Positions 1-64,000 of a stretch of DNA of 64,000 nt are shown here, piece after piece. Each line of letters begins with the position of its first letter. Within the stretch, counting starts at the first letter, position 1. The stretch covers positions 1-64,000 of the IMG/VR virus record IMGVR_UViG_3300025897_000012; one strand, 5' to 3'. The position numbers were made by a program, and so were the translations under genes. The DNA comes from a virus. Under the pieces are notes generated by a model. It was not told the DNA's origin. It saw only the letters and a program-made list of their open reading frames with translations, and searched no databases.

Positions 1-1
1 A

Positions 2-247
2 CGAGGTACACTACAAGAAGAACTTAATAATGTTATTGCTGACGAGATTCAAAAAGCAACAGGTACTAAAAATGTTGGTGTTTACATTCAAGCAACACAC
101 GGTTGTTGTGAGAATAGAGGTATTATGGCACATAGCAGTTTAACACAGACAACTGTGCTACGTGGTGCATTTAATGAAGACCCTGGTACTAAGAAAGAGT
201 TTATGGATAATATTAAATTACAACAACAGTTTGCATGTGGAGCCTAA
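2..247 (+). CDS. folE: GTP cyclohydrolase I, C-terminal part (5'-truncated by window)
   Basis: Not in ORF track. Frame 2 translates RGTLQEELNNVIADEIQ...GVYIQATHGCCENRGI...TTVLRGAF...KKEF, matching FolE (R)xQE and HxC..RG motifs. TAA at 245-247, directly upstream of queE. Confidence 0.9.
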   Translation, partial: RGTLQEELNNVIADEIQKATGTKNVGVYIQATHGCCENRGIMAHSSLTQTTVLRGAFNEDPGTKKEFMDNIKLQQQFACGA

Positions 248-248
248 T

Positions 249-1142
249 ATGAAACTTAGATATTCAGAAGCATTTTATAGTGTACAAGGCGAAGGCAAGT
301 TTGTAGGAGTACCTAGTGTGTTCCTACGTACATTTGGTTGTAACTTTCGTTGCATGAACTTTGGTACAGATGAGAAACGTAACAGAACAGAATTACATGC
401 TGATGGGATTAGATATAATCCCGAAGTAAAAGCACTAATAGATGCTGGTGTACATGAAACTACTAAAGAGTTTAACGACTTACCTATTATACACACAGGA
501 TGTGATACATATGCAAGTATCTATCCTGAGTTTAAAAAGTTTAATAAGCAGGCAACTGTTGACGAAGTAGTAGAACATTTACTTTCACTTACTCCAGAAG
601 GTAAGTGGACAATGAACAACGGTCAAGATATTCATTTAATCTTTACTGGTGGCGAACCTCTCCTGGCGTGGCAGAGATTATACGTCGATTTATTTAAACA
701 CCCACGTATGCAGGACTTAAAAAATGTTACATTTGAAACAAATACTACACAATCTTTACACGACGACTTGTTCGACTATCTCAACGATCAGGACAGATTT
801 GAAGTCACATGGTCTTGTTCCCCAAAACTTAGTGTTAGTGGAGAACCTTGGGATACTGCTATTAAGCCTGATGTGGCTTTTGAGTATCAGCTTGTTAACA
901 ATAGTAACATGTATCTCAAGTTTGTTGTCGCTACTGAAAGTGACTTTGACGAAGTTACTCGAGCTGTTCAAGCATATCGTGATGCGGATATCAATTGTCC
1001 TGTTTACCTTATGCCGTTGGGCGGACGTTCGGAAGAGTATAACCTCAATGTTAAAGAAGTTGCAGAGGCGTGTATGGAAAGGGGCTGGAGATTCACCCCA
1101 AGACTCCACATCAGCCTATTCGGAAATGCATGGGGAACTTGA
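249..1142 (+). CDS. queE: 7-carboxy-7-deazaguanine synthase (radical SAM)
   Basis: SEAFYSVQGEG, VFLRTFGCNFRC, GCDT, FTGGEP, ETN, SCSPKL and PRLH motifs. True start is the ATG at 249 (MKLRY), not 162. Confidence 0.88.
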   Translation: MKLRYSEAFYSVQGEGKFVGVPSVFLRTFGCNFRCMNFGTDEKRNRTELHADGIRYNPEVKALIDAGVHETTKEFNDLPIIHTGCDTYASIYPEFKKFNKQATVDEVVEHLLSLTPEGKWTMNNGQDIHLIFTGGEPLLAWQRLYVDLFKHPRMQDLKNVTFETNTTQSLHDDLFDYLNDQDRFEVTWSCSPKLSVSGEPWDTAIKPDVAFEYQLVNNSNMYLKFVVATESDFDEVTRAVQAYRDADINCPVYLMPLGGRSEEYNLNVKEVAEACMERGWRFTPRLHISLFGNAWGT

Positions 1143-1248
1143 TGCGTTACATGCAATCAAAAAAGAAACAAATGAACAACTTGAAAAGGCTATGAAGGCA
1201 GAAATTAAAAAAGATCCTTCAGATGCTATTAGAAAGGCAGGATGGTAA
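1126..1248 (+). CDS. small hypothetical protein (40 aa)
   Basis: ATG at 1126 overlaps the queE end and fills the gap to 1252; it is the C-terminal part of track ORF 724..1248. Confidence 0.5.
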   Translation: MHGELDALHAIKKETNEQLEKAMKAEIKKDPSDAIRKAGW

Positions 1249-1251
1249 AAT

Positions 1252-1641
1252 ATGTGGGATAAAATAAAAGATACAGTAAACAAGATACAAGGCAAAAATA
1301 AAAAACCTAAAAAAGTATCAAACGAAGAAACTCGAAGAAGTACGTTAGAGTTAGAAAAAAAAGCGGCTACTAAGGCCGGTAAACCTTGGGTAGCAGTAAT
1401 TGATACGCAGGTTAATCCAAAAGATATAAAGAACGGTTTCTTTGAGCTCGATTGGAATAATGAGTTTATTGAAGAACTTCTTGATGCTGGTTATTCTGGT
1501 GAGACTAATGAAGCTATTGTAGATGCTTGGTTTAGAACTATTGTTTCACAAATGCTACAAGATGAAGGTCAAAGTCCAGATAGAGGTATGGGACATATTA
1601 ATGTTGTGCCTCTTGATAAAGGTAAAAGTGAAGTATCTTAG
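1252..1641 (+). CDS. hypothetical phage protein
   Basis: 129-aa ORF in operon context with a globular core (GFFELDWNNEFI). Confidence 0.8.
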   Translation: MWDKIKDTVNKIQGKNKKPKKVSNEETRRSTLELEKKAATKAGKPWVAVIDTQVNPKDIKNGFFELDWNNEFIEELLDAGYSGETNEAIVDAWFRTIVSQMLQDEGQSPDRGMGHINVVPLDKGKSEVS

Positions 1642-1644
1642 TGG

Positions 1645-1673
1645 TTGACACAAGCCAGATTTGGTGCTACAAT
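1645..1673 (+). promoter_or_regulatory. sigma70-type promoter
   Basis: TTGACA (1645-1650), 17-nt spacer, TACAAT (1668-1673) with extended -10 TG. Confidence 0.8.
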
Positions 1674-1702
1674 AATACTATAAATTACACAAAGGCAAAC
1701 TT

Positions 1703-2692
1703 ATGGCAACTTATATTCTAGTAGATACTGCTAACACATTTTTTCGTGCAAGGCACGTGATACGCGGCGATCTTGATACAAAGGTAGGCATGGCTCTACA
1801 CATAACACTTAATAGTGTTAAAAAAGCATGGAATGATTTTAATGCAGATCATGTTGTGTTTTGCTTAGAAGGTCGTAGCTGGCGTAAGGACTTTTACGAG
1901 CCTTACAAACGTAATAGACAACAGGCACGAGATGCACTAACAGAATCACAAGCAGAAGAAGATAAGGTATTTTGGGAGATCTTTGACGAGTTTAAAGACT
2001 TTGTAACTACAAAGACTAACTGTACTGTAATGCGGCATCCTGAACTAGAAGCAGACGATCTTATTGCAGGTTGGGTACAAGCACACCCTAACGATACACA
2101 TATTATTATTAGTACAGACGGTGACTTTGCACAACTAATTGCACCTAATGTAAAGCAATACAATGGTGTTAGCAATACAATTATTACACACGAAGGTTAC
2201 TTTGACGATAAAAAGAAGAAGCCTGTGCTTGATAAGAAAACAGGAGAGCCTAAGCCTGCACCTGATCCGCAATTTATGTTATTTGAAAAGTGTATGCGAG
2301 GCGATACTAGTGACAACGTATTTAGTGCATATCCAGGTGTACGTAAAAAAGGTACTAAGAACAAAGTAGGCCTTATAGAAGCATTTGCCGACAAAGATAC
2401 AAAAGGTTACAATTGGAATAATATGATGTTGCAACGATGGGTTGATCATGAAGGTGTAGAACATCGTGTACTAGATGACTATACTCGCAATGTTGTCCTT
2501 TGTGACTTGACTGCACAACCTGATAATATTAGAAGTATTATTAATGATGTAATAGAAGAACATATGACACCTAAAGAAGTTACACAGGTTGGTATGAGGC
2601 TAATGAAATTTTGTGCAAAATGGGATATGCAACGAGTTGCAGATCAAGCTACCTATTTTGCAGAACCACTTAACGCGAGGTATCCACAATGA
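1703..2692 (+). CDS. rnh: T4-type RNase H / 5'-3' exonuclease (FEN/PIN fold)
   Basis: ILVDTAN, SWRKDFYEPYKRNR, LEADDLI, IISTDGDFAQL and GDTSDNV motifs. Confidence 0.9.
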   Translation: MATYILVDTANTFFRARHVIRGDLDTKVGMALHITLNSVKKAWNDFNADHVVFCLEGRSWRKDFYEPYKRNRQQARDALTESQAEEDKVFWEIFDEFKDFVTTKTNCTVMRHPELEADDLIAGWVQAHPNDTHIIISTDGDFAQLIAPNVKQYNGVSNTIITHEGYFDDKKKKPVLDKKTGEPKPAPDPQFMLFEKCMRGDTSDNVFSAYPGVRKKGTKNKVGLIEAFADKDTKGYNWNNMMLQRWVDHEGVEHRVLDDYTRNVVLCDLTAQPDNIRSIINDVIEEHMTPKEVTQVGMRLMKFCAKWDMQRVADQATYFAEPLNARYPQ

Positions 2693-3162
2693 CAATTAAA
2701 GCAAAAGAAGTATTAAAAAATAAATTTTGGCTAGTTGAAAATGACGGTGAAAAGATTGGAACATTATCTTACGACAACGAAAAATATATGCTAAATGATA
2801 GTACAGGACATTGTCATTATTTTAATAGTCAAACTGCATTTGCTAAAAAGTTTAATAGTAAAATAAATTGGACTAAATTAGATATTTTAGAAACGCCTCC
2901 TGTAGAAAAAATAGTACACGGTATGCCAACTAGTTGCTTACCTTATAACCCTATCTACGATGTTAAACGTAGATTACCTATGTTTAGTAAATCTGGTAAG
3001 TCTAAAAGTTTGTACTGTGCAGGATACTTTATTATTAGATTTGATAAAGGTTGGGTTAAAAGTTTTTGTCCAAAGCTAATTACTATTGAACGTTATGAAA
3101 GTAAAGGACCTTTCAAAACAGAAATAGAAATGAGAACGGAGTTATCTCGTGTCAACAAGTGA
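2689..3162 (+). CDS. hypothetical phage protein
   Basis: 157 aa; ATGA overlap with rnh. Confidence 0.8.
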   Translation: MTIKAKEVLKNKFWLVENDGEKIGTLSYDNEKYMLNDSTGHCHYFNSQTAFAKKFNSKINWTKLDILETPPVEKIVHGMPTSCLPYNPIYDVKRRLPMFSKSGKSKSLYCAGYFIIRFDKGWVKSFCPKLITIERYESKGPFKTEIEMRTELSRVNK

Positions 3163-3391
3163 ACCATTAAATACTAGTGCTATTCAAAACTTTATTCAAC
3201 AAGTAAAGTCTGCTGAAGGTTCTAATGCCCCTGAAATAAGATTATCTATGGCACAAGCTAAAAATCTTGCATTTACTCTTGGTATTACAATGTCTAGATT
3301 ACACGGTGATTTAGAAAAATTTGTAAAAGAAAGTAAGTCGACTGATAACGAAGTTATTGAAGTTAACATGGATGTAGGTGGCAAATGGTAG
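3149..3391 (+). CDS. hypothetical phage protein
   Basis: 80 aa; GTG start with upstream GGAG. Confidence 0.7.
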   Translation: MSTSEPLNTSAIQNFIQQVKSAEGSNAPEIRLSMAQAKNLAFTLGITMSRLHGDLEKFVKESKSTDNEVIEVNMDVGGKW

Positions 3392-4015
3392 ATGAAGAAG
3401 TTTAAGCACCATTGTATTATTGATGAAATAAGTTACAACAAACAAGAACTTATAGATTTGTTTAATCGTATTCCTAAAGAATGCGAACTCCCCTGGAATC
3501 AATATAAAAAAGCAATAAAAAATGAAGGCGGAGCCAAGAGCTATACTAGAAATCAGAATAGAGGTGACGGTGGATTAAATGGAATATTTACTCCGTATTG
3601 GGAAGGTAAACAACTTACCGAATATCCAGAAATACAAAATGTTCTAAATCGTTTTAATTTTGTAAAACCAATTGATGAACACGATATTACATTTATGACA
3701 TACACACCCGGATTTACTTTTAGTAATCACACAGATAGATATTTAGAATATAATATCATGTTTCCACTTATTCCAAACACCGGCGGTGAACCTATTACAT
3801 TCTATAAAGGTGAAGATAAAGATAGAGATAATCCTTTAGGTGTCGAATACACATATAGTTATAACACAACACATCCTACAGTATTTAACGGTAAAACAAT
3901 ACATAGTGTAGATACAATAAAAGAATATCGTGTGATGTTTAGGATAAAAGTTGTAAACGAGTTATATAACGATATGATTAACAGATACGAGAAAGGTGAA
4001 TTTATTAATGTATAG
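3392..4015 (+). CDS. putative 2OG-Fe(II) oxygenase / cupin-fold protein
   Basis: HTD...H(SV)...R pattern (FSNHTDR; FNGKTIHSV; YRVMFRI). Confidence 0.65.
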   Translation: MKKFKHHCIIDEISYNKQELIDLFNRIPKECELPWNQYKKAIKNEGGAKSYTRNQNRGDGGLNGIFTPYWEGKQLTEYPEIQNVLNRFNFVKPIDEHDITFMTYTPGFTFSNHTDRYLEYNIMFPLIPNTGGEPITFYKGEDKDRDNPLGVEYTYSYNTTHPTVFNGKTIHSVDTIKEYRVMFRIKVVNELYNDMINRYEKGEFINV

Positions 4016-4328
4016 ACCATTACCGGACGGACTAACAATTAAAGAATCTAATGTCCAAGGATTAGGATTGTTTTCTACAAAAGATTTTGAAGCTGAAGTT
4101 GTACTAGGAATAGTACATATACTAGACAAAAACTTTCCGCATGGTGCTATAAGAACTGCCTTAGGAGCATTTTACAATCATTCAGAAGATCCTAACTGTA
4201 AGAATATAAAAGGATTTTGGCATCAAAAACCTGTATGTTATCTTATAACAACAAGACCTATCAAAGCTGGCGAAGAACTTACTGCCAAATATACTTTGTA
4301 TAAAGACTTTGATATGGATGAAAGTTAG
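4008..4328 (+). CDS. SET-domain protein (lysine methyltransferase-like)
   Basis: QGLGLFS, FYNHSEDPNC and IKAGEELTAKY SET motifs. Likely start is the ATG at 4008. Confidence 0.85.
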   Translation: MYRPLPDGLTIKESNVQGLGLFSTKDFEAEVVLGIVHILDKNFPHGAIRTALGAFYNHSEDPNCKNIKGFWHQKPVCYLITTRPIKAGEELTAKYTLYKDFDMDES

Positions 4329-4913
4329 ATGCCCAACTCTCTTATAATTGGATACACATCAAGTATTGGTAAAGCAATATACGATGAGTGTAATAGAAGA
4401 TCAGAGAATGGTGCAGCAGGCATAGGTTCTAGAGAACAAGATAATATAAATGATAAAGATACAAAGAATGCTATAGTAAGTAAAGCTATAGATATGGATC
4501 ATATATATATTATACCGTCGGGCAAGTCTACTATTAAGAATAGTTTTAGGGTTTCTCAAATTGAACTGCTCTGTGATTTATACGAAGCATATAAGGATAC
4601 TCCAAAAAAAATTATTGTAATAAGTAGTTCTAGTCCTGAACAACGTCCATCTGCTCACATGATGAGAGCAAAAATTAGTATTAATACACAACTATATGAT
4701 GTAGCAAAATATGCATTAGATAAAATTTGTTTAGACCTTAATTATAGAAAAAATCGTTGTCAAATAATTAATATTAAATCTGGTGCAATTACCGGTTCCC
4801 GTCATGGCCCAGGGCAAGGACTTGATGTAGACAAACTAGCAAATACTGTATGTAATATAGTAGATTTATCATCAGATATGAGAATTATCTCAACCACTAT
4901 TATTCCTTATTAA
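4329..4913 (+). CDS. short-chain dehydrogenase/reductase-like protein
   Basis: IIGYTSSIG Rossmann start, IIVISS, YDVAK (YxxxK), INIKSG. Confidence 0.65.
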   Translation: MPNSLIIGYTSSIGKAIYDECNRRSENGAAGIGSREQDNINDKDTKNAIVSKAIDMDHIYIIPSGKSTIKNSFRVSQIELLCDLYEAYKDTPKKIIVISSSSPEQRPSAHMMRAKISINTQLYDVAKYALDKICLDLNYRKNRCQIINIKSGAITGSRHGPGQGLDVDKLANTVCNIVDLSSDMRIISTTIIPY

Positions 4914-4936
4914 GTACCTACTTAATAGAAAAAAGA

Positions 4937-4944
4937 GATAAATA
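4937..4944 (+). promoter_or_regulatory. late-promoter-like motif GATAAATA
   Basis: Resembles the T4 late promoter TATAAATA; about 30 nt upstream of the ATG at 4974; recurs across the window. Confidence 0.55.
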
Positions 4945-4973
4945 TACGTAGTTAACTAATAAGGAACTATGTA

Positions 4974-5264
4974 ATGAGTAGACCAAAACCAAATATACTA
5001 CTAGAACACGTTGATAAAAAGACGTATAAAAGCGAACAAGTACTACAAGCAGATGCTATTTGGGCAGTATTCTATAACGGGGCGCCTTTTAATTTAAAAA
5101 CTCAAAATATTCTTACAAGCTATCCTGGCCCTAAGTATAAAAAAGTTTCGTTTAGTAATCCAGGACATGCAATAAATTTAGCTAAAAAACTAAACGATAC
5201 ATTTAATTGCGACAAATTTTCAGTAGTAAGGCTTACTGACGGTGACGAAGTTTCCGACTCATGA
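4974..5264 (+). CDS. hypothetical phage protein
   Basis: 96 aa (YPGPKYKKVSFSNPGHA); RBS AAGGA. Confidence 0.8.
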   Translation: MSRPKPNILLEHVDKKTYKSEQVLQADAIWAVFYNGAPFNLKTQNILTSYPGPKYKKVSFSNPGHAINLAKKLNDTFNCDKFSVVRLTDGDEVSDS

Positions 5265-5653
5265 ACTGGAAAGAAGCATATACTAAAATTTTTTTAAAAG
5301 AAGCAAGTAAGTCAGTTAACGAATCCACTATGCAAGAATTTATGCCCGTGTGGTGGCAAAATAATAGAAGTAAAGATAAAGGTGGGTTACGACTTACTGA
5401 TCAGGGAATGGAATTTATAACTGAAGAAATTGAATTAACTACCTATGAAGTTCCTTTTCCAAAAGATTTTATAATGACTTCAAATACCCTAGTATGGTTA
5501 GATGAATTTATTGATTGTCCTTATTGGATTGGGCGGCACGGAATGATAGTTACGAACGAAAAGAAAGCATTAGAACTGCATCTTTTCTCCGGTGATGTTA
5601 AAAAATACGGCATAAACAAAGCATTATCAAAACAAAAAAATCAAAATAATTAA
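5261..5653 (+). CDS. hypothetical phage protein
   Basis: 130 aa; ATGA overlap. Confidence 0.8.
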   Translation: MNWKEAYTKIFLKEASKSVNESTMQEFMPVWWQNNRSKDKGGLRLTDQGMEFITEEIELTTYEVPFPKDFIMTSNTLVWLDEFIDCPYWIGRHGMIVTNEKKALELHLFSGDVKKYGINKALSKQKNQNN

Positions 5654-5663
5654 AAAAAAACAG

Positions 5664-5691
5664 TTGACTTTTATTATAAAGGTGCTATAAT
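5664..5691 (+). promoter_or_regulatory. sigma70-type promoter
   Basis: TTGACT, 16 nt, TATAAT with extended -10 TG. Confidence 0.7.
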
Positions 5692-5716
5692 ATATACATA
5701 CTTAGAAATTAAGTAT

Positions 5717-5729
5717 GGCACTGAGATAA
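5717..5729 (+). repeat. 13-bp leader motif GGCACTGAGATAA, copy 1
   Basis: Identical copy at 6931-6943. Confidence 0.85.
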
Positions 5730-5746
5730 TATAAAAGGAGTACACT

Positions 5747-6838
5747 ATGTCAACAGAAACACTTTTAAGAACCGTAAGCCCTAACAAGGCTAAGAAAAGC
5801 ATTTTAAGAGCTTTTAGTAAAAAACGTCCTATATTTTTATGGGGACCTCCAGGTATTGGTAAGTCTGATATTATTGGACAAATTACTAATGGACTTTCTA
5901 AAAGCCATTTAATTGATATTCGACTATCTTTATGGGATCCAACAGATATTAAAGGTATTCCATATTATAGTGCAAATGATAACACTATGGCATGGGCACC
6001 GCCAGCAGAACTTCCAACACAAGAGTTTGCTGCACAATTTGATAATATTGTTTTGTTCTTAGACGAAATGAATTCAGCGGCACCAGCAGTACAAGCGGCC
6101 GCTTACCAGCTTATTCTTAACAGACGTGTAGGACAATATAAATTACCAGACAATGTTTTGATTGTTGCAGCTGGTAACCGTGAAGCTGATAAAGGTGTTA
6201 CTTATAGAATGCCTGCACCATTAGCAAATAGATTTGTTCACTTAGAACTAGCAGTTGATTTTGATGACTGGTTCCAGTGGGCTGTAGACAATAACATACA
6301 CCAAGATGTTGTTGGTTACTTGACATTTGCAAAGAAAGACTTGTATGACTTTGATCCAAAAAGTCCAAGTCGTTCATTTGCAACACCTCGTTCTTGGTCA
6401 TTTGTATCTGAATTACTTGAAGATGATGATGACGAGAATACCACTACTGATTTAGTTAGTGGCGCAGTTGGCGAAGGCCTAGCTGTGAAATTTAGTGCTC
6501 ACCGTAAAATTGCGTCGAGCTTGCCTAACCCAACTGACATATTGGACGGCAAAGTAACAGACTTGCACACCAAAGAAATCAGTGCCATGTATTCCTTAAC
6601 GGTGTCATTATGTTACGAATTGAAGGAAGCATCAGACAAAAATGATAAGAAATTTGATGCTAAAGTCAACAACTTTTTGAAGTTCTCAATGGCAAACTTT
6701 GAAACTGAATTAGTGGTTATGGGTATTAAACTCGCACTTACTCAGTATGGTTTACCAATTGACCCGGATGAAGTTGAATGCTTTGATGAGTTCCATGAAA
6801 GATTTGGAAAATACATCACAGCCGCTCAAAAGGCGTAA
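5747..6838 (+). CDS. MoxR-like AAA+ ATPase
   Basis: Walker A GPPGIGKS, Walker B LFLDEMN, sensor AAGN, LANRF, TPRSW. Confidence 0.9.
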   Translation: MSTETLLRTVSPNKAKKSILRAFSKKRPIFLWGPPGIGKSDIIGQITNGLSKSHLIDIRLSLWDPTDIKGIPYYSANDNTMAWAPPAELPTQEFAAQFDNIVLFLDEMNSAAPAVQAAAYQLILNRRVGQYKLPDNVLIVAAGNREADKGVTYRMPAPLANRFVHLELAVDFDDWFQWAVDNNIHQDVVGYLTFAKKDLYDFDPKSPSRSFATPRSWSFVSELLEDDDDENTTTDLVSGAVGEGLAVKFSAHRKIASSLPNPTDILDGKVTDLHTKEISAMYSLTVSLCYELKEASDKNDKKFDAKVNNFLKFSMANFETELVVMGIKLALTQYGLPIDPDEVECFDEFHERFGKYITAAQKA

Positions 6839-6853
6839 AGGTGAATATGAGTT

Positions 6854-6890
6854 TGGACGTTCTCATTCAAAAAAACGTCCATTTTCTCTT
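6854..6890 (+). terminator. probable intrinsic terminator (possible pseudoknot)
   Basis: TGGACGTT/AACGTCCA 8-bp stem followed by TTTTCTCTT. Confidence 0.6.
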
Positions 6891-6917
6891 GACTTTTTCC
6901 ATTAAATATAGTATTAT
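6889..6917 (+). promoter_or_regulatory. sigma70-type promoter
   Basis: TTGACT, 17 nt, TATTAT. Confidence 0.65.
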
Positions 6918-6930
6918 ATAAACATAATAA

Positions 6931-6943
6931 GGCACTGAGATAA
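6931..6943 (+). repeat. 13-bp leader motif GGCACTGAGATAA, copy 2
   Basis: Identical to 5717-5729; overlaps the TAAGGA RBS. Confidence 0.85.
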
Positions 6944-6953
6944 GGAATACAAT

Positions 6954-8252
6954 ATGACATCTAGTACAACTGTTACAAAACAAGGTAAAAAGAACTGGCA
7001 ACCTAATCCAGATATTACTGCTGAAGAATTAAAAGTAATGCGAGAAGACGTTTTAGAACGTATTGTTGTTGCTCGTGTTGGATTACTATTAAGACATCCT
7101 TTCTTTGGTAATATGGCAACACGCCTTCGTATTAAAGAAGCAGATGACTGGGTTCCTACTGCGGCTGTAGATGGTCGTAATTTATATTTTAATACACAAT
7201 TTTTTAATGCAATGGATAATAAAGAAATTGAATTTGTTATTGCACACGAAATCCTACATTGTGTATTTGATCATCTTACACGTAGAGATGATCGTGATCC
7301 GCAAATTTATAATATTGCCGCTGACTATATTGTTAATAACTTGTTAGTACGTGATAGAATTGGTAATAAACCTAAACTTATTGACTGTTTTCAAGACTTT
7401 AAATATGATGGTTGGTCTTCAGAAGCAGTTTATGATGATATTTTTGAAAAATACGATCAAGAAGAATTAGATGCTCTTGGTGAATTATTAGATGAACATG
7501 TTGACTGGGAGGGTAAAGACCAAGAAGGAAATGGTCCTGGTGTTAAAACAAAAGGTAAAAACGGTAAACCTTCATATTCAAAAGACGAGCTCAAAAAGAT
7601 ACGTGATGAAATAAAAGAAAACATGCTATCAGCAGCACAAGCCGCAGGAGCAGGTAATACTCCGGGCGAAATTGAAAGAATGATTAAGGATCTTACAGAA
7701 CCTAAAATGTCTTGGCGTGAAATACTACGTCAGCAAATACAGTCTACAATACGTAACGACTTTACATTTAGTCGACCTAATAGAAAAGGCTGGCATACTG
7801 GTGCTATACTACCAGGCATGAATTTTGATGAAACTATTGATATTGCTATTGGTATTGATATGTCAGGTTCAATTGGTAATTCACAAGCTAAAGATTTCTT
7901 AAGCGAAGTTAAAGGCATTATGGAAGAATATAAAGACTATAATATTAAATTATGGTGCTTTGATACACGAGTATATAACGAACAAGACTTCAGTGCAGAA
8001 AACGGCGAAAACTTAGAAGATTACCAAATTATGGGAGGCGGTGGAACTGAATTCGACTGCAACTGGGATTACATGAAAGAAAACGATATTCAACCTAAGA
8101 AGTTTATTATGTTTACAGATGGGTATCCTTGGCAGAGTTGGGGTGATGAAAGCTACTGTGACACTATATTTGTTATTCACAGTCATCATGACAAGAACTT
8201 AGAAGCACCATTTGGACTAACTACACATTATGATCAGCAACAAGCCGCCTAA
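6954..8252 (+). CDS. metallopeptidase-like + VWA-domain protein (DUF2201-like), partner of the AAA+ ATPase
   Basis: AHEILH (HEXXH), NIAADY, MIDAS motif DMSGS, GGGGTEF, FTDG. Confidence 0.88.
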   Translation: MTSSTTVTKQGKKNWQPNPDITAEELKVMREDVLERIVVARVGLLLRHPFFGNMATRLRIKEADDWVPTAAVDGRNLYFNTQFFNAMDNKEIEFVIAHEILHCVFDHLTRRDDRDPQIYNIAADYIVNNLLVRDRIGNKPKLIDCFQDFKYDGWSSEAVYDDIFEKYDQEELDALGELLDEHVDWEGKDQEGNGPGVKTKGKNGKPSYSKDELKKIRDEIKENMLSAAQAAGAGNTPGEIERMIKDLTEPKMSWREILRQQIQSTIRNDFTFSRPNRKGWHTGAILPGMNFDETIDIAIGIDMSGSIGNSQAKDFLSEVKGIMEEYKDYNIKLWCFDTRVYNEQDFSAENGENLEDYQIMGGGGTEFDCNWDYMKENDIQPKKFIMFTDGYPWQSWGDESYCDTIFVIHSHHDKNLEAPFGLTTHYDQQQAA

Positions 8253-8526
8253 AATTAAAGAACCAAATGCATTAAACTATTTTGAGTTAAGAAAACTCAA
8301 TAGAATTCCGCCTCATTTTGAATTTATTTCTATACCTATACCATATAATCTACAAAAAAGTATAGAAAAATGGATACTATCTAACTTAAAAGGTAGGTAT
8401 TACATTGACAAAAACATAGATGTAGACGATTCAGATACTATTCAAAGTGTATTAAAGATTGGATTTGAAGAAGGAAAAGAGATGAGTTATTTCACTTTAG
8501 CTTGTCCACATTTGAAATATAAGTAA
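8230..8526 (+). CDS. hypothetical phage protein
   Basis: 98-aa ORF in operon. Confidence 0.75.
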   Translation: MISNKPPKIKEPNALNYFELRKLNRIPPHFEFISIPIPYNLQKSIEKWILSNLKGRYYIDKNIDVDDSDTIQSVLKIGFEEGKEMSYFTLACPHLKYK

Positions 8527-8548
8527 ATAATATGAAGGAGAAATACTT

Positions 8549-8827
8549 ATGAGTGAAGACGCAACAATTAACGAACTAGGCGATATTTCAGCAGCAGCAC
8601 CAGAAGCATCTGAAAAGCCTGCAGCAACGCCGGCAGGTGAAGAAAAAAGTTTAGAATTAACTGTAAACGATTTACAGTTACTACGCCAATCAATTGAAGT
8701 GGCAACATCAAGAGGTGCTTTTAAAGCAGCTGAAATGTTAACTGTAGGAACTGTATTTAATAAGTTAGATGCTTTTTTAAATGCCGTTGCACAACAACAA
8801 AAGCAAGGAGAGACAAATGGCTCTTAA
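8549..8827 (+). CDS. hypothetical phage protein
   Basis: 92 aa; AAGGAG RBS; TAAATA at 8524-8529. Confidence 0.8.
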   Translation: MSEDATINELGDISAAAPEASEKPAATPAGEEKSLELTVNDLQLLRQSIEVATSRGAFKAAEMLTVGTVFNKLDAFLNAVAQQQKQGETNGS

Positions 8828-9428
8828 ACACGTAGGAAGAATAAAAAAGAATAAAAATAAAGTAGTAGTAGCATATAGAACTATACCAGGTGATGCAAAA
8901 TCAGCAGTCGTAGTTAATACTCAAGCACTTTCAGCAGACGAACATGATTCGTTAATGATTCAAGTTGAATCACAAGCAGGTCAATCTGCTTATGAATTTG
9001 CAGAGATGATGGCTAGAGCATCATTGCCTGATGGAAGGAACATGTTAGCAGCTTTTCATAAAACAGGAAAAATGATGAAAGTAGCAGTTGAAGAAGTTGA
9101 AATGCAACCAGATCATCAAACTATAATTCCTTTAAATGAACTTAATCAAATGATTGCAGATCAAAAAGGTGTTACAATTGACGAGCTTGCACTACAACCA
9201 AACGTACCAGCTCAGTCAGAAGCTACTCCTGTTGCAAGTATGCAAACAGCAGATATTAAGGCACCACAACAAGATACAGTCTTGTCAGATGAAGACTTAG
9301 CCGCACAATATCGTAGTCAAGCAGATTCTTTATACAAAGAAGCTAAAGCACTTAGAGCTCAAGCTGAAGAACTAGTACCGACTATTAAAAAGTCTAAAGC
9401 CAAAGCAACTGCAAGTGCCGTCGGATAA
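8817..9428 (+). CDS. hypothetical phage protein with C-terminal coiled coil
   Basis: Start revised to the ATG at 8817 (MALKHVG), after AAGGAG. Confidence 0.8.
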   Translation: MALKHVGRIKKNKNKVVVAYRTIPGDAKSAVVVNTQALSADEHDSLMIQVESQAGQSAYEFAEMMARASLPDGRNMLAAFHKTGKMMKVAVEEVEMQPDHQTIIPLNELNQMIADQKGVTIDELALQPNVPAQSEATPVASMQTADIKAPQQDTVLSDEDLAAQYRSQADSLYKEAKALRAQAEELVPTIKKSKAKATASAVG

Positions 9429-9735
9429 TACAAAACTTCCAAAACACGTAATTGATATATGGCCAGATGTATTTAAGGACATAGATCTAAAAGTTGTTCC
9501 GTTAGACTACCTGCATTCTATTAGGGTAGTCTTCCAAGATGGAAAAATATGGGACATAGATATACAAAATTCTAAAGATGAAAACGGTCAACAAGTAAAC
9601 GTTAAGAAAGAACTTGAAGATATCTTTAAACAATATGAAAAAGATATTTCAAACGTAGATTTTAGGTTAGATACTGAACGTGTAAAAAGAGACATTAAGA
9701 AAAGAACTGCTCTTTTTATGAAGAAACGAAAGTAA
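9415..9735 (+). CDS. hypothetical phage protein
   Basis: 106 aa; overlaps the upstream stop. Confidence 0.75.
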   Translation: MPSDNTKLPKHVIDIWPDVFKDIDLKVVPLDYLHSIRVVFQDGKIWDIDIQNSKDENGQQVNVKKELEDIFKQYEKDISNVDFRLDTERVKRDIKKRTALFMKKRK

Positions 9736-9741
9736 AATAAA

Positions 9742-10872
9742 TTGAAAGCATTTGTTATACAACACGATAGCCCTATAGATTCTTGGTTCTATCGAGTGGT
9801 AACAAATTATACAAAGTTGAACTTTGACTATTGTATGGCTGATCGGTTTAAAGAAAATGCCGAATGGGAATTTTTTGAATCAAATACTCTAATTACATCT
9901 TGCTTACCTGGTTTTGAATTTACTATTGTAGTTAAACCTGGTACTATTTTTCCTTATTCATTCTACCAACGTAAAATTGAACCTAGACTAGGTAAGTTTC
10001 AAATTACTACTGTAGGTCCTGCTAAAGTTTATCACTCAGACATTAGTCTTCCTAAAGAAGGTATTTTAAAAGTAAAGTACCAGTTTCCTTATATAGATCC
10101 AACAAACGAAAATACATTTTCTAGTACACATGATCAAGGTATAGACATGTTACTAAAAAATTCTAACCTATCTTATGTAGTACACAACGAAATTCCTGAA
10201 CCTGTATATAATCTTAATAAACCAATTGAATGGGCAATGACTGTAAGCTCAGGATTTTACATAAATTATATATTACATGCCGGTGGGTTTAATTCAAACA
10301 CTATTGTTAATCATATAGATATTAGCAAAAGTAGTTTAGAAGTGCGTAAGTATACTATTGAAAATTGGAACGGTATTGATTATTTGCACTGGATAGATCA
10401 TCTATACGAGAAATTTCCGTTACTAAATGTTTTTAACGGTGACCAATTTAAACGAGGACACAAACCAACACATGTTGTTTTAGAACATATGTCGACAATA
10501 TGGTCAGATTCTGAATGGGTAAAGCATTGGCGGAAATATCAAACATGTACACATAATTATTATACTTGTAACTTTGCAGATACTAAAAGTTTTAAAAAAA
10601 TTCTTAGCACGTATAAAAACAATTATACAAGTGTATTTTGGTACAATGGTGCATTAAAACGTATGCCTGCAAATATTAATAAGACTAGCGAACAAAGTCA
10701 TAGTCATGCAAAGACATTTATGCAACAAGTAGTAGATTATAATCCTAATACACTAGTATACGGCTCAGATCATTGTTGTGCAAAATATAACGGTATTAGT
10801 GCTTTAGATGCATTAACCAGTATGAAGGAAGATTCAAGATTAAACTTATGGAGAACTTATAGTGGAACATAG
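9742..10872 (+). CDS. hypothetical protein (enzyme-sized, function not recognised)
   Basis: 376-aa ORF; TTG start. Confidence 0.75.
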   Translation: MKAFVIQHDSPIDSWFYRVVTNYTKLNFDYCMADRFKENAEWEFFESNTLITSCLPGFEFTIVVKPGTIFPYSFYQRKIEPRLGKFQITTVGPAKVYHSDISLPKEGILKVKYQFPYIDPTNENTFSSTHDQGIDMLLKNSNLSYVVHNEIPEPVYNLNKPIEWAMTVSSGFYINYILHAGGFNSNTIVNHIDISKSSLEVRKYTIENWNGIDYLHWIDHLYEKFPLLNVFNGDQFKRGHKPTHVVLEHMSTIWSDSEWVKHWRKYQTCTHNYYTCNFADTKSFKKILSTYKNNYTSVFWYNGALKRMPANINKTSEQSHSHAKTFMQQVVDYNPNTLVYGSDHCCAKYNGISALDALTSMKEDSRLNLWRTYSGT

Positions 10873-11096
10873 AGGAATATCACAAGGAGATCACCATAGA
10901 GTCTTACACGAAATAAAATTAGATAGACAAGCATTAATAGACTTTTATCATATGTTTCCTAAAGAAACTCATTTACCTTGGAATGAATTTAAATTAAAGT
11001 ACAATTCCTAGGGTTTTATTACGTATTAGAAGTGGTGACGAAACATTTAATGATATTATACATAAGATTGATCAAGGAACCTTTTTTAACTTATAA
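10862..11096 (+). pseudogene. internally deleted paralog of the 3392..4015 oxygenase
   Basis: 10862-11011 encodes ...HHRVLHEIKLDRQALIDFYHMFPKETHLPWNEFK (cf. HHCIIDEISYNKQELIDLFNRIPKECELPWNQYK). 11010-11096 in the +1 frame encodes RVLLRIRSGDETFNDIIHKIDQGTFFNL* (cf. RVMFRIKVVNELYNDMINRYEKGEFINV*). Confidence 0.8.
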
Positions 11097-11105
11097 ATAC
11101 ATATA

Positions 11106-11128
11106 GGAGCAAATTAACTGCTCTTTTT
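11106..11128 (+). terminator. weak intrinsic terminator
   Basis: GGAGCA/TGCTCT stem followed by a T run. Confidence 0.45.
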
Positions 11129-11163
11129 ACAAACAAAAGAAGATAAGTATTATTGCAATATGG

Positions 11164-11171
11164 CATAAATA
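11164..11171 (+). promoter_or_regulatory. late-promoter-like motif CATAAATA
   Basis: 33 nt upstream of the fibre-gene ATG; an exact TATAAATA is also present at 11092-11099. Confidence 0.55.
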
Positions 11172-11204
11172 CATGTAAGAAACTATATTTCAGGAGTTCT
11201 ATAA

Positions 11205-12602
11205 ATGGCTTTAAGACTTAGACGTGGTACCGATGCTGAAAGACTGCTAGTAACCCCAATAGAGGGTGAGTTAGTATATACCACAGATACAAAAAAGATC
11301 TATGCAGGTGACGGATCGACTATTGGTGGCACAGAAATTGCTGGTTTAAATAGTGTAGTAGCAGATACATCACCGCAACTAGGTGGTAACCTAGACATTA
11401 ACGGTAAGAATATTACAGGTACAGGTAATATAACAATAGACGGAACTATAACTGCTCCGCAATTTGAAGGTAATATTTTAGCAGACGATAGCACATTAGT
11501 TTTTAATAGTGCTACACAAAGTTTAGCAATTACAAATTTAGATATTTCAGGTGATATAGACTTAACAGAATCTACTAATAAATTAGATGTATATTCAAAC
11601 CACGCAAGTACATCAAGTAGTATAGTTTTAAACAGATCAAAAGGGACTAAAGCCAGCCCAACTGCTCTTATAGATAATGACAATATTTTTAGTGTTAACT
11701 TTGTAGGTCATGACGGATCAAACTATGTTGGCGGTTCTAGCATTGTATCAGATGTTGACGGTACTGTATCGTCTGGAATAGTACCAAGTGATTTATCATT
11801 CAAAGTAACAGCTAGTTCTGGTTCACAAACTACACCTTTAACTATAAGTTCATCTGGATTAGCAACATTTAGTGTAAATGATGTTTATATAGAAAAAACT
11901 TTAAGATTAGACAGTTATGGTAATTCATCAAATGCTCGCGGAATAGAAAGATATAGATCAAGAGGAACTTTAGCTAGTCCATTAGCTAACAATCAAAATG
12001 ATAGTGTTTATGAAGATAGATATTATGGATATGAAGGATCAGCTTATAAACTTGTTGTAAGAACACAGGCAATGGTAGGCGCTTCATCTATATCATCAGG
12101 TATAATGAGTGGTAGATATCGTATACGTGTAGCAGATACAGCAGGTGTTGAACAAACTATGCTTGACATTAGAGGTGTTGATAATAGAGTACGTGTATAT
12201 AGCGATTTTAATGTTCCTCAGACTAGATCTACATTTGGTGATATTGAACTATTTCAAAATAGAATTACTGCTACGGCTTCAAACCAAGATTTAGAAATTG
12301 CAACTTCAGGTACAGGTGATGTAGTTGTGTCAGGCGGACTTAGAGCAGATGGAATTAAGCTAGAAGGAAACACTCTTAAAACAGTTGACTCAAACGCTCC
12401 GTTAGAACTTTCAGCTTCAGGTACAGGAATTGTATCAGCAACTAACTTAACTGCTATTAATTATATGCAATTAGCAACGTATGCTAACAATGCCGCAAGA
12501 GATTCAGCTATTGCTAGTCCAAATGCAGGTATGATAATATTTAATACAACAGGCACTAAATTCCAAGGATATACTGGTGCATCTTGGGTTGATCTTAATT
12601 AA
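11205..12602 (+). CDS. tail fibre / virion appendage protein with Mtd-N-like N-terminus
   Basis: LRLRRGT...EGELVYTTDTKKIYAGDG; DTSPQLGGNLDING; G/S/T-rich internal repeats; C-terminal GMIIFNTTGTKFQGY...W. Confidence 0.75.
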   Translation: MALRLRRGTDAERLLVTPIEGELVYTTDTKKIYAGDGSTIGGTEIAGLNSVVADTSPQLGGNLDINGKNITGTGNITIDGTITAPQFEGNILADDSTLVFNSATQSLAITNLDISGDIDLTESTNKLDVYSNHASTSSSIVLNRSKGTKASPTALIDNDNIFSVNFVGHDGSNYVGGSSIVSDVDGTVSSGIVPSDLSFKVTASSGSQTTPLTISSSGLATFSVNDVYIEKTLRLDSYGNSSNARGIERYRSRGTLASPLANNQNDSVYEDRYYGYEGSAYKLVVRTQAMVGASSISSGIMSGRYRIRVADTAGVEQTMLDIRGVDNRVRVYSDFNVPQTRSTFGDIELFQNRITATASNQDLEIATSGTGDVVVSGGLRADGIKLEGNTLKTVDSNAPLELSASGTGIVSATNLTAINYMQLATYANNAARDSAIASPNAGMIIFNTTGTKFQGYTGASWVDLN

Positions 12603-12609
12603 TTAATCA

Positions 12610-12638
12610 TTGACATTTTGTATTATTCGTAGTATAAT
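12610..12638 (+). promoter_or_regulatory. consensus sigma70 promoter, probably leaderless
   Basis: TTGACA, 17 nt, TATAAT; ATG only 5 nt downstream. Confidence 0.85.
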
Positions 12639-12643
12639 AAACT

Positions 12644-13300
12644 ATGAATAATTCTAATCCTATTATTGTAATTAATGCTAACATGGGTTCGAAAGGACAT
12701 CAGATTGGTAGACTAATTGCAAGTTGCTCAAATGTACGTTGGTATGACCATAAATGGAATGGTCCAACTCCTTGGGAACCTTGTAGTCATATATTAAACC
12801 ACGAACATAGTAAGTTTCACTTTGATCGAAGATTTAGTGACGAAAGTACTTTACCTCCTGTACTAGATTTCGCTGAACGAAGTAATCACATAGATCAAAA
12901 TATTCCATACGAAAAATTAAATAAAAATGAAAATTTTTTATACGTTACGCACAGTAAATTGGATGAAGCACGTAGCTACTTTAATGGTAAACATTTGGTA
13001 GTTTTTGATAAAGATATAAAGAGATTTTTTGAAACATCTTGGAACTTTAAAGTAGGTAAAACAAAGACAGCTATTAGCGAACTATATACTGTAAAGCAGG
13101 CAAAAACAATGCTAAAAGGCGTCTTAGACAGCTATACAGCCCATATAAGCAACAAAGACTTTGCTATACATAGTGTAGACGATTTATTGCATAAAGACAT
13201 GTTTAAGATGCTTTGTAGCAAGTTTAATTTAGAATTTAACGAGATAGAGTATAATAAGGTATGTAAATTTATAAATGATAATAGTACCAATAACAGATAA
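12644..13300 (+). CDS. sulfotransferase-fold / P-loop-like hypothetical protein
   Basis: N-terminal IVINANMGSKGHQIGRLI loop-helix and YVTH; weak resemblance only. Confidence 0.45.
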   Translation: MNNSNPIIVINANMGSKGHQIGRLIASCSNVRWYDHKWNGPTPWEPCSHILNHEHSKFHFDRRFSDESTLPPVLDFAERSNHIDQNIPYEKLNKNENFLYVTHSKLDEARSYFNGKHLVVFDKDIKRFFETSWNFKVGKTKTAISELYTVKQAKTMLKGVLDSYTAHISNKDFAIHSVDDLLHKDMFKMLCSKFNLEFNEIEYNKVCKFINDNSTNNR

Positions 13301-13829
13301 TTTAAAACCAAAACTTAGATCTTTTTGCCAAAAAGCAAAAGAACTAGGATATCAAAATAATTCTAGTTTGGAGGCAATGAAGTTTGATTGGTGTCACGAA
13401 CTTGGTAAGTGGTTCTGTGCAATAGAAGATGACAATATAGTTGCTGTTGCAGGATGTCATCCTTTACCAGAAGTAAGTCCAAATGCTTGGCGTATATTAT
13501 TTAGAGGGTGCGAGCTTCCTAACAAAAAGTCATACAAAGGACTTAGCAAATATAACTGGTTTAGTGTAACTTGGAGAGAATTTATTCCATATTTTATAGA
13601 ATGGTGTCCTAGTAAAGAGCTATATATTACTACTAATATAGACAATGAACATTCGAACGGAAAGGTAGCTCGTAATCATAAATTAATGGGATTGCTTGCT
13701 AAACAAAATATATTAAACAAACACAGAGACATGGTATTATATTATACTGATCAAACTGTATGGAAATTAAATATCAGCGAATATAATCGCCGAAGGAAGG
13801 AACTAGATGAAGTGGGACATAGACTTTAA
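13275..13829 (+). CDS. GNAT-like acyltransferase
   Basis: WFCAIEDDNIVAVAGCH...WRILFRGC and LYITTN topology typical of GNAT. Confidence 0.55.
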   Translation: MIIVPITDNLKPKLRSFCQKAKELGYQNNSSLEAMKFDWCHELGKWFCAIEDDNIVAVAGCHPLPEVSPNAWRILFRGCELPNKKSYKGLSKYNWFSVTWREFIPYFIEWCPSKELYITTNIDNEHSNGKVARNHKLMGLLAKQNILNKHRDMVLYYTDQTVWKLNISEYNRRRKELDEVGHRL

Positions 13830-14034
13830 TCATTTATCTAAAGTTAAATCAAGTTATTTTAAACACTTGTACTACGCAACAAAATTTAATTTTGTTAGTT
13901 TATTAATTTTTATAACAGGAACAATACATAGTATATTTCCTTTTGTATTTGCTTATACACCATATAAACTTGCAAAATATATAGTTGACGAAACGGAAAA
14001 ACATCTTGGAAAACCTAAAAACATATCTAAGTAA
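13807..14034 (+). CDS. small membrane protein, DUF6356-like
   Basis: HL..V..SYFKH...IHSIFPFVF; paralog at 23725. Confidence 0.65.
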   Translation: MKWDIDFNHLSKVKSSYFKHLYYATKFNFVSLLIFITGTIHSIFPFVFAYTPYKLAKYIVDETEKHLGKPKNISK

Positions 14035-14731
14035 AGGAGTCTATGTAAAGTCTAGTGGAACTACTGGAACTCCTAAGAATATATTTAGAACTCCAGAAAA
14101 TTTAAAACATTGTAATCGTATAGCAGTAGACTCACAAAAAATTACAAAAGATTCAAATATCTATACAGTATGTAAAATGGATCATGCCGGAGGTATGTTA
14201 GCACAAACTTTGCCTGCTGTAAGTGTTGGTGCGAATGTAACAGTAGAAGATTTTAATCCTAAAAGGTTTATGTCTGAAATACACAAATATACACATACAC
14301 ATTTAACTCCAAGACAAGCAATTATTATTAAAAATACAAAAGATTTTACAAAAATAGATTTAACAGGTATTTGGATTACATGCGGTAGCGATATTGTATC
14401 GTATGAATTAATAAAGTCGTACGTAAAACAAGGTGCAACATTTATGACAAATTGGGGTATGAGCGAAATAGGCCCTTGTGCAATCAATACAGTATTTAAT
14501 AATTTAGAATATGTAGAAAGACATCAAGAGTGGGCCCCTAAAGGATTGCCTATGTTAGGTGAAAATATATATTGTAATTATCAAATTGACTATTTAACAA
14601 ACGAGTTACTTGTTAAAGGTGATATGTGTATATACGATGATTGGTTTAATACTGGTGACTTAGTAGAATTAAAGTATAAAGTTCCTCCATTGGGATATTT
14701 TGCAGTACTATACTATGCTGGAAGATTATAA
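13985..14731 (+). CDS. truncated ANL-family adenylate-forming enzyme (AMP-binding)
   Basis: SSGTTGTPK (A3), NWGMSE (A5), ELLVKG (A6), WFNTGDL (A7), YAGR (A8 start). Lacks the C-terminal subdomain. Confidence 0.85.
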   Translation: MTKRKNILENLKTYLSKGVYVKSSGTTGTPKNIFRTPENLKHCNRIAVDSQKITKDSNIYTVCKMDHAGGMLAQTLPAVSVGANVTVEDFNPKRFMSEIHKYTHTHLTPRQAIIIKNTKDFTKIDLTGIWITCGSDIVSYELIKSYVKQGATFMTNWGMSEIGPCAINTVFNNLEYVERHQEWAPKGLPMLGENIYCNYQIDYLTNELLVKGDMCIYDDWFNTGDLVELKYKVPPLGYFAVLYYAGRL

Positions 14732-15460
14732 AATTCCTGTTAATACTTTTTGGACTGACTGAGTTAAAGCTAGACGATAATCGTTGCTTTCTGAATTATG
14801 GTAATGTGATAATACTTCTGTTAATTTATCATCTCTTTCACAAAATTCTTTATAATCAATTATTTCATTAGGTAGATCTAAAGCTGAAAACATTTCTTCA
14901 ATTGTATGCTTTTCTCTGTTTGGAAAAAACTTTGTTATACAAGAATTTTCTTCTGCTATCTGTTTACGCATACGGTCATCGTCTTTATACCAAAAGTAAT
15001 GAGGGTATGAAATGTCCCAGCCGCCACATACATGCCACCATTCAAAACAGCTTTCATTACTCCGCTGTACACCTATAAACTTAGCATCTGGAAACATTTC
15101 TCTAAGAAAAGGAAGATGATAAGCAAACCAATGACTCTTAATTATTTTTTTACCAGGCTCCCAATTTTTAAATGGTTTTTTAAATTCTTCTACAATTTCT
15201 TCTTTAGTCAATGTATCTATTACATCAAACTTGCCGCCAAATTCATGATCAGGCCCCCAATACGCTCCTCTGTGCCATCCTCGAGCTGCTAATTTTCCTG
15301 TATTAGGATTGACTGCTATATGGTCATATATCCTATCAGTAGTTTCGTCAGATATATTAATATTAATGTTAGATGTTATCATACGCAATGTTCCGCTCCA
15401 TCTACTTCCAGGAGGGCCTGTTGCTATAATTAAATCTTTACCAGTATACTCTTCATACAT
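14726..15460 (-). CDS. sulfotransferase-fold protein
   Basis: IATGPPGSRWS, IIKSH, FPDAKFIGVQR; paralog of 17223..17930. Confidence 0.6.
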   Translation of the reverse strand: MYEEYTGKDLIIATGPPGSRWSGTLRMITSNININISDETTDRIYDHIAVNPNTGKLAARGWHRGAYWGPDHEFGGKFDVIDTLTKEEIVEEFKKPFKNWEPGKKIIKSHWFAYHLPFLREMFPDAKFIGVQRSNESCFEWWHVCGGWDISYPHYFWYKDDDRMRKQIAEENSCITKFFPNREKHTIEEMFSALDLPNEIIDYKEFCERDDKLTEVLSHYHNSESNDYRLALTQSVQKVLTGIL

Positions 15461-16253
15461 TTTCTATTCCTTGTAATATCTTATCAGCCATTATTTTATG
15501 TGATTCTGGTCCTGGATGAAATCCGTCTCTTGCTAGGTCTACTACTGTTTCCTTTGCACCAAACGATATTTTTTTTATATTATCTAAATTTGGAACACTT
15601 GTTTTCCAAGCTCGCCTTTCACAATATGCTAGTATTAGTTTTGCGTTTGGAAACAGTCCTTTTAAAAAATAATCAAATAACTTTAAACAATCTATATCCG
15701 CTTGTTTAAAATATTTAACATAACCATCTTGTGCTTCTAATTTTCTCATTTTATATATTTCACGTAACCCCCACCCGTAACTTCCAAAAAATCGTGTGTC
15801 ATTTAAAATTATATAATCAGGTTTAAATTTTTTGTACTCAGTTAAAGGATCAACTAAATCAGTTAACGTATCTGCAGGGCTAATATTTAAATAAGAAGCA
15901 TTTAATTTTTTTGCTACAATATAAGGAAAACTATCCTCAACGTTAATACCTGTTCCTAACAACAAACTTCCGCCGGCGAATATTATTTTTGTACTAGCAG
16001 TATAGTCTATTTCTGGACCTCTTAATCCTAAGCTATTCCAAATATACTTTATATCACTCTTAGGTAATTCAGTTTGTACAATATGATGAGTAAAAGGATC
16101 TCTGCCATTACCACCAACTAAAGGCTTACTATTTTCTTTACTATCTTTACCGTGCCATAAATCTATTGTATTAGGAGTATTAAACAATTTTTTATGAAAT
16201 TTAGGTTTCTGCGTAGTAGTTGGATTTGTTAAAGGAGCAATAATCTCAGACAT
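15453..16253 (-). CDS. SGNH/GDSL hydrolase-like protein
   Basis: NSLGLRG, FAGGS(L) block I, ARDGFHPG (DxxH). Confidence 0.65.
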   Translation of the reverse strand: MSEIIAPLTNPTTTQKPKFHKKLFNTPNTIDLWHGKDSKENSKPLVGGNGRDPFTHHIVQTELPKSDIKYIWNSLGLRGPEIDYTASTKIIFAGGSLLLGTGINVEDSFPYIVAKKLNASYLNISPADTLTDLVDPLTEYKKFKPDYIILNDTRFFGSYGWGLREIYKMRKLEAQDGYVKYFKQADIDCLKLFDYFLKGLFPNAKLILAYCERRAWKTSVPNLDNIKKISFGAKETVVDLARDGFHPGPESHKIMADKILQGIENV

Positions 16254-17214
16254 TTATAATATGGTCCTTTGTACCATTGTTCATTAAATCTGTAAACTTG
16301 TCATTTATAAATCCTGTAGCTTGTAACGTAATACGTGGCGTATAACCCATATTAGATGCAGCATGAGGCATATTACACCAGTCATATACTACACATTCTC
16401 CTGCGTCATACCCTTGGTAATATGTATTTCCAAACTGCCATACATGACCGTAGTCCCACGGAGTTAAAGCTATTAGTATTCTACGTAACATTAAAGGATT
16501 CTTATCTGCGCCAGCATTGGTCCATCTTTCTCTCCATTCTGGCCTAGCATATCTCATCTGCTGATCAATATGAAAAGGTGTAACTTCTCCTAATCTTTGT
16601 ATATGAACTCTTGATTGATGTACATCATACATTCCAATTTCTTCAAGCATTCTAAAAAATACAGCAGTATCAGGATGTGTATCTCTCTTTTCAATATTAG
16701 CAATTTGATGGTGGTACATACAAGATACATCATCTTTTCCGGATGCACGTTGTATGTCCATTAGCTCACCATCATGTAAATCTTTATCTTGTTGACTTGA
16801 ATTGCGAGGTCTATAATTTCCTATTGTATGCTCTTTACATTTTCTAAGAGCTCGTTGCACTCCTGCCTCCCAGTCGCCTTTAAATTTACACATTACTGTA
16901 AAAGTCTTTTCTTGCGGGTCAGCTTTTGGGTCAAAATGCCAAGTTGATCTTAATTTATTATGATACCATCTACTAGGTATACCATCAACTGTATATACGT
17001 TCATATTTGATTTTTTATGACGTTCTAATTGTTCGTTTGAGTGAATTTCATCTTGATAATTGCTATCAGTAATGTTTACGCCTTCCTCCAATGGAGGAAC
17101 TGTATCTGGAATTAGATCTTTTACTAAGTCTCCTGAATAATAATTTACATTCTTATCATCGCCTTCAACAGATTTCTTAAGATTTTTATTTGCTTCGTTT
17201 GCGTAATTTTTCAT
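16246..17214 (-). CDS. 2OG-Fe(II) oxygenase, Asp/Asn beta-hydroxylase-like
   Basis: TPFHID...W.NMPHAASN...PRITLQ; paralog of 21336..22052. Confidence 0.7.
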   Translation of the reverse strand: MKNYANEANKNLKKSVEGDDKNVNYYSGDLVKDLIPDTVPPLEEGVNITDSNYQDEIHSNEQLERHKKSNMNVYTVDGIPSRWYHNKLRSTWHFDPKADPQEKTFTVMCKFKGDWEAGVQRALRKCKEHTIGNYRPRNSSQQDKDLHDGELMDIQRASGKDDVSCMYHHQIANIEKRDTHPDTAVFFRMLEEIGMYDVHQSRVHIQRLGEVTPFHIDQQMRYARPEWRERWTNAGADKNPLMLRRILIALTPWDYGHVWQFGNTYYQGYDAGECVVYDWCNMPHAASNMGYTPRITLQATGFINDKFTDLMNNGTKDHIINV

Positions 17215-17222
17215 TATTGATC

Positions 17223-17930
17223 CTAAAAGTTATATTCACAAATATTAATATCAAGTACGTATCTTCCGTTAAAATTATTAACCTCTTTTGGTTGACTCTT
17301 TTCTAAAGAAGAAATGTAGAAATCTAAAAAGTCGTATTCTTCTTTAGACTCTAGTCCCCAACGATCTTTAAAATAATGCCTATCACAGACACTTAGTTTT
17401 AATCTATTATCGCCTACAAAGTTATTTGCTGCTGCTACTTCTTCATGTATTTTTTCTTTAAGTAAATCGTAATTTTTATAATATGTATGGTAATCAGGGT
17501 AATCTATAGATTCAAAGCCGCCTGCACCTTTCCATCCTCTAAAATTTTTAACTTCTGTTCGTAACACTAAAAATATTTTTGCTAATGGAAAAGTTTCTCT
17601 AATATAATCGAGTTGCAAACTAAAATGATGACTTTTAACAATCCTATACTTATCCCAAGATTTATCAGTATAAGCAGCATCTATTTCTGAAATTATTTCT
17701 TCTTTAGACAACGTATCTAATTGATCAAACTTCTTACCATGCTCGTTACCTGGACCCCAGTACGCTCCTAAATGTTGTACAGGTGATCTTGTGTGTGTAT
17801 AAACTCTATCATCCCTATGATCAGATATGTTAATAGGCATTATTTCATTTTTTGAAATAACATTAGATACTGCACTCCATTTACTTCCTGGGGCGCCTGT
17901 AAAGAATATCAGTTTACTTTCGTCGTACAT
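17223..17930 (-). CDS. sulfotransferase-fold protein
   Basis: FFTGAPGSKWS, GAYWGP, IVKSH, FPLAKIFLVLR. Confidence 0.6.
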   Translation of the reverse strand: MYDESKLIFFTGAPGSKWSAVSNVISKNEIMPINISDHRDDRVYTHTRSPVQHLGAYWGPGNEHGKKFDQLDTLSKEEIISEIDAAYTDKSWDKYRIVKSHHFSLQLDYIRETFPLAKIFLVLRTEVKNFRGWKGAGGFESIDYPDYHTYYKNYDLLKEKIHEEVAAANNFVGDNRLKLSVCDRHYFKDRWGLESKEEYDFLDFYISSLEKSQPKEVNNFNGRYVLDINICEYNF

Positions 17931-17954
17931 TAATTTTTTTTCCTATACTAATAT

Positions 17955-18695
17955 TTATTCTGGCTTGTAAAACTCAAAATATAATCTGTCACCGTTGTCT
18001 TGCTTAAATTTTTCTAATTCAAGATTGTGTGTTTTTGCTTGTTCATACGCTACTTCAAATGTCCAAGGAAATATATCAACATAAGGACCTTTAGGCCACA
18101 AATGTCCTGGATTAGCTCTAAAATACATTCTGCCTCCTGGCATTAGTATTTCAACTAGTTTTGCAAACCTTTTATCAATGTCATTTCTATCGCCAAAGTT
18201 AAGGCTACCAAATACAATAATATGATCATAACTTTTAGGCTCTACAGCAAAATCTAATATATCAACCATGTAGTCTGCACTATTGTTAAAAGGGTCAATA
18301 CCAATAAGATTGTTTATTCTACTCTTAAAAGGATTATAACCGCATCCAAAGTCTAGTACTGCTTTCGGATTTGCATTGTTGATGGCGTCAACTAAAGCCC
18401 ATCCGCTGTATTGATATATCTCGGTTTTAGGTTGCCAAATCTCCCCAAAGAACCTATGCATATATTTTTTGTCAAGATCAGCTACAAGTTCTTTAACTGT
18501 CACATCAACGCTGTCTATGTCAAGTTGTAACTTAGATGTAATACTGTCTTTAAACTTGCGTAGTCTAGCTGGTGACCAAGGTAACGAACCTATGTGTGTA
18601 TTTTCTGTAATCTGTTCATTAATATTGTCATATTTAGGTAAATTGAAGGAGTTCTTTAAATTTTCGTCTATTAAACTAAAAATTCGAGTGTTCAT
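17955..18695 (-). CDS. class I SAM-dependent methyltransferase with ACP-like N-terminal domain
   Basis: VLDFGCG, IGID, YDHIIVFGSLNF, LMPGGRMYFR. Confidence 0.8.
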   Translation of the reverse strand: MNTRIFSLIDENLKNSFNLPKYDNINEQITENTHIGSLPWSPARLRKFKDSITSKLQLDIDSVDVTVKELVADLDKKYMHRFFGEIWQPKTEIYQYSGWALVDAINNANPKAVLDFGCGYNPFKSRINNLIGIDPFNNSADYMVDILDFAVEPKSYDHIIVFGSLNFGDRNDIDKRFAKLVEILMPGGRMYFRANPGHLWPKGPYVDIFPWTFEVAYEQAKTHNLELEKFKQDNGDRLYFEFYKPE

Positions 18696-18733
18696 AAAAA
18701 ATTTCTCCTTTTTGCTAAATAAATGTATACAAA

Positions 18734-18769
18734 GATAAAAAAAGACTCACTTTTAAAAATTTTTTTATC
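18734..18769. repeat. inverted repeat in the divergent intergenic region
   Basis: GATAAAAAAA (18734-18743) pairs with TTTTTTTATC (18760-18769). Confidence 0.6.
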
Positions 18770-18820
18770 CGTTTCATATAATTACTTATATAAGATGTAA
18801 ATTAAAAGGTTAAGGTCTGA

Positions 18821-20260
18821 ATGGAAGAAATTTTAGCATTACTAGCAGGAACACTATATGGACTAATTATAGGTATTATTCCTGGTGCAGGTGCAACTAC
18901 AGGCCTCATTTTTATATTTTCTTTTATTACATTATTTCCAGATCCGTACTTAGGAGTTATATTTTGCATGGCAGTAGTGGCAGCAAGCACAACAGGTGAT
19001 ACTTATACCGGAGTATTGTTAGGTATTCCTGGGGCAAATAGTGCCGCTGCAACTATGGTTGACGGCTTTCCGTTAGCACTACAAGGCAAGGCTACCTATG
19101 CAATATCTGCCGCGGTAACCACAAGTACAATAAACGGACTACTTTGGGGTGCTTTAGTATTCTTTTTACTTCCTTACTATACAAGCCTTATAATGGTATT
19201 TGGAGTGCCTGAACTATGGGCGTTCACTTGTTTAGCATTAGTAACCGTAACATTTATTACAAACAAGTGGTGGGTGAGAGGTGTTATAGCACTTGCTGTA
19301 GGAATTTTTATTGGTATGATCGGTGTTGATCCTAACACTAACGCAGATAGGTTTACTGGAGGGATTGAATACTTAGGTGCAGGAGTACAACTATTACCAT
19401 TAGTAGCAGGATTGTTTGCAATACCAGAACTTTTAGACGGATTAAAAAATAGAAAAAATACTGCTACTGTTTCTCTTTCTAATGGGGAACAAACAAAACA
19501 AGGATTTAAAGCAGTTTGGCAAAATAAATGGCTAGCCCTTAGAGGTGGTGCAATAGGAGCATTTATAGGAATTCTACCTGGCTTAGGTGGTGCAATGGCA
19601 GATTGGATGGCTTATGGGCAAGCTGTCGCAACAACTAAAAATCCAGATGTACCATTTGGAAAAGGAAACATTAGAGGTGTAATTGGACCAGAAGGTGCTA
19701 ACAATGCTCAAAAAGCTACAAGTATGATTCCTACTGTACTTTTTGGAATACCCGGAGCACCATTCGCAGCAATACTAATTGGATTATTCATGTATTTGGA
19801 TTTTGAATTAGGTACTGTAGACCTTGCTAATGACCCTAAGTTCTTTGACAGTATGTTGTACGGGTTTATGCTTGCAACTGTGCTTGTAGGCGCTCTATGC
19901 TTGCTTACGACACCTATTATAGCACGTATAGCACAAATACCCTACAAATATTACTTTCCGCTACTATTAGGTTTTATAACACTCGCATGTGTACAATACA
20001 CAGGTGGTTGGGAAGATTACGCTATTTTGGCAGTATGCTCAGTAATTGGAGTACTTGCCAAAAATTACAAATTTAGTAGACCAGCTCTACTATTTGGGTT
20101 CATTCTATCAGATAGAATTGAACAACTTACATTACAATTATCAAGTTTGTATAGTCTAGATAGACTTATTGATAGACCAATATTCATTGGACTTATCTTG
20201 CTAATTTGTGTTGTACTAATTTGGGGACTTACCCAAAGAAATAAACTAGAATATGCATAA
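18821..20260 (+). CDS. tctA: tripartite tricarboxylate transporter large permease TctA
   Basis: Many TM helices; GIIPGAG, LGIPGANSAAATMVDGFPLA, GILPGLGG, PEGANNA, LFGIPG signatures. Confidence 0.92.
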   Translation: MEEILALLAGTLYGLIIGIIPGAGATTGLIFIFSFITLFPDPYLGVIFCMAVVAASTTGDTYTGVLLGIPGANSAAATMVDGFPLALQGKATYAISAAVTTSTINGLLWGALVFFLLPYYTSLIMVFGVPELWAFTCLALVTVTFITNKWWVRGVIALAVGIFIGMIGVDPNTNADRFTGGIEYLGAGVQLLPLVAGLFAIPELLDGLKNRKNTATVSLSNGEQTKQGFKAVWQNKWLALRGGAIGAFIGILPGLGGAMADWMAYGQAVATTKNPDVPFGKGNIRGVIGPEGANNAQKATSMIPTVLFGIPGAPFAAILIGLFMYLDFELGTVDLANDPKFFDSMLYGFMLATVLVGALCLLTTPIIARIAQIPYKYYFPLLLGFITLACVQYTGGWEDYAILAVCSVIGVLAKNYKFSRPALLFGFILSDRIEQLTLQLSSLYSLDRLIDRPIFIGLILLICVVLIWGLTQRNKLEYA

Positions 20261-20278
20261 CAAAGGAGAAAAAATATT

Positions 20279-21325
20279 ATGAAAAAGTTTATTACATCAG
20301 TGCTTTTAGCACTTACTTTATCAACGCCGGCATTCGCTGATTACACGTTTGTGGTTCCTCAAAAGCCAGGAGCAGGTACATCACAATGGGCTGAGATTAT
20401 CGCTAAAGAACTAGAACCGTTCTTAGGTGAAAAAATTGTTATTAAATTTATTCCAGGAGCAAGAGATATTCCTGGGTTCAATAAATGGCATAACACAATG
20501 CGTGACAACGACAAGGCTGTAATGGTATCACACGGCGGAAATGGTGTAAGTTTTCTACAAGAAGAAGTAGACTATGACTACAGGCAATATGATAGTGTAG
20601 GATTAATGAATCTTAACATTATTGCTGGTAAAGCATCAGGTGCTGATATGAACAAGCCAAGTTTTGCAGCAGGTTCAGGTATGGTTCCTGAAGCATTTGC
20701 TTTTACAATGCTTATTTGTGGACCAGACAAAAGTATTGAAGAATATACAGCATGTTTTAAAGAAAATGTAACATGGGTTAAAGGTATGAGTGGTGCTGAA
20801 CGTAGACTAGCTTTTAAAAGAGGCGAGTTGACTGGTACTAGAGAAAATCCTGCGGCTTATAAAAAGCATGTTGCTCCTAATACAAAAGCAGAAATTTGGT
20901 TCCATCATGGTATTTTACAAGCAGATGGTTCGCATGCTGATGATCCAAACTATCCAGGATACCAGTTTGAAACTTTGTTTGAAAAGCGTTGGGGTGTAGC
21001 ACCAAGTGGTGATATGTACAAGGCTTATAAACTTGTAAAAAGTTTCCGTGATGGTATGCAAAAAGCTCTATGGGTTAACAAAGGTAATCCTAATAGACAA
21101 GCACTAGTAGATGCTTTAACTGCTATGAGTAAGGATAAGTCAGCAATGGCTAACATTCAGAAAAAAGTAGGTAAGTATGATTGGCTTATTGGAGAAGCTG
21201 GTAACAATCATAGAGACACACTTATGACTTTTGTTACTACAGATGCTTTAAGTTCTCTAGTTAAGTTCAATCGTAACGCACTAGGATTAAATAGTGTAGA
21301 GAAGATTGAATTAGCATTAAAGTAA
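20279..21325 (+). CDS. tctC: tripartite tricarboxylate transporter substrate-binding protein (TctC/Bug-like, divergent)
   Basis: Signal peptide ending AFA-D; FVVPQKPGAGT (cf. VPxxxGGxxD); KFIPGA; LAFKRGEL; adjacent to tctA. Confidence 0.8.
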   Translation: MKKFITSVLLALTLSTPAFADYTFVVPQKPGAGTSQWAEIIAKELEPFLGEKIVIKFIPGARDIPGFNKWHNTMRDNDKAVMVSHGGNGVSFLQEEVDYDYRQYDSVGLMNLNIIAGKASGADMNKPSFAAGSGMVPEAFAFTMLICGPDKSIEEYTACFKENVTWVKGMSGAERRLAFKRGELTGTRENPAAYKKHVAPNTKAEIWFHHGILQADGSHADDPNYPGYQFETLFEKRWGVAPSGDMYKAYKLVKSFRDGMQKALWVNKGNPNRQALVDALTAMSKDKSAMANIQKKVGKYDWLIGEAGNNHRDTLMTFVTTDALSSLVKFNRNALGLNSVEKIELALK

Positions 21326-21335
21326 GGAAGTATAT

Positions 21336-22052
21336 ATGGCGTTTAAATTCAACAGAAGTAAGATGAAATATTTGACCAACCCTGATGATTATAAAAGTAA
21401 TTGGGAGTGGACAAAGAGTAACAGTAACTATCATTTTGATAAAAACACAGTTGACGGCCTAGGTGAAACATTTCGTGTATGCGGAACATTTCATGGAGAC
21501 TGGGAAGCTGAGTTACAAGATGTTATAAAAGACAGCAAAGCTGTTACTTGGGCCACTAGGGGTAAGAAAGGTGAACGAAAAGACAAGTTTATCAAACAGG
21601 AAGAATATGATCTAACTTCTGTTGGCGCTAACGTTAACTTAGAAGTATCTAACTTTAATAGAAACTGTGAGAAATATACAAAAATAAATGAGATGGCAGA
21701 ATATTTCCATCTTGAAAATTTTCAAAAAAGAATACATGTGCAAACTACAGGACAGCTTTGGAATTTGCATATAGATAAATTATACCAATGGAATCCTGAG
21801 GACCCATCAAAAGTAATTAGAATTACAATTATGCTAAATGACTGGGAACCAGGACAATTTTACATGTACGGCAATCGTATATATGATAGATGGAAAACTG
21901 GAGAAATACATATTTTTGATTGGCCAAATACTCCACATTCAACAGCTAATACAAGCTACGTACCAAGAATAAGTTTACAGTTAACAGGTATTAGAACTGA
22001 AGATACTAATAAAATATTAAACGAACGAGATCATTACTATTCTGTGGAATAA
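21336..22052 (+). CDS. 2OG-Fe(II) oxygenase, Asp/Asn beta-hydroxylase-like
   Basis: WNLHID...FDWPNTPHSTAN...PRISLQ. Confidence 0.7.
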   Translation: MAFKFNRSKMKYLTNPDDYKSNWEWTKSNSNYHFDKNTVDGLGETFRVCGTFHGDWEAELQDVIKDSKAVTWATRGKKGERKDKFIKQEEYDLTSVGANVNLEVSNFNRNCEKYTKINEMAEYFHLENFQKRIHVQTTGQLWNLHIDKLYQWNPEDPSKVIRITIMLNDWEPGQFYMYGNRIYDRWKTGEIHIFDWPNTPHSTANTSYVPRISLQLTGIRTEDTNKILNERDHYYSVE

Positions 22053-22056
22053 ATGA

Positions 22057-22410
22057 ATGGTAGAATTATTAGTTGCTAACATAGTCTATGTATTATATAG
22101 ATTACTAGTAACTGCTCATATAGTTAAGTTTTTATACAAGTATATACCTTACGGGTTTGCTGTTTTAGTATCAGCACAGTTAAGTTTTTTATATGACGGT
22201 GGTGTTTTTGCCTACCTATTCCAAGCACAAGCATTACCGGAACTAGCAGAGTTTATACAAGCTAACGTATTATATACACTAAGAGTTGGTATAGCGTGGT
22301 GGATTATAAAGATACTATGGGACCGGCTAGATAATTACTACCTATCAGTGTTTATAGGTGCAGAGCTTACATTTGTAGTAGACTACTTTATTTTTGAGGG
22401 AGTGTACTAG
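22057..22410 (+). CDS. small integral membrane protein
   Basis: 117 aa, mostly hydrophobic, about 4 TM segments. Confidence 0.7.
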   Translation: MVELLVANIVYVLYRLLVTAHIVKFLYKYIPYGFAVLVSAQLSFLYDGGVFAYLFQAQALPELAEFIQANVLYTLRVGIAWWIIKILWDRLDNYYLSVFIGAELTFVVDYFIFEGVY

Positions 22411-22429
22411 TAGGTAAATATAATAAAGG

Positions 22430-23095
22430 ATGCTATTAATGAATCATGATACAATAAAAGAATTTGAAGATTTAAGTAAAGAATATTTTAATGTGCCCGG
22501 ACATAAAAAATTAAGACAAGGACAGAAAAACAGATTACCAAAATATTCCTTTGTAGTAGAGAAGTTTAACAAAGAAGATAACATAGTCGATGCAGGTTGC
22601 GGTGGCAGTTACTTTAAAGGTATTTTTCCAAATTTAATTGCATTTGATATAGTCGACTACAATAATCAAGATTACGTTTGTAATATATTAGATGCTCCTA
22701 TACCAGAAGATAGCCAAGATGGAGTTTTTTGTTTTGGTGTACTACATGAATGTCCAGATGAATATCATCTACCTAATATAGAAAAAATGTTAACGTGGTT
22801 AAAGCCCAACGGACAATTAGTAATGAGATGTAAAGCTAAACTAGTTACAAACAAACATCGTAAAGAACGACTATATGAACGTAAGTATAATGAATACTTT
22901 GATCAAGGATTATGGAGTAGAGAAAGAATTGATCAATTTACACAACAATTAAATTTAAAACTTAATTGGGTTATACATAGAGAAACTCTACGAAAAGATC
23001 AACGAACTAATGTTAAAGGGACTAACTTTGATTCATCTCATGACAATGATGTAGTTTTTAACGGACATATCTGGAGTTGGAGTAAAAATGTTTAA
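22430..23095 (+). CDS. class I SAM-dependent methyltransferase (tandem copy A)
   Basis: IVDAGCG, AFD, DGVFCFGVLH, WLKPNG; TAAATA at 22415-22420. Confidence 0.85.
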   Translation: MLLMNHDTIKEFEDLSKEYFNVPGHKKLRQGQKNRLPKYSFVVEKFNKEDNIVDAGCGGSYFKGIFPNLIAFDIVDYNNQDYVCNILDAPIPEDSQDGVFCFGVLHECPDEYHLPNIEKMLTWLKPNGQLVMRCKAKLVTNKHRKERLYERKYNEYFDQGLWSRERIDQFTQQLNLKLNWVIHRETLRKDQRTNVKGTNFDSSHDNDVVFNGHIWSWSKNV

Positions 23096-23413
23096 AGAAT
23101 TTGAAGAAATCTCAAGAATATACTTTAGTGCTAATGGCAGTAGGGAATTACGCAGAGGTTCTAAAATTCATAAAAATACTAGTAATGATTTTTTATATTC
23201 TTTACCTAAAAATGCAAATGTTGTTGATGCTGGATGCGGGCCAAATGCGTTTAGAACTATTTTTCCAAATTTAATTGCTTTTGATATAGTTGATTATGGT
23301 AATCAAGATTATGTTTGTAATATATTAGAAGCACCTATACCAGAAAGTAGCCAAGATGGCGTTTTTTGTTTTGGTGTACTACATGAATGTCCAGATGAAT
23401 ATCATCTACCTAA
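22724..23413 (+). repeat. 53-bp perfect direct repeat (22724-22776 and 23361-23413)
   Basis: GTTTTTTGTTTTGGTGTACTACATGAATGTCCAGATGAATATCATCTACCTAA in both methyltransferase genes. Confidence 0.9.
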
Positions 23414-23732
23414 CATAGAAAAAATGCTATCTTGGTTAAAACCAGGTGGTAAACTAATAATGCGTTGTAAATCAAAAGAAGTAGTAGATAAACACCCTCG
23501 TAACAGTAATGCCGTTGGAGAAATGCATGAATATTTTGATCAGGGATTGTGGCCAATAGAAAGAGTTAATCAATTCACGCAACAATTAAATTTAACGCTT
23601 GATTGGATTGAGCCTAAAATAATAACACGTAAACAACAGTGGAATTCTAATCCTAAAAAACGTTTTCATTCGTCTCATGACAATGATATAATCTTTGATG
23701 GACATATTTGGTGTTGGAGTAAAAATGTTTAG
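23088..23732 (+). CDS. class I SAM-dependent methyltransferase (tandem copy B)
   Basis: VVDAGCG, DGVFCFGVLH, WLKPGG; core nearly identical to copy A. Confidence 0.85.
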   Translation: MFKEFEEISRIYFSANGSRELRRGSKIHKNTSNDFLYSLPKNANVVDAGCGPNAFRTIFPNLIAFDIVDYGNQDYVCNILEAPIPESSQDGVFCFGVLHECPDEYHLPNIEKMLSWLKPGGKLIMRCKSKEVVDKHPRNSNAVGEMHEYFDQGLWPIERVNQFTQQLNLTLDWIEPKIITRKQQWNSNPKKRFHSSHDNDIIFDGHIWCWSKNV

Positions 23733-23970
23733 AAAAATAAAAGAGCATTTAGAAGAAACTGAATGGAGCTATTGGAAACACTTAACTCATAGTGTTCATC
23801 AAAGTAATAAATTAATAGCATGTGCTATTAAGTCTTATATACATGGAATATTTCCGTGTTGGTTTAAGGCCGATGGGCCTGTAACAGTAGCAAAAATGTA
23901 TCATCAAATAAACAAAATACATCATGTTCACAAAATGATTAAACAGATGAAAAAAGACGGAGACATATAA
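23725..23970 (+). CDS. DUF6356-like small protein
   Basis: HLEETEWSYWKH...IHGIFPCWF; start revised to the ATG at 23725 after GGAG. Confidence 0.65.
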   Translation: MFRKIKEHLEETEWSYWKHLTHSVHQSNKLIACAIKSYIHGIFPCWFKADGPVTVAKMYHQINKIHHVHKMIKQMKKDGDI

Positions 23971-24554
23971 TGGACACAATGAGCTTACATAGTATACTAT
24001 GCTCATATGGAGATGTAGTAGAACTTGATTATAAATTTAGTGACGATACAATAAATGAACTAAAAAACATACAAGAATGGTTACCTGGACCAAACGGAAA
24101 AACTGCTATTAACTTAACTGGTCCTATTGAAGATTTAGGGCTTGATGTATCAGCAGAGGTTAAACATCAAAGAAATCAACCATATAACGAAAATTTATTA
24201 AAATGTCCAACGCTTAAAATATTTTTTGATCAATGGACTGAACTAGCTAGGTGCAGAGCAGCTACTATGAATAAAGGTAGTTTCTTTAGGTTGCATAGAG
24301 ATGCATTTAGACTAAATGATCAGTTTAGGATTTTTATACCATTAAATAAAACAAACGACGACGAATGGATATTTATATATGACGGAGAAGTTCAAAGATT
24401 CAAACAAGGGGTTCCGTATATATTAAATACTAGAAAAACACATGGTAGTTTTGCTATGGCAGACGGTATATATCACGTACTAATGAGCCTGTTTATAAAC
24501 GAACAAAATATTAAACAAGTATCTAAGATGCTACCAAACTGTAAAGAACATTGA
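23970..24554 (+). CDS. aspartyl/asparaginyl beta-hydroxylase-like oxygenase
   Basis: FRLHRD, RIFIPL, YILNTRKTHGSF. Confidence 0.7.
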   Translation: MDTMSLHSILCSYGDVVELDYKFSDDTINELKNIQEWLPGPNGKTAINLTGPIEDLGLDVSAEVKHQRNQPYNENLLKCPTLKIFFDQWTELARCRAATMNKGSFFRLHRDAFRLNDQFRIFIPLNKTNDDEWIFIYDGEVQRFKQGVPYILNTRKTHGSFAMADGIYHVLMSLFINEQNIKQVSKMLPNCKEH

Positions 24555-24588
24555 TAAATAAGTATAATAGAGTTAACGGAGAAAAAAT

Positions 24589-25320
24589 ATGAATTATTAT
24601 TTAATTGCTGGTGTAGGCTTTACTGAAATGCGTACTGTCGCAAGCAAATTAATGGATAAACTAAGTGCGTTACATGGTGCAGATACTGTAATAAGAGCTC
24701 CTTTTGGTGCATTAAGATTTTGGAGTCATAATGCAGAACAGCCTAATGATGACTTTGTATGTATGCCATCCGGCGTCGCCGGGTTAGGTACAGCATACGG
24801 TCCTCGAATACAAACCGAAATAACTTCTGATACTCAACACATAGTTATGCATGGTCCAGGAATTCTTAATAACTTAGAAACTATTACAACGTTTTTAAGT
24901 AGTAATAATAGCGAATCACCGACTAAAACTAGAATGACTGTTGGATCAACAGTTAACACTTACTTAATTAAAACTAATGAAAGTTCATCAGCAATGGCGT
25001 TACGTTTGCAAGAAGATTGGGATACAACTGTAGACAATATGCCATATAAAGGAACTGGAATTGTAAATCCTACAAATGAAGACATTCAAGCATCAAAAGA
25101 TGCATACTTTGCATGGTGTGTTAAGCATGCAAATACTGCTGCAAACTTATTTGGCAGCTACGACGAAGAGGTGTGGAATGCATTAGGTGGCTGGAACGCT
25201 GACGGAACACCTTCGCAGGTAGGTGTAGGAATTACTGATGTTACTACTTTTGAAAGAAAAGACGGTACAACAGCAAACTTCACAAACCATACTCATCAAC
25301 TTTACATTACACAATACTAA
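24589..25320 (+). CDS. hypothetical protein
   Basis: 243 aa; GGAG RBS; GATAAATA at 24553-24560. Confidence 0.8.
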   Translation: MNYYLIAGVGFTEMRTVASKLMDKLSALHGADTVIRAPFGALRFWSHNAEQPNDDFVCMPSGVAGLGTAYGPRIQTEITSDTQHIVMHGPGILNNLETITTFLSSNNSESPTKTRMTVGSTVNTYLIKTNESSSAMALRLQEDWDTTVDNMPYKGTGIVNPTNEDIQASKDAYFAWCVKHANTAANLFGSYDEEVWNALGGWNADGTPSQVGVGITDVTTFERKDGTTANFTNHTHQLYITQY

Positions 25321-25322
25321 GT

Positions 25323-25964
25323 TTATTTTATACCAATTCTCATAAATCTTGTATAATTAACATGTTTACTTAGGTCTAATTCACCTTCATATAATATTTC
25401 TGATAGTGGTGCCATACTTGCAAAATCATCTAAATCGTTTACACAGTTAATATGTTCGTCTAATTCAAAGAAATTATTACTTTGTAGTATAACTAATTTA
25501 CCTGCAGGTATTTTATTATACCATTCATTAAAATTTGGAATATGTTCGCAACTAGTGTTTATAATTGTATCTGGCATATCTGTTAATTTTACTTTATTTC
25601 CTTTGTCATTTAATGTATCATATGTTAAAGGATAAGTTAAGTTAAAGATATCCAATGTTGTAGCTTTAAACTTCCATTCGTCTGTTAACCAAGGCATATT
25701 AAACTCCTCGGCTATTTCACAACAACTTTCATCTATATCAAAACTTCTAATTTTTGTAATAATTACTTTCGATTCAAATAACATAGTAGCTAATGTAGCA
25801 TACCAACCTGCACATAAAAATACTATTCCTAAATCAGGACAATGTTCTTGTACTTTTTCAACAAGCCATTCTTTACTTTTAATTTGACCATTAGATAAAC
25901 AATCTTTATTAAACTTAGGATTATCAAATACTCGATATATGCCGTTAATCAGTTGTGTTGTCAT
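25323..25964 (-). CDS. SAM-dependent methyltransferase-like protein
   Basis: VFLCAGWYA, IRSFDID, DTIINTSCEH, TRFMRIG. Confidence 0.6.
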   Translation of the reverse strand: MTTQLINGIYRVFDNPKFNKDCLSNGQIKSKEWLVEKVQEHCPDLGIVFLCAGWYATLATMLFESKVIITKIRSFDIDESCCEIAEEFNMPWLTDEWKFKATTLDIFNLTYPLTYDTLNDKGNKVKLTDMPDTIINTSCEHIPNFNEWYNKIPAGKLVILQSNNFFELDEHINCVNDLDDFASMAPLSEILYEGELDLSKHVNYTRFMRIGIK

Positions 25965-26988
25965 TAAATTTTCTTTCTAACCATTCAAAGTTGTTTATTT
26001 TTTTAAGAGCAGATGAATCATCTTTATATTTTTCTCCGTATTCTTTACCAGCAAGTGCTCCTGCAATACAGTAGTTTCCAAATGGCTTGTCTTTGCCTTT
26101 GGTACACCATTGTGTTAACCTAATTTCTGTCTCTTTATCTTCTTGTCCTTGTATAATCTTACTAGATAGTTTAACACACTCCCTAAATGCACTTTTCCAA
26201 GTGTTAAAAGGATCAGTATTAAACGTAGAAATGTTACTTACTTCGGGCATTGCTTTAAAACGCACACTAATGCTTGTGGTCATATCAGTGCTTGTAGTAT
26301 CTACATTTAAAGTTAATTTTCTTGGTAGTAATTTAACGCCGCCGTTTCCATATGTAAGTCTGTTTATAGGATTTAGACTACGCCAAACATACACAATATT
26401 CATTTCATCTTCACTAAGATAATTCATTGATGTAAAATCAAAGGTATCGTTTATACGAGCGTCTCCATCAACTACATAGAACATATGTGTTTTACATAAT
26501 TTTGCAGCTTCAATATGTGCTTGATGTATTCCTTTGACACCATGAACACGCTTTGCTGACGGTATCATGCTTAATAAATGTTTATAATTTTCTTCACAGT
26601 TTGGTTCTTTGTAGCTTATAAACACTATGTCATATTTAGATCTATATGGAGTACTAGCAACTATGTCTACTTCTTTTTTATTAATAAAAAATCTATACTG
26701 AGCTTCTCGAGGATGAATTTCTACTCTTTTAGGATATAAGCATATTCCGTCATACTTGCCAGCAGTATTTTTAAAAACATGTATAACTTTTTGATCCCAT
26801 TCTTCAGGAGTATAAGAAAAATCAAAGTCTTTTTTAACTAATGTGTCGTCCCATATAACCCAAAACATTTTTGTGACAACCATTGCCTGAGCTTCAGCAA
26901 AATTAGGAGCATATTTCAATCCAAAAAACTTATCTTTAAGTTCAGTATAGTGAGGAGTTTTTTCTCCAACAAAAATTATATCATACAT
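25945..26988 (-). CDS. GT-A-fold glycosyltransferase-like protein with duplicated N-terminal half-domain
   Basis: DIVFISYKEP, VVDGD (DxD), YGNGGVK, WKSAFRE. Confidence 0.7.
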   Translation of the reverse strand: MYDIIFVGEKTPHYTELKDKFFGLKYAPNFAEAQAMVVTKMFWVIWDDTLVKKDFDFSYTPEEWDQKVIHVFKNTAGKYDGICLYPKRVEIHPREAQYRFFINKKEVDIVASTPYRSKYDIVFISYKEPNCEENYKHLLSMIPSAKRVHGVKGIHQAHIEAAKLCKTHMFYVVDGDARINDTFDFTSMNYLSEDEMNIVYVWRSLNPINRLTYGNGGVKLLPRKLTLNVDTTSTDMTTSISVRFKAMPEVSNISTFNTDPFNTWKSAFRECVKLSSKIIQGQEDKETEIRLTQWCTKGKDKPFGNYCIAGALAGKEYGEKYKDDSSALKKINNFEWLERKFNDNTTD

Positions 26989-26993
26989 TTCTT

Positions 26994-27022
26994 ATTATAT
27001 ACTCTTTTAGTTACTATGTCAA
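26994..27022 (-). promoter_or_regulatory. consensus sigma70 promoter, probably leaderless
   Basis: Minus strand TTGACA (27022-27017), 17 nt, TATAAT (26999-26994); ATG at 26988, 5 nt downstream. Confidence 0.85.
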
Positions 27023-28182
27023 CCATATCTTATTTCATCAAACAAATTTAAAAACAAAGGCATGTGAGATCTTTCTAAAAATTTTGCTCTATTTATTTTA
27101 CCAAATTTTCTCATTGTCTTTAGAGCAGTTTTTGTCTCTAATGAGTTTTTATTATTTTCTATTCTATTTAATTCATGACAAATTAAATCAGCACGTATAT
27201 CAAAGTCTAAATATGTATCATATTTTTCATTTATAAGATCATAGAAAGTAAAATATCCTAACTTATTAATATACTTTATTGTTTGTTGACATCCTAGTGC
27301 AATAAACGGTTTACCCATTACTATTAATTGCCATATACTGAGATTTGTAAATAAGGCATTTACTTCACTCATATAAATTCGGTGGTTGTCGGGTGCCCAA
27401 GGAGTTAATATTGTAAAAAGGCTATTAGAATGATAGTCTAACTTATCATCTTTATCAATAATTGTACCACGAGTATGCAAGTTATTCGATTCTAAAGATT
27501 TACGCAAGGCTAAGCAATTATCAGCTTTTGGAAATTCAGAATATGTATGATATAGTAGCTTAGGATTAAAAGTTTCCATATCATAGTCTTTGACTGGCAT
27601 AATCTTATTAATAGGTTCAAAGAAATTTGTGTATTTTTCGGTATTATTATTAATAATTAACTTAGCTTCTATTTGCCACCAATCAATACTGTATGACTTA
27701 TATGGTTGTAATAATTCTCTATAACTATTATTAACATCTGATGTAACAATTAGTATATTTTCTATTGGTACTTGACATCTCATAAACATTTCTGCTACAT
27801 GCCTAGTACGAATTACTTCATTATACCCCTGTAATGTCTGTCCTAGTATTAAAACTTTCATTTTTCCATCTCGTAAATGGTCTAATGTTTTATTTGGTAT
27901 ATTAATGTTTATTCCATAAGACACTTCAAATGGATAAAATACATAATCTTCTACTGTACTAAAAGGATTACCTATTACATCTCCTGTATATAACGTCATT
28001 TCACAATTATTTTTTTTCATTGTATAATAGAAACTAGAAATAACTTCAGTCATTGCATCTTTACTATCTGGCCATTTGCCATAAGGATAGGGCCAAGTGT
28101 CTTTATTAAAATTGTAACTAGTAATTCCGTTCGGTACAGGGCCGTCGTCTGTTATAATATCATAATAAAAATTAATCGACAT
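27019..28182 (-). CDS. hypothetical protein, possible degenerate glycosyltransferase (GT-B-like C-terminus)
   Basis: KPFIALG...KLGYFTFYDLINEKYD tail; the family call is weak. Confidence 0.45.
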   Translation of the reverse strand: MSINFYYDIITDDGPVPNGITSYNFNKDTWPYPYGKWPDSKDAMTEVISSFYYTMKKNNCEMTLYTGDVIGNPFSTVEDYVFYPFEVSYGININIPNKTLDHLRDGKMKVLILGQTLQGYNEVIRTRHVAEMFMRCQVPIENILIVTSDVNNSYRELLQPYKSYSIDWWQIEAKLIINNNTEKYTNFFEPINKIMPVKDYDMETFNPKLLYHTYSEFPKADNCLALRKSLESNNLHTRGTIIDKDDKLDYHSNSLFTILTPWAPDNHRIYMSEVNALFTNLSIWQLIVMGKPFIALGCQQTIKYINKLGYFTFYDLINEKYDTYLDFDIRADLICHELNRIENNKNSLETKTALKTMRKFGKINRAKFLERSHMPLFLNLFDEIRYG

Positions 28183-29455
28183 ATTCTTTTAACCACTGTT
28201 TCCATATTTCAGTAAACTTAGGATGAATTTTTGTAACATCTTGATTTCTAATTCTATCATATGTTAGTGTTCTTTTTACAAGGTGATTTCTATAACCCTT
28301 GTGTCTTTCAATTGTTTCAAGATCATCATACGGAGTGGTTAATCTACTTAAAATATGGTTTAATCGACTTATTCTTATTTGTTTATCAGTTAATAAAGGC
28401 AATCGTTTTTTTAAATCTTCTGCAATTTCTATTCTATACTCATAAGGAATAATGTCTAAAATTAAATCAATTGGTCCATTTACAGGATTGAATACAAAAT
28501 TTCCTCTTTTACCATGATCAATCCAGTAATCAAGTAATTTAGGCAATTCCCATGCATTGTAAACTTGTGCAGTAGCTAGAAAATGTACATGTATTTTAGG
28601 CATTGACAAGTAATGTTTATATGCTTTATCTAGTTGTTCCCAGTTTGCTCCATATCTAATATAATCGTTAGTATAACCTATACCGTCCATACTAAAGTGT
28701 AATTCAACTTGCTTAAATTTAGACAACAATGGCGTAACTTTACTCTTTATTCTACTTCCGTTAGTAGTAATATCTAAAACTAAGTGTGTGTTTCCGCTTT
28801 CTACACACCATTTTAATAGAGTATATACTCCAGGCATGAACAATGGCTCTCCGCCTGCTATTTTAATTGTGTGGAGATGTGGTATTTGTTTTTTTATACT
28901 TTCAAAACAAACTGGATCTTCTATCCATTCGTCTACATCTGTCCATTCTTCAAACATAATATCTTGTGTTTCAGGATGTGCTAACTGTTCTTTAGCTATT
29001 GTACTACTAATTGCACCAAAACACATTCTACAGCCAAAGTTACATAACCTACCAGGACGTAGATCTGACCATACTGGATATCCTGTAGTGTTTCCTTTTT
29101 CAATATCTATGTGTATAGGATCTGTTTTTTGCCTATTACTACGTATAAAATTAGTATTTTGACTTTCTCTATCAGAACCTCCACCCTCTCTATCTTGCTT
29201 GTAACAAGTTCCGCATCTACTTTCAAATTTACCCTCTAACATATTTTTTCTAACTTCTTGCATATCTTTTCCAGTCCAGATATCTTGAAGATCTTTTCCT
29301 TTAACATCATCTACGATATTATTGTTATAATCTCCTAAACAACATAAGTTTACAAATCCATTTGTAGCTACATATTGATGAGTAAACGGCATAGCACAAA
29401 ATGCAGGATTATTAGCAATTTGAGACTCAAAGTTTAAATCATAATTTTTTTTCAT
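28172..29455 (-). CDS. radical SAM protein with N-terminal SPASM/twitch-like domain
   Basis: FCAMPF...GFVNLCC...CGTC, then CNFGCRMC, AGGEP, TTNG, FSMDG. Confidence 0.9.
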   Translation of the reverse strand: MKKNYDLNFESQIANNPAFCAMPFTHQYVATNGFVNLCCLGDYNNNIVDDVKGKDLQDIWTGKDMQEVRKNMLEGKFESRCGTCYKQDREGGGSDRESQNTNFIRSNRQKTDPIHIDIEKGNTTGYPVWSDLRPGRLCNFGCRMCFGAISSTIAKEQLAHPETQDIMFEEWTDVDEWIEDPVCFESIKKQIPHLHTIKIAGGEPLFMPGVYTLLKWCVESGNTHLVLDITTNGSRIKSKVTPLLSKFKQVELHFSMDGIGYTNDYIRYGANWEQLDKAYKHYLSMPKIHVHFLATAQVYNAWELPKLLDYWIDHGKRGNFVFNPVNGPIDLILDIIPYEYRIEIAEDLKKRLPLLTDKQIRISRLNHILSRLTTPYDDLETIERHKGYRNHLVKRTLTYDRIRNQDVTKIHPKFTEIWKQWLKEYVD

Positions 29456-31682
29456 TACATTCCTCTATCATCTGTGCTACATCCGGCAATGATGTTTTCC
29501 AAGACTCGTTTCTAATTTTATCTAAACTTTCCATCCAAGGCCATAAACGGTTATACTCATTAGCATCAGGTTCTTTGTCCCATAAGTGCATTAATATACT
29601 TTTGCATCTTTGCTCAACCTTACGACAAAATGCTTTTTCATCTACACTATTATTCCATTTATCATTTATACGTTTTATAAAATTTTTATATTTTTTATCT
29701 ATATATCGTTTGTATTCTATAGGCAAGTTTTGTATATTAAGTGTAGCAGGTCCGTATAGATTATGTACAATTATAACAGGTTCAATCCGATTCCAATTTT
29801 GCTCTTTCATCCACCATTGCATTTCTGGATAATGTAAAACGTTTTGTAGACTTAAAGTAAGTGTAACACTAGCAATTAATCTTTCAAATCCTTGTTCCTT
29901 ATCAATCCTACGCATATTCTTTAGGACAGTACTAAATTTTCCTGGGTGTCGGATGTATTCAAAATGAGAATTAATACCGTCTATACTCATTCCTAAATTT
30001 ACTTGTTTAAAAGATTTCCATTGATCAAATACTTTGCTAGGAACACCTGCCATATTAGTATTATAATCTAACGTAACATTATTTGCTGTTCCTCTTTTTA
30101 TATAACAATCTAACAGTTCTCTATGTTTTAAATTTATAGTTGGCTCTCCGCCTGTAAAATAATACCTTTTAATTGTATCTAAATTATTCATAATATGCGA
30201 CCATAACTTTGTAAAAGTTTGATCTGGTTCAAAAAGATCAGGAACAGTATTTGTACCATCAGGTAAAGTTTCAATCTTAACTGTGTTATGCCCTCTATAA
30301 TTAAAAACTCCTGAAGGCTGTAACTTTACCCAATCATCATACCATAAATTACTATCAGTTGGTCCACAGCTTCTACACTTTAAATTACATTTATTACCAA
30401 ATCTTAAATCCATATATGTTATAGGGAATTCTTCATCTTTTATGGTTCCGTCTTTTTTAGTAAGTGTAACTGCTTTGTGATATACATCTTCATATAATTT
30501 TCTGGTCCACTGGCGTTTACTTCCTATCCCGTTTTGTTCTTCATTCGTACACAGTTTACATACTTCTGGATCAATGCCATTCAGCATTTCTTGTCTTAGT
30601 TTCTTCCATACAGGTGCATTTCTATGCTGTGTAACGTCATCTTTTCCTGTAAGCACAGTACCATCTTCTTTGTATACTGTACCATAAGGATCATTAATCA
30701 TTTGACAACACATGCGAATACTTCCATCAGCGTTTGTTGCTAAGTGATTCCATGCAATAGGACAAAATGCCTTCCATCTATCTTTGTTTACTAACATATT
30801 CTCCTGTGTTTTTTCTATTTTTTCTACAGGTTTATCTAATCTTAGTTTTAACAATGTTCTTATTTTTCTTCCTCGAGGGGTATCTATACTAGGAAGATCT
30901 TTCTTTAGCCATAGTGCTTCAAGAACTTCTTGATCTTTGTCATACTCTGCAACAATCGCCATAACCTCAACCGGACAATCTGGGTGTAAAACCATTTCAA
31001 TTCTTTCTTGTGAAGTACGAACAATATCTAAATCAAAAGACATAGGTTTTTGAGGCCACGTAAAATCAAAAGAAAAATTATTATTTTGTTTTATCCATTT
31101 GTCCATAGTTTTCTGGAACTTCTTTCTATCCAAAGTTGGAAATATATGCAGTAGCTGATCTGTTAATTTTACAGCAGAAATATTTAACTCGTCTAAGTTT
31201 ATAATATATGACTTTTTAAAATAATCAGTGTAATGACTTGTATTATCATGATCTCTTTTCATATTGTCTGAATGTCTTATCATCCAATGTTCAGTAAGGT
31301 TTTCTTGCTCTTTTAATTTTTGATATCCTAATTGTGCCCAGTAATTGTAATTACGAGTAATAACAAAACAGATAACAGTCATACTACTATCCCAGTATTC
31401 TTTAATAATGTTAGGATTATAACTGTGATAATGATCCTTGTACAGATCATACTTGTTAGGATCGTTTTCACCTTCATATATATGTTCTTTTTCGACTAAA
31501 GAATATTTTATTTTACAAAATGACTTCCATCTATTTGTGCCTATAGGCTGTGCTTCTTTTCTAGGTATTTTGTTAATTTCAGGTACACATTCGCTTAACA
31601 AACTAGTAATCATTTCGCCACCAGTTCCAGCAGAATATAATAAAAGATAATTATGATTGTTGTTGGAAGAATTTAATTTCAT
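29439..31682 (-). CDS. multidomain radical SAM protein (sulfotransferase-like N-domain + twitch + rSAM)
   Basis: LLYSAGTGGEMI N-domain; FCPIAW...RMCC...CKLC; CNLKCRSC; FTGGEP; YNTN; MSIDG. Confidence 0.9.
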   Translation of the reverse strand: MKLNSSNNNHNYLLLYSAGTGGEMITSLLSECVPEINKIPRKEAQPIGTNRWKSFCKIKYSLVEKEHIYEGENDPNKYDLYKDHYHSYNPNIIKEYWDSSMTVICFVITRNYNYWAQLGYQKLKEQENLTEHWMIRHSDNMKRDHDNTSHYTDYFKKSYIINLDELNISAVKLTDQLLHIFPTLDRKKFQKTMDKWIKQNNNFSFDFTWPQKPMSFDLDIVRTSQERIEMVLHPDCPVEVMAIVAEYDKDQEVLEALWLKKDLPSIDTPRGRKIRTLLKLRLDKPVEKIEKTQENMLVNKDRWKAFCPIAWNHLATNADGSIRMCCQMINDPYGTVYKEDGTVLTGKDDVTQHRNAPVWKKLRQEMLNGIDPEVCKLCTNEEQNGIGSKRQWTRKLYEDVYHKAVTLTKKDGTIKDEEFPITYMDLRFGNKCNLKCRSCGPTDSNLWYDDWVKLQPSGVFNYRGHNTVKIETLPDGTNTVPDLFEPDQTFTKLWSHIMNNLDTIKRYYFTGGEPTINLKHRELLDCYIKRGTANNVTLDYNTNMAGVPSKVFDQWKSFKQVNLGMSIDGINSHFEYIRHPGKFSTVLKNMRRIDKEQGFERLIASVTLTLSLQNVLHYPEMQWWMKEQNWNRIEPVIIVHNLYGPATLNIQNLPIEYKRYIDKKYKNFIKRINDKWNNSVDEKAFCRKVEQRCKSILMHLWDKEPDANEYNRLWPWMESLDKIRNESWKTSLPDVAQMIEECNEKKL

Positions 31683-33048
31683 TATCGCTATATCCTACTA
31701 ATTCACTACTATTGTCTATTCCTCTAATAGGAACTAAACTGGTAGCGCCAATTTGTCTTCCGTTTGCACCGTTGTCAAAAATTCCAAGTTCTATAATTTT
31801 TTCATTAAATGATTGAGCTCTTTCTAACATACCCGGTGGTGTCATTAATTTAATCTCTAACCAAAAGTCATCATTTACACTTTTATGGTGATCAATTATA
31901 ATTTTACAATTTTCAATAAATCTTTGTTCGTTTCCTTTGTATAAATCCATACTACCAAAATGGGCACTCATATTTATACTGTTAATATACTGACATGCTT
32001 CTTTCCAATATTTTGTACTTCTACTTCCATTAGTAGTAACAAGTATCCATTGATCTCGTTCCTTTAAATGTTTTAGTATATCTAAAAACTTTGGATTCAT
32101 TGTTGGCTCTCCGCCCCCAAAGTTCCATCTTATACTAGCACCTTTACTCCATGTATCTATTGCTTTATCTATAGTTTCAATAATTTTATTATATGAGTGA
32201 TGTTCTTCTGTATTATTATGAACACTTGGCCAACAGTAGTCACAATCGTAATTACAACGTCTAGTAATGTCCCATAAAATTTGATACTCAATTGGAAAAT
32301 TCATTTCTATTCCAACAGGAATAGTATCAAATGCTATGTGTGGATTTTTTACTGCATCTTGTAATTGTCCTTTGTCTTGTCCATCATACCCATATTTTGT
32401 TACATTTAAATTTTCTAAAGCTAACTCGTCTTTAGCTTTACTTAAAATTACATCGGCTCCACAACCACAACTTGTTAACGGACATGTAGTCCATTTTTTA
32501 GGAGCTTCCCATCCTGTAAAAATACTACCTTGTAATCCCCATACTTTAGTATCTTTTTGTGCTTTCCACTGCCAAGTTGCTGGATCTTTCATAAACTGTT
32601 TGTAAGGATCGTCAAAAAATATTTTTTCTAACCTTCCAATTTCTGCCATTAATTTATGTTGCTGTTCACTGTTCTTGTAATCATGCTTGGGCATAGGCCA
32701 ACCGTTTTCAGTATTAGCATTTATCCAATCTTTACGTTTATCACTGCCGTCTGCTCCTATAATAGATTCTCTATATTCTTGCCATTGCCTATCTATTAAC
32801 TTTGGATCTTGATTCGTATAGGTTGTTACACGCTGATCATGAACTTTACCGTAATGAGATGCACTTGCACAATTTGCAATCCATACATTACCATCATAAT
32901 CTATGTATAAACTTCGCACTCCAGCACTACACTTCCAATCTTTCCATTTGTTTAAGTTATTTGCAATTACTTCATCAACACTAAAAAGACTATACTGATT
33001 ATTTTTGTTATAAATTCTAAGTTGTTTATTGTCTGTAGGTTGATCCAC
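31651..33048 (-). CDS. radical SAM protein with permuted (N-terminal) auxiliary Cys domain
   Basis: CNYDCDYC, GGGEPT and TTNGSR in the C-terminal half; WKCSAG...C...CPLTSCGC in the N-terminal half. Confidence 0.9.
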   Translation of the reverse strand: MDQPTDNKQLRIYNKNNQYSLFSVDEVIANNLNKWKDWKCSAGVRSLYIDYDGNVWIANCASASHYGKVHDQRVTTYTNQDPKLIDRQWQEYRESIIGADGSDKRKDWINANTENGWPMPKHDYKNSEQQHKLMAEIGRLEKIFFDDPYKQFMKDPATWQWKAQKDTKVWGLQGSIFTGWEAPKKWTTCPLTSCGCGADVILSKAKDELALENLNVTKYGYDGQDKGQLQDAVKNPHIAFDTIPVGIEMNFPIEYQILWDITRRCNYDCDYCWPSVHNNTEEHHSYNKIIETIDKAIDTWSKGASIRWNFGGGEPTMNPKFLDILKHLKERDQWILVTTNGSRSTKYWKEACQYINSINMSAHFGSMDLYKGNEQRFIENCKIIIDHHKSVNDDFWLEIKLMTPPGMLERAQSFNEKIIELGIFDNGANGRQIGATSLVPIRGIDNSSELVGYSDNEIKFFQQQS

Positions 33049-34017
33049 TTATACACGCTCCTTCTTACTCATTATATCAAAGTTACAATGACAATAGCTT
33101 TTATTGCATATAACAGGATCAATAGGCCATGCTATGTTATCAGGATCTTTCATATTTCCTAAAGAACCACCAACACGGCACCAACCAATCATTACAGTTC
33201 CATCAAAGTCTACAACAATCTGTTCAACGCCACTATAACACTTCCAGCCCTCCCAGTTGTTAGTATTTTCAGCAATAAATCTATGTGCGGCACTATTTTT
33301 TGTTTTACCTGTTACTGTATCAATCATATCCATACTGCCTCTATAAAGTTTAAAGTTGTTGCTTTCTTCAGTATACTTTATATGTTTTCCAAAATCTTGC
33401 CATTGCCTATCAATAACATCAAGTTGGTCTTGTGTGTAAGGAAATCGTTCATTACCAAAGTCGATTACAAGCGGTTGCAACGCTAAACTAAAATTTTCAG
33501 CTTCTTTAACTAATCTTTTTGTAAGATTTACTCCATTATTAAATCTATCTTTATCAGTATGCATCATAATGTTTACATGAGTTCTACAAACCTTTGACAT
33601 AATTTTTACTACTTCTAAAAAGTGGCCTGCTTCTGCACTTTCAGGATGAAAACTTAAACAAACATGATCAAAATTATTTTTATTCTTTTCCCACCAACGA
33701 ATAGTTCTACTAGCGTTACTAATAAATCCTATATCGTGTCCTTTAGACTTAATGTACTGAGCACACTTTATAAAATCTTTCCATAAAGTTACTTCGCCTC
33801 CAGTAAACTCAAAATAAACTTTCCTTGGAGCATAATGTGTTTCACAAGCATCAATAAATTTTTTAATTACTTTAAAATCTTGCCAACCAAAACTACCATT
33901 ATTTAAAATAGGAGGACAGTAACTACAGGTATAGTTACACATGTTTCCTAAATTCCAGTTTACAACAACCCAGTCTTTAGCTTCTTTATGATGATGGTCT
34001 AAGATATTATATTGCAT
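33049..34017 (-). CDS. radical SAM protein with C-terminal auxiliary Cys domain
   Basis: CNYTCSYC, FTGGEVT, ISNASR; WKCYSG...WC...CNKSYCHC. Confidence 0.9.
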   Translation of the reverse strand: MQYNILDHHHKEAKDWVVVNWNLGNMCNYTCSYCPPILNNGSFGWQDFKVIKKFIDACETHYAPRKVYFEFTGGEVTLWKDFIKCAQYIKSKGHDIGFISNASRTIRWWEKNKNNFDHVCLSFHPESAEAGHFLEVVKIMSKVCRTHVNIMMHTDKDRFNNGVNLTKRLVKEAENFSLALQPLVIDFGNERFPYTQDQLDVIDRQWQDFGKHIKYTEESNNFKLYRGSMDMIDTVTGKTKNSAAHRFIAENTNNWEGWKCYSGVEQIVVDFDGTVMIGWCRVGGSLGNMKDPDNIAWPIDPVICNKSYCHCNFDIMSKKERV

Positions 34018-34020
34018 ATA

Positions 34021-34956
34021 TTATTTCTTTCCTAATCCGCTTATTCCTCTGTGTCTATCAACACGATCAGGTTGTCGGTAAATTGTTTTAAAGAATTTAC
34101 TAGCACCTTGAGAGAACGGTTCTTTGTCTATAGGTATTTGAAGTTCATTAATTAATTTTGTTCCGTAATTTGTAGATAATTCTAAAATTTTATCTTCAGG
34201 TATGTCTGCAAATTCTTCTTCCCATAAATTATTTAAATATTTAAAATCTCGTACATTAATGTAATTCCAATCTGTACACATTGTTTTATATACTGCGGCT
34301 CTAGTTCCTAATATAGCCCAGTTTCCGTTTTCTACATCTGCGCCAACCATTGCCCAAATATACATCCAATGTAGACATCTCCAATGAAGATTTAAATATT
34401 CTTCTTTGTTTGGTTTTATACCTTGATTAAGAGATAATTTAACTCCTTCTCTAAACCCAGCTCTCCATGCTTGTTGAGGAGTTTCGTTATTATATACATC
34501 TGAAAAACAACTATTCATTTGTACATATTTTAAATCCCAACAAAAATCTACTTGAGCAGCTATGTTATTTGGATCTGCATTTTCGTGTGTCCGCATATTT
34601 AATACATGTTGTTTAGGCCAACATTTTAAGCCGCCGTTTCCATATAGTAATCCGTTAATAGTATTTTTTCCTGCCCAGCTTATTACAGAATTTTCTAACT
34701 CAACATCATCATCAAAACTAATTTCTTCTTTTAAAAAATCATTTTTAATTCTGTTGTCGCCGTCTACTGTAATAAAGCGATCAGTTTCTGATAATTCTGC
34801 ACAGGCTTTGTGTGCCGCGTCACTACCGTCTACCCCGTGTACACGTTTTGCCCACGGAACTTTAGTTAAGAGATCTGCATAGTTCTTCTCAGCATTAGGT
34901 TCATCATAACTTAGATAAATTACGTCATAATCTAGTACTTTAAATTTATTAGACAT
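34021..34956 (-). CDS. GT-A-fold glycosyltransferase-like protein
   Basis: DVIYLSYDEP, TVDGD, YGNGGLK, WRAGFRE; paralog of 25945..26988. Confidence 0.7.
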   Translation of the reverse strand: MSNKFKVLDYDVIYLSYDEPNAEKNYADLLTKVPWAKRVHGVDGSDAAHKACAELSETDRFITVDGDNRIKNDFLKEEISFDDDVELENSVISWAGKNTINGLLYGNGGLKCWPKQHVLNMRTHENADPNNIAAQVDFCWDLKYVQMNSCFSDVYNNETPQQAWRAGFREGVKLSLNQGIKPNKEEYLNLHWRCLHWMYIWAMVGADVENGNWAILGTRAAVYKTMCTDWNYINVRDFKYLNNLWEEEFADIPEDKILELSTNYGTKLINELQIPIDKEPFSQGASKFFKTIYRQPDRVDRHRGISGLGKK

Positions 34957-34960
34957 ATAA

Positions 34961-35542
34961 TTATTCCTTTACAACGTGATAAAAGATTTCATTAATAACA
35001 GGACAATACAAACTTATATTGTCTAGTATGACTAAAGAATCATTATCACACTTGATATCAAACATTTTCTTTTTAGTAAATTTTCTCATATCTATAAATA
35101 GTTCTCCTATTAAGATATTAGGGTTATGTTCTTGTGTAATATACACTCGTTTGATTTGACTTAAATATTTATTTGTCTCTAGGTTGTTACGTATTAGGTC
35201 TGAAACTTGTGCCTTTGCTTGCCATTTTTTCTTTTTTTTGTCTTGAAAGATATAGAATGATTTTGGATCATATTTAGAGATTTTATCTAAAACTGTAATT
35301 TCATGAATACTTTTATCAACATCAAAATTTTCAGGAGCATCTTTTCTTACAAGCTCTGGAGGATCTGTACTTGTTATATTTGTAACTTTGCAAATATAGT
35401 CAACAAGATTAGCTTTGCCTGAAACAAATTTAACATACTCTTCTTTAGAAATCACAATATAAGGTTTATCTTCATTCAATTCATTTGTAACTGATAATAA
35501 TTGTCCTGAAACATCATCATAATATACATAAAATGAAAACAT
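34961..35542 (-). CDS. hypothetical protein
   Basis: 193-aa ORF in operon. Confidence 0.75.
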   Translation of the reverse strand: MFSFYVYYDDVSGQLLSVTNELNEDKPYIVISKEEYVKFVSGKANLVDYICKVTNITSTDPPELVRKDAPENFDVDKSIHEITVLDKISKYDPKSFYIFQDKKKKKWQAKAQVSDLIRNNLETNKYLSQIKRVYITQEHNPNILIGELFIDMRKFTKKKMFDIKCDNDSLVILDNISLYCPVINEIFYHVVKE

Positions 35543-36375
35543 TACAATAACTCCAATCTATCAACTATTCTATCAGTTAAAAATTCTGGCTCTACGTAAT
35601 GTAATATATTACGTTGTAAAAAATTACCAATTAACATAGTTTTATCATTAGTTAAGTATCCGCCTAATACTGTAGTCCATTTTTCTGGCACTTCATGCCA
35701 ATTTTGACAATGAGGTTTCATATGGGTAAATGTTATAAAAGAATTAGAATCAGTTATTTCAAGAGTATTATTTAATATTTTACTTACAATACTACAACTT
35801 AAATCCATACTACACCATTTTTGATAATAGTTACTTGCAAACTTTCCGTAAAATAATTCCCAATTTATCATAACTATTTCTAAAAGTTTAAAAAATTCAT
35901 GTGCAACATCTCCTTTTTTAAAATAATAAAATGCACTATATAAATTAGGCAAATTATTTTCATTAAAGGTTTTTCTATAGTACACTGAATCTACAATTTC
36001 ATTTCGATAATTCTTTACATTACTTACAAAAAATAAATCTCTCTTTTTAAGTTCTGTCCACCAATGTGTAATATCATGTAACACTAACATATCTACATCC
36101 ATAACAATGGTATGATCATATGGAGATGCATGATATACTTTCCATCTATTTTCAATTTTCCAGTCTGTTTCTTGTGCTTGGTCAGTCCACGGTATTTTTA
36201 TAATTTTATCAAATACTGGTCTATACTTCGTAGGAACTTCATCGTTAGTAACCAAAGATACATTTTGATCTTTATTAAACTTATGTATACTTACTGCAAG
36301 AGCATATGCTTGCTTAATATAATCTACAGTAGCATTATTCTGTGCTAGTAAACAAAAACCTTCACTCATTTGCAA
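35542..36375 (-). CDS. GT-A nucleotide-diphospho-sugar transferase-like (GT8-like)
   Basis: SPYDHTIVMDVDML (DxD), FTHMK, LHYV; start may be 36369. Confidence 0.7.
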   Translation of the reverse strand: MQMSEGFCLLAQNNATVDYIKQAYALAVSIHKFNKDQNVSLVTNDEVPTKYRPVFDKIIKIPWTDQAQETDWKIENRWKVYHASPYDHTIVMDVDMLVLHDITHWWTELKKRDLFFVSNVKNYRNEIVDSVYYRKTFNENNLPNLYSAFYYFKKGDVAHEFFKLLEIVMINWELFYGKFASNYYQKWCSMDLSCSIVSKILNNTLEITDSNSFITFTHMKPHCQNWHEVPEKWTTVLGGYLTNDKTMLIGNFLQRNILHYVEPEFLTDRIVDRLELL

Positions 36376-37231
36376 ACTCTTTATCGCTATCTATTGCTCT
36401 ACTTAAACTAAATTTATTCATTACATGTACGTTTGAGTCTTCTACTGTTACTCCTACATAATAACCACCGCTACTAGTATAGTCGCAAATAAAAGATAAT
36501 TTATCACCATCTACAGAATGTAACATATCTGCATCAGATGCCATATACATATTACCTGGCATTTTTATAGGCCAATTTGGGTTAAGTTGAAATCCTCGTA
36601 AAATATGTATTGCTATACTAAACGAAAAGTCGTTTCTATAAGTGCTATGTGGAATTTGATATATTAGTCTATAATATGGCCAGTTGTCTTTTATGTGTTG
36701 TATTAATTCAAAATACATTTTCATAAACGGTGTCTTCTTAAAGTAAAAACCTGTAGCCCACCACATATCAATTGAACGGTCGCTTATCCTATCAAATTTT
36801 TGTATCTTTCTTAATGTACTAGCAATATCTGTTGGATTTCTGTATATTAAAAAGTCTTGATTTAATTTAAAACAGTTTAATAAACTATCATTGCCAATAA
36901 TATAGTCTGCATCTAATACTATAGTTTCATCAAATGGTGTTAGGTTATAACAGTCTGGACGACTGTGATTTTTCCACGGTAGTTTTCTTATAGAATATAC
37001 TCCATCTAAGAATCTTTTTGTTTGAGGTGTAAAAACTTCAGGAATATCTATTATTTGGTCTATATATTTTTCAAAGAAAGGAAATCGTTTTGTAAGATAA
37101 TTACGATTGTCAGTTACTACTGCAACTGGTAATTTTAAATGATTTTTAATTTTCTTTGCACAAAATATTGCTTGTTTGATATAATCAACATCTTTATTAT
37201 TAAGTGCAAAGAGCAATACTCCTTGCGTCAT
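36362..37231 (-). CDS. GT-A nucleotide-diphospho-sugar transferase-like
   Basis: TPFDETIVLDADYI, RNDFSFSIA, VHVMNK; paralog of the neighbouring gene. Confidence 0.7.
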   Translation of the reverse strand: MTQGVLLFALNNKDVDYIKQAIFCAKKIKNHLKLPVAVVTDNRNYLTKRFPFFEKYIDQIIDIPEVFTPQTKRFLDGVYSIRKLPWKNHSRPDCYNLTPFDETIVLDADYIIGNDSLLNCFKLNQDFLIYRNPTDIASTLRKIQKFDRISDRSIDMWWATGFYFKKTPFMKMYFELIQHIKDNWPYYRLIYQIPHSTYRNDFSFSIAIHILRGFQLNPNWPIKMPGNMYMASDADMLHSVDGDKLSFICDYTSSGGYYVGVTVEDSNVHVMNKFSLSRAIDSDKEFANE

Positions 37232-37575
37232 ATGTTAAGAATACCTTCTACTGATCTATTTTTTTTAATTTCGTTAAATTTTTGTAAATATTCATTCATG
37301 TTTTTTGAATATATACTAAGTATTTCATCTAAAAAATCTTCTAGTTCTTTAACTTCAATTGGTGTATTATTATCATCTAATAGAATTGCATCTTTTTGGC
37401 CGTTTTGAATTAGTGTATGACAAAAATTAATAATATCTCTATTAACATTAAACTTACCACCGTTTACATAATGTACACAATTTTCTAAAAACTTTTCGTG
37501 AATAAGATTACGTTGATTGTTTAACGTAATCATAAGATTGGAAAAATCTAATGCTTTTTCTAGTCTATCATCCAT
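37228..37575 (-). CDS. hypothetical phage protein
   Basis: 115 aa; AAGGAG RBS. Confidence 0.8.
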   Translation of the reverse strand: MDDRLEKALDFSNLMITLNNQRNLIHEKFLENCVHYVNGGKFNVNRDIINFCHTLIQNGQKDAILLDDNNTPIEVKELEDFLDEILSIYSKNMNEYLQKFNEIKKNRSVEGILNI

Positions 37576-37600
37576 AGAGTACTCCTTTAATAATACTACT

Positions 37601-37629
37601 AGTATATACTAAAAAAAGCGATTTGTCAA
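37601..37629 (-). promoter_or_regulatory. sigma70-type promoter heading the GT/radical-SAM operon
   Basis: Minus strand TTGACA (37629-37624), 17 nt, TATACT (37606-37601). Confidence 0.8.
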
Positions 37630-37642
37630 TGGAATATGTGGC

Positions 37643-38659
37643 TTATGCTATGCCAGAACCAACAAATGCATATGTTGGAGTAACTATAGAAATTGGTCCA
37701 TTGCAACGGACTTGTGACATAGTAAGATCAATATCTAGATTTACAGTTTCGTCAGTAAATGGATCACCTGAGTCAGCATCTGTCCAACTAAATTTAAAAG
37801 TAATAACACCACTATTGTTGTGTTTGGCTTCTACTTTAATACTATTTTCTGCATATAAAGAATCTGATCCAAATTTTACTGCAATCTGTTGGTAACTAGT
37901 AGTCAAATCTTCCGATCCAAATCCTGCACCAACTGTAGCTGTACCTGTTGTAGTAGTAGCACTATTTTTAAATGTAATAGTGCCAAAATTAGATAGCATT
38001 GTTGCCCAATCTGCATCTTTAGTTCCTGAGCCGTTAGTTCCTGCTGTTGAAAATCTTATTTCTCCACCAGTATTAAAAAAGTGTCGTCTATGATCATCAC
38101 CTGTTGCTGTTACATTTGCGCCGGCATTATTTTTACAAACTGCTCCTCCTGCAAAAGATACATTTACCTCAGCAGTTAAAGATTGCCAACCGCCAGTATA
38201 AGATGCTCCGCCTGTTGCTGGAGTAATTTTAGATTCTAGCACTAAATGGCTAGCAAACACTTGTTCTGGATCTGCTTCAATAGCAGCAAATAGTCCACTA
38301 AAATCATTAACACCCTTATTAACATCAGGATTAACAATAGTAAAGGCATCACTAGCATCACGTAATACAGTACTACCTGTGCCTACATTTGATTCATCTG
38401 CACCAATTATGTTTCCAGTAATTATTTCGCCAACACTAGTTGATGTATTTAACTGGTGTGCATGGATTAAATTAAGATCTGTGCGTAATCCTGCCCATTG
38501 TGCGGCTGTAATATCAGTTGTTCCTACTATTGCTTGTCCAGTATTAGCCATAGCAACACCATATCCGCTTCTGCCGGAGCCAATACCTAGTATGGCATTA
38601 ACACGAGAAACATAATCATTATATTCTGTTGCTTCAACATTTCCGCCTACTGAAACCAT
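37643..38659 (-). CDS. virion structural protein (tail/baseplate-associated)
   Basis: G/T/S-rich; RRHFFNTGGEIRF shared with the next gene; GATAAATA on the minus strand at 38694-38701. Confidence 0.7.
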   Translation of the reverse strand: MVSVGGNVEATEYNDYVSRVNAILGIGSGRSGYGVAMANTGQAIVGTTDITAAQWAGLRTDLNLIHAHQLNTSTSVGEIITGNIIGADESNVGTGSTVLRDASDAFTIVNPDVNKGVNDFSGLFAAIEADPEQVFASHLVLESKITPATGGASYTGGWQSLTAEVNVSFAGGAVCKNNAGANVTATGDDHRRHFFNTGGEIRFSTAGTNGSGTKDADWATMLSNFGTITFKNSATTTTGTATVGAGFGSEDLTTSYQQIAVKFGSDSLYAENSIKVEAKHNNSGVITFKFSWTDADSGDPFTDETVNLDIDLTMSQVRCNGPISIVTPTYAFVGSGIA

Positions 38660-38725
38660 TAACTAGTAACCTCCATTATATTACGTTATAATGTATTTAT
38701 CGAATACATCATAGGCAACAAATTT

Positions 38726-39625
38726 TTACAGTTCAGAAGTGTTATTATAAATTGGGGATGGAATTGACACATATGTTCCTGAAGGACGTCTATGTGTAAT
38801 AGAACTTAAAATATCGCCCGATACGTTAGGATCGCCGCCACCATCAGCATTATCTTGAAATTGTATTTCAAACTCTATAATATTATCTGCTAGTGTTTTT
38901 GCGTTTACTGTATACATATTGTTAGCGTAATCGTATGCTGTTCCTAACTTATGGAATATTCTTTGTGAGGAAGATGTAAGTTCAAAATTGCCAATTGCTG
39001 TTGGAACGCCTGATCCACTTTGTGTAGTTGCATGAGACGCTATTGATATTGTTCCCATTGCTGCTAACATAGCAGCCCAATCTGAATCTTTGGCTCCTGA
39101 ACCATTTGATAAATTAGCTTGGAATCTAATTTGTCCGCCAGCATTAAAAAAATGCCGCCTTGCTTCAAAATTTGTAAATGTTACTGTAAATTTATGAATG
39201 ATTGTACCGTTCCATTCTGATACTCTAGTACTAGATAAAACTGCTTCAACTGAAGCTTGTGTATCATCACATAATTGTTTATCACCTTCAATATCGTTAA
39301 CCAACGCTAAGTAATCATTGATGCCTTTTGCTGTATCTGCAGCTCCGTCTTTATCTATAGACTCTGATGCACCAATTCTGTCTGTTGAAGCAATAGTTGA
39401 TAAAGTAGTTAAACTACCGGTTTGATGAGCTCTGCACTTATCAATATCTGATTTTAAATTTGTGAGGTGTAATGCTGTTATAACTGTATTTGCTGCAACA
39501 ATTGAACTGCTTAACGTTTGACCGTATCCTGTATCACTAAAGCCTTGGCCTAATACAGTTTCAATTCTACTTTGCAATCCATTAAATGTTGCGGCTGTGA
39601 TTACTTCTTGGGCGTTAACTGTCAT
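38726..39625 (-). CDS. virion structural protein, paralog of 37643..38659
   Basis: GYGQ, RRHFFNAGGQIRF, KDSDWAAML. Confidence 0.7.
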   Translation of the reverse strand: MTVNAQEVITAATFNGLQSRIETVLGQGFSDTGYGQTLSSSIVAANTVITALHLTNLKSDIDKCRAHQTGSLTTLSTIASTDRIGASESIDKDGAADTAKGINDYLALVNDIEGDKQLCDDTQASVEAVLSSTRVSEWNGTIIHKFTVTFTNFEARRHFFNAGGQIRFQANLSNGSGAKDSDWAAMLAAMGTISIASHATTQSGSGVPTAIGNFELTSSSQRIFHKLGTAYDYANNMYTVNAKTLADNIIEFEIQFQDNADGGGDPNVSGDILSSITHRRPSGTYVSIPSPIYNNTSEL

Positions 39626-39643
39626 AACAAGCTAATCCTATTT

Positions 39644-41170
39644 TTAAACTTTCAATACACATTCAACCAGCTTCTCACTTTCGTTATCATTAGACTCTAA
39701 TGCAATTCCTACAATACTTCGTCCTTCTGAATTAGCTGATTGACATACACCGTTTTCTCCTACATAAACAGGATCGCCTTTTACTACTGAACCTATAACA
39801 CGTACTGGAACTCTTCCTTTTAATCCAACAATTTGACCTTCACTATCAGCGTTCATAAGATATGCAGGCGAATCTGAAATTACACCAATACTTATATCTA
39901 CATCTGATGCTGGGTCAACTTCATGACTTGGATGTCTACAAATAGCCATTGCTGTTCCTACTGGATGTTCTTCAGCAGTAGTGTATTTTTCCGCTAAATC
40001 AGCATATTGTGCTTGTGTTGAAATACCAACAAAATAATTTGCTTTAAGTGAACCAGCTGGAATAGTTTGTGCATTAATAACTTCTGATGCAGCTGTTCTT
40101 GTTGCAACTGTACCATTAGCAATAGTCTCTGAACCTGCTCTATTAGTTCCATCTACAACTAAGTTTGTAGCTTTTTCTGCTAATCCTGTAAAGTTACTTG
40201 CATAAACATTACTAAACTGATGATCAACATTACCTAAAGTAACAGTTTCAGTTGAAACTCCATCACTAGCTAATCCTGGAATTACTGAGTTTGCTTGAAT
40301 TTTTAAAGTATTTTTAATAGAACCTAACGTGTCTTTTGCTCGGATAGTAATTAAACTACCTATTTCATTAGCAATAACTGCTTCGTTCCCGTTTTCAATT
40401 TTGATTCTAAAATCATTTGAGTCACCAACTGCAATACCAACATCTGCAAATTCTGCTAACTGTGTAAAGTTTGCATCACCAACTTGAATATATCCAGAAG
40501 CATCAACACCACCTAGTTTATCTGCATTAGATGCTGTTCCCCAATATCTAAAGTTTGTAGAAGTAACACCGCCTGTTGCATTAACAGTATTCTTAAGTGT
40601 CATACCTTGTTTAACAACATCAAACCCTGCTAAAGCATTTGTAGCATCTGTACTATCAATCGTAAATGCTTGATTAGATACAATCATTACAACTTCATCG
40701 TTAATAATAGCTTTTATTATTGAACGTGAAGCACCTGTATTATCGTTAATTGTATCACTCTTCCATTGTGTTAAAAGAGAGCCTGCATCTTGTGGACCAA
40801 CTAGTACAAAACTTGAACTGTTAAAAGCATAAAGCTGCTCGTTTACAGTATCCCACCAAAAGTCACCTTCTGTTAAGCCTGCTGGTTGTGTAGCACTTAC
40901 TTCTGCTCCACCTGTTGTACGGAACTTAGTTCCATCATAAAATTTTAATTTCTTCGTTGAACTATCAAACCAAATTTGCCCTGAAATTGCTTTAGGAGGT
41001 GCTGATGTTCCTGAAAAGTTTTCTAAAAGAAATACAAAGTTTTCGTTTTGTATTTCTCCGTATCCGGCATAATTTTTACCAACTAACTTTAAGTCGGTAG
41101 TTTGGTCAATGGTTCCATCTTCGACAACTGTAAGTTGAGAATTATTATATCTGTCAATTGTGTATGCCAT
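39644..41170 (-). CDS. tail fibre/spike with C-terminal autocleaving chaperone-like (peptidase G2-type) domain
   Basis: Shared N-domain (LVGKNYAGYGE..NENFVFLLENF); C-terminal YADLAEKY...LKGRVPVRV; GATAAATA at 41205-41212. Confidence 0.7.
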   Translation of the reverse strand: MAYTIDRYNNSQLTVVEDGTIDQTTDLKLVGKNYAGYGEIQNENFVFLLENFSGTSAPPKAISGQIWFDSSTKKLKFYDGTKFRTTGGAEVSATQPAGLTEGDFWWDTVNEQLYAFNSSSFVLVGPQDAGSLLTQWKSDTINDNTGASRSIIKAIINDEVVMIVSNQAFTIDSTDATNALAGFDVVKQGMTLKNTVNATGGVTSTNFRYWGTASNADKLGGVDASGYIQVGDANFTQLAEFADVGIAVGDSNDFRIKIENGNEAVIANEIGSLITIRAKDTLGSIKNTLKIQANSVIPGLASDGVSTETVTLGNVDHQFSNVYASNFTGLAEKATNLVVDGTNRAGSETIANGTVATRTAASEVINAQTIPAGSLKANYFVGISTQAQYADLAEKYTTAEEHPVGTAMAICRHPSHEVDPASDVDISIGVISDSPAYLMNADSEGQIVGLKGRVPVRVIGSVVKGDPVYVGENGVCQSANSEGRSIVGIALESNDNESEKLVECVLKV

Positions 41171-41216
41171 GTTTATCTAACCCCTATATGCATTATATTA
41201 ATAGTATTTATCAGCA

Positions 41217-43130
41217 TTACGGATAATTACTCGTGCTACCGTGTGACCAAGAAGTTCCATTACTAGTAAAAGTCATAGTATATCTTGTTGGTGTAATTGT
41301 TGCTGAACCTGACACTCCAGCGGCATCTACTGCAAGATCCTGCATTACTGATGTGGAAGATGATACATTGTCTTTATCTACTGCTATATAGGACTTATTT
41401 AAAGCCCCTGCAAGCAATCCTTGGCTAATATTAATACTTGCACCTGCATAGTTTGTGCAATGTACAGTAGCTATTGCTCCATTTTTTGTATTTGCAGGAT
41501 ATAAAGTTTGTAAAACTGCAATTACATCAGCTGTTGGTCCATTACCTGTACCTGCTGAGTTTGGATTTGAAAATCCAGTAATATCTAGTGAAAATCCAAC
41601 ATTTTCTGCATCAATAGTTATATCAACATAATTTTTTGTTGCAACACCTTGTGGATCTGTTGGATCAGTTACTCCAGTAATCTTTTGTGTATTTACTGCT
41701 ATGTCGCCTGATGATACAATATTAAGGCCACCGCCAGTAATAGTAATAGTTGATCCGTCAAACCCTAAATTATCAATATTTAGACTTCCTAAAGTACCAA
41801 TATTAACTAATCCTGTTGCTGTTGTTACTGTTGATGCTAGTTCTGTCTTACTTAAAACTGTTATGCCATCAATTTTAAAAGAAGGATCAGGATTAATTTC
41901 ATTTGTAATTAAATCAATATTTTGATTAAAAGTCCAACTATTTGTTGCATCAAACCATATAATATCTTTACTGCCTTGTGACGAAGATAAAGTTATACCT
42001 CCTCCGTCGATAGCAGCATCGTTACCTTCTGTACTATCACCTTGCAATCCTAATTGTATATTTTTATCTTCTACTCGTAAAGTTGTAGTATCTAAATATG
42101 TTGTATCACCCGATACAAGTAAGTTTCCACCTACTGTTACGTTTCCAGAAAATTTTCCTGCTCCAGTAACGTCTAATTCAACTGTTGGATTATCAGTAAA
42201 TACACCAACTCTTTCGTTAGTTGCATCAACAACTATACCTGAAATATATGCGTTACCTTTTCTTACTTTTAAATTAATATCTGTGTCAGCTTGTTGTGCT
42301 TCTATTTCTAATTGGTTAGTACCTGAATTAACTTTTAAAATTCCATATTCAATATCACCAACACCAACTGCTAATCCTGCTTGGTTCTTAATTGAAAGTT
42401 TACCAGTAGTTTGAGTTGCACCTACTGCACTCATAAAACTAGTTGTGTTAAATTTAGTACCACCTGCATCAATTAAGTTTTCTGCTGATTCTGCAATTCC
42501 TAAATACTTAAAGTCTGTAGCAATAGGATTAAATCCTTTTTTGTATAATTGTCTTTTAGGTGTTTGTGTATCATTAACATCTTGTGGATAACCTGGAATG
42601 CCGTTTACAAGTTCAACATAAAATTGACTGTCTGCAAATACGCCTACTAATTGACCGCCTATAAATAATTTTAATGCTGTGCGTGTTACGTTTACTGAGT
42701 CAATAACTGATTGTACTTCAAAACCTGTTTTTTGTTGTCCTGCTTGATACGGTGGTCCAGCTAATACTAAATCTGTTCCGTCAAAAAAGTATAACTGATT
42801 ATTTTTACTATCTATCCAGAGATCGCCTGCAACCATTGTAGGTTGTGTTGTAGAAACAATAGGCCCGCCTGCTGATTTAAAAGCAGTACCGTTATAAATT
42901 TTTAAACGTTGTTCGGTTGAATCAAACCAAAGTTGTCCTGTAATTGGTGTACTAGGAGCTGTTGTATTTGAAAAGTTTTCTAAAAGTTTTACAAAGTTTT
43001 CATTAACAGCTTCACCAAATCCTGTATAGTTTCTACCTACAAGTGTTAGACTTGACGATGTTACATCAATTTGACCATCTACTAAATCTACTAGTAAGTC
43101 ACCGTTAGCTTTATTAATTCTATAACTCAT
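41217..43130 (-). CDS. tail fibre protein
   Basis: Same N-domain (LVGRNYTGFGE..NENFVKLLENF, GQLWFD); fibre repeats (DPTDPQGVATKNYVD). Confidence 0.75.
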   Translation of the reverse strand: MSYRINKANGDLLVDLVDGQIDVTSSSLTLVGRNYTGFGEAVNENFVKLLENFSNTTAPSTPITGQLWFDSTEQRLKIYNGTAFKSAGGPIVSTTQPTMVAGDLWIDSKNNQLYFFDGTDLVLAGPPYQAGQQKTGFEVQSVIDSVNVTRTALKLFIGGQLVGVFADSQFYVELVNGIPGYPQDVNDTQTPKRQLYKKGFNPIATDFKYLGIAESAENLIDAGGTKFNTTSFMSAVGATQTTGKLSIKNQAGLAVGVGDIEYGILKVNSGTNQLEIEAQQADTDINLKVRKGNAYISGIVVDATNERVGVFTDNPTVELDVTGAGKFSGNVTVGGNLLVSGDTTYLDTTTLRVEDKNIQLGLQGDSTEGNDAAIDGGGITLSSSQGSKDIIWFDATNSWTFNQNIDLITNEINPDPSFKIDGITVLSKTELASTVTTATGLVNIGTLGSLNIDNLGFDGSTITITGGGLNIVSSGDIAVNTQKITGVTDPTDPQGVATKNYVDITIDAENVGFSLDITGFSNPNSAGTGNGPTADVIAVLQTLYPANTKNGAIATVHCTNYAGASINISQGLLAGALNKSYIAVDKDNVSSSTSVMQDLAVDAAGVSGSATITPTRYTMTFTSNGTSWSHGSTSNYP

Positions 43131-45154
43131 TACGTACTCCTACCAGTGTATATGATATAGTTAATTATCAAATGTGGATTCATTAAATTCAAAGGTTGTC
43201 CAACAGCAGAATCAGATTCAATTCCGCCACTGTTTGGTAGATACTGTCCACCATTTGTTGCTGTAGGTCCGTCACCTCTAAATGCTCCTGTATCCGTTGT
43301 TGGAGCAGCTAAATCGTTAATAGCATAAAACTGTGTTAATGCATCGCCTTTTAAATCGTGTTTGTGATCTGGTAAGTTAGTAACAGCAATATCTGTTTTT
43401 TCTTGTCCGTCTTGTGAACCTATAATATCTGCTGATTCATCTGTAATAACATTAGCACTAGTTCCGCCCATATTATCTTTACCAACAGTAGTTCTACCTC
43501 TTAAATCAGGAACTTTAAAAAACCCTGTTGTTACTGATGCTTCAGCACCAAAGTTATATCCAATTGCTGTAAACAAAGCAGTATAATCAGAAATTCTATA
43601 TTCTGAACCATCACATAATAACCAATCTTGTGGTGATGCTGTGCCGCCGTAAGCCATCATTACTCCTGCAGGGTTAGTTGCTACAGAGGAAAATAAATTT
43701 GCTCTTGAAATTTTAGCTAAGCCAGTTGCACCTGTTACTCTGTTTAGTAAAAATTCATCATCAGCTTGTGATGCTACTGTTGCACTTTTACCACCAATAA
43801 TTGTATTACTAATTGTAGCATTAAATATCTTAGTTGATCCGCCAGTTTGTCCGTCAAATGTAAATGCTGGTGCAGTAACGTCTCCTGACAGTTGAAAATT
43901 AGTTGCAGTAGTTAACTTATCTGCAGATCCTGCTCTACCTGATACTGTACCACTTACATTTCCTACAAGGTTTCCAGTAAATGCTGTTGAATAAATATTC
44001 TTCCATTTAACAGCAGCAGTTCCTAAATTATACGTATTATGAGCAGTTGGCATTAAATCGCTTAGTGTTGACGTTCCTGCAACGTTTAAAGTACCACCTG
44101 TGTAAACATTCTTAGCAACTCCAAGTCCACCTTTTGTTACTATAGAACCTGTACCTATAGTTTCACTTTGTGTAGTTGAGTCTATAGCCGCTGTTCCACT
44201 AGCTTTTATGTTGCCTGTAATATCTAAAGCTTCATCTGGAGCAGTATTATTAATACCAACTCTTAAATTAGAATCAACTCTTAAAACTGTTGTTAATATG
44301 CCATTATTTTTTACACGAACATCAATATTAGAACCTTCAATTTGATGTTGTATAACTCCAGCTGATCCTTCAATACCAATATTTAATTCAGCATTAACAC
44401 CGTAATTGATTCCTGTGTTGTTTTGAACATTAATAGGATAGTTTGTTGTACTAGTAACATCTGATCTTAAAAAGTTTGCTGCAGGAATAGCTGACCCTGC
44501 AACTATTAAACTTTCTGATTTTTCACTAGTTCCTCTGTATTTTAAGAATCCAGCGCCAGTAATATCAACGCTACTTAAATTAACTCCTGGTGATATTGTT
44601 GAAAATCCAGGAATAGCTGTCTTTGGTGTAAATGCGTGTGTTGAAATTATTGCAGCTGGCTTTGATAAAACATCAAGTTGTATAACTGTATAAGATACGT
44701 TATCGGTACCAACAATAGTTGCTGGGGTTACTCCGGTTGATAAACCATCACTAAATTCTGGACCAATTAAGATCCAGCCAGATCCTGAAAACAAATATAG
44801 TTGCTGATTATCTGTATCTACCCAAAGATCACCTAACTGTGAAGTTGATACGTCAGGAGCAGAAACTGCTTTTTTAATACCTGCCGCTGATACCCAATTA
44901 GTTCCGTCAAATACTTTTAGTGTTTCTGCACCTCCTGTATTGTCGTACCATAGTTGTCCTTCTATACCATTACTTGGCGCTGTATTAAAAGCAAAGTTTT
45001 CTAATAGATGTAAAAAGTTTGTTGCAATAGCAGACCCATATGCTGTAGTATTTCTACCCGGAATCTGTAACGTTGTACTAGTATTTAAAGAATTATCTTC
45101 TACTACTATAGTACCTTTATTTGCAGCGTCTGTATATGATATAGTATAAGCCAT
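43130..45154 (-). CDS. tail fibre protein with tail-collar domain (gp12-like)
   Basis: PAGVMMAYGG...WLLCDGS...FKVPDLRGR, LPDHKH, NYIIY. Confidence 0.85.
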   Translation of the reverse strand: MAYTISYTDAANKGTIVVEDNSLNTSTTLQIPGRNTTAYGSAIATNFLHLLENFAFNTAPSNGIEGQLWYDNTGGAETLKVFDGTNWVSAAGIKKAVSAPDVSTSQLGDLWVDTDNQQLYLFSGSGWILIGPEFSDGLSTGVTPATIVGTDNVSYTVIQLDVLSKPAAIISTHAFTPKTAIPGFSTISPGVNLSSVDITGAGFLKYRGTSEKSESLIVAGSAIPAANFLRSDVTSTTNYPINVQNNTGINYGVNAELNIGIEGSAGVIQHQIEGSNIDVRVKNNGILTTVLRVDSNLRVGINNTAPDEALDITGNIKASGTAAIDSTTQSETIGTGSIVTKGGLGVAKNVYTGGTLNVAGTSTLSDLMPTAHNTYNLGTAAVKWKNIYSTAFTGNLVGNVSGTVSGRAGSADKLTTATNFQLSGDVTAPAFTFDGQTGGSTKIFNATISNTIIGGKSATVASQADDEFLLNRVTGATGLAKISRANLFSSVATNPAGVMMAYGGTASPQDWLLCDGSEYRISDYTALFTAIGYNFGAEASVTTGFFKVPDLRGRTTVGKDNMGGTSANVITDESADIIGSQDGQEKTDIAVTNLPDHKHDLKGDALTQFYAINDLAAPTTDTGAFRGDGPTATNGGQYLPNSGGIESDSAVGQPLNLMNPHLIINYIIYTGRST

Positions 45155-45158
45155 CTAT

Positions 45159-45773
45159 TTACGCCTCATTAAACCCAGTTAAACTTTGAATTCTAACTGT
45201 ATAATCTATTTGTATAAGTCTGTTAAGTGATTTTTGTACTGGATGAAAAATAACATGAGTAAGTAATCTTCCAGTTCCGTCTGCGGAATAGGCTTTTAAT
45301 CCTAATTCATCAAAAACATATAAACTTGAACCATCTGTAGCAGTATCGTAAGCATCTTGCCCACTAGGTTCGCTATAATCAAGTAAACATGTAACTAATA
45401 CATCTGTATAGTTTGTGCCACTTACATGTCTTGTTTCTATTTTATTTCTTACAGGATCTAAATTGTTTACACTTCTATCATCAACTACTTTTGTATGAGT
45501 TTGATTGTATAAACTTGCATTTGTTCCTGTTGAATTTGGTGTTAAGTAAGTAATAATACCTGTTGGGTCAACGCTAGTGCCACCGTTACCAAAACTCATT
45601 TCATAAATCCAACCTGCGCCACCGTTACCAATACTTTCTGCAAGGCTTAAACTCATGTTTTCATAATGAATTGCATTACGCTTATCAACAAACGTATGAT
45701 TTGATTCTGGATCGTGGATCTTGATATGTCCTTGTATCAAAACTCCGCTCATATCATTTAATTTGTCTGTCAT
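45159..45773 (-). CDS. baseplate/tail-associated structural protein
   Basis: Start revised to the ATG at 45773 (MTDKL); FDELGL...LLTHVIFHPVQKS; GATAAATA at 45793-45800. Confidence 0.7.
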   Translation of the reverse strand: MTDKLNDMSGVLIQGHIKIHDPESNHTFVDKRNAIHYENMSLSLAESIGNGGAGWIYEMSFGNGGTSVDPTGIITYLTPNSTGTNASLYNQTHTKVVDDRSVNNLDPVRNKIETRHVSGTNYTDVLVTCLLDYSEPSGQDAYDTATDGSSLYVFDELGLKAYSADGTGRLLTHVIFHPVQKSLNRLIQIDYTVRIQSLTGFNEA

Positions 45774-45795
45774 ATTTTTTTTCCTGTCATTGTAT

Positions 45796-48700
45796 TTATC
45801 GAGGTAGGTCAACACTTGTAGCTCGTAAGAATCTACCTATATCAGTATCTGCTTGGCTAAGTGCTATACCTGGATCTGTCCATTGTTTTCCTTGTTTTCT
45901 TATTATAATAACCTTTTGATTTTCGCCTGGCGTAGTTAATAACGATAATGTACTACCTAAAATTGAAAATTCTGCTGGTAATATTTCGTCACCTTCTGGG
46001 CTATCTTGGGCTATACTGCTTGTTTTTACACCATTTATAGTAGTTTCAAACTTATAAGAAGAAATTGAATTTTTTCTTAATCTCTTTCCTGCTACAAATA
46101 CATCAAACTCGTTAACTCCGCCTGTTCCTGGTGTAAAGTCTAAATCAAACGTAGAACTTGTGCCGTCTGCTGTAAATACTGTACTAATTGTTTCATCTTT
46201 ATATGGTATTGATGCATTAATACTTTGATCATATACTTCTGTACCACTTGTATGCAAATCATTTACTCCTGTACCTAACGTACCTCTTTGTAACTGTTTA
46301 AGTAAATTTCCTTCTTTAATTCTATACTCAATTCTTTCACCGTTAACAAATATAATTCCTGGATACTCTGATCCTGCTGTTGGATCAGTTATTCCACTAG
46401 CGTCAACTAATTCTATTGTTTTATCGTAAGGTGTTAAATCTTTTCCAAGAATATAGTTTTTATCTCCATCTATTCTCTTGTAATGTGTTCTGTTAAGCAT
46501 ATCCTTAAATTGTCTAAATCCAAATTTAGTAATTACTGTTGGATTACCAAAATGTAATACTTCTATTCTATCACCTTGGTTTAAAGGACTTACTAATTTA
46601 ATAAAATTCTTGTCTGTAGTAACACTATAGTCTACATCTGCAAGTAAAAGTTTGTTATTTAATATTACCCAAACATATTTAGAATCAACTGCTGGACTTC
46701 TTAATTTAAATAATCCTGCACGTAAATTATTTAAGAAATAGTATTCAGGTGTACCTTTTGTAATTGGTGTATTCTCTTGGACTTGATAAGATTCTCTTTC
46801 AAATTTTTGAGCTGTACTATTACTAAACTGATAAACTTTCATTCTAGTTCCAATTGGCCTATCTACTTCAAAAGAACAAATAGTTGGCGTTGGAACAAAT
46901 ACGTTTGATGAATCACCTTGTTGTTCAAAGTAACCAAATCTATATTGACTTTCAGTAATAATGTATACTAATAACGTATCTCCAGCTACACCAATGTTAT
47001 CTGAAAGTTTTACTGTGTTGCCTTTTTGTTGATCTAAAGGCGTATCACTATCAAATGCTTCAGCTGATGTAAATGTCCAGTCTGTTGCATACTCTAACAT
47101 TCTACCATTTAGGTAAACTTGAATCTGTGAACTTTGTACTAATGCAATAGGTATTTGCCAAAGGTCTAATTTATAATCTCTTGCTGACGAAACCGTAAAC
47201 TGCTGATTAAACCCAGAATGTAAAATATCATCTCCTATTTGTACAAGTGTGTGTATGCCTGCAGGACCGTATGAGAAAGGTGCTTGACTTAATACAAGTG
47301 TATCGTTTCCTTGTGGAGTTGTAGCAATAAATTCATCTACTACTACTTGACTAAATGAATCTAATTCAGATCCGTCACCAATAAACAATGCAAATCTAAC
47401 AACGTCTCCTGCCTTTAACGGAGAAGCTAATACTAGTTCAACATTGTTTGGATGCGATCCTGTACTTTTTACAAATACAGATTCTAATTTTTTACCATCA
47501 CATGTTGCAATACCTTGAACATTATCAGTCCATCGTACATTTGTTTCAAAGCTATTTGAACTGCCATCACTTACAAAACTATCTATATCTAAAATTTGCA
47601 AGCCTGCTACTTCAACAAGTGTTAAATTAATTTTAGAACCTTCTGCTGGTGCAACTTCAAAGTCTACAGTTTTATTAACATAGTTTACTGTATAACCTAA
47701 AGTTGAATCATCTGTAGTAGGTTCAAGTATATCAGAGCCTACTTTTACAAATAATGAACTTCCAGTAAATGGCGTCTTTCCTAAATCAAACGATTTAGTA
47801 GATCCATCACCATTATAATTTCTATTTACAACTATACTACTTCCGCCAACTGGTCTTTCAAAAACACTTATATCAACAGAGTCTAAAACTTGTCCTGGAA
47901 CGATTTCTTCAGGACCTTTGCTTGTAGTAGGAGTAACAAACCCGTCACCGTCTACAGTAATATCTTCTGACTTTAAACCTGTAGCTGAATTGTAAGCAAG
48001 TGTGCCGCCAACTATTGAAGTATCATAACTTTCAGGGTCGTTAATAAAACTACCATCACTTGTTTCTTTTCTTACAATAATTGTATCATCAACTTGAGTT
48101 GGTACTTCTAACTCTTGTAATTCTATAACTGTAGTTGTGCCGTCACCAGTAATGCTTTGCATTATTGCATTAGGATTTTTTACTAGTGCTGAATCGTATC
48201 CTGGTTCTGGTGCCCAGTTTGGATCGTCTAATCTTATACCGTTTCGATATAAATTATAAACTACTCCATTTTCTAAAGGCTTGCTTAACGTAATACTTAT
48301 TGTACTGCCATCAAGTTTGAATACTTCATCTTCGTATGTAGTATCGTATGTATCCCAGGTATCAGTATACCAAGGAGCTGAGTCCCAACCAGTGTTACCT
48401 CCAAATTCAAAACTTTTTACTTCTACTCCGCCGTAATCAATACCGTCCATAACTTGTGATAAATCATTACCAAACTGTCCAGCAATTGGATTGTATGATA
48501 AGTTAACTCTATCTGCTGCTGTTAGATATTCAATTGGTTTTTTATATTTTATTACTATAGAAGAATTACTTGCTGGTGGTTTAGTAAATGTAACTCTACC
48601 AAAATATCTATCATATCCTTTTGTAGTATCTTTTATATTTTCATATGTATATTCACTTTGTAAAGAAAGTTCACCTGCAATAGTTATTTCTACAGTATTT

Positions 48701-51700
48701 GTTTTTAAGTCCATTGGAAAGATTAAATCAAATACATAAGAACTACCTGATCCAACAAATGTCTGCGATTCACTTAGTTTAGTTACTACAAATTTTCCTA
48801 TAACTCTGTCAAACTTAACAGTAGTGTGCATTCCTCTAACTAACCCGTCACCTAATATTGCAACTAATTTTGCAGGTTTTCCGCCTTCTCTAATTGAACC
48901 ATTTATTTCTACTACTGGAGGATTTAAATAACCAGTTCCTTTATTAGTAACTTCAATAGAAGCTATCTTGCCGCCTTGACCTAATCTTGCAATAGCAGTA
49001 GCGCCTGTGCCAGTTTCCGATGTACTTAAATCTTGTCCAACAAAATTAATTTCTGGCGGCTGTGTATATCCACTTCCAGCATCTGCTATTTCTACACGAT
49101 TAATTTTATAAGATAAATTATCTACCCAATTTTTATTTGGATATGTTGTAAGGTCTGCATCAGTTCCTACAATAGCATTGTCAATAACTTTAACAGATAA
49201 TGGCGTAATTGATTTTGTTTCATTATCCCATCTTGGAGGCAAATCAAAATCTGTAACTAAGTTAGCAGATACATTAAGTTGATTATAATCACTAATATAT
49301 TCACGTAATTTAGATTTAAACGGTTTTACCTCTTTTAGGTATTCTTCGTAACTAGGTAAGTTATCATTTTGGAAAGTTATCTTTTTACTTAGATCACCTA
49401 CATTGTGTCTTGCTTTAATAAAGCTAGTTTTAAATGCCCAATCTACTAAACTTTGTTCAGTAAAGACATACTTTAAACTTGATAAAAATAAATTATTGTA
49501 TTCTACTGCTAGTTCATCAACGAATAAGTTATCTCTTAACGCCTCAAGAATAATCCTTGTTTCTTTAACCGGCTGTACATCGTAAACTTTAATATCATAA
49601 CTTGCACTATCAAAGCCTGAACCAACACTGGTGTTAAACAGTGAAGGAAGGAATTTAATTGTTCCGTTTTGTCTACCAACTGTTTTATAATTTATTGTGT
49701 AATCAATTGAATCAGCATTATCAATTTTTTCTAATAGTAGCCAACCGCCTGAACCAACATTTGCTATTTTAACTATATCTCCTGTACTATCATCTAACGA
49801 TTCTAATTGATAACTTGAATCAATTAAATAATTAATATCAGTAAATTCGTTATATCCTGTATCGTACCAATCTATATAATTCCAAAATAAAGATACATCA
49901 AACACTTGGCTAAGTTTTCTTACCCATAAAGTATTGTTTATATTTCTTTCGTAAACTGACCATTTACCTGATAGCGTACTATCACTTTTTACAAGAACTG
50001 CAAAAGGCCTAACACTTAAAGTTGTTAAAGTTGAACTATATCCGCTTCCTTGACTATTAACTGTTGCTGAGGTAACCGTGCCAACACTATTAATTGTTAA
50101 TGTGATATCTGCAGCTGTTTCGTATCTCCCATTAATAATAACTTTAGGAATAACTTTATAACCTCTACCAGGGTCTGTAATAGTAACCCTAACTATTTTT
50201 CCATCAATTATTACTGGCGTTAATACTGCTTGTTTAACTTTTGCAGTACCTACAAATTCTAAATCTTCAAAAGTATCTACAACTAAATCATATGTATTGT
50301 TTGAAGCAGGCGGTATTTCTTGTTTTGAAAGTAAAGGCGTAATAATTTTATCGTCAACAATTAAGTTTTCTTTTAAGACTCCGTTAACTCTATCTATAAC
50401 TTGCTTTAATGCTTCTGTTCTATTAACAAACCAACTTTGTCTTGGATCATTAAGAATGCCATATTTTTCTTTAGCTGATAAATTTGGATCAGGAACTATT
50501 CTACCTGCATCGTCATATCCAATTAAACTATCAAACCATTTGCGTTCTATATCTGCATTTGGTTTACTTGTATCTAAGCCTGCTGTATATAATTGATATT
50601 GATTATGAATATTAATATCTTGATTTTCAATAGTCCAGTATTGTATGCTAAGAGCAACTTCTTTATCTTTAAGAAGACTTTCACAATTATGTAAAACAAA
50701 ACTTGTAGGACTTATGAAGTTAATAAATCTATATCCCATGCCTGCAGGATCATCTATGTACCGTGCAACATTAAATGAACTTAGTTTTCTTGATTCAATA
50801 TTAGGTGCGGTAATTTTTCCTTTAACCCAGTAAAAATATTTGTTTGAAAATGTTTGTGCTATATCATCGTATACTCTTTTAGTTGAATAAATTGTATCAT
50901 CATATTTTGTTGTACCAGAGATGCCTTCAGTTACTCCTTCAGTAGTTGCTGCTGTTGCATTCCATTCTGATGGTAATAATGTAGTTTCAATCCATTCGTA
51001 TACGTCTATACTATTTCCTGTAAATTGTGTGTTCCAATTATTAACACTAAAAATAGTATTATTTTGATAAGCATTTAAAAATTTAGCTGTTGATAAATCC
51101 CACCAAAGTTCGCCAACTTGCTCTTGTCCCCAAACTTCTGATTTGTTAGTGTTTACATCTGAAGTTCCAACTGTGTATACTGCTGGATCATAATGCAACT
51201 TATATGAAAGTTCTTGTTCAGCTATACCAGGAATTTTTCCTTGTATAGGATCTAAGTAATCTATATAACTAATTAACTTATTTTCTTTTGTATTATACAA
51301 TAACACTTTTTTAATTTTTGCTACATCAACAGTATCTTTAGGTAATGAATAAGTTGACCAAATATTCTTGTTAGTATCTTTTCTAAAATCTATTACTGCA
51401 CCGTTTTCGCCTTCAAAAACTGTATGTTTTGGTAGTCCTACATATACATGACTATTGTTTGTATATAAATTTAAACCAAAGTCCCTAATACTATTATTAG
51501 GATTAGTATTTGCTACAGCTTGTGTAGAGTCTGCTAGTTCGTTATAAGCAATAGTTTGCCCGTAAACTAAATTTCCATCAATATTCTCATAAAGATAAAC
51601 AACTCCAGTATCTATAAACTTCTTAGCAAAAGTAGTAAAGTTATTATCCCAAGTTGTTTGTGGTATACCATTTAAAGAATCAAATGTTGTCTTAGAATCT

Positions 51701-54700
51701 GAATCTCCATTTTTTGCTGTAATAGCTAGTACATTATTATCAAACGAAAGTTTAGTACCAAATAATTCTACCTTTTCGTTTCCTCTACTGAATAATGTTT
51801 GTGATAATTCAAATAATCCAGTAGTTGTATTTTTCTTCATTACAAATACTCGACCTTGATCAAGTTGTATACGTGACGGGTCAGCTTCACTACGTTGTGT
51901 TTCTGCAAAAGGTTCACTTATTGCAATCATAGTACCGTCATTGTTGATAGCTATAGCTTCGCCCCATAGCGTCTTATTAATTGACCAAATATCATCAGCA
52001 TCAGTTGCAGTAGAGAAGCTGGTCTCTAGTATACTTTGAACTCTTTGATAATTTCCATTCTTATTTCTGTATACAACTACTTGATTGTCTGTTTCTGTTA
52101 AGTATTTGGCGACTCCTATAAGTACTTCACCATCATCAGAAACATCTACTTTACTAAAGTTATATATTCCTTCTTGGTCTTGAACTGTACTAGGATCAGC
52201 ACTATCAAATATTGGTAGTATTTCTGTATTATTTGGTACATAACCTAAATAATCTATAGGCTGTGTTTGTTGTGTCCAGTTTGCTCCATTAAATATTCCT
52301 GGAGATAAGTTTGTATTAGCTTTATAAATGCCTCTGTCAAGGTAAATTATATCATTAGTCTGATAACTTACTAATGAAGAATATGTTCCTTGGAAATTTT
52401 TATCTTTAGCTAGTTCCCAATCCCAGACATTGCTATCAGCATCTGTTCCATGCTTTATAAAATAAGTTCGCCCTGGCAAGAAAGTACTGTCATCTAACCT
52501 TTTGTCTAATCTCTTAAAATCACCACGTCGTGAATAACTTTCGCCTGCATGTATAAACAATCTATATAAATCATTTTTCTTTGCACTTTTTATTTCAGAT
52601 CCTAAGTAAAAGTCTTCTATTGCTTCTGGTACAATATAACTATTTAAAAGACCAAATCGATTAGTAGTACCTGTACCAAAGACCGAATACATTCCTTGAT
52701 TTTCATAATCACTTGCTGTTGCTCCGTCTACAGCCGGAATACTATAAACATTTATCCAATCGTTATTTCCTGCTGAAGGTAAATTAGCTACAACAGGCAC
52801 ACCTGAAACTACGTTTGCTTCATAGAACCAATATTCAGTATCAGTCATTACAGATGTTGTAGGTAATAAAATATCAGCTCCTGAATCAACTACTATTAAT
52901 TTTCCAATTCCTTCAGAAGCTAGTCCTAATGATTTTGCTTGTACTTCGCCCATCACACGATCAACTTGATATATTGGACTAGGATCTGTTGGTGTTCCTA
53001 AAAATTCTATTTCAGCATTATTATTAAACAAAGATCCGTTTGAGAAATTACCAACTACATCTTTTACAAATATCGTTGCATTTAATGCATCTCTTTGATA
53101 AAAAGTTACTTCTGCTGTTGCTCCTGTAGTTATATCTCTAACAGTATCTCCAACTCTAGGTTCAAAAGGTTCTCCGAATAAGTTAAACTTAGTAAATCCA
53201 AATTTAATATATCCGTCCCATAAGTCATGGACAGTTAATTGTTTGTTAGTTTGTGCATATGATAACCCAATAACAGCAGGGTCGTTGCTAGTACCTGACG
53301 CATACCTTGCTAATGAAGGAATAAACATATTAAAGTTACTGCCATTTGATAACGTATCAGTTAGTGCTTTAGGAGCTCTTAATACAAAGTACGGACTTAG
53401 GAAAGCAGTAGTTGTGCCGCCTGCACCTGGAAGTCCTTGATATGTTAATGTTTCTAAATAACTTGCTAAAGTATCTTGACTTGAAATAGTTGTTGTTTCA
53501 TAGTCTCTTGAATTATAGTAATAATTAGAAGGTGCCGAACTATCAGTAATAGCTTCTTGGTATACTAAACCTTTACCTTGATCTGATGTTGTTGTAAAAA
53601 TATTATATCCGCCCGGAACAGTAATCATAAAATAGCCACCGTAGTAACTACTTACATCTAATGCTTCTGAAGGTGCAGATGTAGTATATTCTCCAACAAA
53701 GTCACCGTTTGAAAGGAACAGACTATCTGTAGAGTCAAAACTACCTGTAACGCTATTAATGTATAATCCAAGGCTTCCGTCAACTTCATAAGAATATGCT
53801 ACTGTACCTGATCCTGTTTGAGTTTGAACTGTATCGCCAATAGCTGGTTGATTTGTAAATGCATTAATATTAAGAATTAAATCAATCTTCATTTGTACTT
53901 GATGTGTACCGCTAAAGAAAGTAGAACTTAATTCTGACATACCGCCTCCTGGAAACGGCTCTTTACTTGTATAAGTTGTTTGCTCTTGATTTGCTATTGT
54001 TTTTGTATTCCACTTTAACTTAATTTCATCATTTATATCAAGGCCAGCGTATTGTAACTTTGGTACTTTAAGTAGCACGTGATCAACATTAATTTCAGTA
54101 AAAGGATACTTACCTGTTAGTATTACATCTACTTGTTCCGAAGCTTGTGTTGTATTACCAATTGATTCAATTTGTTGGACTACGCTACCAAAACTAGTAA
54201 ATTGGATACTAGCAGATTGTGGTACAATTGATGTAGTTGATTTCCATAATTTATTATTATAAGTTACAATATCGTCTTGTACATACGCGATGCTAGGATC
54301 ATAATTTGCTTTATATCTTGTTTTTACGTTACTTGCGTTAGGCGAACCAACAATTAAATATTTTCCATCTTCTGTTAAAGATACAGATGCACCAAATTTC
54401 TGTAAATTAGGCGGAGTTGTTAATATTGTATGCTTTGCAAGATCAAAGTCTTGTCCTGCTATATGTGTTTCTGATACTGTATAAAAATTATTGTTAAACT
54501 GTACTAAATCACCTACAGTATATGTAGCACCTGTATAAAATCTTTTATATGTAAATGTTGTATCTGTTGGAGCTGCAATAACTTGTGATAATACAAAATT
54601 TCCGTTTGACGAACCTCTTGTGTAAATATAAACTTTTCCATCATTTTCGTCTGGTGATCCTACTGCTAATACTGTATTACTTTTATTTGCAGACATAGAT

Positions 54701-57700
54701 ATTGCAAAGGTTTCGTTGGAAATGCTTTGGCCACTACTTAGATCTTGTAATTTTGTAAATGCTTGCGTATTTTCATATACAGTCCATTTACTGTCTTGGC
54801 CTTTATCTACCCAAAATTTTGATTTAATATTTGCTAATTTTTGTGCAATAGTATTTAGATTAATTAACGAGTCTGTTCTAACAGATACAAGTTTACTTAA
54901 CCTTCCTATACATTCATCTATATCTTCAACTTTGTCTGAACTTTCAAATGTAATTTTTTCTAAACTTATAGACTTTACTTTAAAAAATGCACCAACAGCA
55001 GCTTTAGCAGTCTGAGCAGTTGCAAATGAACTATCTGCTGTATCTAGTGTTGTAGAAATTAAATCATAAACTCCAAATATATCTCCTACATTAATATCCT
55101 GCGGAGTTGAATTTAATGATACAGTAAATTCAGTATCACCTCCTGTTACTTTTTCTACTCTTAAATCTGTATCATCATGTCTATATATGTTCCAGGTAAG
55201 TTTATCATTACCTACCCAGATAAGATCACCCCGATTGCAATTTTTAAAATCAATGTTTAAAATTGAATTAAAATCTTCAACAATAAATTTTACATCATCT
55301 GGATTTACATACCCACTATCTTTTGCATATCCATCTTCAGAAGCAATATATTTTTTTGGAAAAGGTGCATGTGTATAATTTTTTGGTTTTAGATAAGTTT
55401 CGAACGGAGGTATTCTATAAACTAAATCTGTTTCTTCACCAGTAACACTCTGTACTAATTCAATAGGCTGAGGTGAAAGTCTAAATTTGCTTTCGTCTAG
55501 TTTAAATTCTACTTCATCATATCCTGCAGAGGCGCCGTACTGGCCTCGTTTAATTGCCCACTCTTCATAAAATTCTAAACTATCTTTATCAGCATTACCT
55601 AAAACATCAAATAACTTAGTAAGAGCATTTTTTGTACCTTTATCTTGAATAAATCCTTGATAAAATTTATACTGACTAACATCGTCGTTAATAATGTTTT
55701 CTAAATACTTACGTTTTTGATAACCAATAAGATGTTGTGCTAACCTTTGTTGCTCGCTATCAAAATTATCGCTGTCTAAATCGTAAAAGTCTGCAAACTG
55801 ATTTGTTTTATATTCAAAGTTAGCAGTTAATCCAGACTTAGGTTTAGAGTCTAATCTTGTCCATTGTGTTGTAATAAATGATTCAGTTCCAGGAATTTTA
55901 CTATTTGCTGTATAAAAGAATTCTTTGTGCTTTACAATATCACCTATAAAGTAATCTTTGTTTGATTCCCAATCTGATATTGTTGCTTGGTCATATACAA
56001 ATCCTTCTATATTTAAACTGCCATCCCAATTTGTTGTTCTATATCCTAAAACTTTTATTCTTTCTTGCCTGTACCCTGGCTCAGGGTCGTATATAATATC
56101 GTTAAATACAGTCTTGTTATCTAATAAAACAACGTGTTCTTTTTGTACACAAGGTAACTTTATAGAAAAGATTCCGTCTGCCGAGCTTTTTGGTCTTAGA
56201 ATAAATTCATTTGGATCTTGTCTATCAACTTGTATAAAATCAGAAGTTAATTTTTGTCCGTCAACTTTAAGTAAGGTATATCCAAAAAATCCGTCAAATA
56301 TATTATCAACAACGCTATAGGTTGTTCTAAATTTTAGTTGATTTGCACCTGGACTTAAACTAATTAAAGTTCCTTCTGCCCAATTATGAAGCGTCCAAAA
56401 AGCAAACTCCTTTGTTGAAGTTTCCCAGTCATCTACTACACTAGCACTTGTTCTAAAATTATCAAATACAAATCCAATAGACTCTAAATACTTTCCATAC
56501 CCTTGAATAAAGTCACATACATCTTGTATTGTTGGAAGTATACTTCCATATGGTAATTCTAAAGGTGCAAATGTTGCAAACTCTCTTCGAAGCGTAATTT
56601 CTCTACCACCATTAACAGGTAGCTTAGGTACACTTGCAAAATTAGATTCATCAAAAGTATCACTAGCTAAATGATTTTTTGTTACTCGATAATATTTTCC
56701 TGAATGTTCTACTATAGCACCTACTGTATAAGTACGCCCTCCTTCAAACTCTAAGAATGGTTCTGAAGTTCCGCCAATAGTTATTACAGGATCTCTATCT
56801 CTTTCAAAATGAGGGAAATATTTAAACGTTGTCGAAGTATCATCATAACCTTTAATTTTATAACCGCTTGCTCTTCTTTCAATTATTAATCCACTATAGG
56901 AAACTGTTTTAATTGGAGAACTTTTGTTAAGAAATATTGAATAATTCTCGTCAGGTACAAATACGTTTCCTTCATTAAGTGGTGTCCTACTATCTAAAAT
57001 AAGTTTAAATTTATTTTTATCTGTATATCCGCCAACTTTAAATCCTATTTGATTAGTAATTGCTTTAATATTTTCTTTATATTCAGTATATGATGTAACA
57101 ACACTAGATGCCATATATCCTGCAATATAATTTACAAGTCCTGATGTAAAAGTTTGTGTGCTATCTAAATGTGTATTAGGAAAAATTATATCTTTTAACT
57201 TAATTTGATTATTTTGTGTTTTATATACTATTTGTTTAGTTAAGTTTCTTACTTGATTAACCCTATCAAATCCTGTAGCTAATACTTTTGAAGGCTGACT
57301 TAGTGTCCAAGCAGTAATTAAGCTAAATGGATACTCACTACTTCTTCTCCATGCTGTTTCAACTGGTGCTTCGTCTCCAAATACAAACGAATCTGTTAAT
57401 TTAGATGAATCAAAACTCTGTGCATATCCTGAATCGTTTGGACTTAATAATTGTCCGTTTTCATTAACAGGTAAATGTGTCAATAATCCTGGTCTTTTAT
57501 ATTTGTTTAAAATTTTTATTTTTTTGTTAGGCTGTCTTACAACACCATTTTGTAAATCAGTCCATAAAACTAAGTTATCTCTTGTATAAGGTGCCGGTCC
57601 ATATTGTTTTTCCCACCAATCTGGTTTTATACTAAAACCTAACATTTCCCAAGGATGAGTATGCGGCCTGTCTGTATCATATGCTTCTCTATAAGCTGCT

Positions 57701-60700
57701 CTCCAAAATCCTGGTAATGAAACACCATTAGGAGATACTGCTGAAGAATAATTAAACGTCCAAGAATTTGTTCTATTATGAAAATCGTTTAATGTATAAT
57801 CTTTGTCTACTAACTTTGACCATTGTATAAAGTCTGAAAGCATTGGGCTATCTATTTCTGATTTATTAAAATCAGTTTTTCTAAATTCGCCGCCTTGAAA
57901 ATCATGAATATCAAATAAATCAGTATCATAGGCTACTTTAATATTATTAAAGATTCTTAGTTCTAATTCTAATAAAAGTTCATCTCTATAATCTTTAAAA
58001 GCTACAATTTTACTTCCGTCGTGTCCTTGTATTATAGGAGTGCCTTCTATCCATTCGTTAATATTTCTTTCTGAATCAGTAGTTCCATGATTGGATCCAG
58101 TGTTTGGCATATAAAATGTTCTATTAAGTCCTACAAAGGTATGTATATGAGAAACACCTGATCCGCCTAGTTCTATATCTTTAGCTTGGGCTTCTGATTG
58201 TGTAGCGTATAACGGATAAAACCATCCTAGTTTACCGGCACCTTTCTGATTAGGTCCTGCTGTTCCGTAAAATTTATATTCACCGGAAGGTGATTGTGGA
58301 GCTTCACTTTGTGTAGTATTATCAATATATAATTCTGGTTGGTAGCTAGGGTATAATCCTAACTTTGTAGGAGTTGGTGGAACATAACTTCCATTAGTTG
58401 TTTCGTATTCGTATATATCAAGTAGATCATCTTTTGCTTTAGTTGCGGTAACCCTACAAAAACCTTCACTATTAAACGTATAATCTTTATTATGTATTAA
58501 TTGTTTTCCGTTTAGATACACTTGTACTGCATCTCTACTAGCAGTACTTAAACTAAAAGTTTTAGATAGTAAAAAATACTCTTGTGTATTATCATCTACT
58601 TTGTGCGTAGTTTTATTAAAAGATCCTTGTGGAATCATGTCTGAGAAATAATACGGCATTGAGTTAATTTTATCTTTATTAAGATCGGCCATTATTTTAT
58701 CAACATGATCTTTAGTTGGGCCTTCCCATCCTAAGTCGTGTGCAACTTGTAAGAACATTCTTTTAAATTTACTATACTCTCTTCTTGCAAAACGCATTGA
58801 TGATATTAAATTTGAATCTTTATCTAACAAACTATACATTGCTAAATTTAACGGTGAACTATGTTTTACAAACCTGTTACCAAACCTAGTTACATCACCT
58901 AAATCTCTTAAGTTACTACTTCCAGGAAATTTTCCTGTAAAGTCTGATAAGTCTTCTACAATACTAGATACATGATTGTTTACTTCACCTACCGTAAATT
59001 CATTAAGATTATTATTAAGAGGATTTCTTTCTAAGTTACTAGGAAACTCATAAAACCCGTTATCATTCTTTAGTGCAATTGAGTTTGTTTTTAAAACAAC
59101 TGTATCTCCAATAGTTAACCCATTTGCTGATGTAAATGCTGGTTTTAAAAATGTAACTGTAGTTGCATTATTTGGTGACGTTCCTAATGTGTAATCTACA
59201 TCTTTTAATTTAAGTTGATTATTTAAGAATACTGTTAAGTTTAAATCTGCAAGCGAAGCACTATTTTCATAAACATCTACTTCAAATGTTGACGTAGAAT
59301 TGTCAAAAACATATTGTCTTGAAACTAGTTGTTTACTATCGGTAGGTGCTTTTGTCCATGCATTTTCATTAGTATACGATGCTATAGCAGAGTACTTTTG
59401 AAGGAATCCTATATCAGTATTTTTATAATATAATTGACTTCCAATTAAATATTCAAAATACTCTGTAAGTAAATCAAATTTAAAAGTAATATCACCTACG
59501 TTAGTAATTGTTCTATACGATAGAACAAGTCCAACTTCACTATCTGCTGTGCCTATAGTGCCTTCTTTGTAACTAAAAATTTTGTTACCTTTAAAGGTTG
59601 ATGAATTGTATACTGTTATGTCGCTAAAACTCTTATTGTTTTCGTCAAACAGATCAAACAAGGGTGCTTGGTTTACGCTTGTTTTAGTTTGTGCTTGTTT
59701 CCATTCTGTACCATTGTAATAATACATTAACCCTTTATAAGCAGTACCTTGACTTACTAAAACAACTTCATTTGTTATAGGTTTAGAATCTGTTACTTCG
59801 ATTAATGAAATTTGTTTTATATTTTGGTTTACTTCAATTTCAGGGCCATCAAATTTAAAAAACTTAACTTGAAAAATTCTTCCGTTTACTAAAGGATCTG
59901 GATCTGCTGTAAATAGTATTCTCATACCGTCAATTAAATCTACGCCATCAATGTTATATCCTGTACTACCTTCAATGGTAGAAAACACATCTTTTGTGTG
60001 TGTATCTAAAAGATTTACATTAGCTTTAGTTTGAGTACCAAAGTTAAATAACTTTAATCCTTTGTTAAATTCAATAATTGGTCTTTTTGCTCTAGCAGAC
60101 TCGTCAATACTAACCGGTTGATCATTTAGCGTTGCACTTTGTTCAATAACAGATTTATGGAACCATCTATTATATCTACTCCATAAGTTTCCGTCGTTAG
60201 CTGAACGATTTATAAGCATGTAATCTCTTACTGTAGGATAACCTATAGCAGTATCAAACGGCTGTCTATCAAAGCCTTGTTTATCAAAGTCTACATCTAC
60301 ATCAGCTACAAATGCACTAGGTACTGTTAATTCGTCTTCATTAATTAAAACAATTTTATCACCAACACCTTCAACATAATATTCTCCTTCAGCGTATTTT
60401 GCAGGTGTTACTTCTCCAATAAATTTAATCTTCATTCCATTACTAAGATCAAATCCGGCGCCTGTTGTATATGTTTTTTTACCTAATACTTCTGCATCAA
60501 TATCAATAGCTGAGGATTCTTCAATATTTGCAACTTTTATTAACCCTGCTGCTTCTATGTCATTGTCAGCTACATAATATAATATATTAGGTGTAGTATC
60601 AGTTGGTGTAAATGTAATTACACCTTCTTCTGTACCTTGATTATCAATTAAATTATTAGTAGCAGATAACATATCTGCTTCATTTAGACTACGTTTTGTT

Positions 60701-61347
60701 CTAATAGTAAACGGCAACCCAGGTGTGTTAATATCAAACTTATATGTAACACCCCTAAATAATTTAATAGTAGGATTTTGTGTAAGTCCGTCAGGAGAAA
60801 ATACATATCCAAAATTATCTAAATTATCAGCAATACTTACTGTGTATGTACTAACTACTTCTGTAGTTTGTCCTCTGACATCAATTGTTTGCGGACCACT
60901 TGGAAGCCAATAATATTCTCTAAAATTAATAAACTTATCCCAATTGATATGGGGATTCCAACTATAGTATTCTTGCTTATTAGCTATATTATGATCTTTA
61001 ACTTTATCATTAAAACTAATAAGTTGATTCATATAATCATTATAGTCTTTATAAAATTTTACAGAATCTAAATTATCTTTAATAACAGCTGCAGGTTCAA
61101 ACTGATAATTTTTTCTACTATCAGAAAAATCTCCTATATAATTGTCATCTTTGTCAAATGACGCTGAAGCCTCACGTCCATAATATCCGTTTAGCTTTTC
61201 AAGAACTCCTGGTTGAACTAACTGATCTAAAGTACTAGATAAAAATTTACTATTAGGTACTGTTCTAAAATATTTTGGAAGATGCTGTTCTGTTTTTCTT
61301 TTGCTTGGATTAGCTTTTCCGTCGTTTTGGTTGTTATCGTATGACAT
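45796..61347 (-). CDS. giant (5183 aa) baseplate wedge / virion structural protein
   Basis: Uninterrupted 15.5-kb ORF with FG-GAP-like propeller motifs (KFGASVSLTEDGKYLIVGSP), VxITxxGxGY repeats, CBM-like repeats and GDGST/VYLNG Ig-like repeats; follows the gp6-like gene. Confidence 0.8.
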   Translation of the reverse strand: MSYDNNQNDGKANPSKRKTEQHLPKYFRTVPNSKFLSSTLDQLVQPGVLEKLNGYYGREASASFDKDDNYIGDFSDSRKNYQFEPAAVIKDNLDSVKFYKDYNDYMNQLISFNDKVKDHNIANKQEYYSWNPHINWDKFINFREYYWLPSGPQTIDVRGQTTEVVSTYTVSIADNLDNFGYVFSPDGLTQNPTIKLFRGVTYKFDINTPGLPFTIRTKRSLNEADMLSATNNLIDNQGTEEGVITFTPTDTTPNILYYVADNDIEAAGLIKVANIEESSAIDIDAEVLGKKTYTTGAGFDLSNGMKIKFIGEVTPAKYAEGEYYVEGVGDKIVLINEDELTVPSAFVADVDVDFDKQGFDRQPFDTAIGYPTVRDYMLINRSANDGNLWSRYNRWFHKSVIEQSATLNDQPVSIDESARAKRPIIEFNKGLKLFNFGTQTKANVNLLDTHTKDVFSTIEGSTGYNIDGVDLIDGMRILFTADPDPLVNGRIFQVKFFKFDGPEIEVNQNIKQISLIEVTDSKPITNEVVLVSQGTAYKGLMYYYNGTEWKQAQTKTSVNQAPLFDLFDENNKSFSDITVYNSSTFKGNKIFSYKEGTIGTADSEVGLVLSYRTITNVGDITFKFDLLTEYFEYLIGSQLYYKNTDIGFLQKYSAIASYTNENAWTKAPTDSKQLVSRQYVFDNSTSTFEVDVYENSASLADLNLTVFLNNQLKLKDVDYTLGTSPNNATTVTFLKPAFTSANGLTIGDTVVLKTNSIALKNDNGFYEFPSNLERNPLNNNLNEFTVGEVNNHVSSIVEDLSDFTGKFPGSSNLRDLGDVTRFGNRFVKHSSPLNLAMYSLLDKDSNLISSMRFARREYSKFKRMFLQVAHDLGWEGPTKDHVDKIMADLNKDKINSMPYYFSDMIPQGSFNKTTHKVDDNTQEYFLLSKTFSLSTASRDAVQVYLNGKQLIHNKDYTFNSEGFCRVTATKAKDDLLDIYEYETTNGSYVPPTPTKLGLYPSYQPELYIDNTTQSEAPQSPSGEYKFYGTAGPNQKGAGKLGWFYPLYATQSEAQAKDIELGGSGVSHIHTFVGLNRTFYMPNTGSNHGTTDSERNINEWIEGTPIIQGHDGSKIVAFKDYRDELLLELELRIFNNIKVAYDTDLFDIHDFQGGEFRKTDFNKSEIDSPMLSDFIQWSKLVDKDYTLNDFHNRTNSWTFNYSSAVSPNGVSLPGFWRAAYREAYDTDRPHTHPWEMLGFSIKPDWWEKQYGPAPYTRDNLVLWTDLQNGVVRQPNKKIKILNKYKRPGLLTHLPVNENGQLLSPNDSGYAQSFDSSKLTDSFVFGDEAPVETAWRRSSEYPFSLITAWTLSQPSKVLATGFDRVNQVRNLTKQIVYKTQNNQIKLKDIIFPNTHLDSTQTFTSGLVNYIAGYMASSVVTSYTEYKENIKAITNQIGFKVGGYTDKNKFKLILDSRTPLNEGNVFVPDENYSIFLNKSSPIKTVSYSGLIIERRASGYKIKGYDDTSTTFKYFPHFERDRDPVITIGGTSEPFLEFEGGRTYTVGAIVEHSGKYYRVTKNHLASDTFDESNFASVPKLPVNGGREITLRREFATFAPLELPYGSILPTIQDVCDFIQGYGKYLESIGFVFDNFRTSASVVDDWETSTKEFAFWTLHNWAEGTLISLSPGANQLKFRTTYSVVDNIFDGFFGYTLLKVDGQKLTSDFIQVDRQDPNEFILRPKSSADGIFSIKLPCVQKEHVVLLDNKTVFNDIIYDPEPGYRQERIKVLGYRTTNWDGSLNIEGFVYDQATISDWESNKDYFIGDIVKHKEFFYTANSKIPGTESFITTQWTRLDSKPKSGLTANFEYKTNQFADFYDLDSDNFDSEQQRLAQHLIGYQKRKYLENIINDDVSQYKFYQGFIQDKGTKNALTKLFDVLGNADKDSLEFYEEWAIKRGQYGASAGYDEVEFKLDESKFRLSPQPIELVQSVTGEETDLVYRIPPFETYLKPKNYTHAPFPKKYIASEDGYAKDSGYVNPDDVKFIVEDFNSILNIDFKNCNRGDLIWVGNDKLTWNIYRHDDTDLRVEKVTGGDTEFTVSLNSTPQDINVGDIFGVYDLISTTLDTADSSFATAQTAKAAVGAFFKVKSISLEKITFESSDKVEDIDECIGRLSKLVSVRTDSLINLNTIAQKLANIKSKFWVDKGQDSKWTVYENTQAFTKLQDLSSGQSISNETFAISMSANKSNTVLAVGSPDENDGKVYIYTRGSSNGNFVLSQVIAAPTDTTFTYKRFYTGATYTVGDLVQFNNNFYTVSETHIAGQDFDLAKHTILTTPPNLQKFGASVSLTEDGKYLIVGSPNASNVKTRYKANYDPSIAYVQDDIVTYNNKLWKSTTSIVPQSASIQFTSFGSVVQQIESIGNTTQASEQVDVILTGKYPFTEINVDHVLLKVPKLQYAGLDINDEIKLKWNTKTIANQEQTTYTSKEPFPGGGMSELSSTFFSGTHQVQMKIDLILNINAFTNQPAIGDTVQTQTGSGTVAYSYEVDGSLGLYINSVTGSFDSTDSLFLSNGDFVGEYTTSAPSEALDVSSYYGGYFMITVPGGYNIFTTTSDQGKGLVYQEAITDSSAPSNYYYNSRDYETTTISSQDTLASYLETLTYQGLPGAGGTTTAFLSPYFVLRAPKALTDTLSNGSNFNMFIPSLARYASGTSNDPAVIGLSYAQTNKQLTVHDLWDGYIKFGFTKFNLFGEPFEPRVGDTVRDITTGATAEVTFYQRDALNATIFVKDVVGNFSNGSLFNNNAEIEFLGTPTDPSPIYQVDRVMGEVQAKSLGLASEGIGKLIVVDSGADILLPTTSVMTDTEYWFYEANVVSGVPVVANLPSAGNNDWINVYSIPAVDGATASDYENQGMYSVFGTGTTNRFGLLNSYIVPEAIEDFYLGSEIKSAKKNDLYRLFIHAGESYSRRGDFKRLDKRLDDSTFLPGRTYFIKHGTDADSNVWDWELAKDKNFQGTYSSLVSYQTNDIIYLDRGIYKANTNLSPGIFNGANWTQQTQPIDYLGYVPNNTEILPIFDSADPSTVQDQEGIYNFSKVDVSDDGEVLIGVAKYLTETDNQVVVYRNKNGNYQRVQSILETSFSTATDADDIWSINKTLWGEAIAINNDGTMIAISEPFAETQRSEADPSRIQLDQGRVFVMKKNTTTGLFELSQTLFSRGNEKVELFGTKLSFDNNVLAITAKNGDSDSKTTFDSLNGIPQTTWDNNFTTFAKKFIDTGVVYLYENIDGNLVYGQTIAYNELADSTQAVANTNPNNSIRDFGLNLYTNNSHVYVGLPKHTVFEGENGAVIDFRKDTNKNIWSTYSLPKDTVDVAKIKKVLLYNTKENKLISYIDYLDPIQGKIPGIAEQELSYKLHYDPAVYTVGTSDVNTNKSEVWGQEQVGELWWDLSTAKFLNAYQNNTIFSVNNWNTQFTGNSIDVYEWIETTLLPSEWNATAATTEGVTEGISGTTKYDDTIYSTKRVYDDIAQTFSNKYFYWVKGKITAPNIESRKLSSFNVARYIDDPAGMGYRFINFISPTSFVLHNCESLLKDKEVALSIQYWTIENQDINIHNQYQLYTAGLDTSKPNADIERKWFDSLIGYDDAGRIVPDPNLSAKEKYGILNDPRQSWFVNRTEALKQVIDRVNGVLKENLIVDDKIITPLLSKQEIPPASNNTYDLVVDTFEDLEFVGTAKVKQAVLTPVIIDGKIVRVTITDPGRGYKVIPKVIINGRYETAADITLTINSVGTVTSATVNSQGSGYSSTLTTLSVRPFAVLVKSDSTLSGKWSVYERNINNTLWVRKLSQVFDVSLFWNYIDWYDTGYNEFTDINYLIDSSYQLESLDDSTGDIVKIANVGSGGWLLLEKIDNADSIDYTINYKTVGRQNGTIKFLPSLFNTSVGSGFDSASYDIKVYDVQPVKETRIILEALRDNLFVDELAVEYNNLFLSSLKYVFTEQSLVDWAFKTSFIKARHNVGDLSKKITFQNDNLPSYEEYLKEVKPFKSKLREYISDYNQLNVSANLVTDFDLPPRWDNETKSITPLSVKVIDNAIVGTDADLTTYPNKNWVDNLSYKINRVEIADAGSGYTQPPEINFVGQDLSTSETGTGATAIARLGQGGKIASIEVTNKGTGYLNPPVVEINGSIREGGKPAKLVAILGDGLVRGMHTTVKFDRVIGKFVVTKLSESQTFVGSGSSYVFDLIFPMDLKTNTVEITIAGELSLQSEYTYENIKDTTKGYDRYFGRVTFTKPPASNSSIVIKYKKPIEYLTAADRVNLSYNPIAGQFGNDLSQVMDGIDYGGVEVKSFEFGGNTGWDSAPWYTDTWDTYDTTYEDEVFKLDGSTISITLSKPLENGVVYNLYRNGIRLDDPNWAPEPGYDSALVKNPNAIMQSITGDGTTTVIELQELEVPTQVDDTIIVRKETSDGSFINDPESYDTSIVGGTLAYNSATGLKSEDITVDGDGFVTPTTSKGPEEIVPGQVLDSVDISVFERPVGGSSIVVNRNYNGDGSTKSFDLGKTPFTGSSLFVKVGSDILEPTTDDSTLGYTVNYVNKTVDFEVAPAEGSKINLTLVEVAGLQILDIDSFVSDGSSNSFETNVRWTDNVQGIATCDGKKLESVFVKSTGSHPNNVELVLASPLKAGDVVRFALFIGDGSELDSFSQVVVDEFIATTPQGNDTLVLSQAPFSYGPAGIHTLVQIGDDILHSGFNQQFTVSSARDYKLDLWQIPIALVQSSQIQVYLNGRMLEYATDWTFTSAEAFDSDTPLDQQKGNTVKLSDNIGVAGDTLLVYIITESQYRFGYFEQQGDSSNVFVPTPTICSFEVDRPIGTRMKVYQFSNSTAQKFERESYQVQENTPITKGTPEYYFLNNLRAGLFKLRSPAVDSKYVWVILNNKLLLADVDYSVTTDKNFIKLVSPLNQGDRIEVLHFGNPTVITKFGFRQFKDMLNRTHYKRIDGDKNYILGKDLTPYDKTIELVDASGITDPTAGSEYPGIIFVNGERIEYRIKEGNLLKQLQRGTLGTGVNDLHTSGTEVYDQSINASIPYKDETISTVFTADGTSSTFDLDFTPGTGGVNEFDVFVAGKRLRKNSISSYKFETTINGVKTSSIAQDSPEGDEILPAEFSILGSTLSLLTTPGENQKVIIIRKQGKQWTDPGIALSQADTDIGRFLRATSVDLPR

Positions 61348-63998
61348 TAGTAACCTCCGCTACTACTGGAACCTGAGCTACTTGAACTTGAACTCGAACT
61401 TGAACTTGAACTTGAACTACTACTGCTTGAAGATGTTGACGTTGTGTTTGTCGCAGTGGTGTTTGTTGAAGTTGTTGAACTTTGTATACCAGCAGATATT
61501 CGTGTACTTGCTGTTACAACACCGCCCTCTTGAGTTCGTAATCGTGTTGCTGTAACTGCATCTATAACATTAACGTTATCTACAGTTGCACCACTTATAA
61601 AAATTTCATCGCTTTCTGATTTTATTTCGTATAAGCTACCAAATACTTGCGACGTTTGATTTGGAACAATAATAAATGTAACTAAATCAGGTGTCATTTG
61701 CGACATAACATAATTTGCCATTTCGGAGAAGAAAAATTTATCTCCAAAATCCCAGTTTTCAAGTGCAAAATATTCGTTTATTGCTGAAACAATTCTAGAT
61801 TTAATATCATTGTCGTTTAACACAATATCAGGATTTTTTACTACTTTAAATGTTGCTTGCAAATCTGCGTCTGCCCTTTCTCCAAATAACACTTTGTACT
61901 TAACTGGATGGTAAATTATTTCATCTGATAATGATTTAATTTTAGATAGTTGCGAATTATACGATAATGATAGTGCATCAGAACTTGGTGGTAAAGGTAA
62001 AGTTCCTGCACCATTTAAAAATAACCTAAAATCTGTATCATAGCTTTTAGTTAAGATGTATGTATCAATTAAATTACTTGCACTTGGGTCAATTCTAGAA
62101 CTATCATCTGCTCCGTGAATATAATGGAATGTTAGATCATCTCTACCAACCCTTGCTCTATAATCTGTTGTTTGTTCTAGTACACCTATTGTACTATTAT
62201 ATGTTTTAAAAATATTGTTATTAGTAAAGTAAAATAATTGTCCATTAGTATATGTACTTAATGCTTGTAATGATGCTTCTAAACTTAAAATTATTATTCC
62301 TAATGTTGTTGCAGATACATAATTAAAGTCTTCTACGCCGTCAGTTGTAGTGACCTTTTTTTGAAATATATACTTTGTTAAAGGGTTTGTAGTTTCATCA
62401 ACAATAGTATCAAAGATATCAGGATCGTCTACAACTCCGTCATCATCACTATCAAAGAATGTAATTTCAATTTTTTTACTATCAACATAACCTTCTGCAT
62501 CTCTATATTCTTCAGTTAATTCCCAATCATAGTTAACTGTAAATGGTAATGCACTATCAGGTTTAGTATTAATGTTTAATACACTAATTTTATCTTTAAC
62601 AATTTTACCAGTTAAATTATTATAAATTTTATCTGTTTTATCAAAGTAAAATCTCATTTCTTGATCGCTTTCAAAAATGTATCTCATTCCTCTATGTTTA
62701 ATAGTATATGTTTCACCGTTAGTTTCAAATAATAGCATCCAACTAGCGTCTAATTGTTGGTTTGATATGTCGCCAGTTTTACCTGTGCTAAAATTAGCAC
62801 TAACATTTAAGTTATTTTCTGTAACAATTCTCCAAGATCGTGTATCAGTACTATAACGTAATCCAAATGTTTTGTAAGCAAATACTTGATCAATTAATTG
62901 TGTTGATACGTCTGCTTCTAAAGAGCCTGCTAATCCTGGAACAATTTCAGATAATCTAGCACCTGTTGGAATAATATCATTTAACGAAACTGGGCCTGCT
63001 CCTGTTGTAGCAGTTATAGTACCATCACCGGATACAGCAGCTATCTTAACCCATTTATAATCAACTACACCTTTTTTACCTTGATAACCTGTATTACTTA
63101 CTAAATCAGTATTTAAAAAACTCTGTCCTACTGGTGGTAAAAACTTAACTAACGATCCTGGAACCATTAATTTTAATAAAGATGAAGTAAATGAACCTAG
63201 TTGAGATCTTACATCAGCAGAGTTTTTAAAATATCCTGTACTTAAATTTGTAGTTTTAGTTAATTGTGTCCATGTTATTCCTAAATCAACAGTAGAAATT
63301 TTAGGAAAATTATTGTAGTAATAATTTCTAACTTTTTTATCTCTTAGTATAGGTTGTATTGTGTTAACTATTGCTCCTTCAACGTCTGTCTTTGTAATAA
63401 AAGTAAACGTAGTTTTTGGTTCTAAATTTTCCTTAAATATAATACCGTCTGTACCATATAGATTTGTTTTACTATACTTTCCTGTTGCATCAATTAAATC
63501 AAAATATCTAGATATTCCGCTTGAGGTTCTATTAATTGATTTAACTTTAATAATTTCTTGACTTACTGCTAACGGTGAAATTTGATAATCTTCGCCGGTT
63601 ACCATTCTATTTTGTGTGTAATATGTTGCTGGAGCATTTTGTTTAATACTTGCATTTGACTCACTTTGTGTTGAGTTATCAACTGTGTACTTTAACTCGT
63701 ATGTCATTGTTAGTGTTTCAACTTTATCAGTCTTTGACAAATACGGTATAGCAACAGTTATACCTCTCATATCATCAGGAGTAATGATTACTCTTTCATT
63801 TTTACTTACTCTATAAAATATACGGAAGCTGCCTTTGGGTAAATTTCCAAACACCCCATCGGAAAACATTAAACTAATTCTATCGTCAACCCTAGTTAGA
63901 ACTGAATAGATATTATTAATACTTTTATTTAAATTATTATAAACAACGTTGTTTCCTTCTACAGAATCAACCCTTGTCCACAATTCTTGTTCTGCTCC
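61347..63998 (-). CDS. baseplate wedge subunit (T4 gp6-like), 5'-truncated by window
   Basis: FSDGVFGNLP, ESNASIKQNAP..Y.TQNRMVTGEDY, YFALENWDFG; frame is open to the window edge. Confidence 0.8.
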   Translation of the reverse strand, partial: GAEQELWTRVDSVEGNNVVYNNLNKSINNIYSVLTRVDDRISLMFSDGVFGNLPKGSFRIFYRVSKNERVIITPDDMRGITVAIPYLSKTDKVETLTMTYELKYTVDNSTQSESNASIKQNAPATYYTQNRMVTGEDYQISPLAVSQEIIKVKSINRTSSGISRYFDLIDATGKYSKTNLYGTDGIIFKENLEPKTTFTFITKTDVEGAIVNTIQPILRDKKVRNYYYNNFPKISTVDLGITWTQLTKTTNLSTGYFKNSADVRSQLGSFTSSLLKLMVPGSLVKFLPPVGQSFLNTDLVSNTGYQGKKGVVDYKWVKIAAVSGDGTITATTGAGPVSLNDIIPTGARLSEIVPGLAGSLEADVSTQLIDQVFAYKTFGLRYSTDTRSWRIVTENNLNVSANFSTGKTGDISNQQLDASWMLLFETNGETYTIKHRGMRYIFESDQEMRFYFDKTDKIYNNLTGKIVKDKISVLNINTKPDSALPFTVNYDWELTEEYRDAEGYVDSKKIEITFFDSDDDGVVDDPDIFDTIVDETTNPLTKYIFQKKVTTTDGVEDFNYVSATTLGIIILSLEASLQALSTYTNGQLFYFTNNNIFKTYNSTIGVLEQTTDYRARVGRDDLTFHYIHGADDSSRIDPSASNLIDTYILTKSYDTDFRLFLNGAGTLPLPPSSDALSLSYNSQLSKIKSLSDEIIYHPVKYKVLFGERADADLQATFKVVKNPDIVLNDNDIKSRIVSAINEYFALENWDFGDKFFFSEMANYVMSQMTPDLVTFIIVPNQTSQVFGSLYEIKSESDEIFISGATVDNVNVIDAVTATRLRTQEGGVVTASTRISAGIQSSTTSTNTTATNTTSTSSSSSSSSSSSSSSSSSSSSGSSSSGGY
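61360..61430. repeat. low-complexity (GAACTT)n tract encoding a poly-Ser tail
   Basis: CTTGAACTTGAACTCGAACTTGAACTTGAACTTGAACT; the protein ends in a Ser run then GSSSSGGY. Confidence 0.9.
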
Positions 63999-64000
63999 AA

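What the first reader, a model, noticed from the sequence alone, without database searches (positions are those of the whole stretch)
18821..22410. Tripartite tricarboxylate transporter on a phage, without a canonical TctB
Seen: intact tctA and signal-peptide-bearing tctC, 18 nt apart, followed by a 2OG-type oxygenase and a 117-aa roughly 4-TM protein. Established: TTT systems are normally TctABC and import citrate and other carboxylates or sulfolactate. The binding protein here has VPQKPGAGTS rather than the usual VPxxxGGxxD, suggesting a different ligand. Inference: uptake of 2-oxoglutarate/citrate (co-substrate for the four oxygenases in this window) or of an iron-carboxylate for the five radical-SAM enzymes. 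22057..22410 might substitute for TctB.
Basis: partly seen in the sequence, partly recalled or inferred. Interest (0 to 1): 0.75.

Follow-up and report, generated by a model that had tools for sequence, protein, structure and literature searches.

The report
Two-part phage solute importer, no TctB
A giant marine phage carries its own nutrient-type uptake system, a membrane permease plus a very divergent periplasmic binding protein, that lacks the usual third subunit; the pair is common in ocean phages, its nearest cellular relatives have that third subunit fused to the permease, and its cargo is still unknown.

Summary
18821-20260 is an intact TctA permease (Pfam E 4e-97, both signature glycine motifs). 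Eighteen bases on, 20279-21325 encodes a signal-peptide protein that no Pfam model recognises. Its confident model (pLDDT 90.6) matches only TctC/Bug binding proteins at the top (Z 19-22, next class 13).

The pair lies on a jumbo myovirus fragment. It recurs in at least 56 other viral contigs of several lineages, under purifying selection, always near a methyltransferase, a TauD-like oxygenase or a sulfotransferase-fold gene.

New here: the closest cellular relatives (34-38% identity; Planktomarina, Marinomonas, Marinobacterium) are two-gene systems whose long TctA carries a C-terminal TctB domain. The viral TctA stops exactly where that domain begins. Their binding proteins keep the canonical loop ending in TD; the viral family has replaced it.

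The 117-aa protein is not a TctB substitute. It shows no profile similarity to TctB, occurs in 2 of 19 well-flanked loci, and has about 50 homologues against more than 1500. It is an internally duplicated four-helix membrane protein of unknown role.

The cargo (2-oxoglutarate, citrate, iron-carboxylate) is untested.

This scan found the same module before on other DNA, with the same general verdict.

The parts
18821..20260 (+). TctA-family permease, 479 aa. It ends just after the last core transmembrane helix and has no TctB domain.
   Evidence: PF01970 E 3.7e-97. Two signature glycine motifs. Aligns with long cellular TctA-TctB fusions up to the helix before their TctB domain. dN/dS 0.06-0.16.
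20279..21325 (+). Divergent TctC/Bug-fold periplasmic binding protein with a signal peptide, 348 aa.
   Evidence: No Pfam hit. Model pLDDT 90.6. Top fold matches are all TctC family. BLAST E 1e-10 to 1e-17 to the binding proteins next to cellular long TctAs. More than 1500 homologues.
21336..22052 (+). Probable 2-oxoglutarate/Fe(II) oxygenase, 238 aa, TauD/AtsK-like. A frequent neighbour of the pair.
   Evidence: Invariant H145-x-D147, H201 and R211. Profile hit to AtsK at E 0.027 over the distal His-Arg stretch. Present in 8 of 19 well-flanked loci.
22057..22410 (+). 117-aa membrane protein made of two roughly 58-aa repeats, with conserved R15/R76, Q41/E103 and D47/D109. An accessory gene of the island, not a TctB.
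   Evidence: repeat. (no TctB or GtrA similarity). (distribution). No fused longer forms found.
17955..18695 (-). Class I SAM methyltransferase-like gene, divergent from tctA here and co-directional upstream of tctA in most other loci.
   Evidence: Weak Methyltransf_25/23 hits. This family is in 15 of 19 well-flanked loci. Only generic methyltransferase matches in PDB.
18753..18782 (+). Promoter-like site in the 125-nt gap before tctA. A weak lead only.
   Evidence: 10 of 12 consensus matches, but such sites are not enriched in the region (30 found, 35 expected).
14726..15460 (-). Sulfotransferase-fold protein, 244 aa. Paralogue of 17223-17930.
   Evidence: Model pLDDT 75. VIA top 10 are all sulfotransferases: TPST Z 10-10.8, CurM ST 8.4, Stf9 and Stf1 about 8.3, above the kinases at 7.9 or less. 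This family is in 11 of 19 loci.
17223..17930 (-). Second sulfotransferase-fold paralogue, 235 aa.
   Evidence: 36% identical to 14726-15460, same invariant motifs.
16246..17214 (-). Second oxygenase-family paralogue, 322 aa.
   Evidence: Same invariant HxD...H...R as 21336-22052.
22430..23732 (+). Two overlapping methyltransferase genes (22430-23095 and 23088-23732) that continue the co-directional array.
   Evidence: Methyltransf_11 at E 4e-5 to 5e-5. They cluster with the tctA-adjacent methyltransferase family.

Best explanation
This is a virus-specific, two-component offshoot of the tripartite tricarboxylate transporter (TTT) family.

Proposed mechanism, all inferred:
- During infection the phage inserts its own TctA permease into the host inner membrane. 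By analogy with TctA, this would be a secondary, probably Na+-coupled, elevator-type carrier.
- The phage secretes its own TctC-fold binding protein into the periplasm.
- The binding protein captures one particular small anionic or zwitterionic organic compound and hands it to the permease.
- In the cytoplasm the compound is probably processed by the enzymes that travel with the pair: a SAM methyltransferase, a TauD-like 2-oxoglutarate oxygenase and a sulfotransferase-fold protein.

What is shown:
- The fold and family of both proteins.
- The absence of any TctB homologue near the pair.
- The conservation, linkage and purifying selection of the pair across phage lineages.
- Its sister relation to cellular TctA-TctB fusion systems.
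- A rebuilt ligand loop in the binding protein.

What is inferred: the direction of transport (import), function without TctB, and coupling to the neighbouring enzymes. The cargo is not known.
For: - TctA domain complete, with both signature motifs.
- Binding protein has the TctC fold, with a clear gap to other binding-protein classes, and a signal peptide.
- In 19 of 19 loci with enough flank, the binding-protein gene has tctA beside it. The two are 60 nt apart or less in 38 of 46 loci where both are seen.
- The pair lies in at least eight different gene neighbourhoods. One is the T4 core replication module, between regA and the gp43 polymerase. Another is this jumbo-phage backbone.
- dN/dS is 0.06-0.16 for TctA and 0.05-0.6 for the binding protein.
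- Viral TctAs form one clade (SH-aLRT 100), sister (92) to long cellular TctAs.
- In 1.84 billion representatives, short viral-type proteins reach 38-64% identity; the next best are long forms at 33-38%.
- Those long forms have a TctB domain (Pfam E 1.5e-4; hhalign 83%, E 9e-6). Their upstream binding proteins are homologous to the viral one.
- At least one of methyltransferase, oxygenase or sulfotransferase-fold gene is present in 19 of 19 well-flanked loci.
Against: - No transport or binding data exist.
[quoted passage not shown] A TctA without it may be inactive, or may need a host partner.
- All contigs are fragments (CheckV 4-56%), so a TctB-like gene could lie elsewhere in the genomes.
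- The conserved Asp of the first ligand loop is lost, so carboxylate binding cannot be assumed.
- Linkage to the tailoring enzymes is by neighbourhood only. They may serve another process, for example the glycosyltransferase and radical-SAM genes next door.
Confidence: 0.6

Rival explanations
1. The 117-aa four-helix protein (22057-22410) replaces TctB as the third subunit.
For: It has about the right size and helix count. It lies two genes downstream of tctA in one co-directional array. Wherever enough sequence is held, it is found in the same island as tctA.
Against: - No profile similarity to TctB (0.2%) or to the TctB domain of the nearest cellular fusions (0.0%), although that domain matches TctB at 83%.
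- Present in 2 of 19 well-flanked loci, and in 7 of 57 overall.
- 49 homologues against more than 1500.
- Distance to tctA varies from 0.7 to 11 kb, and its direct neighbours are often glycosyltransferase-like or NeuB-like genes.
Confidence: 0.06
2. The viral permease and binding protein work only together with a host-encoded TctB, or feed into a host TTT system. The phage supplies specificity and the host supplies the scaffold subunit.
For: Phage binding proteins that use host permeases are known (cyanophage PstS; my own knowledge). TctB is predicted to be a peripheral scaffold extension.
Against: - The hosts are unknown.
- In the nearest cellular relatives TctB is fused to TctA, so no free subunit would be on offer.
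- The phage brings its own permease, which would be unnecessary if it relied on host membrane parts.
- The viral clade is old and crosses several phage lineages with presumably different hosts.
Confidence: 0.1
3. The pair is not a nutrient importer. The binding-protein-like component senses or sequesters a periplasmic compound, or the permease exports or flips a product made by the island's tailoring enzymes.
For: - The ligand loop is rebuilt.
- The island is rich in modification enzymes and sits next to glycosyltransferase-like, radical-SAM and tail-fibre genes.
- The binding protein shows a higher dN/dS (0.26-0.6) than TctA in close pairs.
Against: Known binding-protein-dependent secondary carriers (TTT, TRAP) are importers (my own knowledge). 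In T4-like phages the pair sits in the replication module, away from structural genes. The tight tctA-tctC coupling is the normal importer layout.
Confidence: 0.12
4. This is a recently captured host operon fragment, or an assembly or binning artefact, that is decaying.
For: Four matching contigs are filed under bacterial MAGs.
Against: - Those four contigs are collinear with IMG/VR viral contigs and come from four unrelated taxa.
- The best cellular TctA is 38% identical.
- Both genes are intact and under purifying selection.
- Phage hallmark genes flank the pair.
Confidence: 0.02

Closest known systems
Two-gene TTT systems of marine Alpha- and Gammaproteobacteria with a long TctA-TctB fusion permease (source names: Planktomarina temperata, Marinomonas spp., Marinobacterium, Gynuella, Oceanospirillaceae)
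   Same: - Sister clade of the viral TctAs, at 34-38% identity.
- A divergent binding-protein gene next to the permease that also escapes or barely touches Pfam TctC and is homologous to the viral one (E down to 1.6e-17).
- No separate tctB gene.
   Different: - The cellular permease is 653-679 aa, with a C-terminal four-helix TctB domain. The viral one is 479 aa and stops before it.
- Gene order is binding protein then permease in cells. It is permease then binding protein in most phage loci.
- The cellular binding proteins keep the canonical loop (IPF-x-x-GGGTD) and the viral ones do not.
- The cellular loci are followed by PrpF-family isomerase genes, not by methyltransferase, oxygenase or sulfotransferase genes.
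Canonical tripartite tricarboxylate transporters (TC 2.A.80): Salmonella TctCBA, Bordetella BctCBA
   Same: TctA Pfam domain with both signature motifs. A periplasmic binding protein of the same fold. Presumably the same binding-protein-dependent, ion-coupled elevator mechanism.
   Different: No TctB. 26-32% identity to ordinary TctAs. The binding protein is invisible to PF03401. The first ligand loop lacks the conserved Asp.
Bug/TctC binding proteins with solved structures (Bug27 2qpq, TphC 7ndr, TBP 8hk9, BugD 2f5x, AdpC 5oei, BugE 2dvz, MatC 6hke)
   Same: Same two-lobe fold, Z 19-22, 264-273 residues aligned. The N-terminal strand-loop-helix aligns in register with BugD.
   Different: 10-16% identity and about 50 residues longer. 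It has an inserted Cys147...Cys159 segment and family-specific invariant motifs (HGGNG, MNLNI, RENPAA, WFHHG). The ligand is unknown.
Viral tctA noted as a putative auxiliary gene in SUP05 phage contigs (Roux et al. 2014, PMC4164917; listed again in PMC6359870)
   Same: A TctA domain on uncultured marine viral contigs, with its role stated as unknown.
   Different: Those papers report a domain hit only. I found no mention of the partner binding protein, the missing TctB, the cellular sister group or the linked enzymes.

Membership tests
Tripartite tricarboxylate transporter (TTT, TC 2.A.80) | TctA-type large permease (Pfam PF01970) with the duplicated G-x3-G-x3-G-x2-P-G-x-G motif | tested here: met
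   PF01970 at E 3.7e-97, full-length. Motifs at residues 10 and 242.
Tripartite tricarboxylate transporter (TTT, TC 2.A.80) | TctC/Bug-type periplasmic binding protein encoded with the permease | tested here: met
   Met by fold: Z 19-22 to 11 TctC-family entries, next class 13.2. Also met by homology to the binding proteins of cellular TTT loci. Not met at the level of the curated model PF03401: no hit at E 10.
Tripartite tricarboxylate transporter (TTT, TC 2.A.80) | TctB small four-helix membrane subunit, separate or fused | tested here: not met
   No PF07331 match in this record or in five other records. Nothing under E 0.1 with TctB or fused-domain profiles in six frames of 74 loci plus the window. 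The 117-aa protein is not TctB-like. All records are fragments, so absence from whole genomes is not shown.
Tripartite tricarboxylate transporter (TTT, TC 2.A.80) | Transports carboxylates (or sulfonates) into the cell | not testable with these tools
   Needs binding and uptake assays.
Bug/TctC binding-protein family | Conserved first ligand loop (P-F-x-A-G-G-x-T-D) that holds the ligand carboxylate through bridging waters. The role of this loop is from my own knowledge of the BugD work. | tested here: not met
   The viral family has P-Q-K-P-G-x-G-T-[ST] in the aligned position, with an invariant Lys and no Asp. The cellular sister binding proteins keep G-G-G-[TS]-D or a close variant.
TauD/TfdA-type 2-oxoglutarate/Fe(II) oxygenases (for 21336-22052) | HxD...H iron triad and a distal Arg for 2-oxoglutarate, in a double-stranded beta-helix | tested here: inconclusive
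   The motif residues are invariant, and there is a 46-residue sub-threshold match to AtsK at E 0.027. No Pfam hit. The fold was not modelled.
PAPS-type sulfotransferases (for 14726-15460 and 17223-17930) | Sulfotransferase fold with 5'-phosphosulfate and 3'-phosphate binding loops | tested here: inconclusive
   The fold is nearest to sulfotransferases (Z 8.2-10.8) but only about 2-3 Z units above P-loop kinases. Sulfotransfer_3 is below its cut-off. The loop reads G-x-P-G-S-[RK]-W-S, which is not the canonical one.
GtrA-like small flippase proteins (considered for the 117-aa protein) | Pfam PF04138 four-helix domain | tested here: not met
   No PF04138 match in the record at E 10. hhalign probability is 1.3% against an alignment of 10 GtrA domains.

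The most novel reading that the evidence does not exclude
Ocean phages have evolved a virus-only class of binding-protein-dependent secondary transporter. In this reading it works with no TctB-type scaffold at all, and its rebuilt pocket takes up something other than a plain carboxylate. Candidates are an organosulfonate, a sulfate ester or an onium-carboxylate osmolyte such as DMSP or a betaine. The compound would then be hydroxylated, sulfated and/or methylated by the linked enzymes, giving an import-and-tailor pathway that the phage carries into the host.
Probability: 0.25. Interest if true: 0.8.

Novelty: new variant of a known kind. Interest (0 to 1): 0.58.

Why it matters
- Phages are known to carry single binding proteins or channels. 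A complete, self-supplied permease plus binding protein is unusual.
- This pair is abundant: more than 1500 sequence clusters, in T4-like and jumbo marine phages. The compound it moves may therefore be a quantitatively relevant flux in infected marine bacteria.
- It is also a natural experiment on what TctB is for. The nearest cellular systems keep TctB fused to TctA, and the viral clade dispenses with it.
- The binding protein is small, soluble and models confidently, so a ligand screen is a direct way to name the cargo.

Tried and rejected
- Pfam, NCBIfam and PHROGs on the binding protein, the oxygenase and the 117-aa protein found nothing usable.
- DNA and protein searches of deposited phage genomes found no true relative. 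The seven weak TctA hits look like bacterial DNA in phage records.
- The first genome-contig scan, with the single protein, found nothing. The second, with the alignment, found four MAG contigs that proved to be viral-type.
- The 117-aa protein as GtrA-like flippase is rejected by Pfam and hhalign. As TctB it is rejected. No longer fused forms were found.
- The ESM Atlas gave only scores of 0.82, at chance level.
- Profile searches of PDB with the sulfotransferase-fold and methyltransferase families gave nothing specific.
- The promoter scan was not enriched over shuffles.
I could therefore not inspect the long metagenome contigs (up to 347 kb) that hold close homologues.
- Literature searches for the viral pair returned only the two papers that mention a tctA domain.
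- One unpublished genome (G044) was among those searched.
Full report
**What the window is.** The window belongs to an IMG/VR viral record of 79.7 kb, estimated to be 22% complete. GC content is about 32%. The same contig carries a baseplate wedge protein (phrog_10646, E 1e-182), tail and tail-fibre proteins, and a 5183-aa ORF. The wedge protein is 31-35% identical to those of jumbo myoviruses such as Atu_ph07, SCTP-2, GAP32 and K64-1. The finding therefore lies on a jumbo phage fragment, not on cellular DNA.

**The observation.**
- The four ORFs are as described.
- 18821-20260 is a full-length TctA: PF01970 at E 3.7e-97 over 1-422 of 423 profile positions.
- It has both copies of the family's G-x3-G-x3-G-x2-P-G-x-G motif. 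The motif definition comes from a 2026 preprint on BctCBA.
- Eighteen bases downstream, 20279-21325 encodes a 348-aa protein with a typical signal peptide.
- No Pfam model sees this protein, even at E 10. Sequence and profile searches of PDB give only sub-threshold hits to BugD and MatC.
- With an alignment of 17 homologues, AlphaFold gives a confident model (pLDDT 90.6, pTM 0.88).
- Foldseek's first 17 PDB matches are all TctC/Bug binding proteins, at E 3e-9 to 2e-7.
- VIA-align gives Z 19.1-21.7 over 264-273 residues for 11 such entries, then drops to 13.2 for other binding-protein classes.
- The protein is therefore a very divergent TctC-fold binding protein.

**The two downstream genes.**
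- The 238-aa protein has an invariant HxD...H...R pattern. It weakly matches the distal His-Arg stretch of AtsK, a TauD-family dioxygenase (E 0.027).
- The 117-aa protein consists of two homologous halves of about 58 aa (alignment score 66 against 26 +/- 5 for shuffles). Each half has two moderately hydrophobic helices and conserved Arg, Gln/Glu and Asp.

**How widespread the pair is.**
- The binding protein has more than 1500 homologous 90%-identity clusters in metagenomes, most at 50-98% identity. It also has 56 loci in IMG/VR.
- Clustering all ORFs of these loci shows tctA next to it whenever the flank is long enough (19 of 19). The two genes are 60 nt apart or less in 38 of the 46 loci where both are seen.
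- The surrounding genes differ: I count at least eight backbones.
- One backbone is this jumbo-phage lineage (L004/5, L030-35, L052).
- Another is a T4-like lineage. There the pair sits inside the core replication module: gp45 clamp, gp44, methyltransferase, gp62, RegA, TctA, binding protein, sulfotransferase-fold protein, Hsp20, IscU, gp43 polymerase.
- Three enzyme families recur beside the pair: a class I methyltransferase (15 of 19 loci), a sulfotransferase-fold protein (11 of 19) and the oxygenase (8 of 19). At least one of them is present in all 19.
- The sulfotransferase assignment rests on a model of moderate confidence (pLDDT 75). Its ten best structural matches are all sulfotransferases, Z 8.2-10.8, just above P-loop kinases.
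- Both transporter genes are under purifying selection. dN/dS is 0.06-0.16 for TctA. For the binding protein it is 0.05-0.2 in distant pairs and 0.26-0.6 in close pairs.

**Is it viral or cellular?**
- A pattern scan of one genome for each of 185,579 species found the binding protein in only four MAG contigs. They are filed under four unrelated taxa: Polynucleobacter, Weeksellaceae, Legionellales and Chitinophagales.
- All four are collinear with IMG/VR viral contigs, so they are most likely phage contigs binned with bacteria.
- No PHROG family covers any of the four genes, and no deposited phage genome holds a true relative.

**Nearest cellular relatives and the TctB question.**
- I searched 400 Pseudomonadota genomes with the viral TctA. 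Ordinary TctAs of about 500 aa score E 1e-57 or weaker (26-32% identity). A distinct set scores E 1e-76 to 1e-83 (34-38%) and lies in frames of about 660-700 aa.
- These long proteins (653-679 aa) align with the viral TctA from the start. They continue for 150-175 residues beyond its end.
- That extension has four or five hydrophobic helices. It matches Pfam TctB below threshold (E 1.5e-4 and 5e-3). It also matches an alignment of free-standing TctBs by hhalign (83%, E 9e-6, 112 columns).
- They are therefore TctA-TctB fusions.
- Each is preceded by a 360-395-aa binding protein that BLASTs to the viral one (E 1e-10 to 1.6e-17, 23-26% identity) and barely touches PF03401. Several are followed by a PrpF-family isomerase gene.
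- A search of 1.84 billion representatives gives the same picture across all taxa. Short viral-type proteins come first (38-64% identity), then a step down to mainly long forms at 33-38%.
- Named members of the long clusters come from Planktomarina temperata, Marinomonas, Marinobacterium, Gynuella and Oceanospirillaceae. The short clusters are unnamed metagenome sequences on contigs of up to about 217 kb.
- In a maximum-likelihood tree of 62 TctAs, the 37 viral rows form one clade (SH-aLRT 100) on a long stem. The 11 fusions form another (100), and the two are sisters (92). This was a quick search with one model, and the tool warns that long branches meet at this join.
- The tree cannot say whether the viral lineage lost the TctB domain or the cellular lineage gained it after the split.
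- No TctB homologue was found in the viral DNA held: PF07331 in six records, and two TctB profiles against all six-frame ORFs of 40 aa or more in 74 loci plus the window (best E 0.11).

**The 117-aa protein.**
- It is not related to TctB (hhalign 0.2%), to the fused TctB domain (0.0%) or to GtrA (1.3%). Pfam TctB and GtrA models find nothing in the record.
- It has 49 homologues and no longer fused forms.
- It occurs in 7 of 57 loci that hold the binding protein, and in 2 of 19 well-flanked ones.
- In 14 further viral loci found with it as query, its neighbours vary: the oxygenase, methyltransferases, or glycosyltransferase-like and NeuB-like genes. tctA lies 0.7 to 11 kb away, or off the fragment.
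- It is thus an occasional member of the same island, not a fixed partner of the permease.
- Its conserved buried charges and duplicated architecture suggest a small carrier or channel of its own. I could not support that further.

**The ligand site.**
- The first strand-loop-helix aligns in register with BugD.
- The cellular sister binding proteins keep the canonical loop (I-P-F-G/S-x-G-G-[TS]-D). The viral family has V-P-Q-K-P-G-x-G-T-[ST], with an invariant Lys and no Asp.
- The viral family also has its own invariant motifs rich in His, Asp, Trp and Arg, and an inserted segment with two invariant Cys.
It does not say what the ligand is.
- Linkage to a TauD/AtsK-like oxygenase and a sulfotransferase-fold protein makes an organosulfur or onium-carboxylate compound worth testing first. 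This is a guess.

**Comparison with the literature and with this scan.**
- A viral tctA domain was noted, with unknown role, in SUP05 phage contigs (PMC4164917) and relisted in a review (PMC6359870).
- I found no paper on the partner protein, the missing TctB or the cellular sister group.
- Earlier notes of this scan describe the same module on other DNA, with the same general verdict.
- One of them pointed to two-gene systems with a long TctA. I tested that lead here and it holds.

**Verdict.** This is a real, conserved, virus-borne two-part derivative of the TTT family. The TctB-substitute idea is not supported, and the cargo remains open.

Noticed in passing
window 45796-61347 (-): A single 5183-aa ORF between the tail-fibre-like genes and the baseplate wedge gene. 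Not examined.
   Followed up: no
window 28172-34017 (-): Four consecutive radical-SAM proteins, one with a SPASM domain placed ahead of the radical-SAM core, directly behind glycosyltransferase-like genes.
   Followed up: partly
L058, L059, L060, L061 (genome contigs): Contigs filed under MAGs of Polynucleobacter, Weeksellaceae, Legionellales and Chitinophagales are collinear with IMG/VR phage contigs. They are probably mis-binned viral DNA.
   Followed up: yes
L024:9686-10542 and the same position in about 10 other T4-like loci: Hsp20 and a full IscU/NifU_N iron-sulfur scaffold gene (E 2e-48) sit right after the transporter cassette, between regA and the gp43 polymerase. A GH5 cellulase-family gene lies at L024:1424-2530.
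   Followed up: partly
L061-L065: A second, more divergent viral subfamily of the pair (43-51% identity) has the gene order reversed, binding protein then permease. It also lacks TctB.
   Followed up: partly
L095:3486-4427, L097:3461-4420: PrpF-family isomerase genes (E 1e-85 or better) directly follow the cellular TctA-TctB fusion genes. This hints that those cellular systems handle aconitate-like tricarboxylates.
   Followed up: no
window 5747-8252 (+): An AAA ATPase gene, followed by a gene for a DUF2201 metallopeptidase-plus-VWA protein, is conserved (72-85% identity) in the related jumbo-phage contigs L030-L035.
   Followed up: no
L067 and L074 (one IMG/VR record of 31.8 kb): The record is classed as having inverted terminal repeats and holds the 117-aa locus twice in opposite orientation. 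This is possibly an assembly fold-back.
   Followed up: no
window TctA and binding protein against L002, L007 and L030: The identity rankings of the two genes disagree. TctA is nearest L007 and L030 (79-82%) and 66% to L002. The binding protein is nearest L002 (76%) and 68% to L030. This suggests recombination between the two genes among phages.
   Followed up: no
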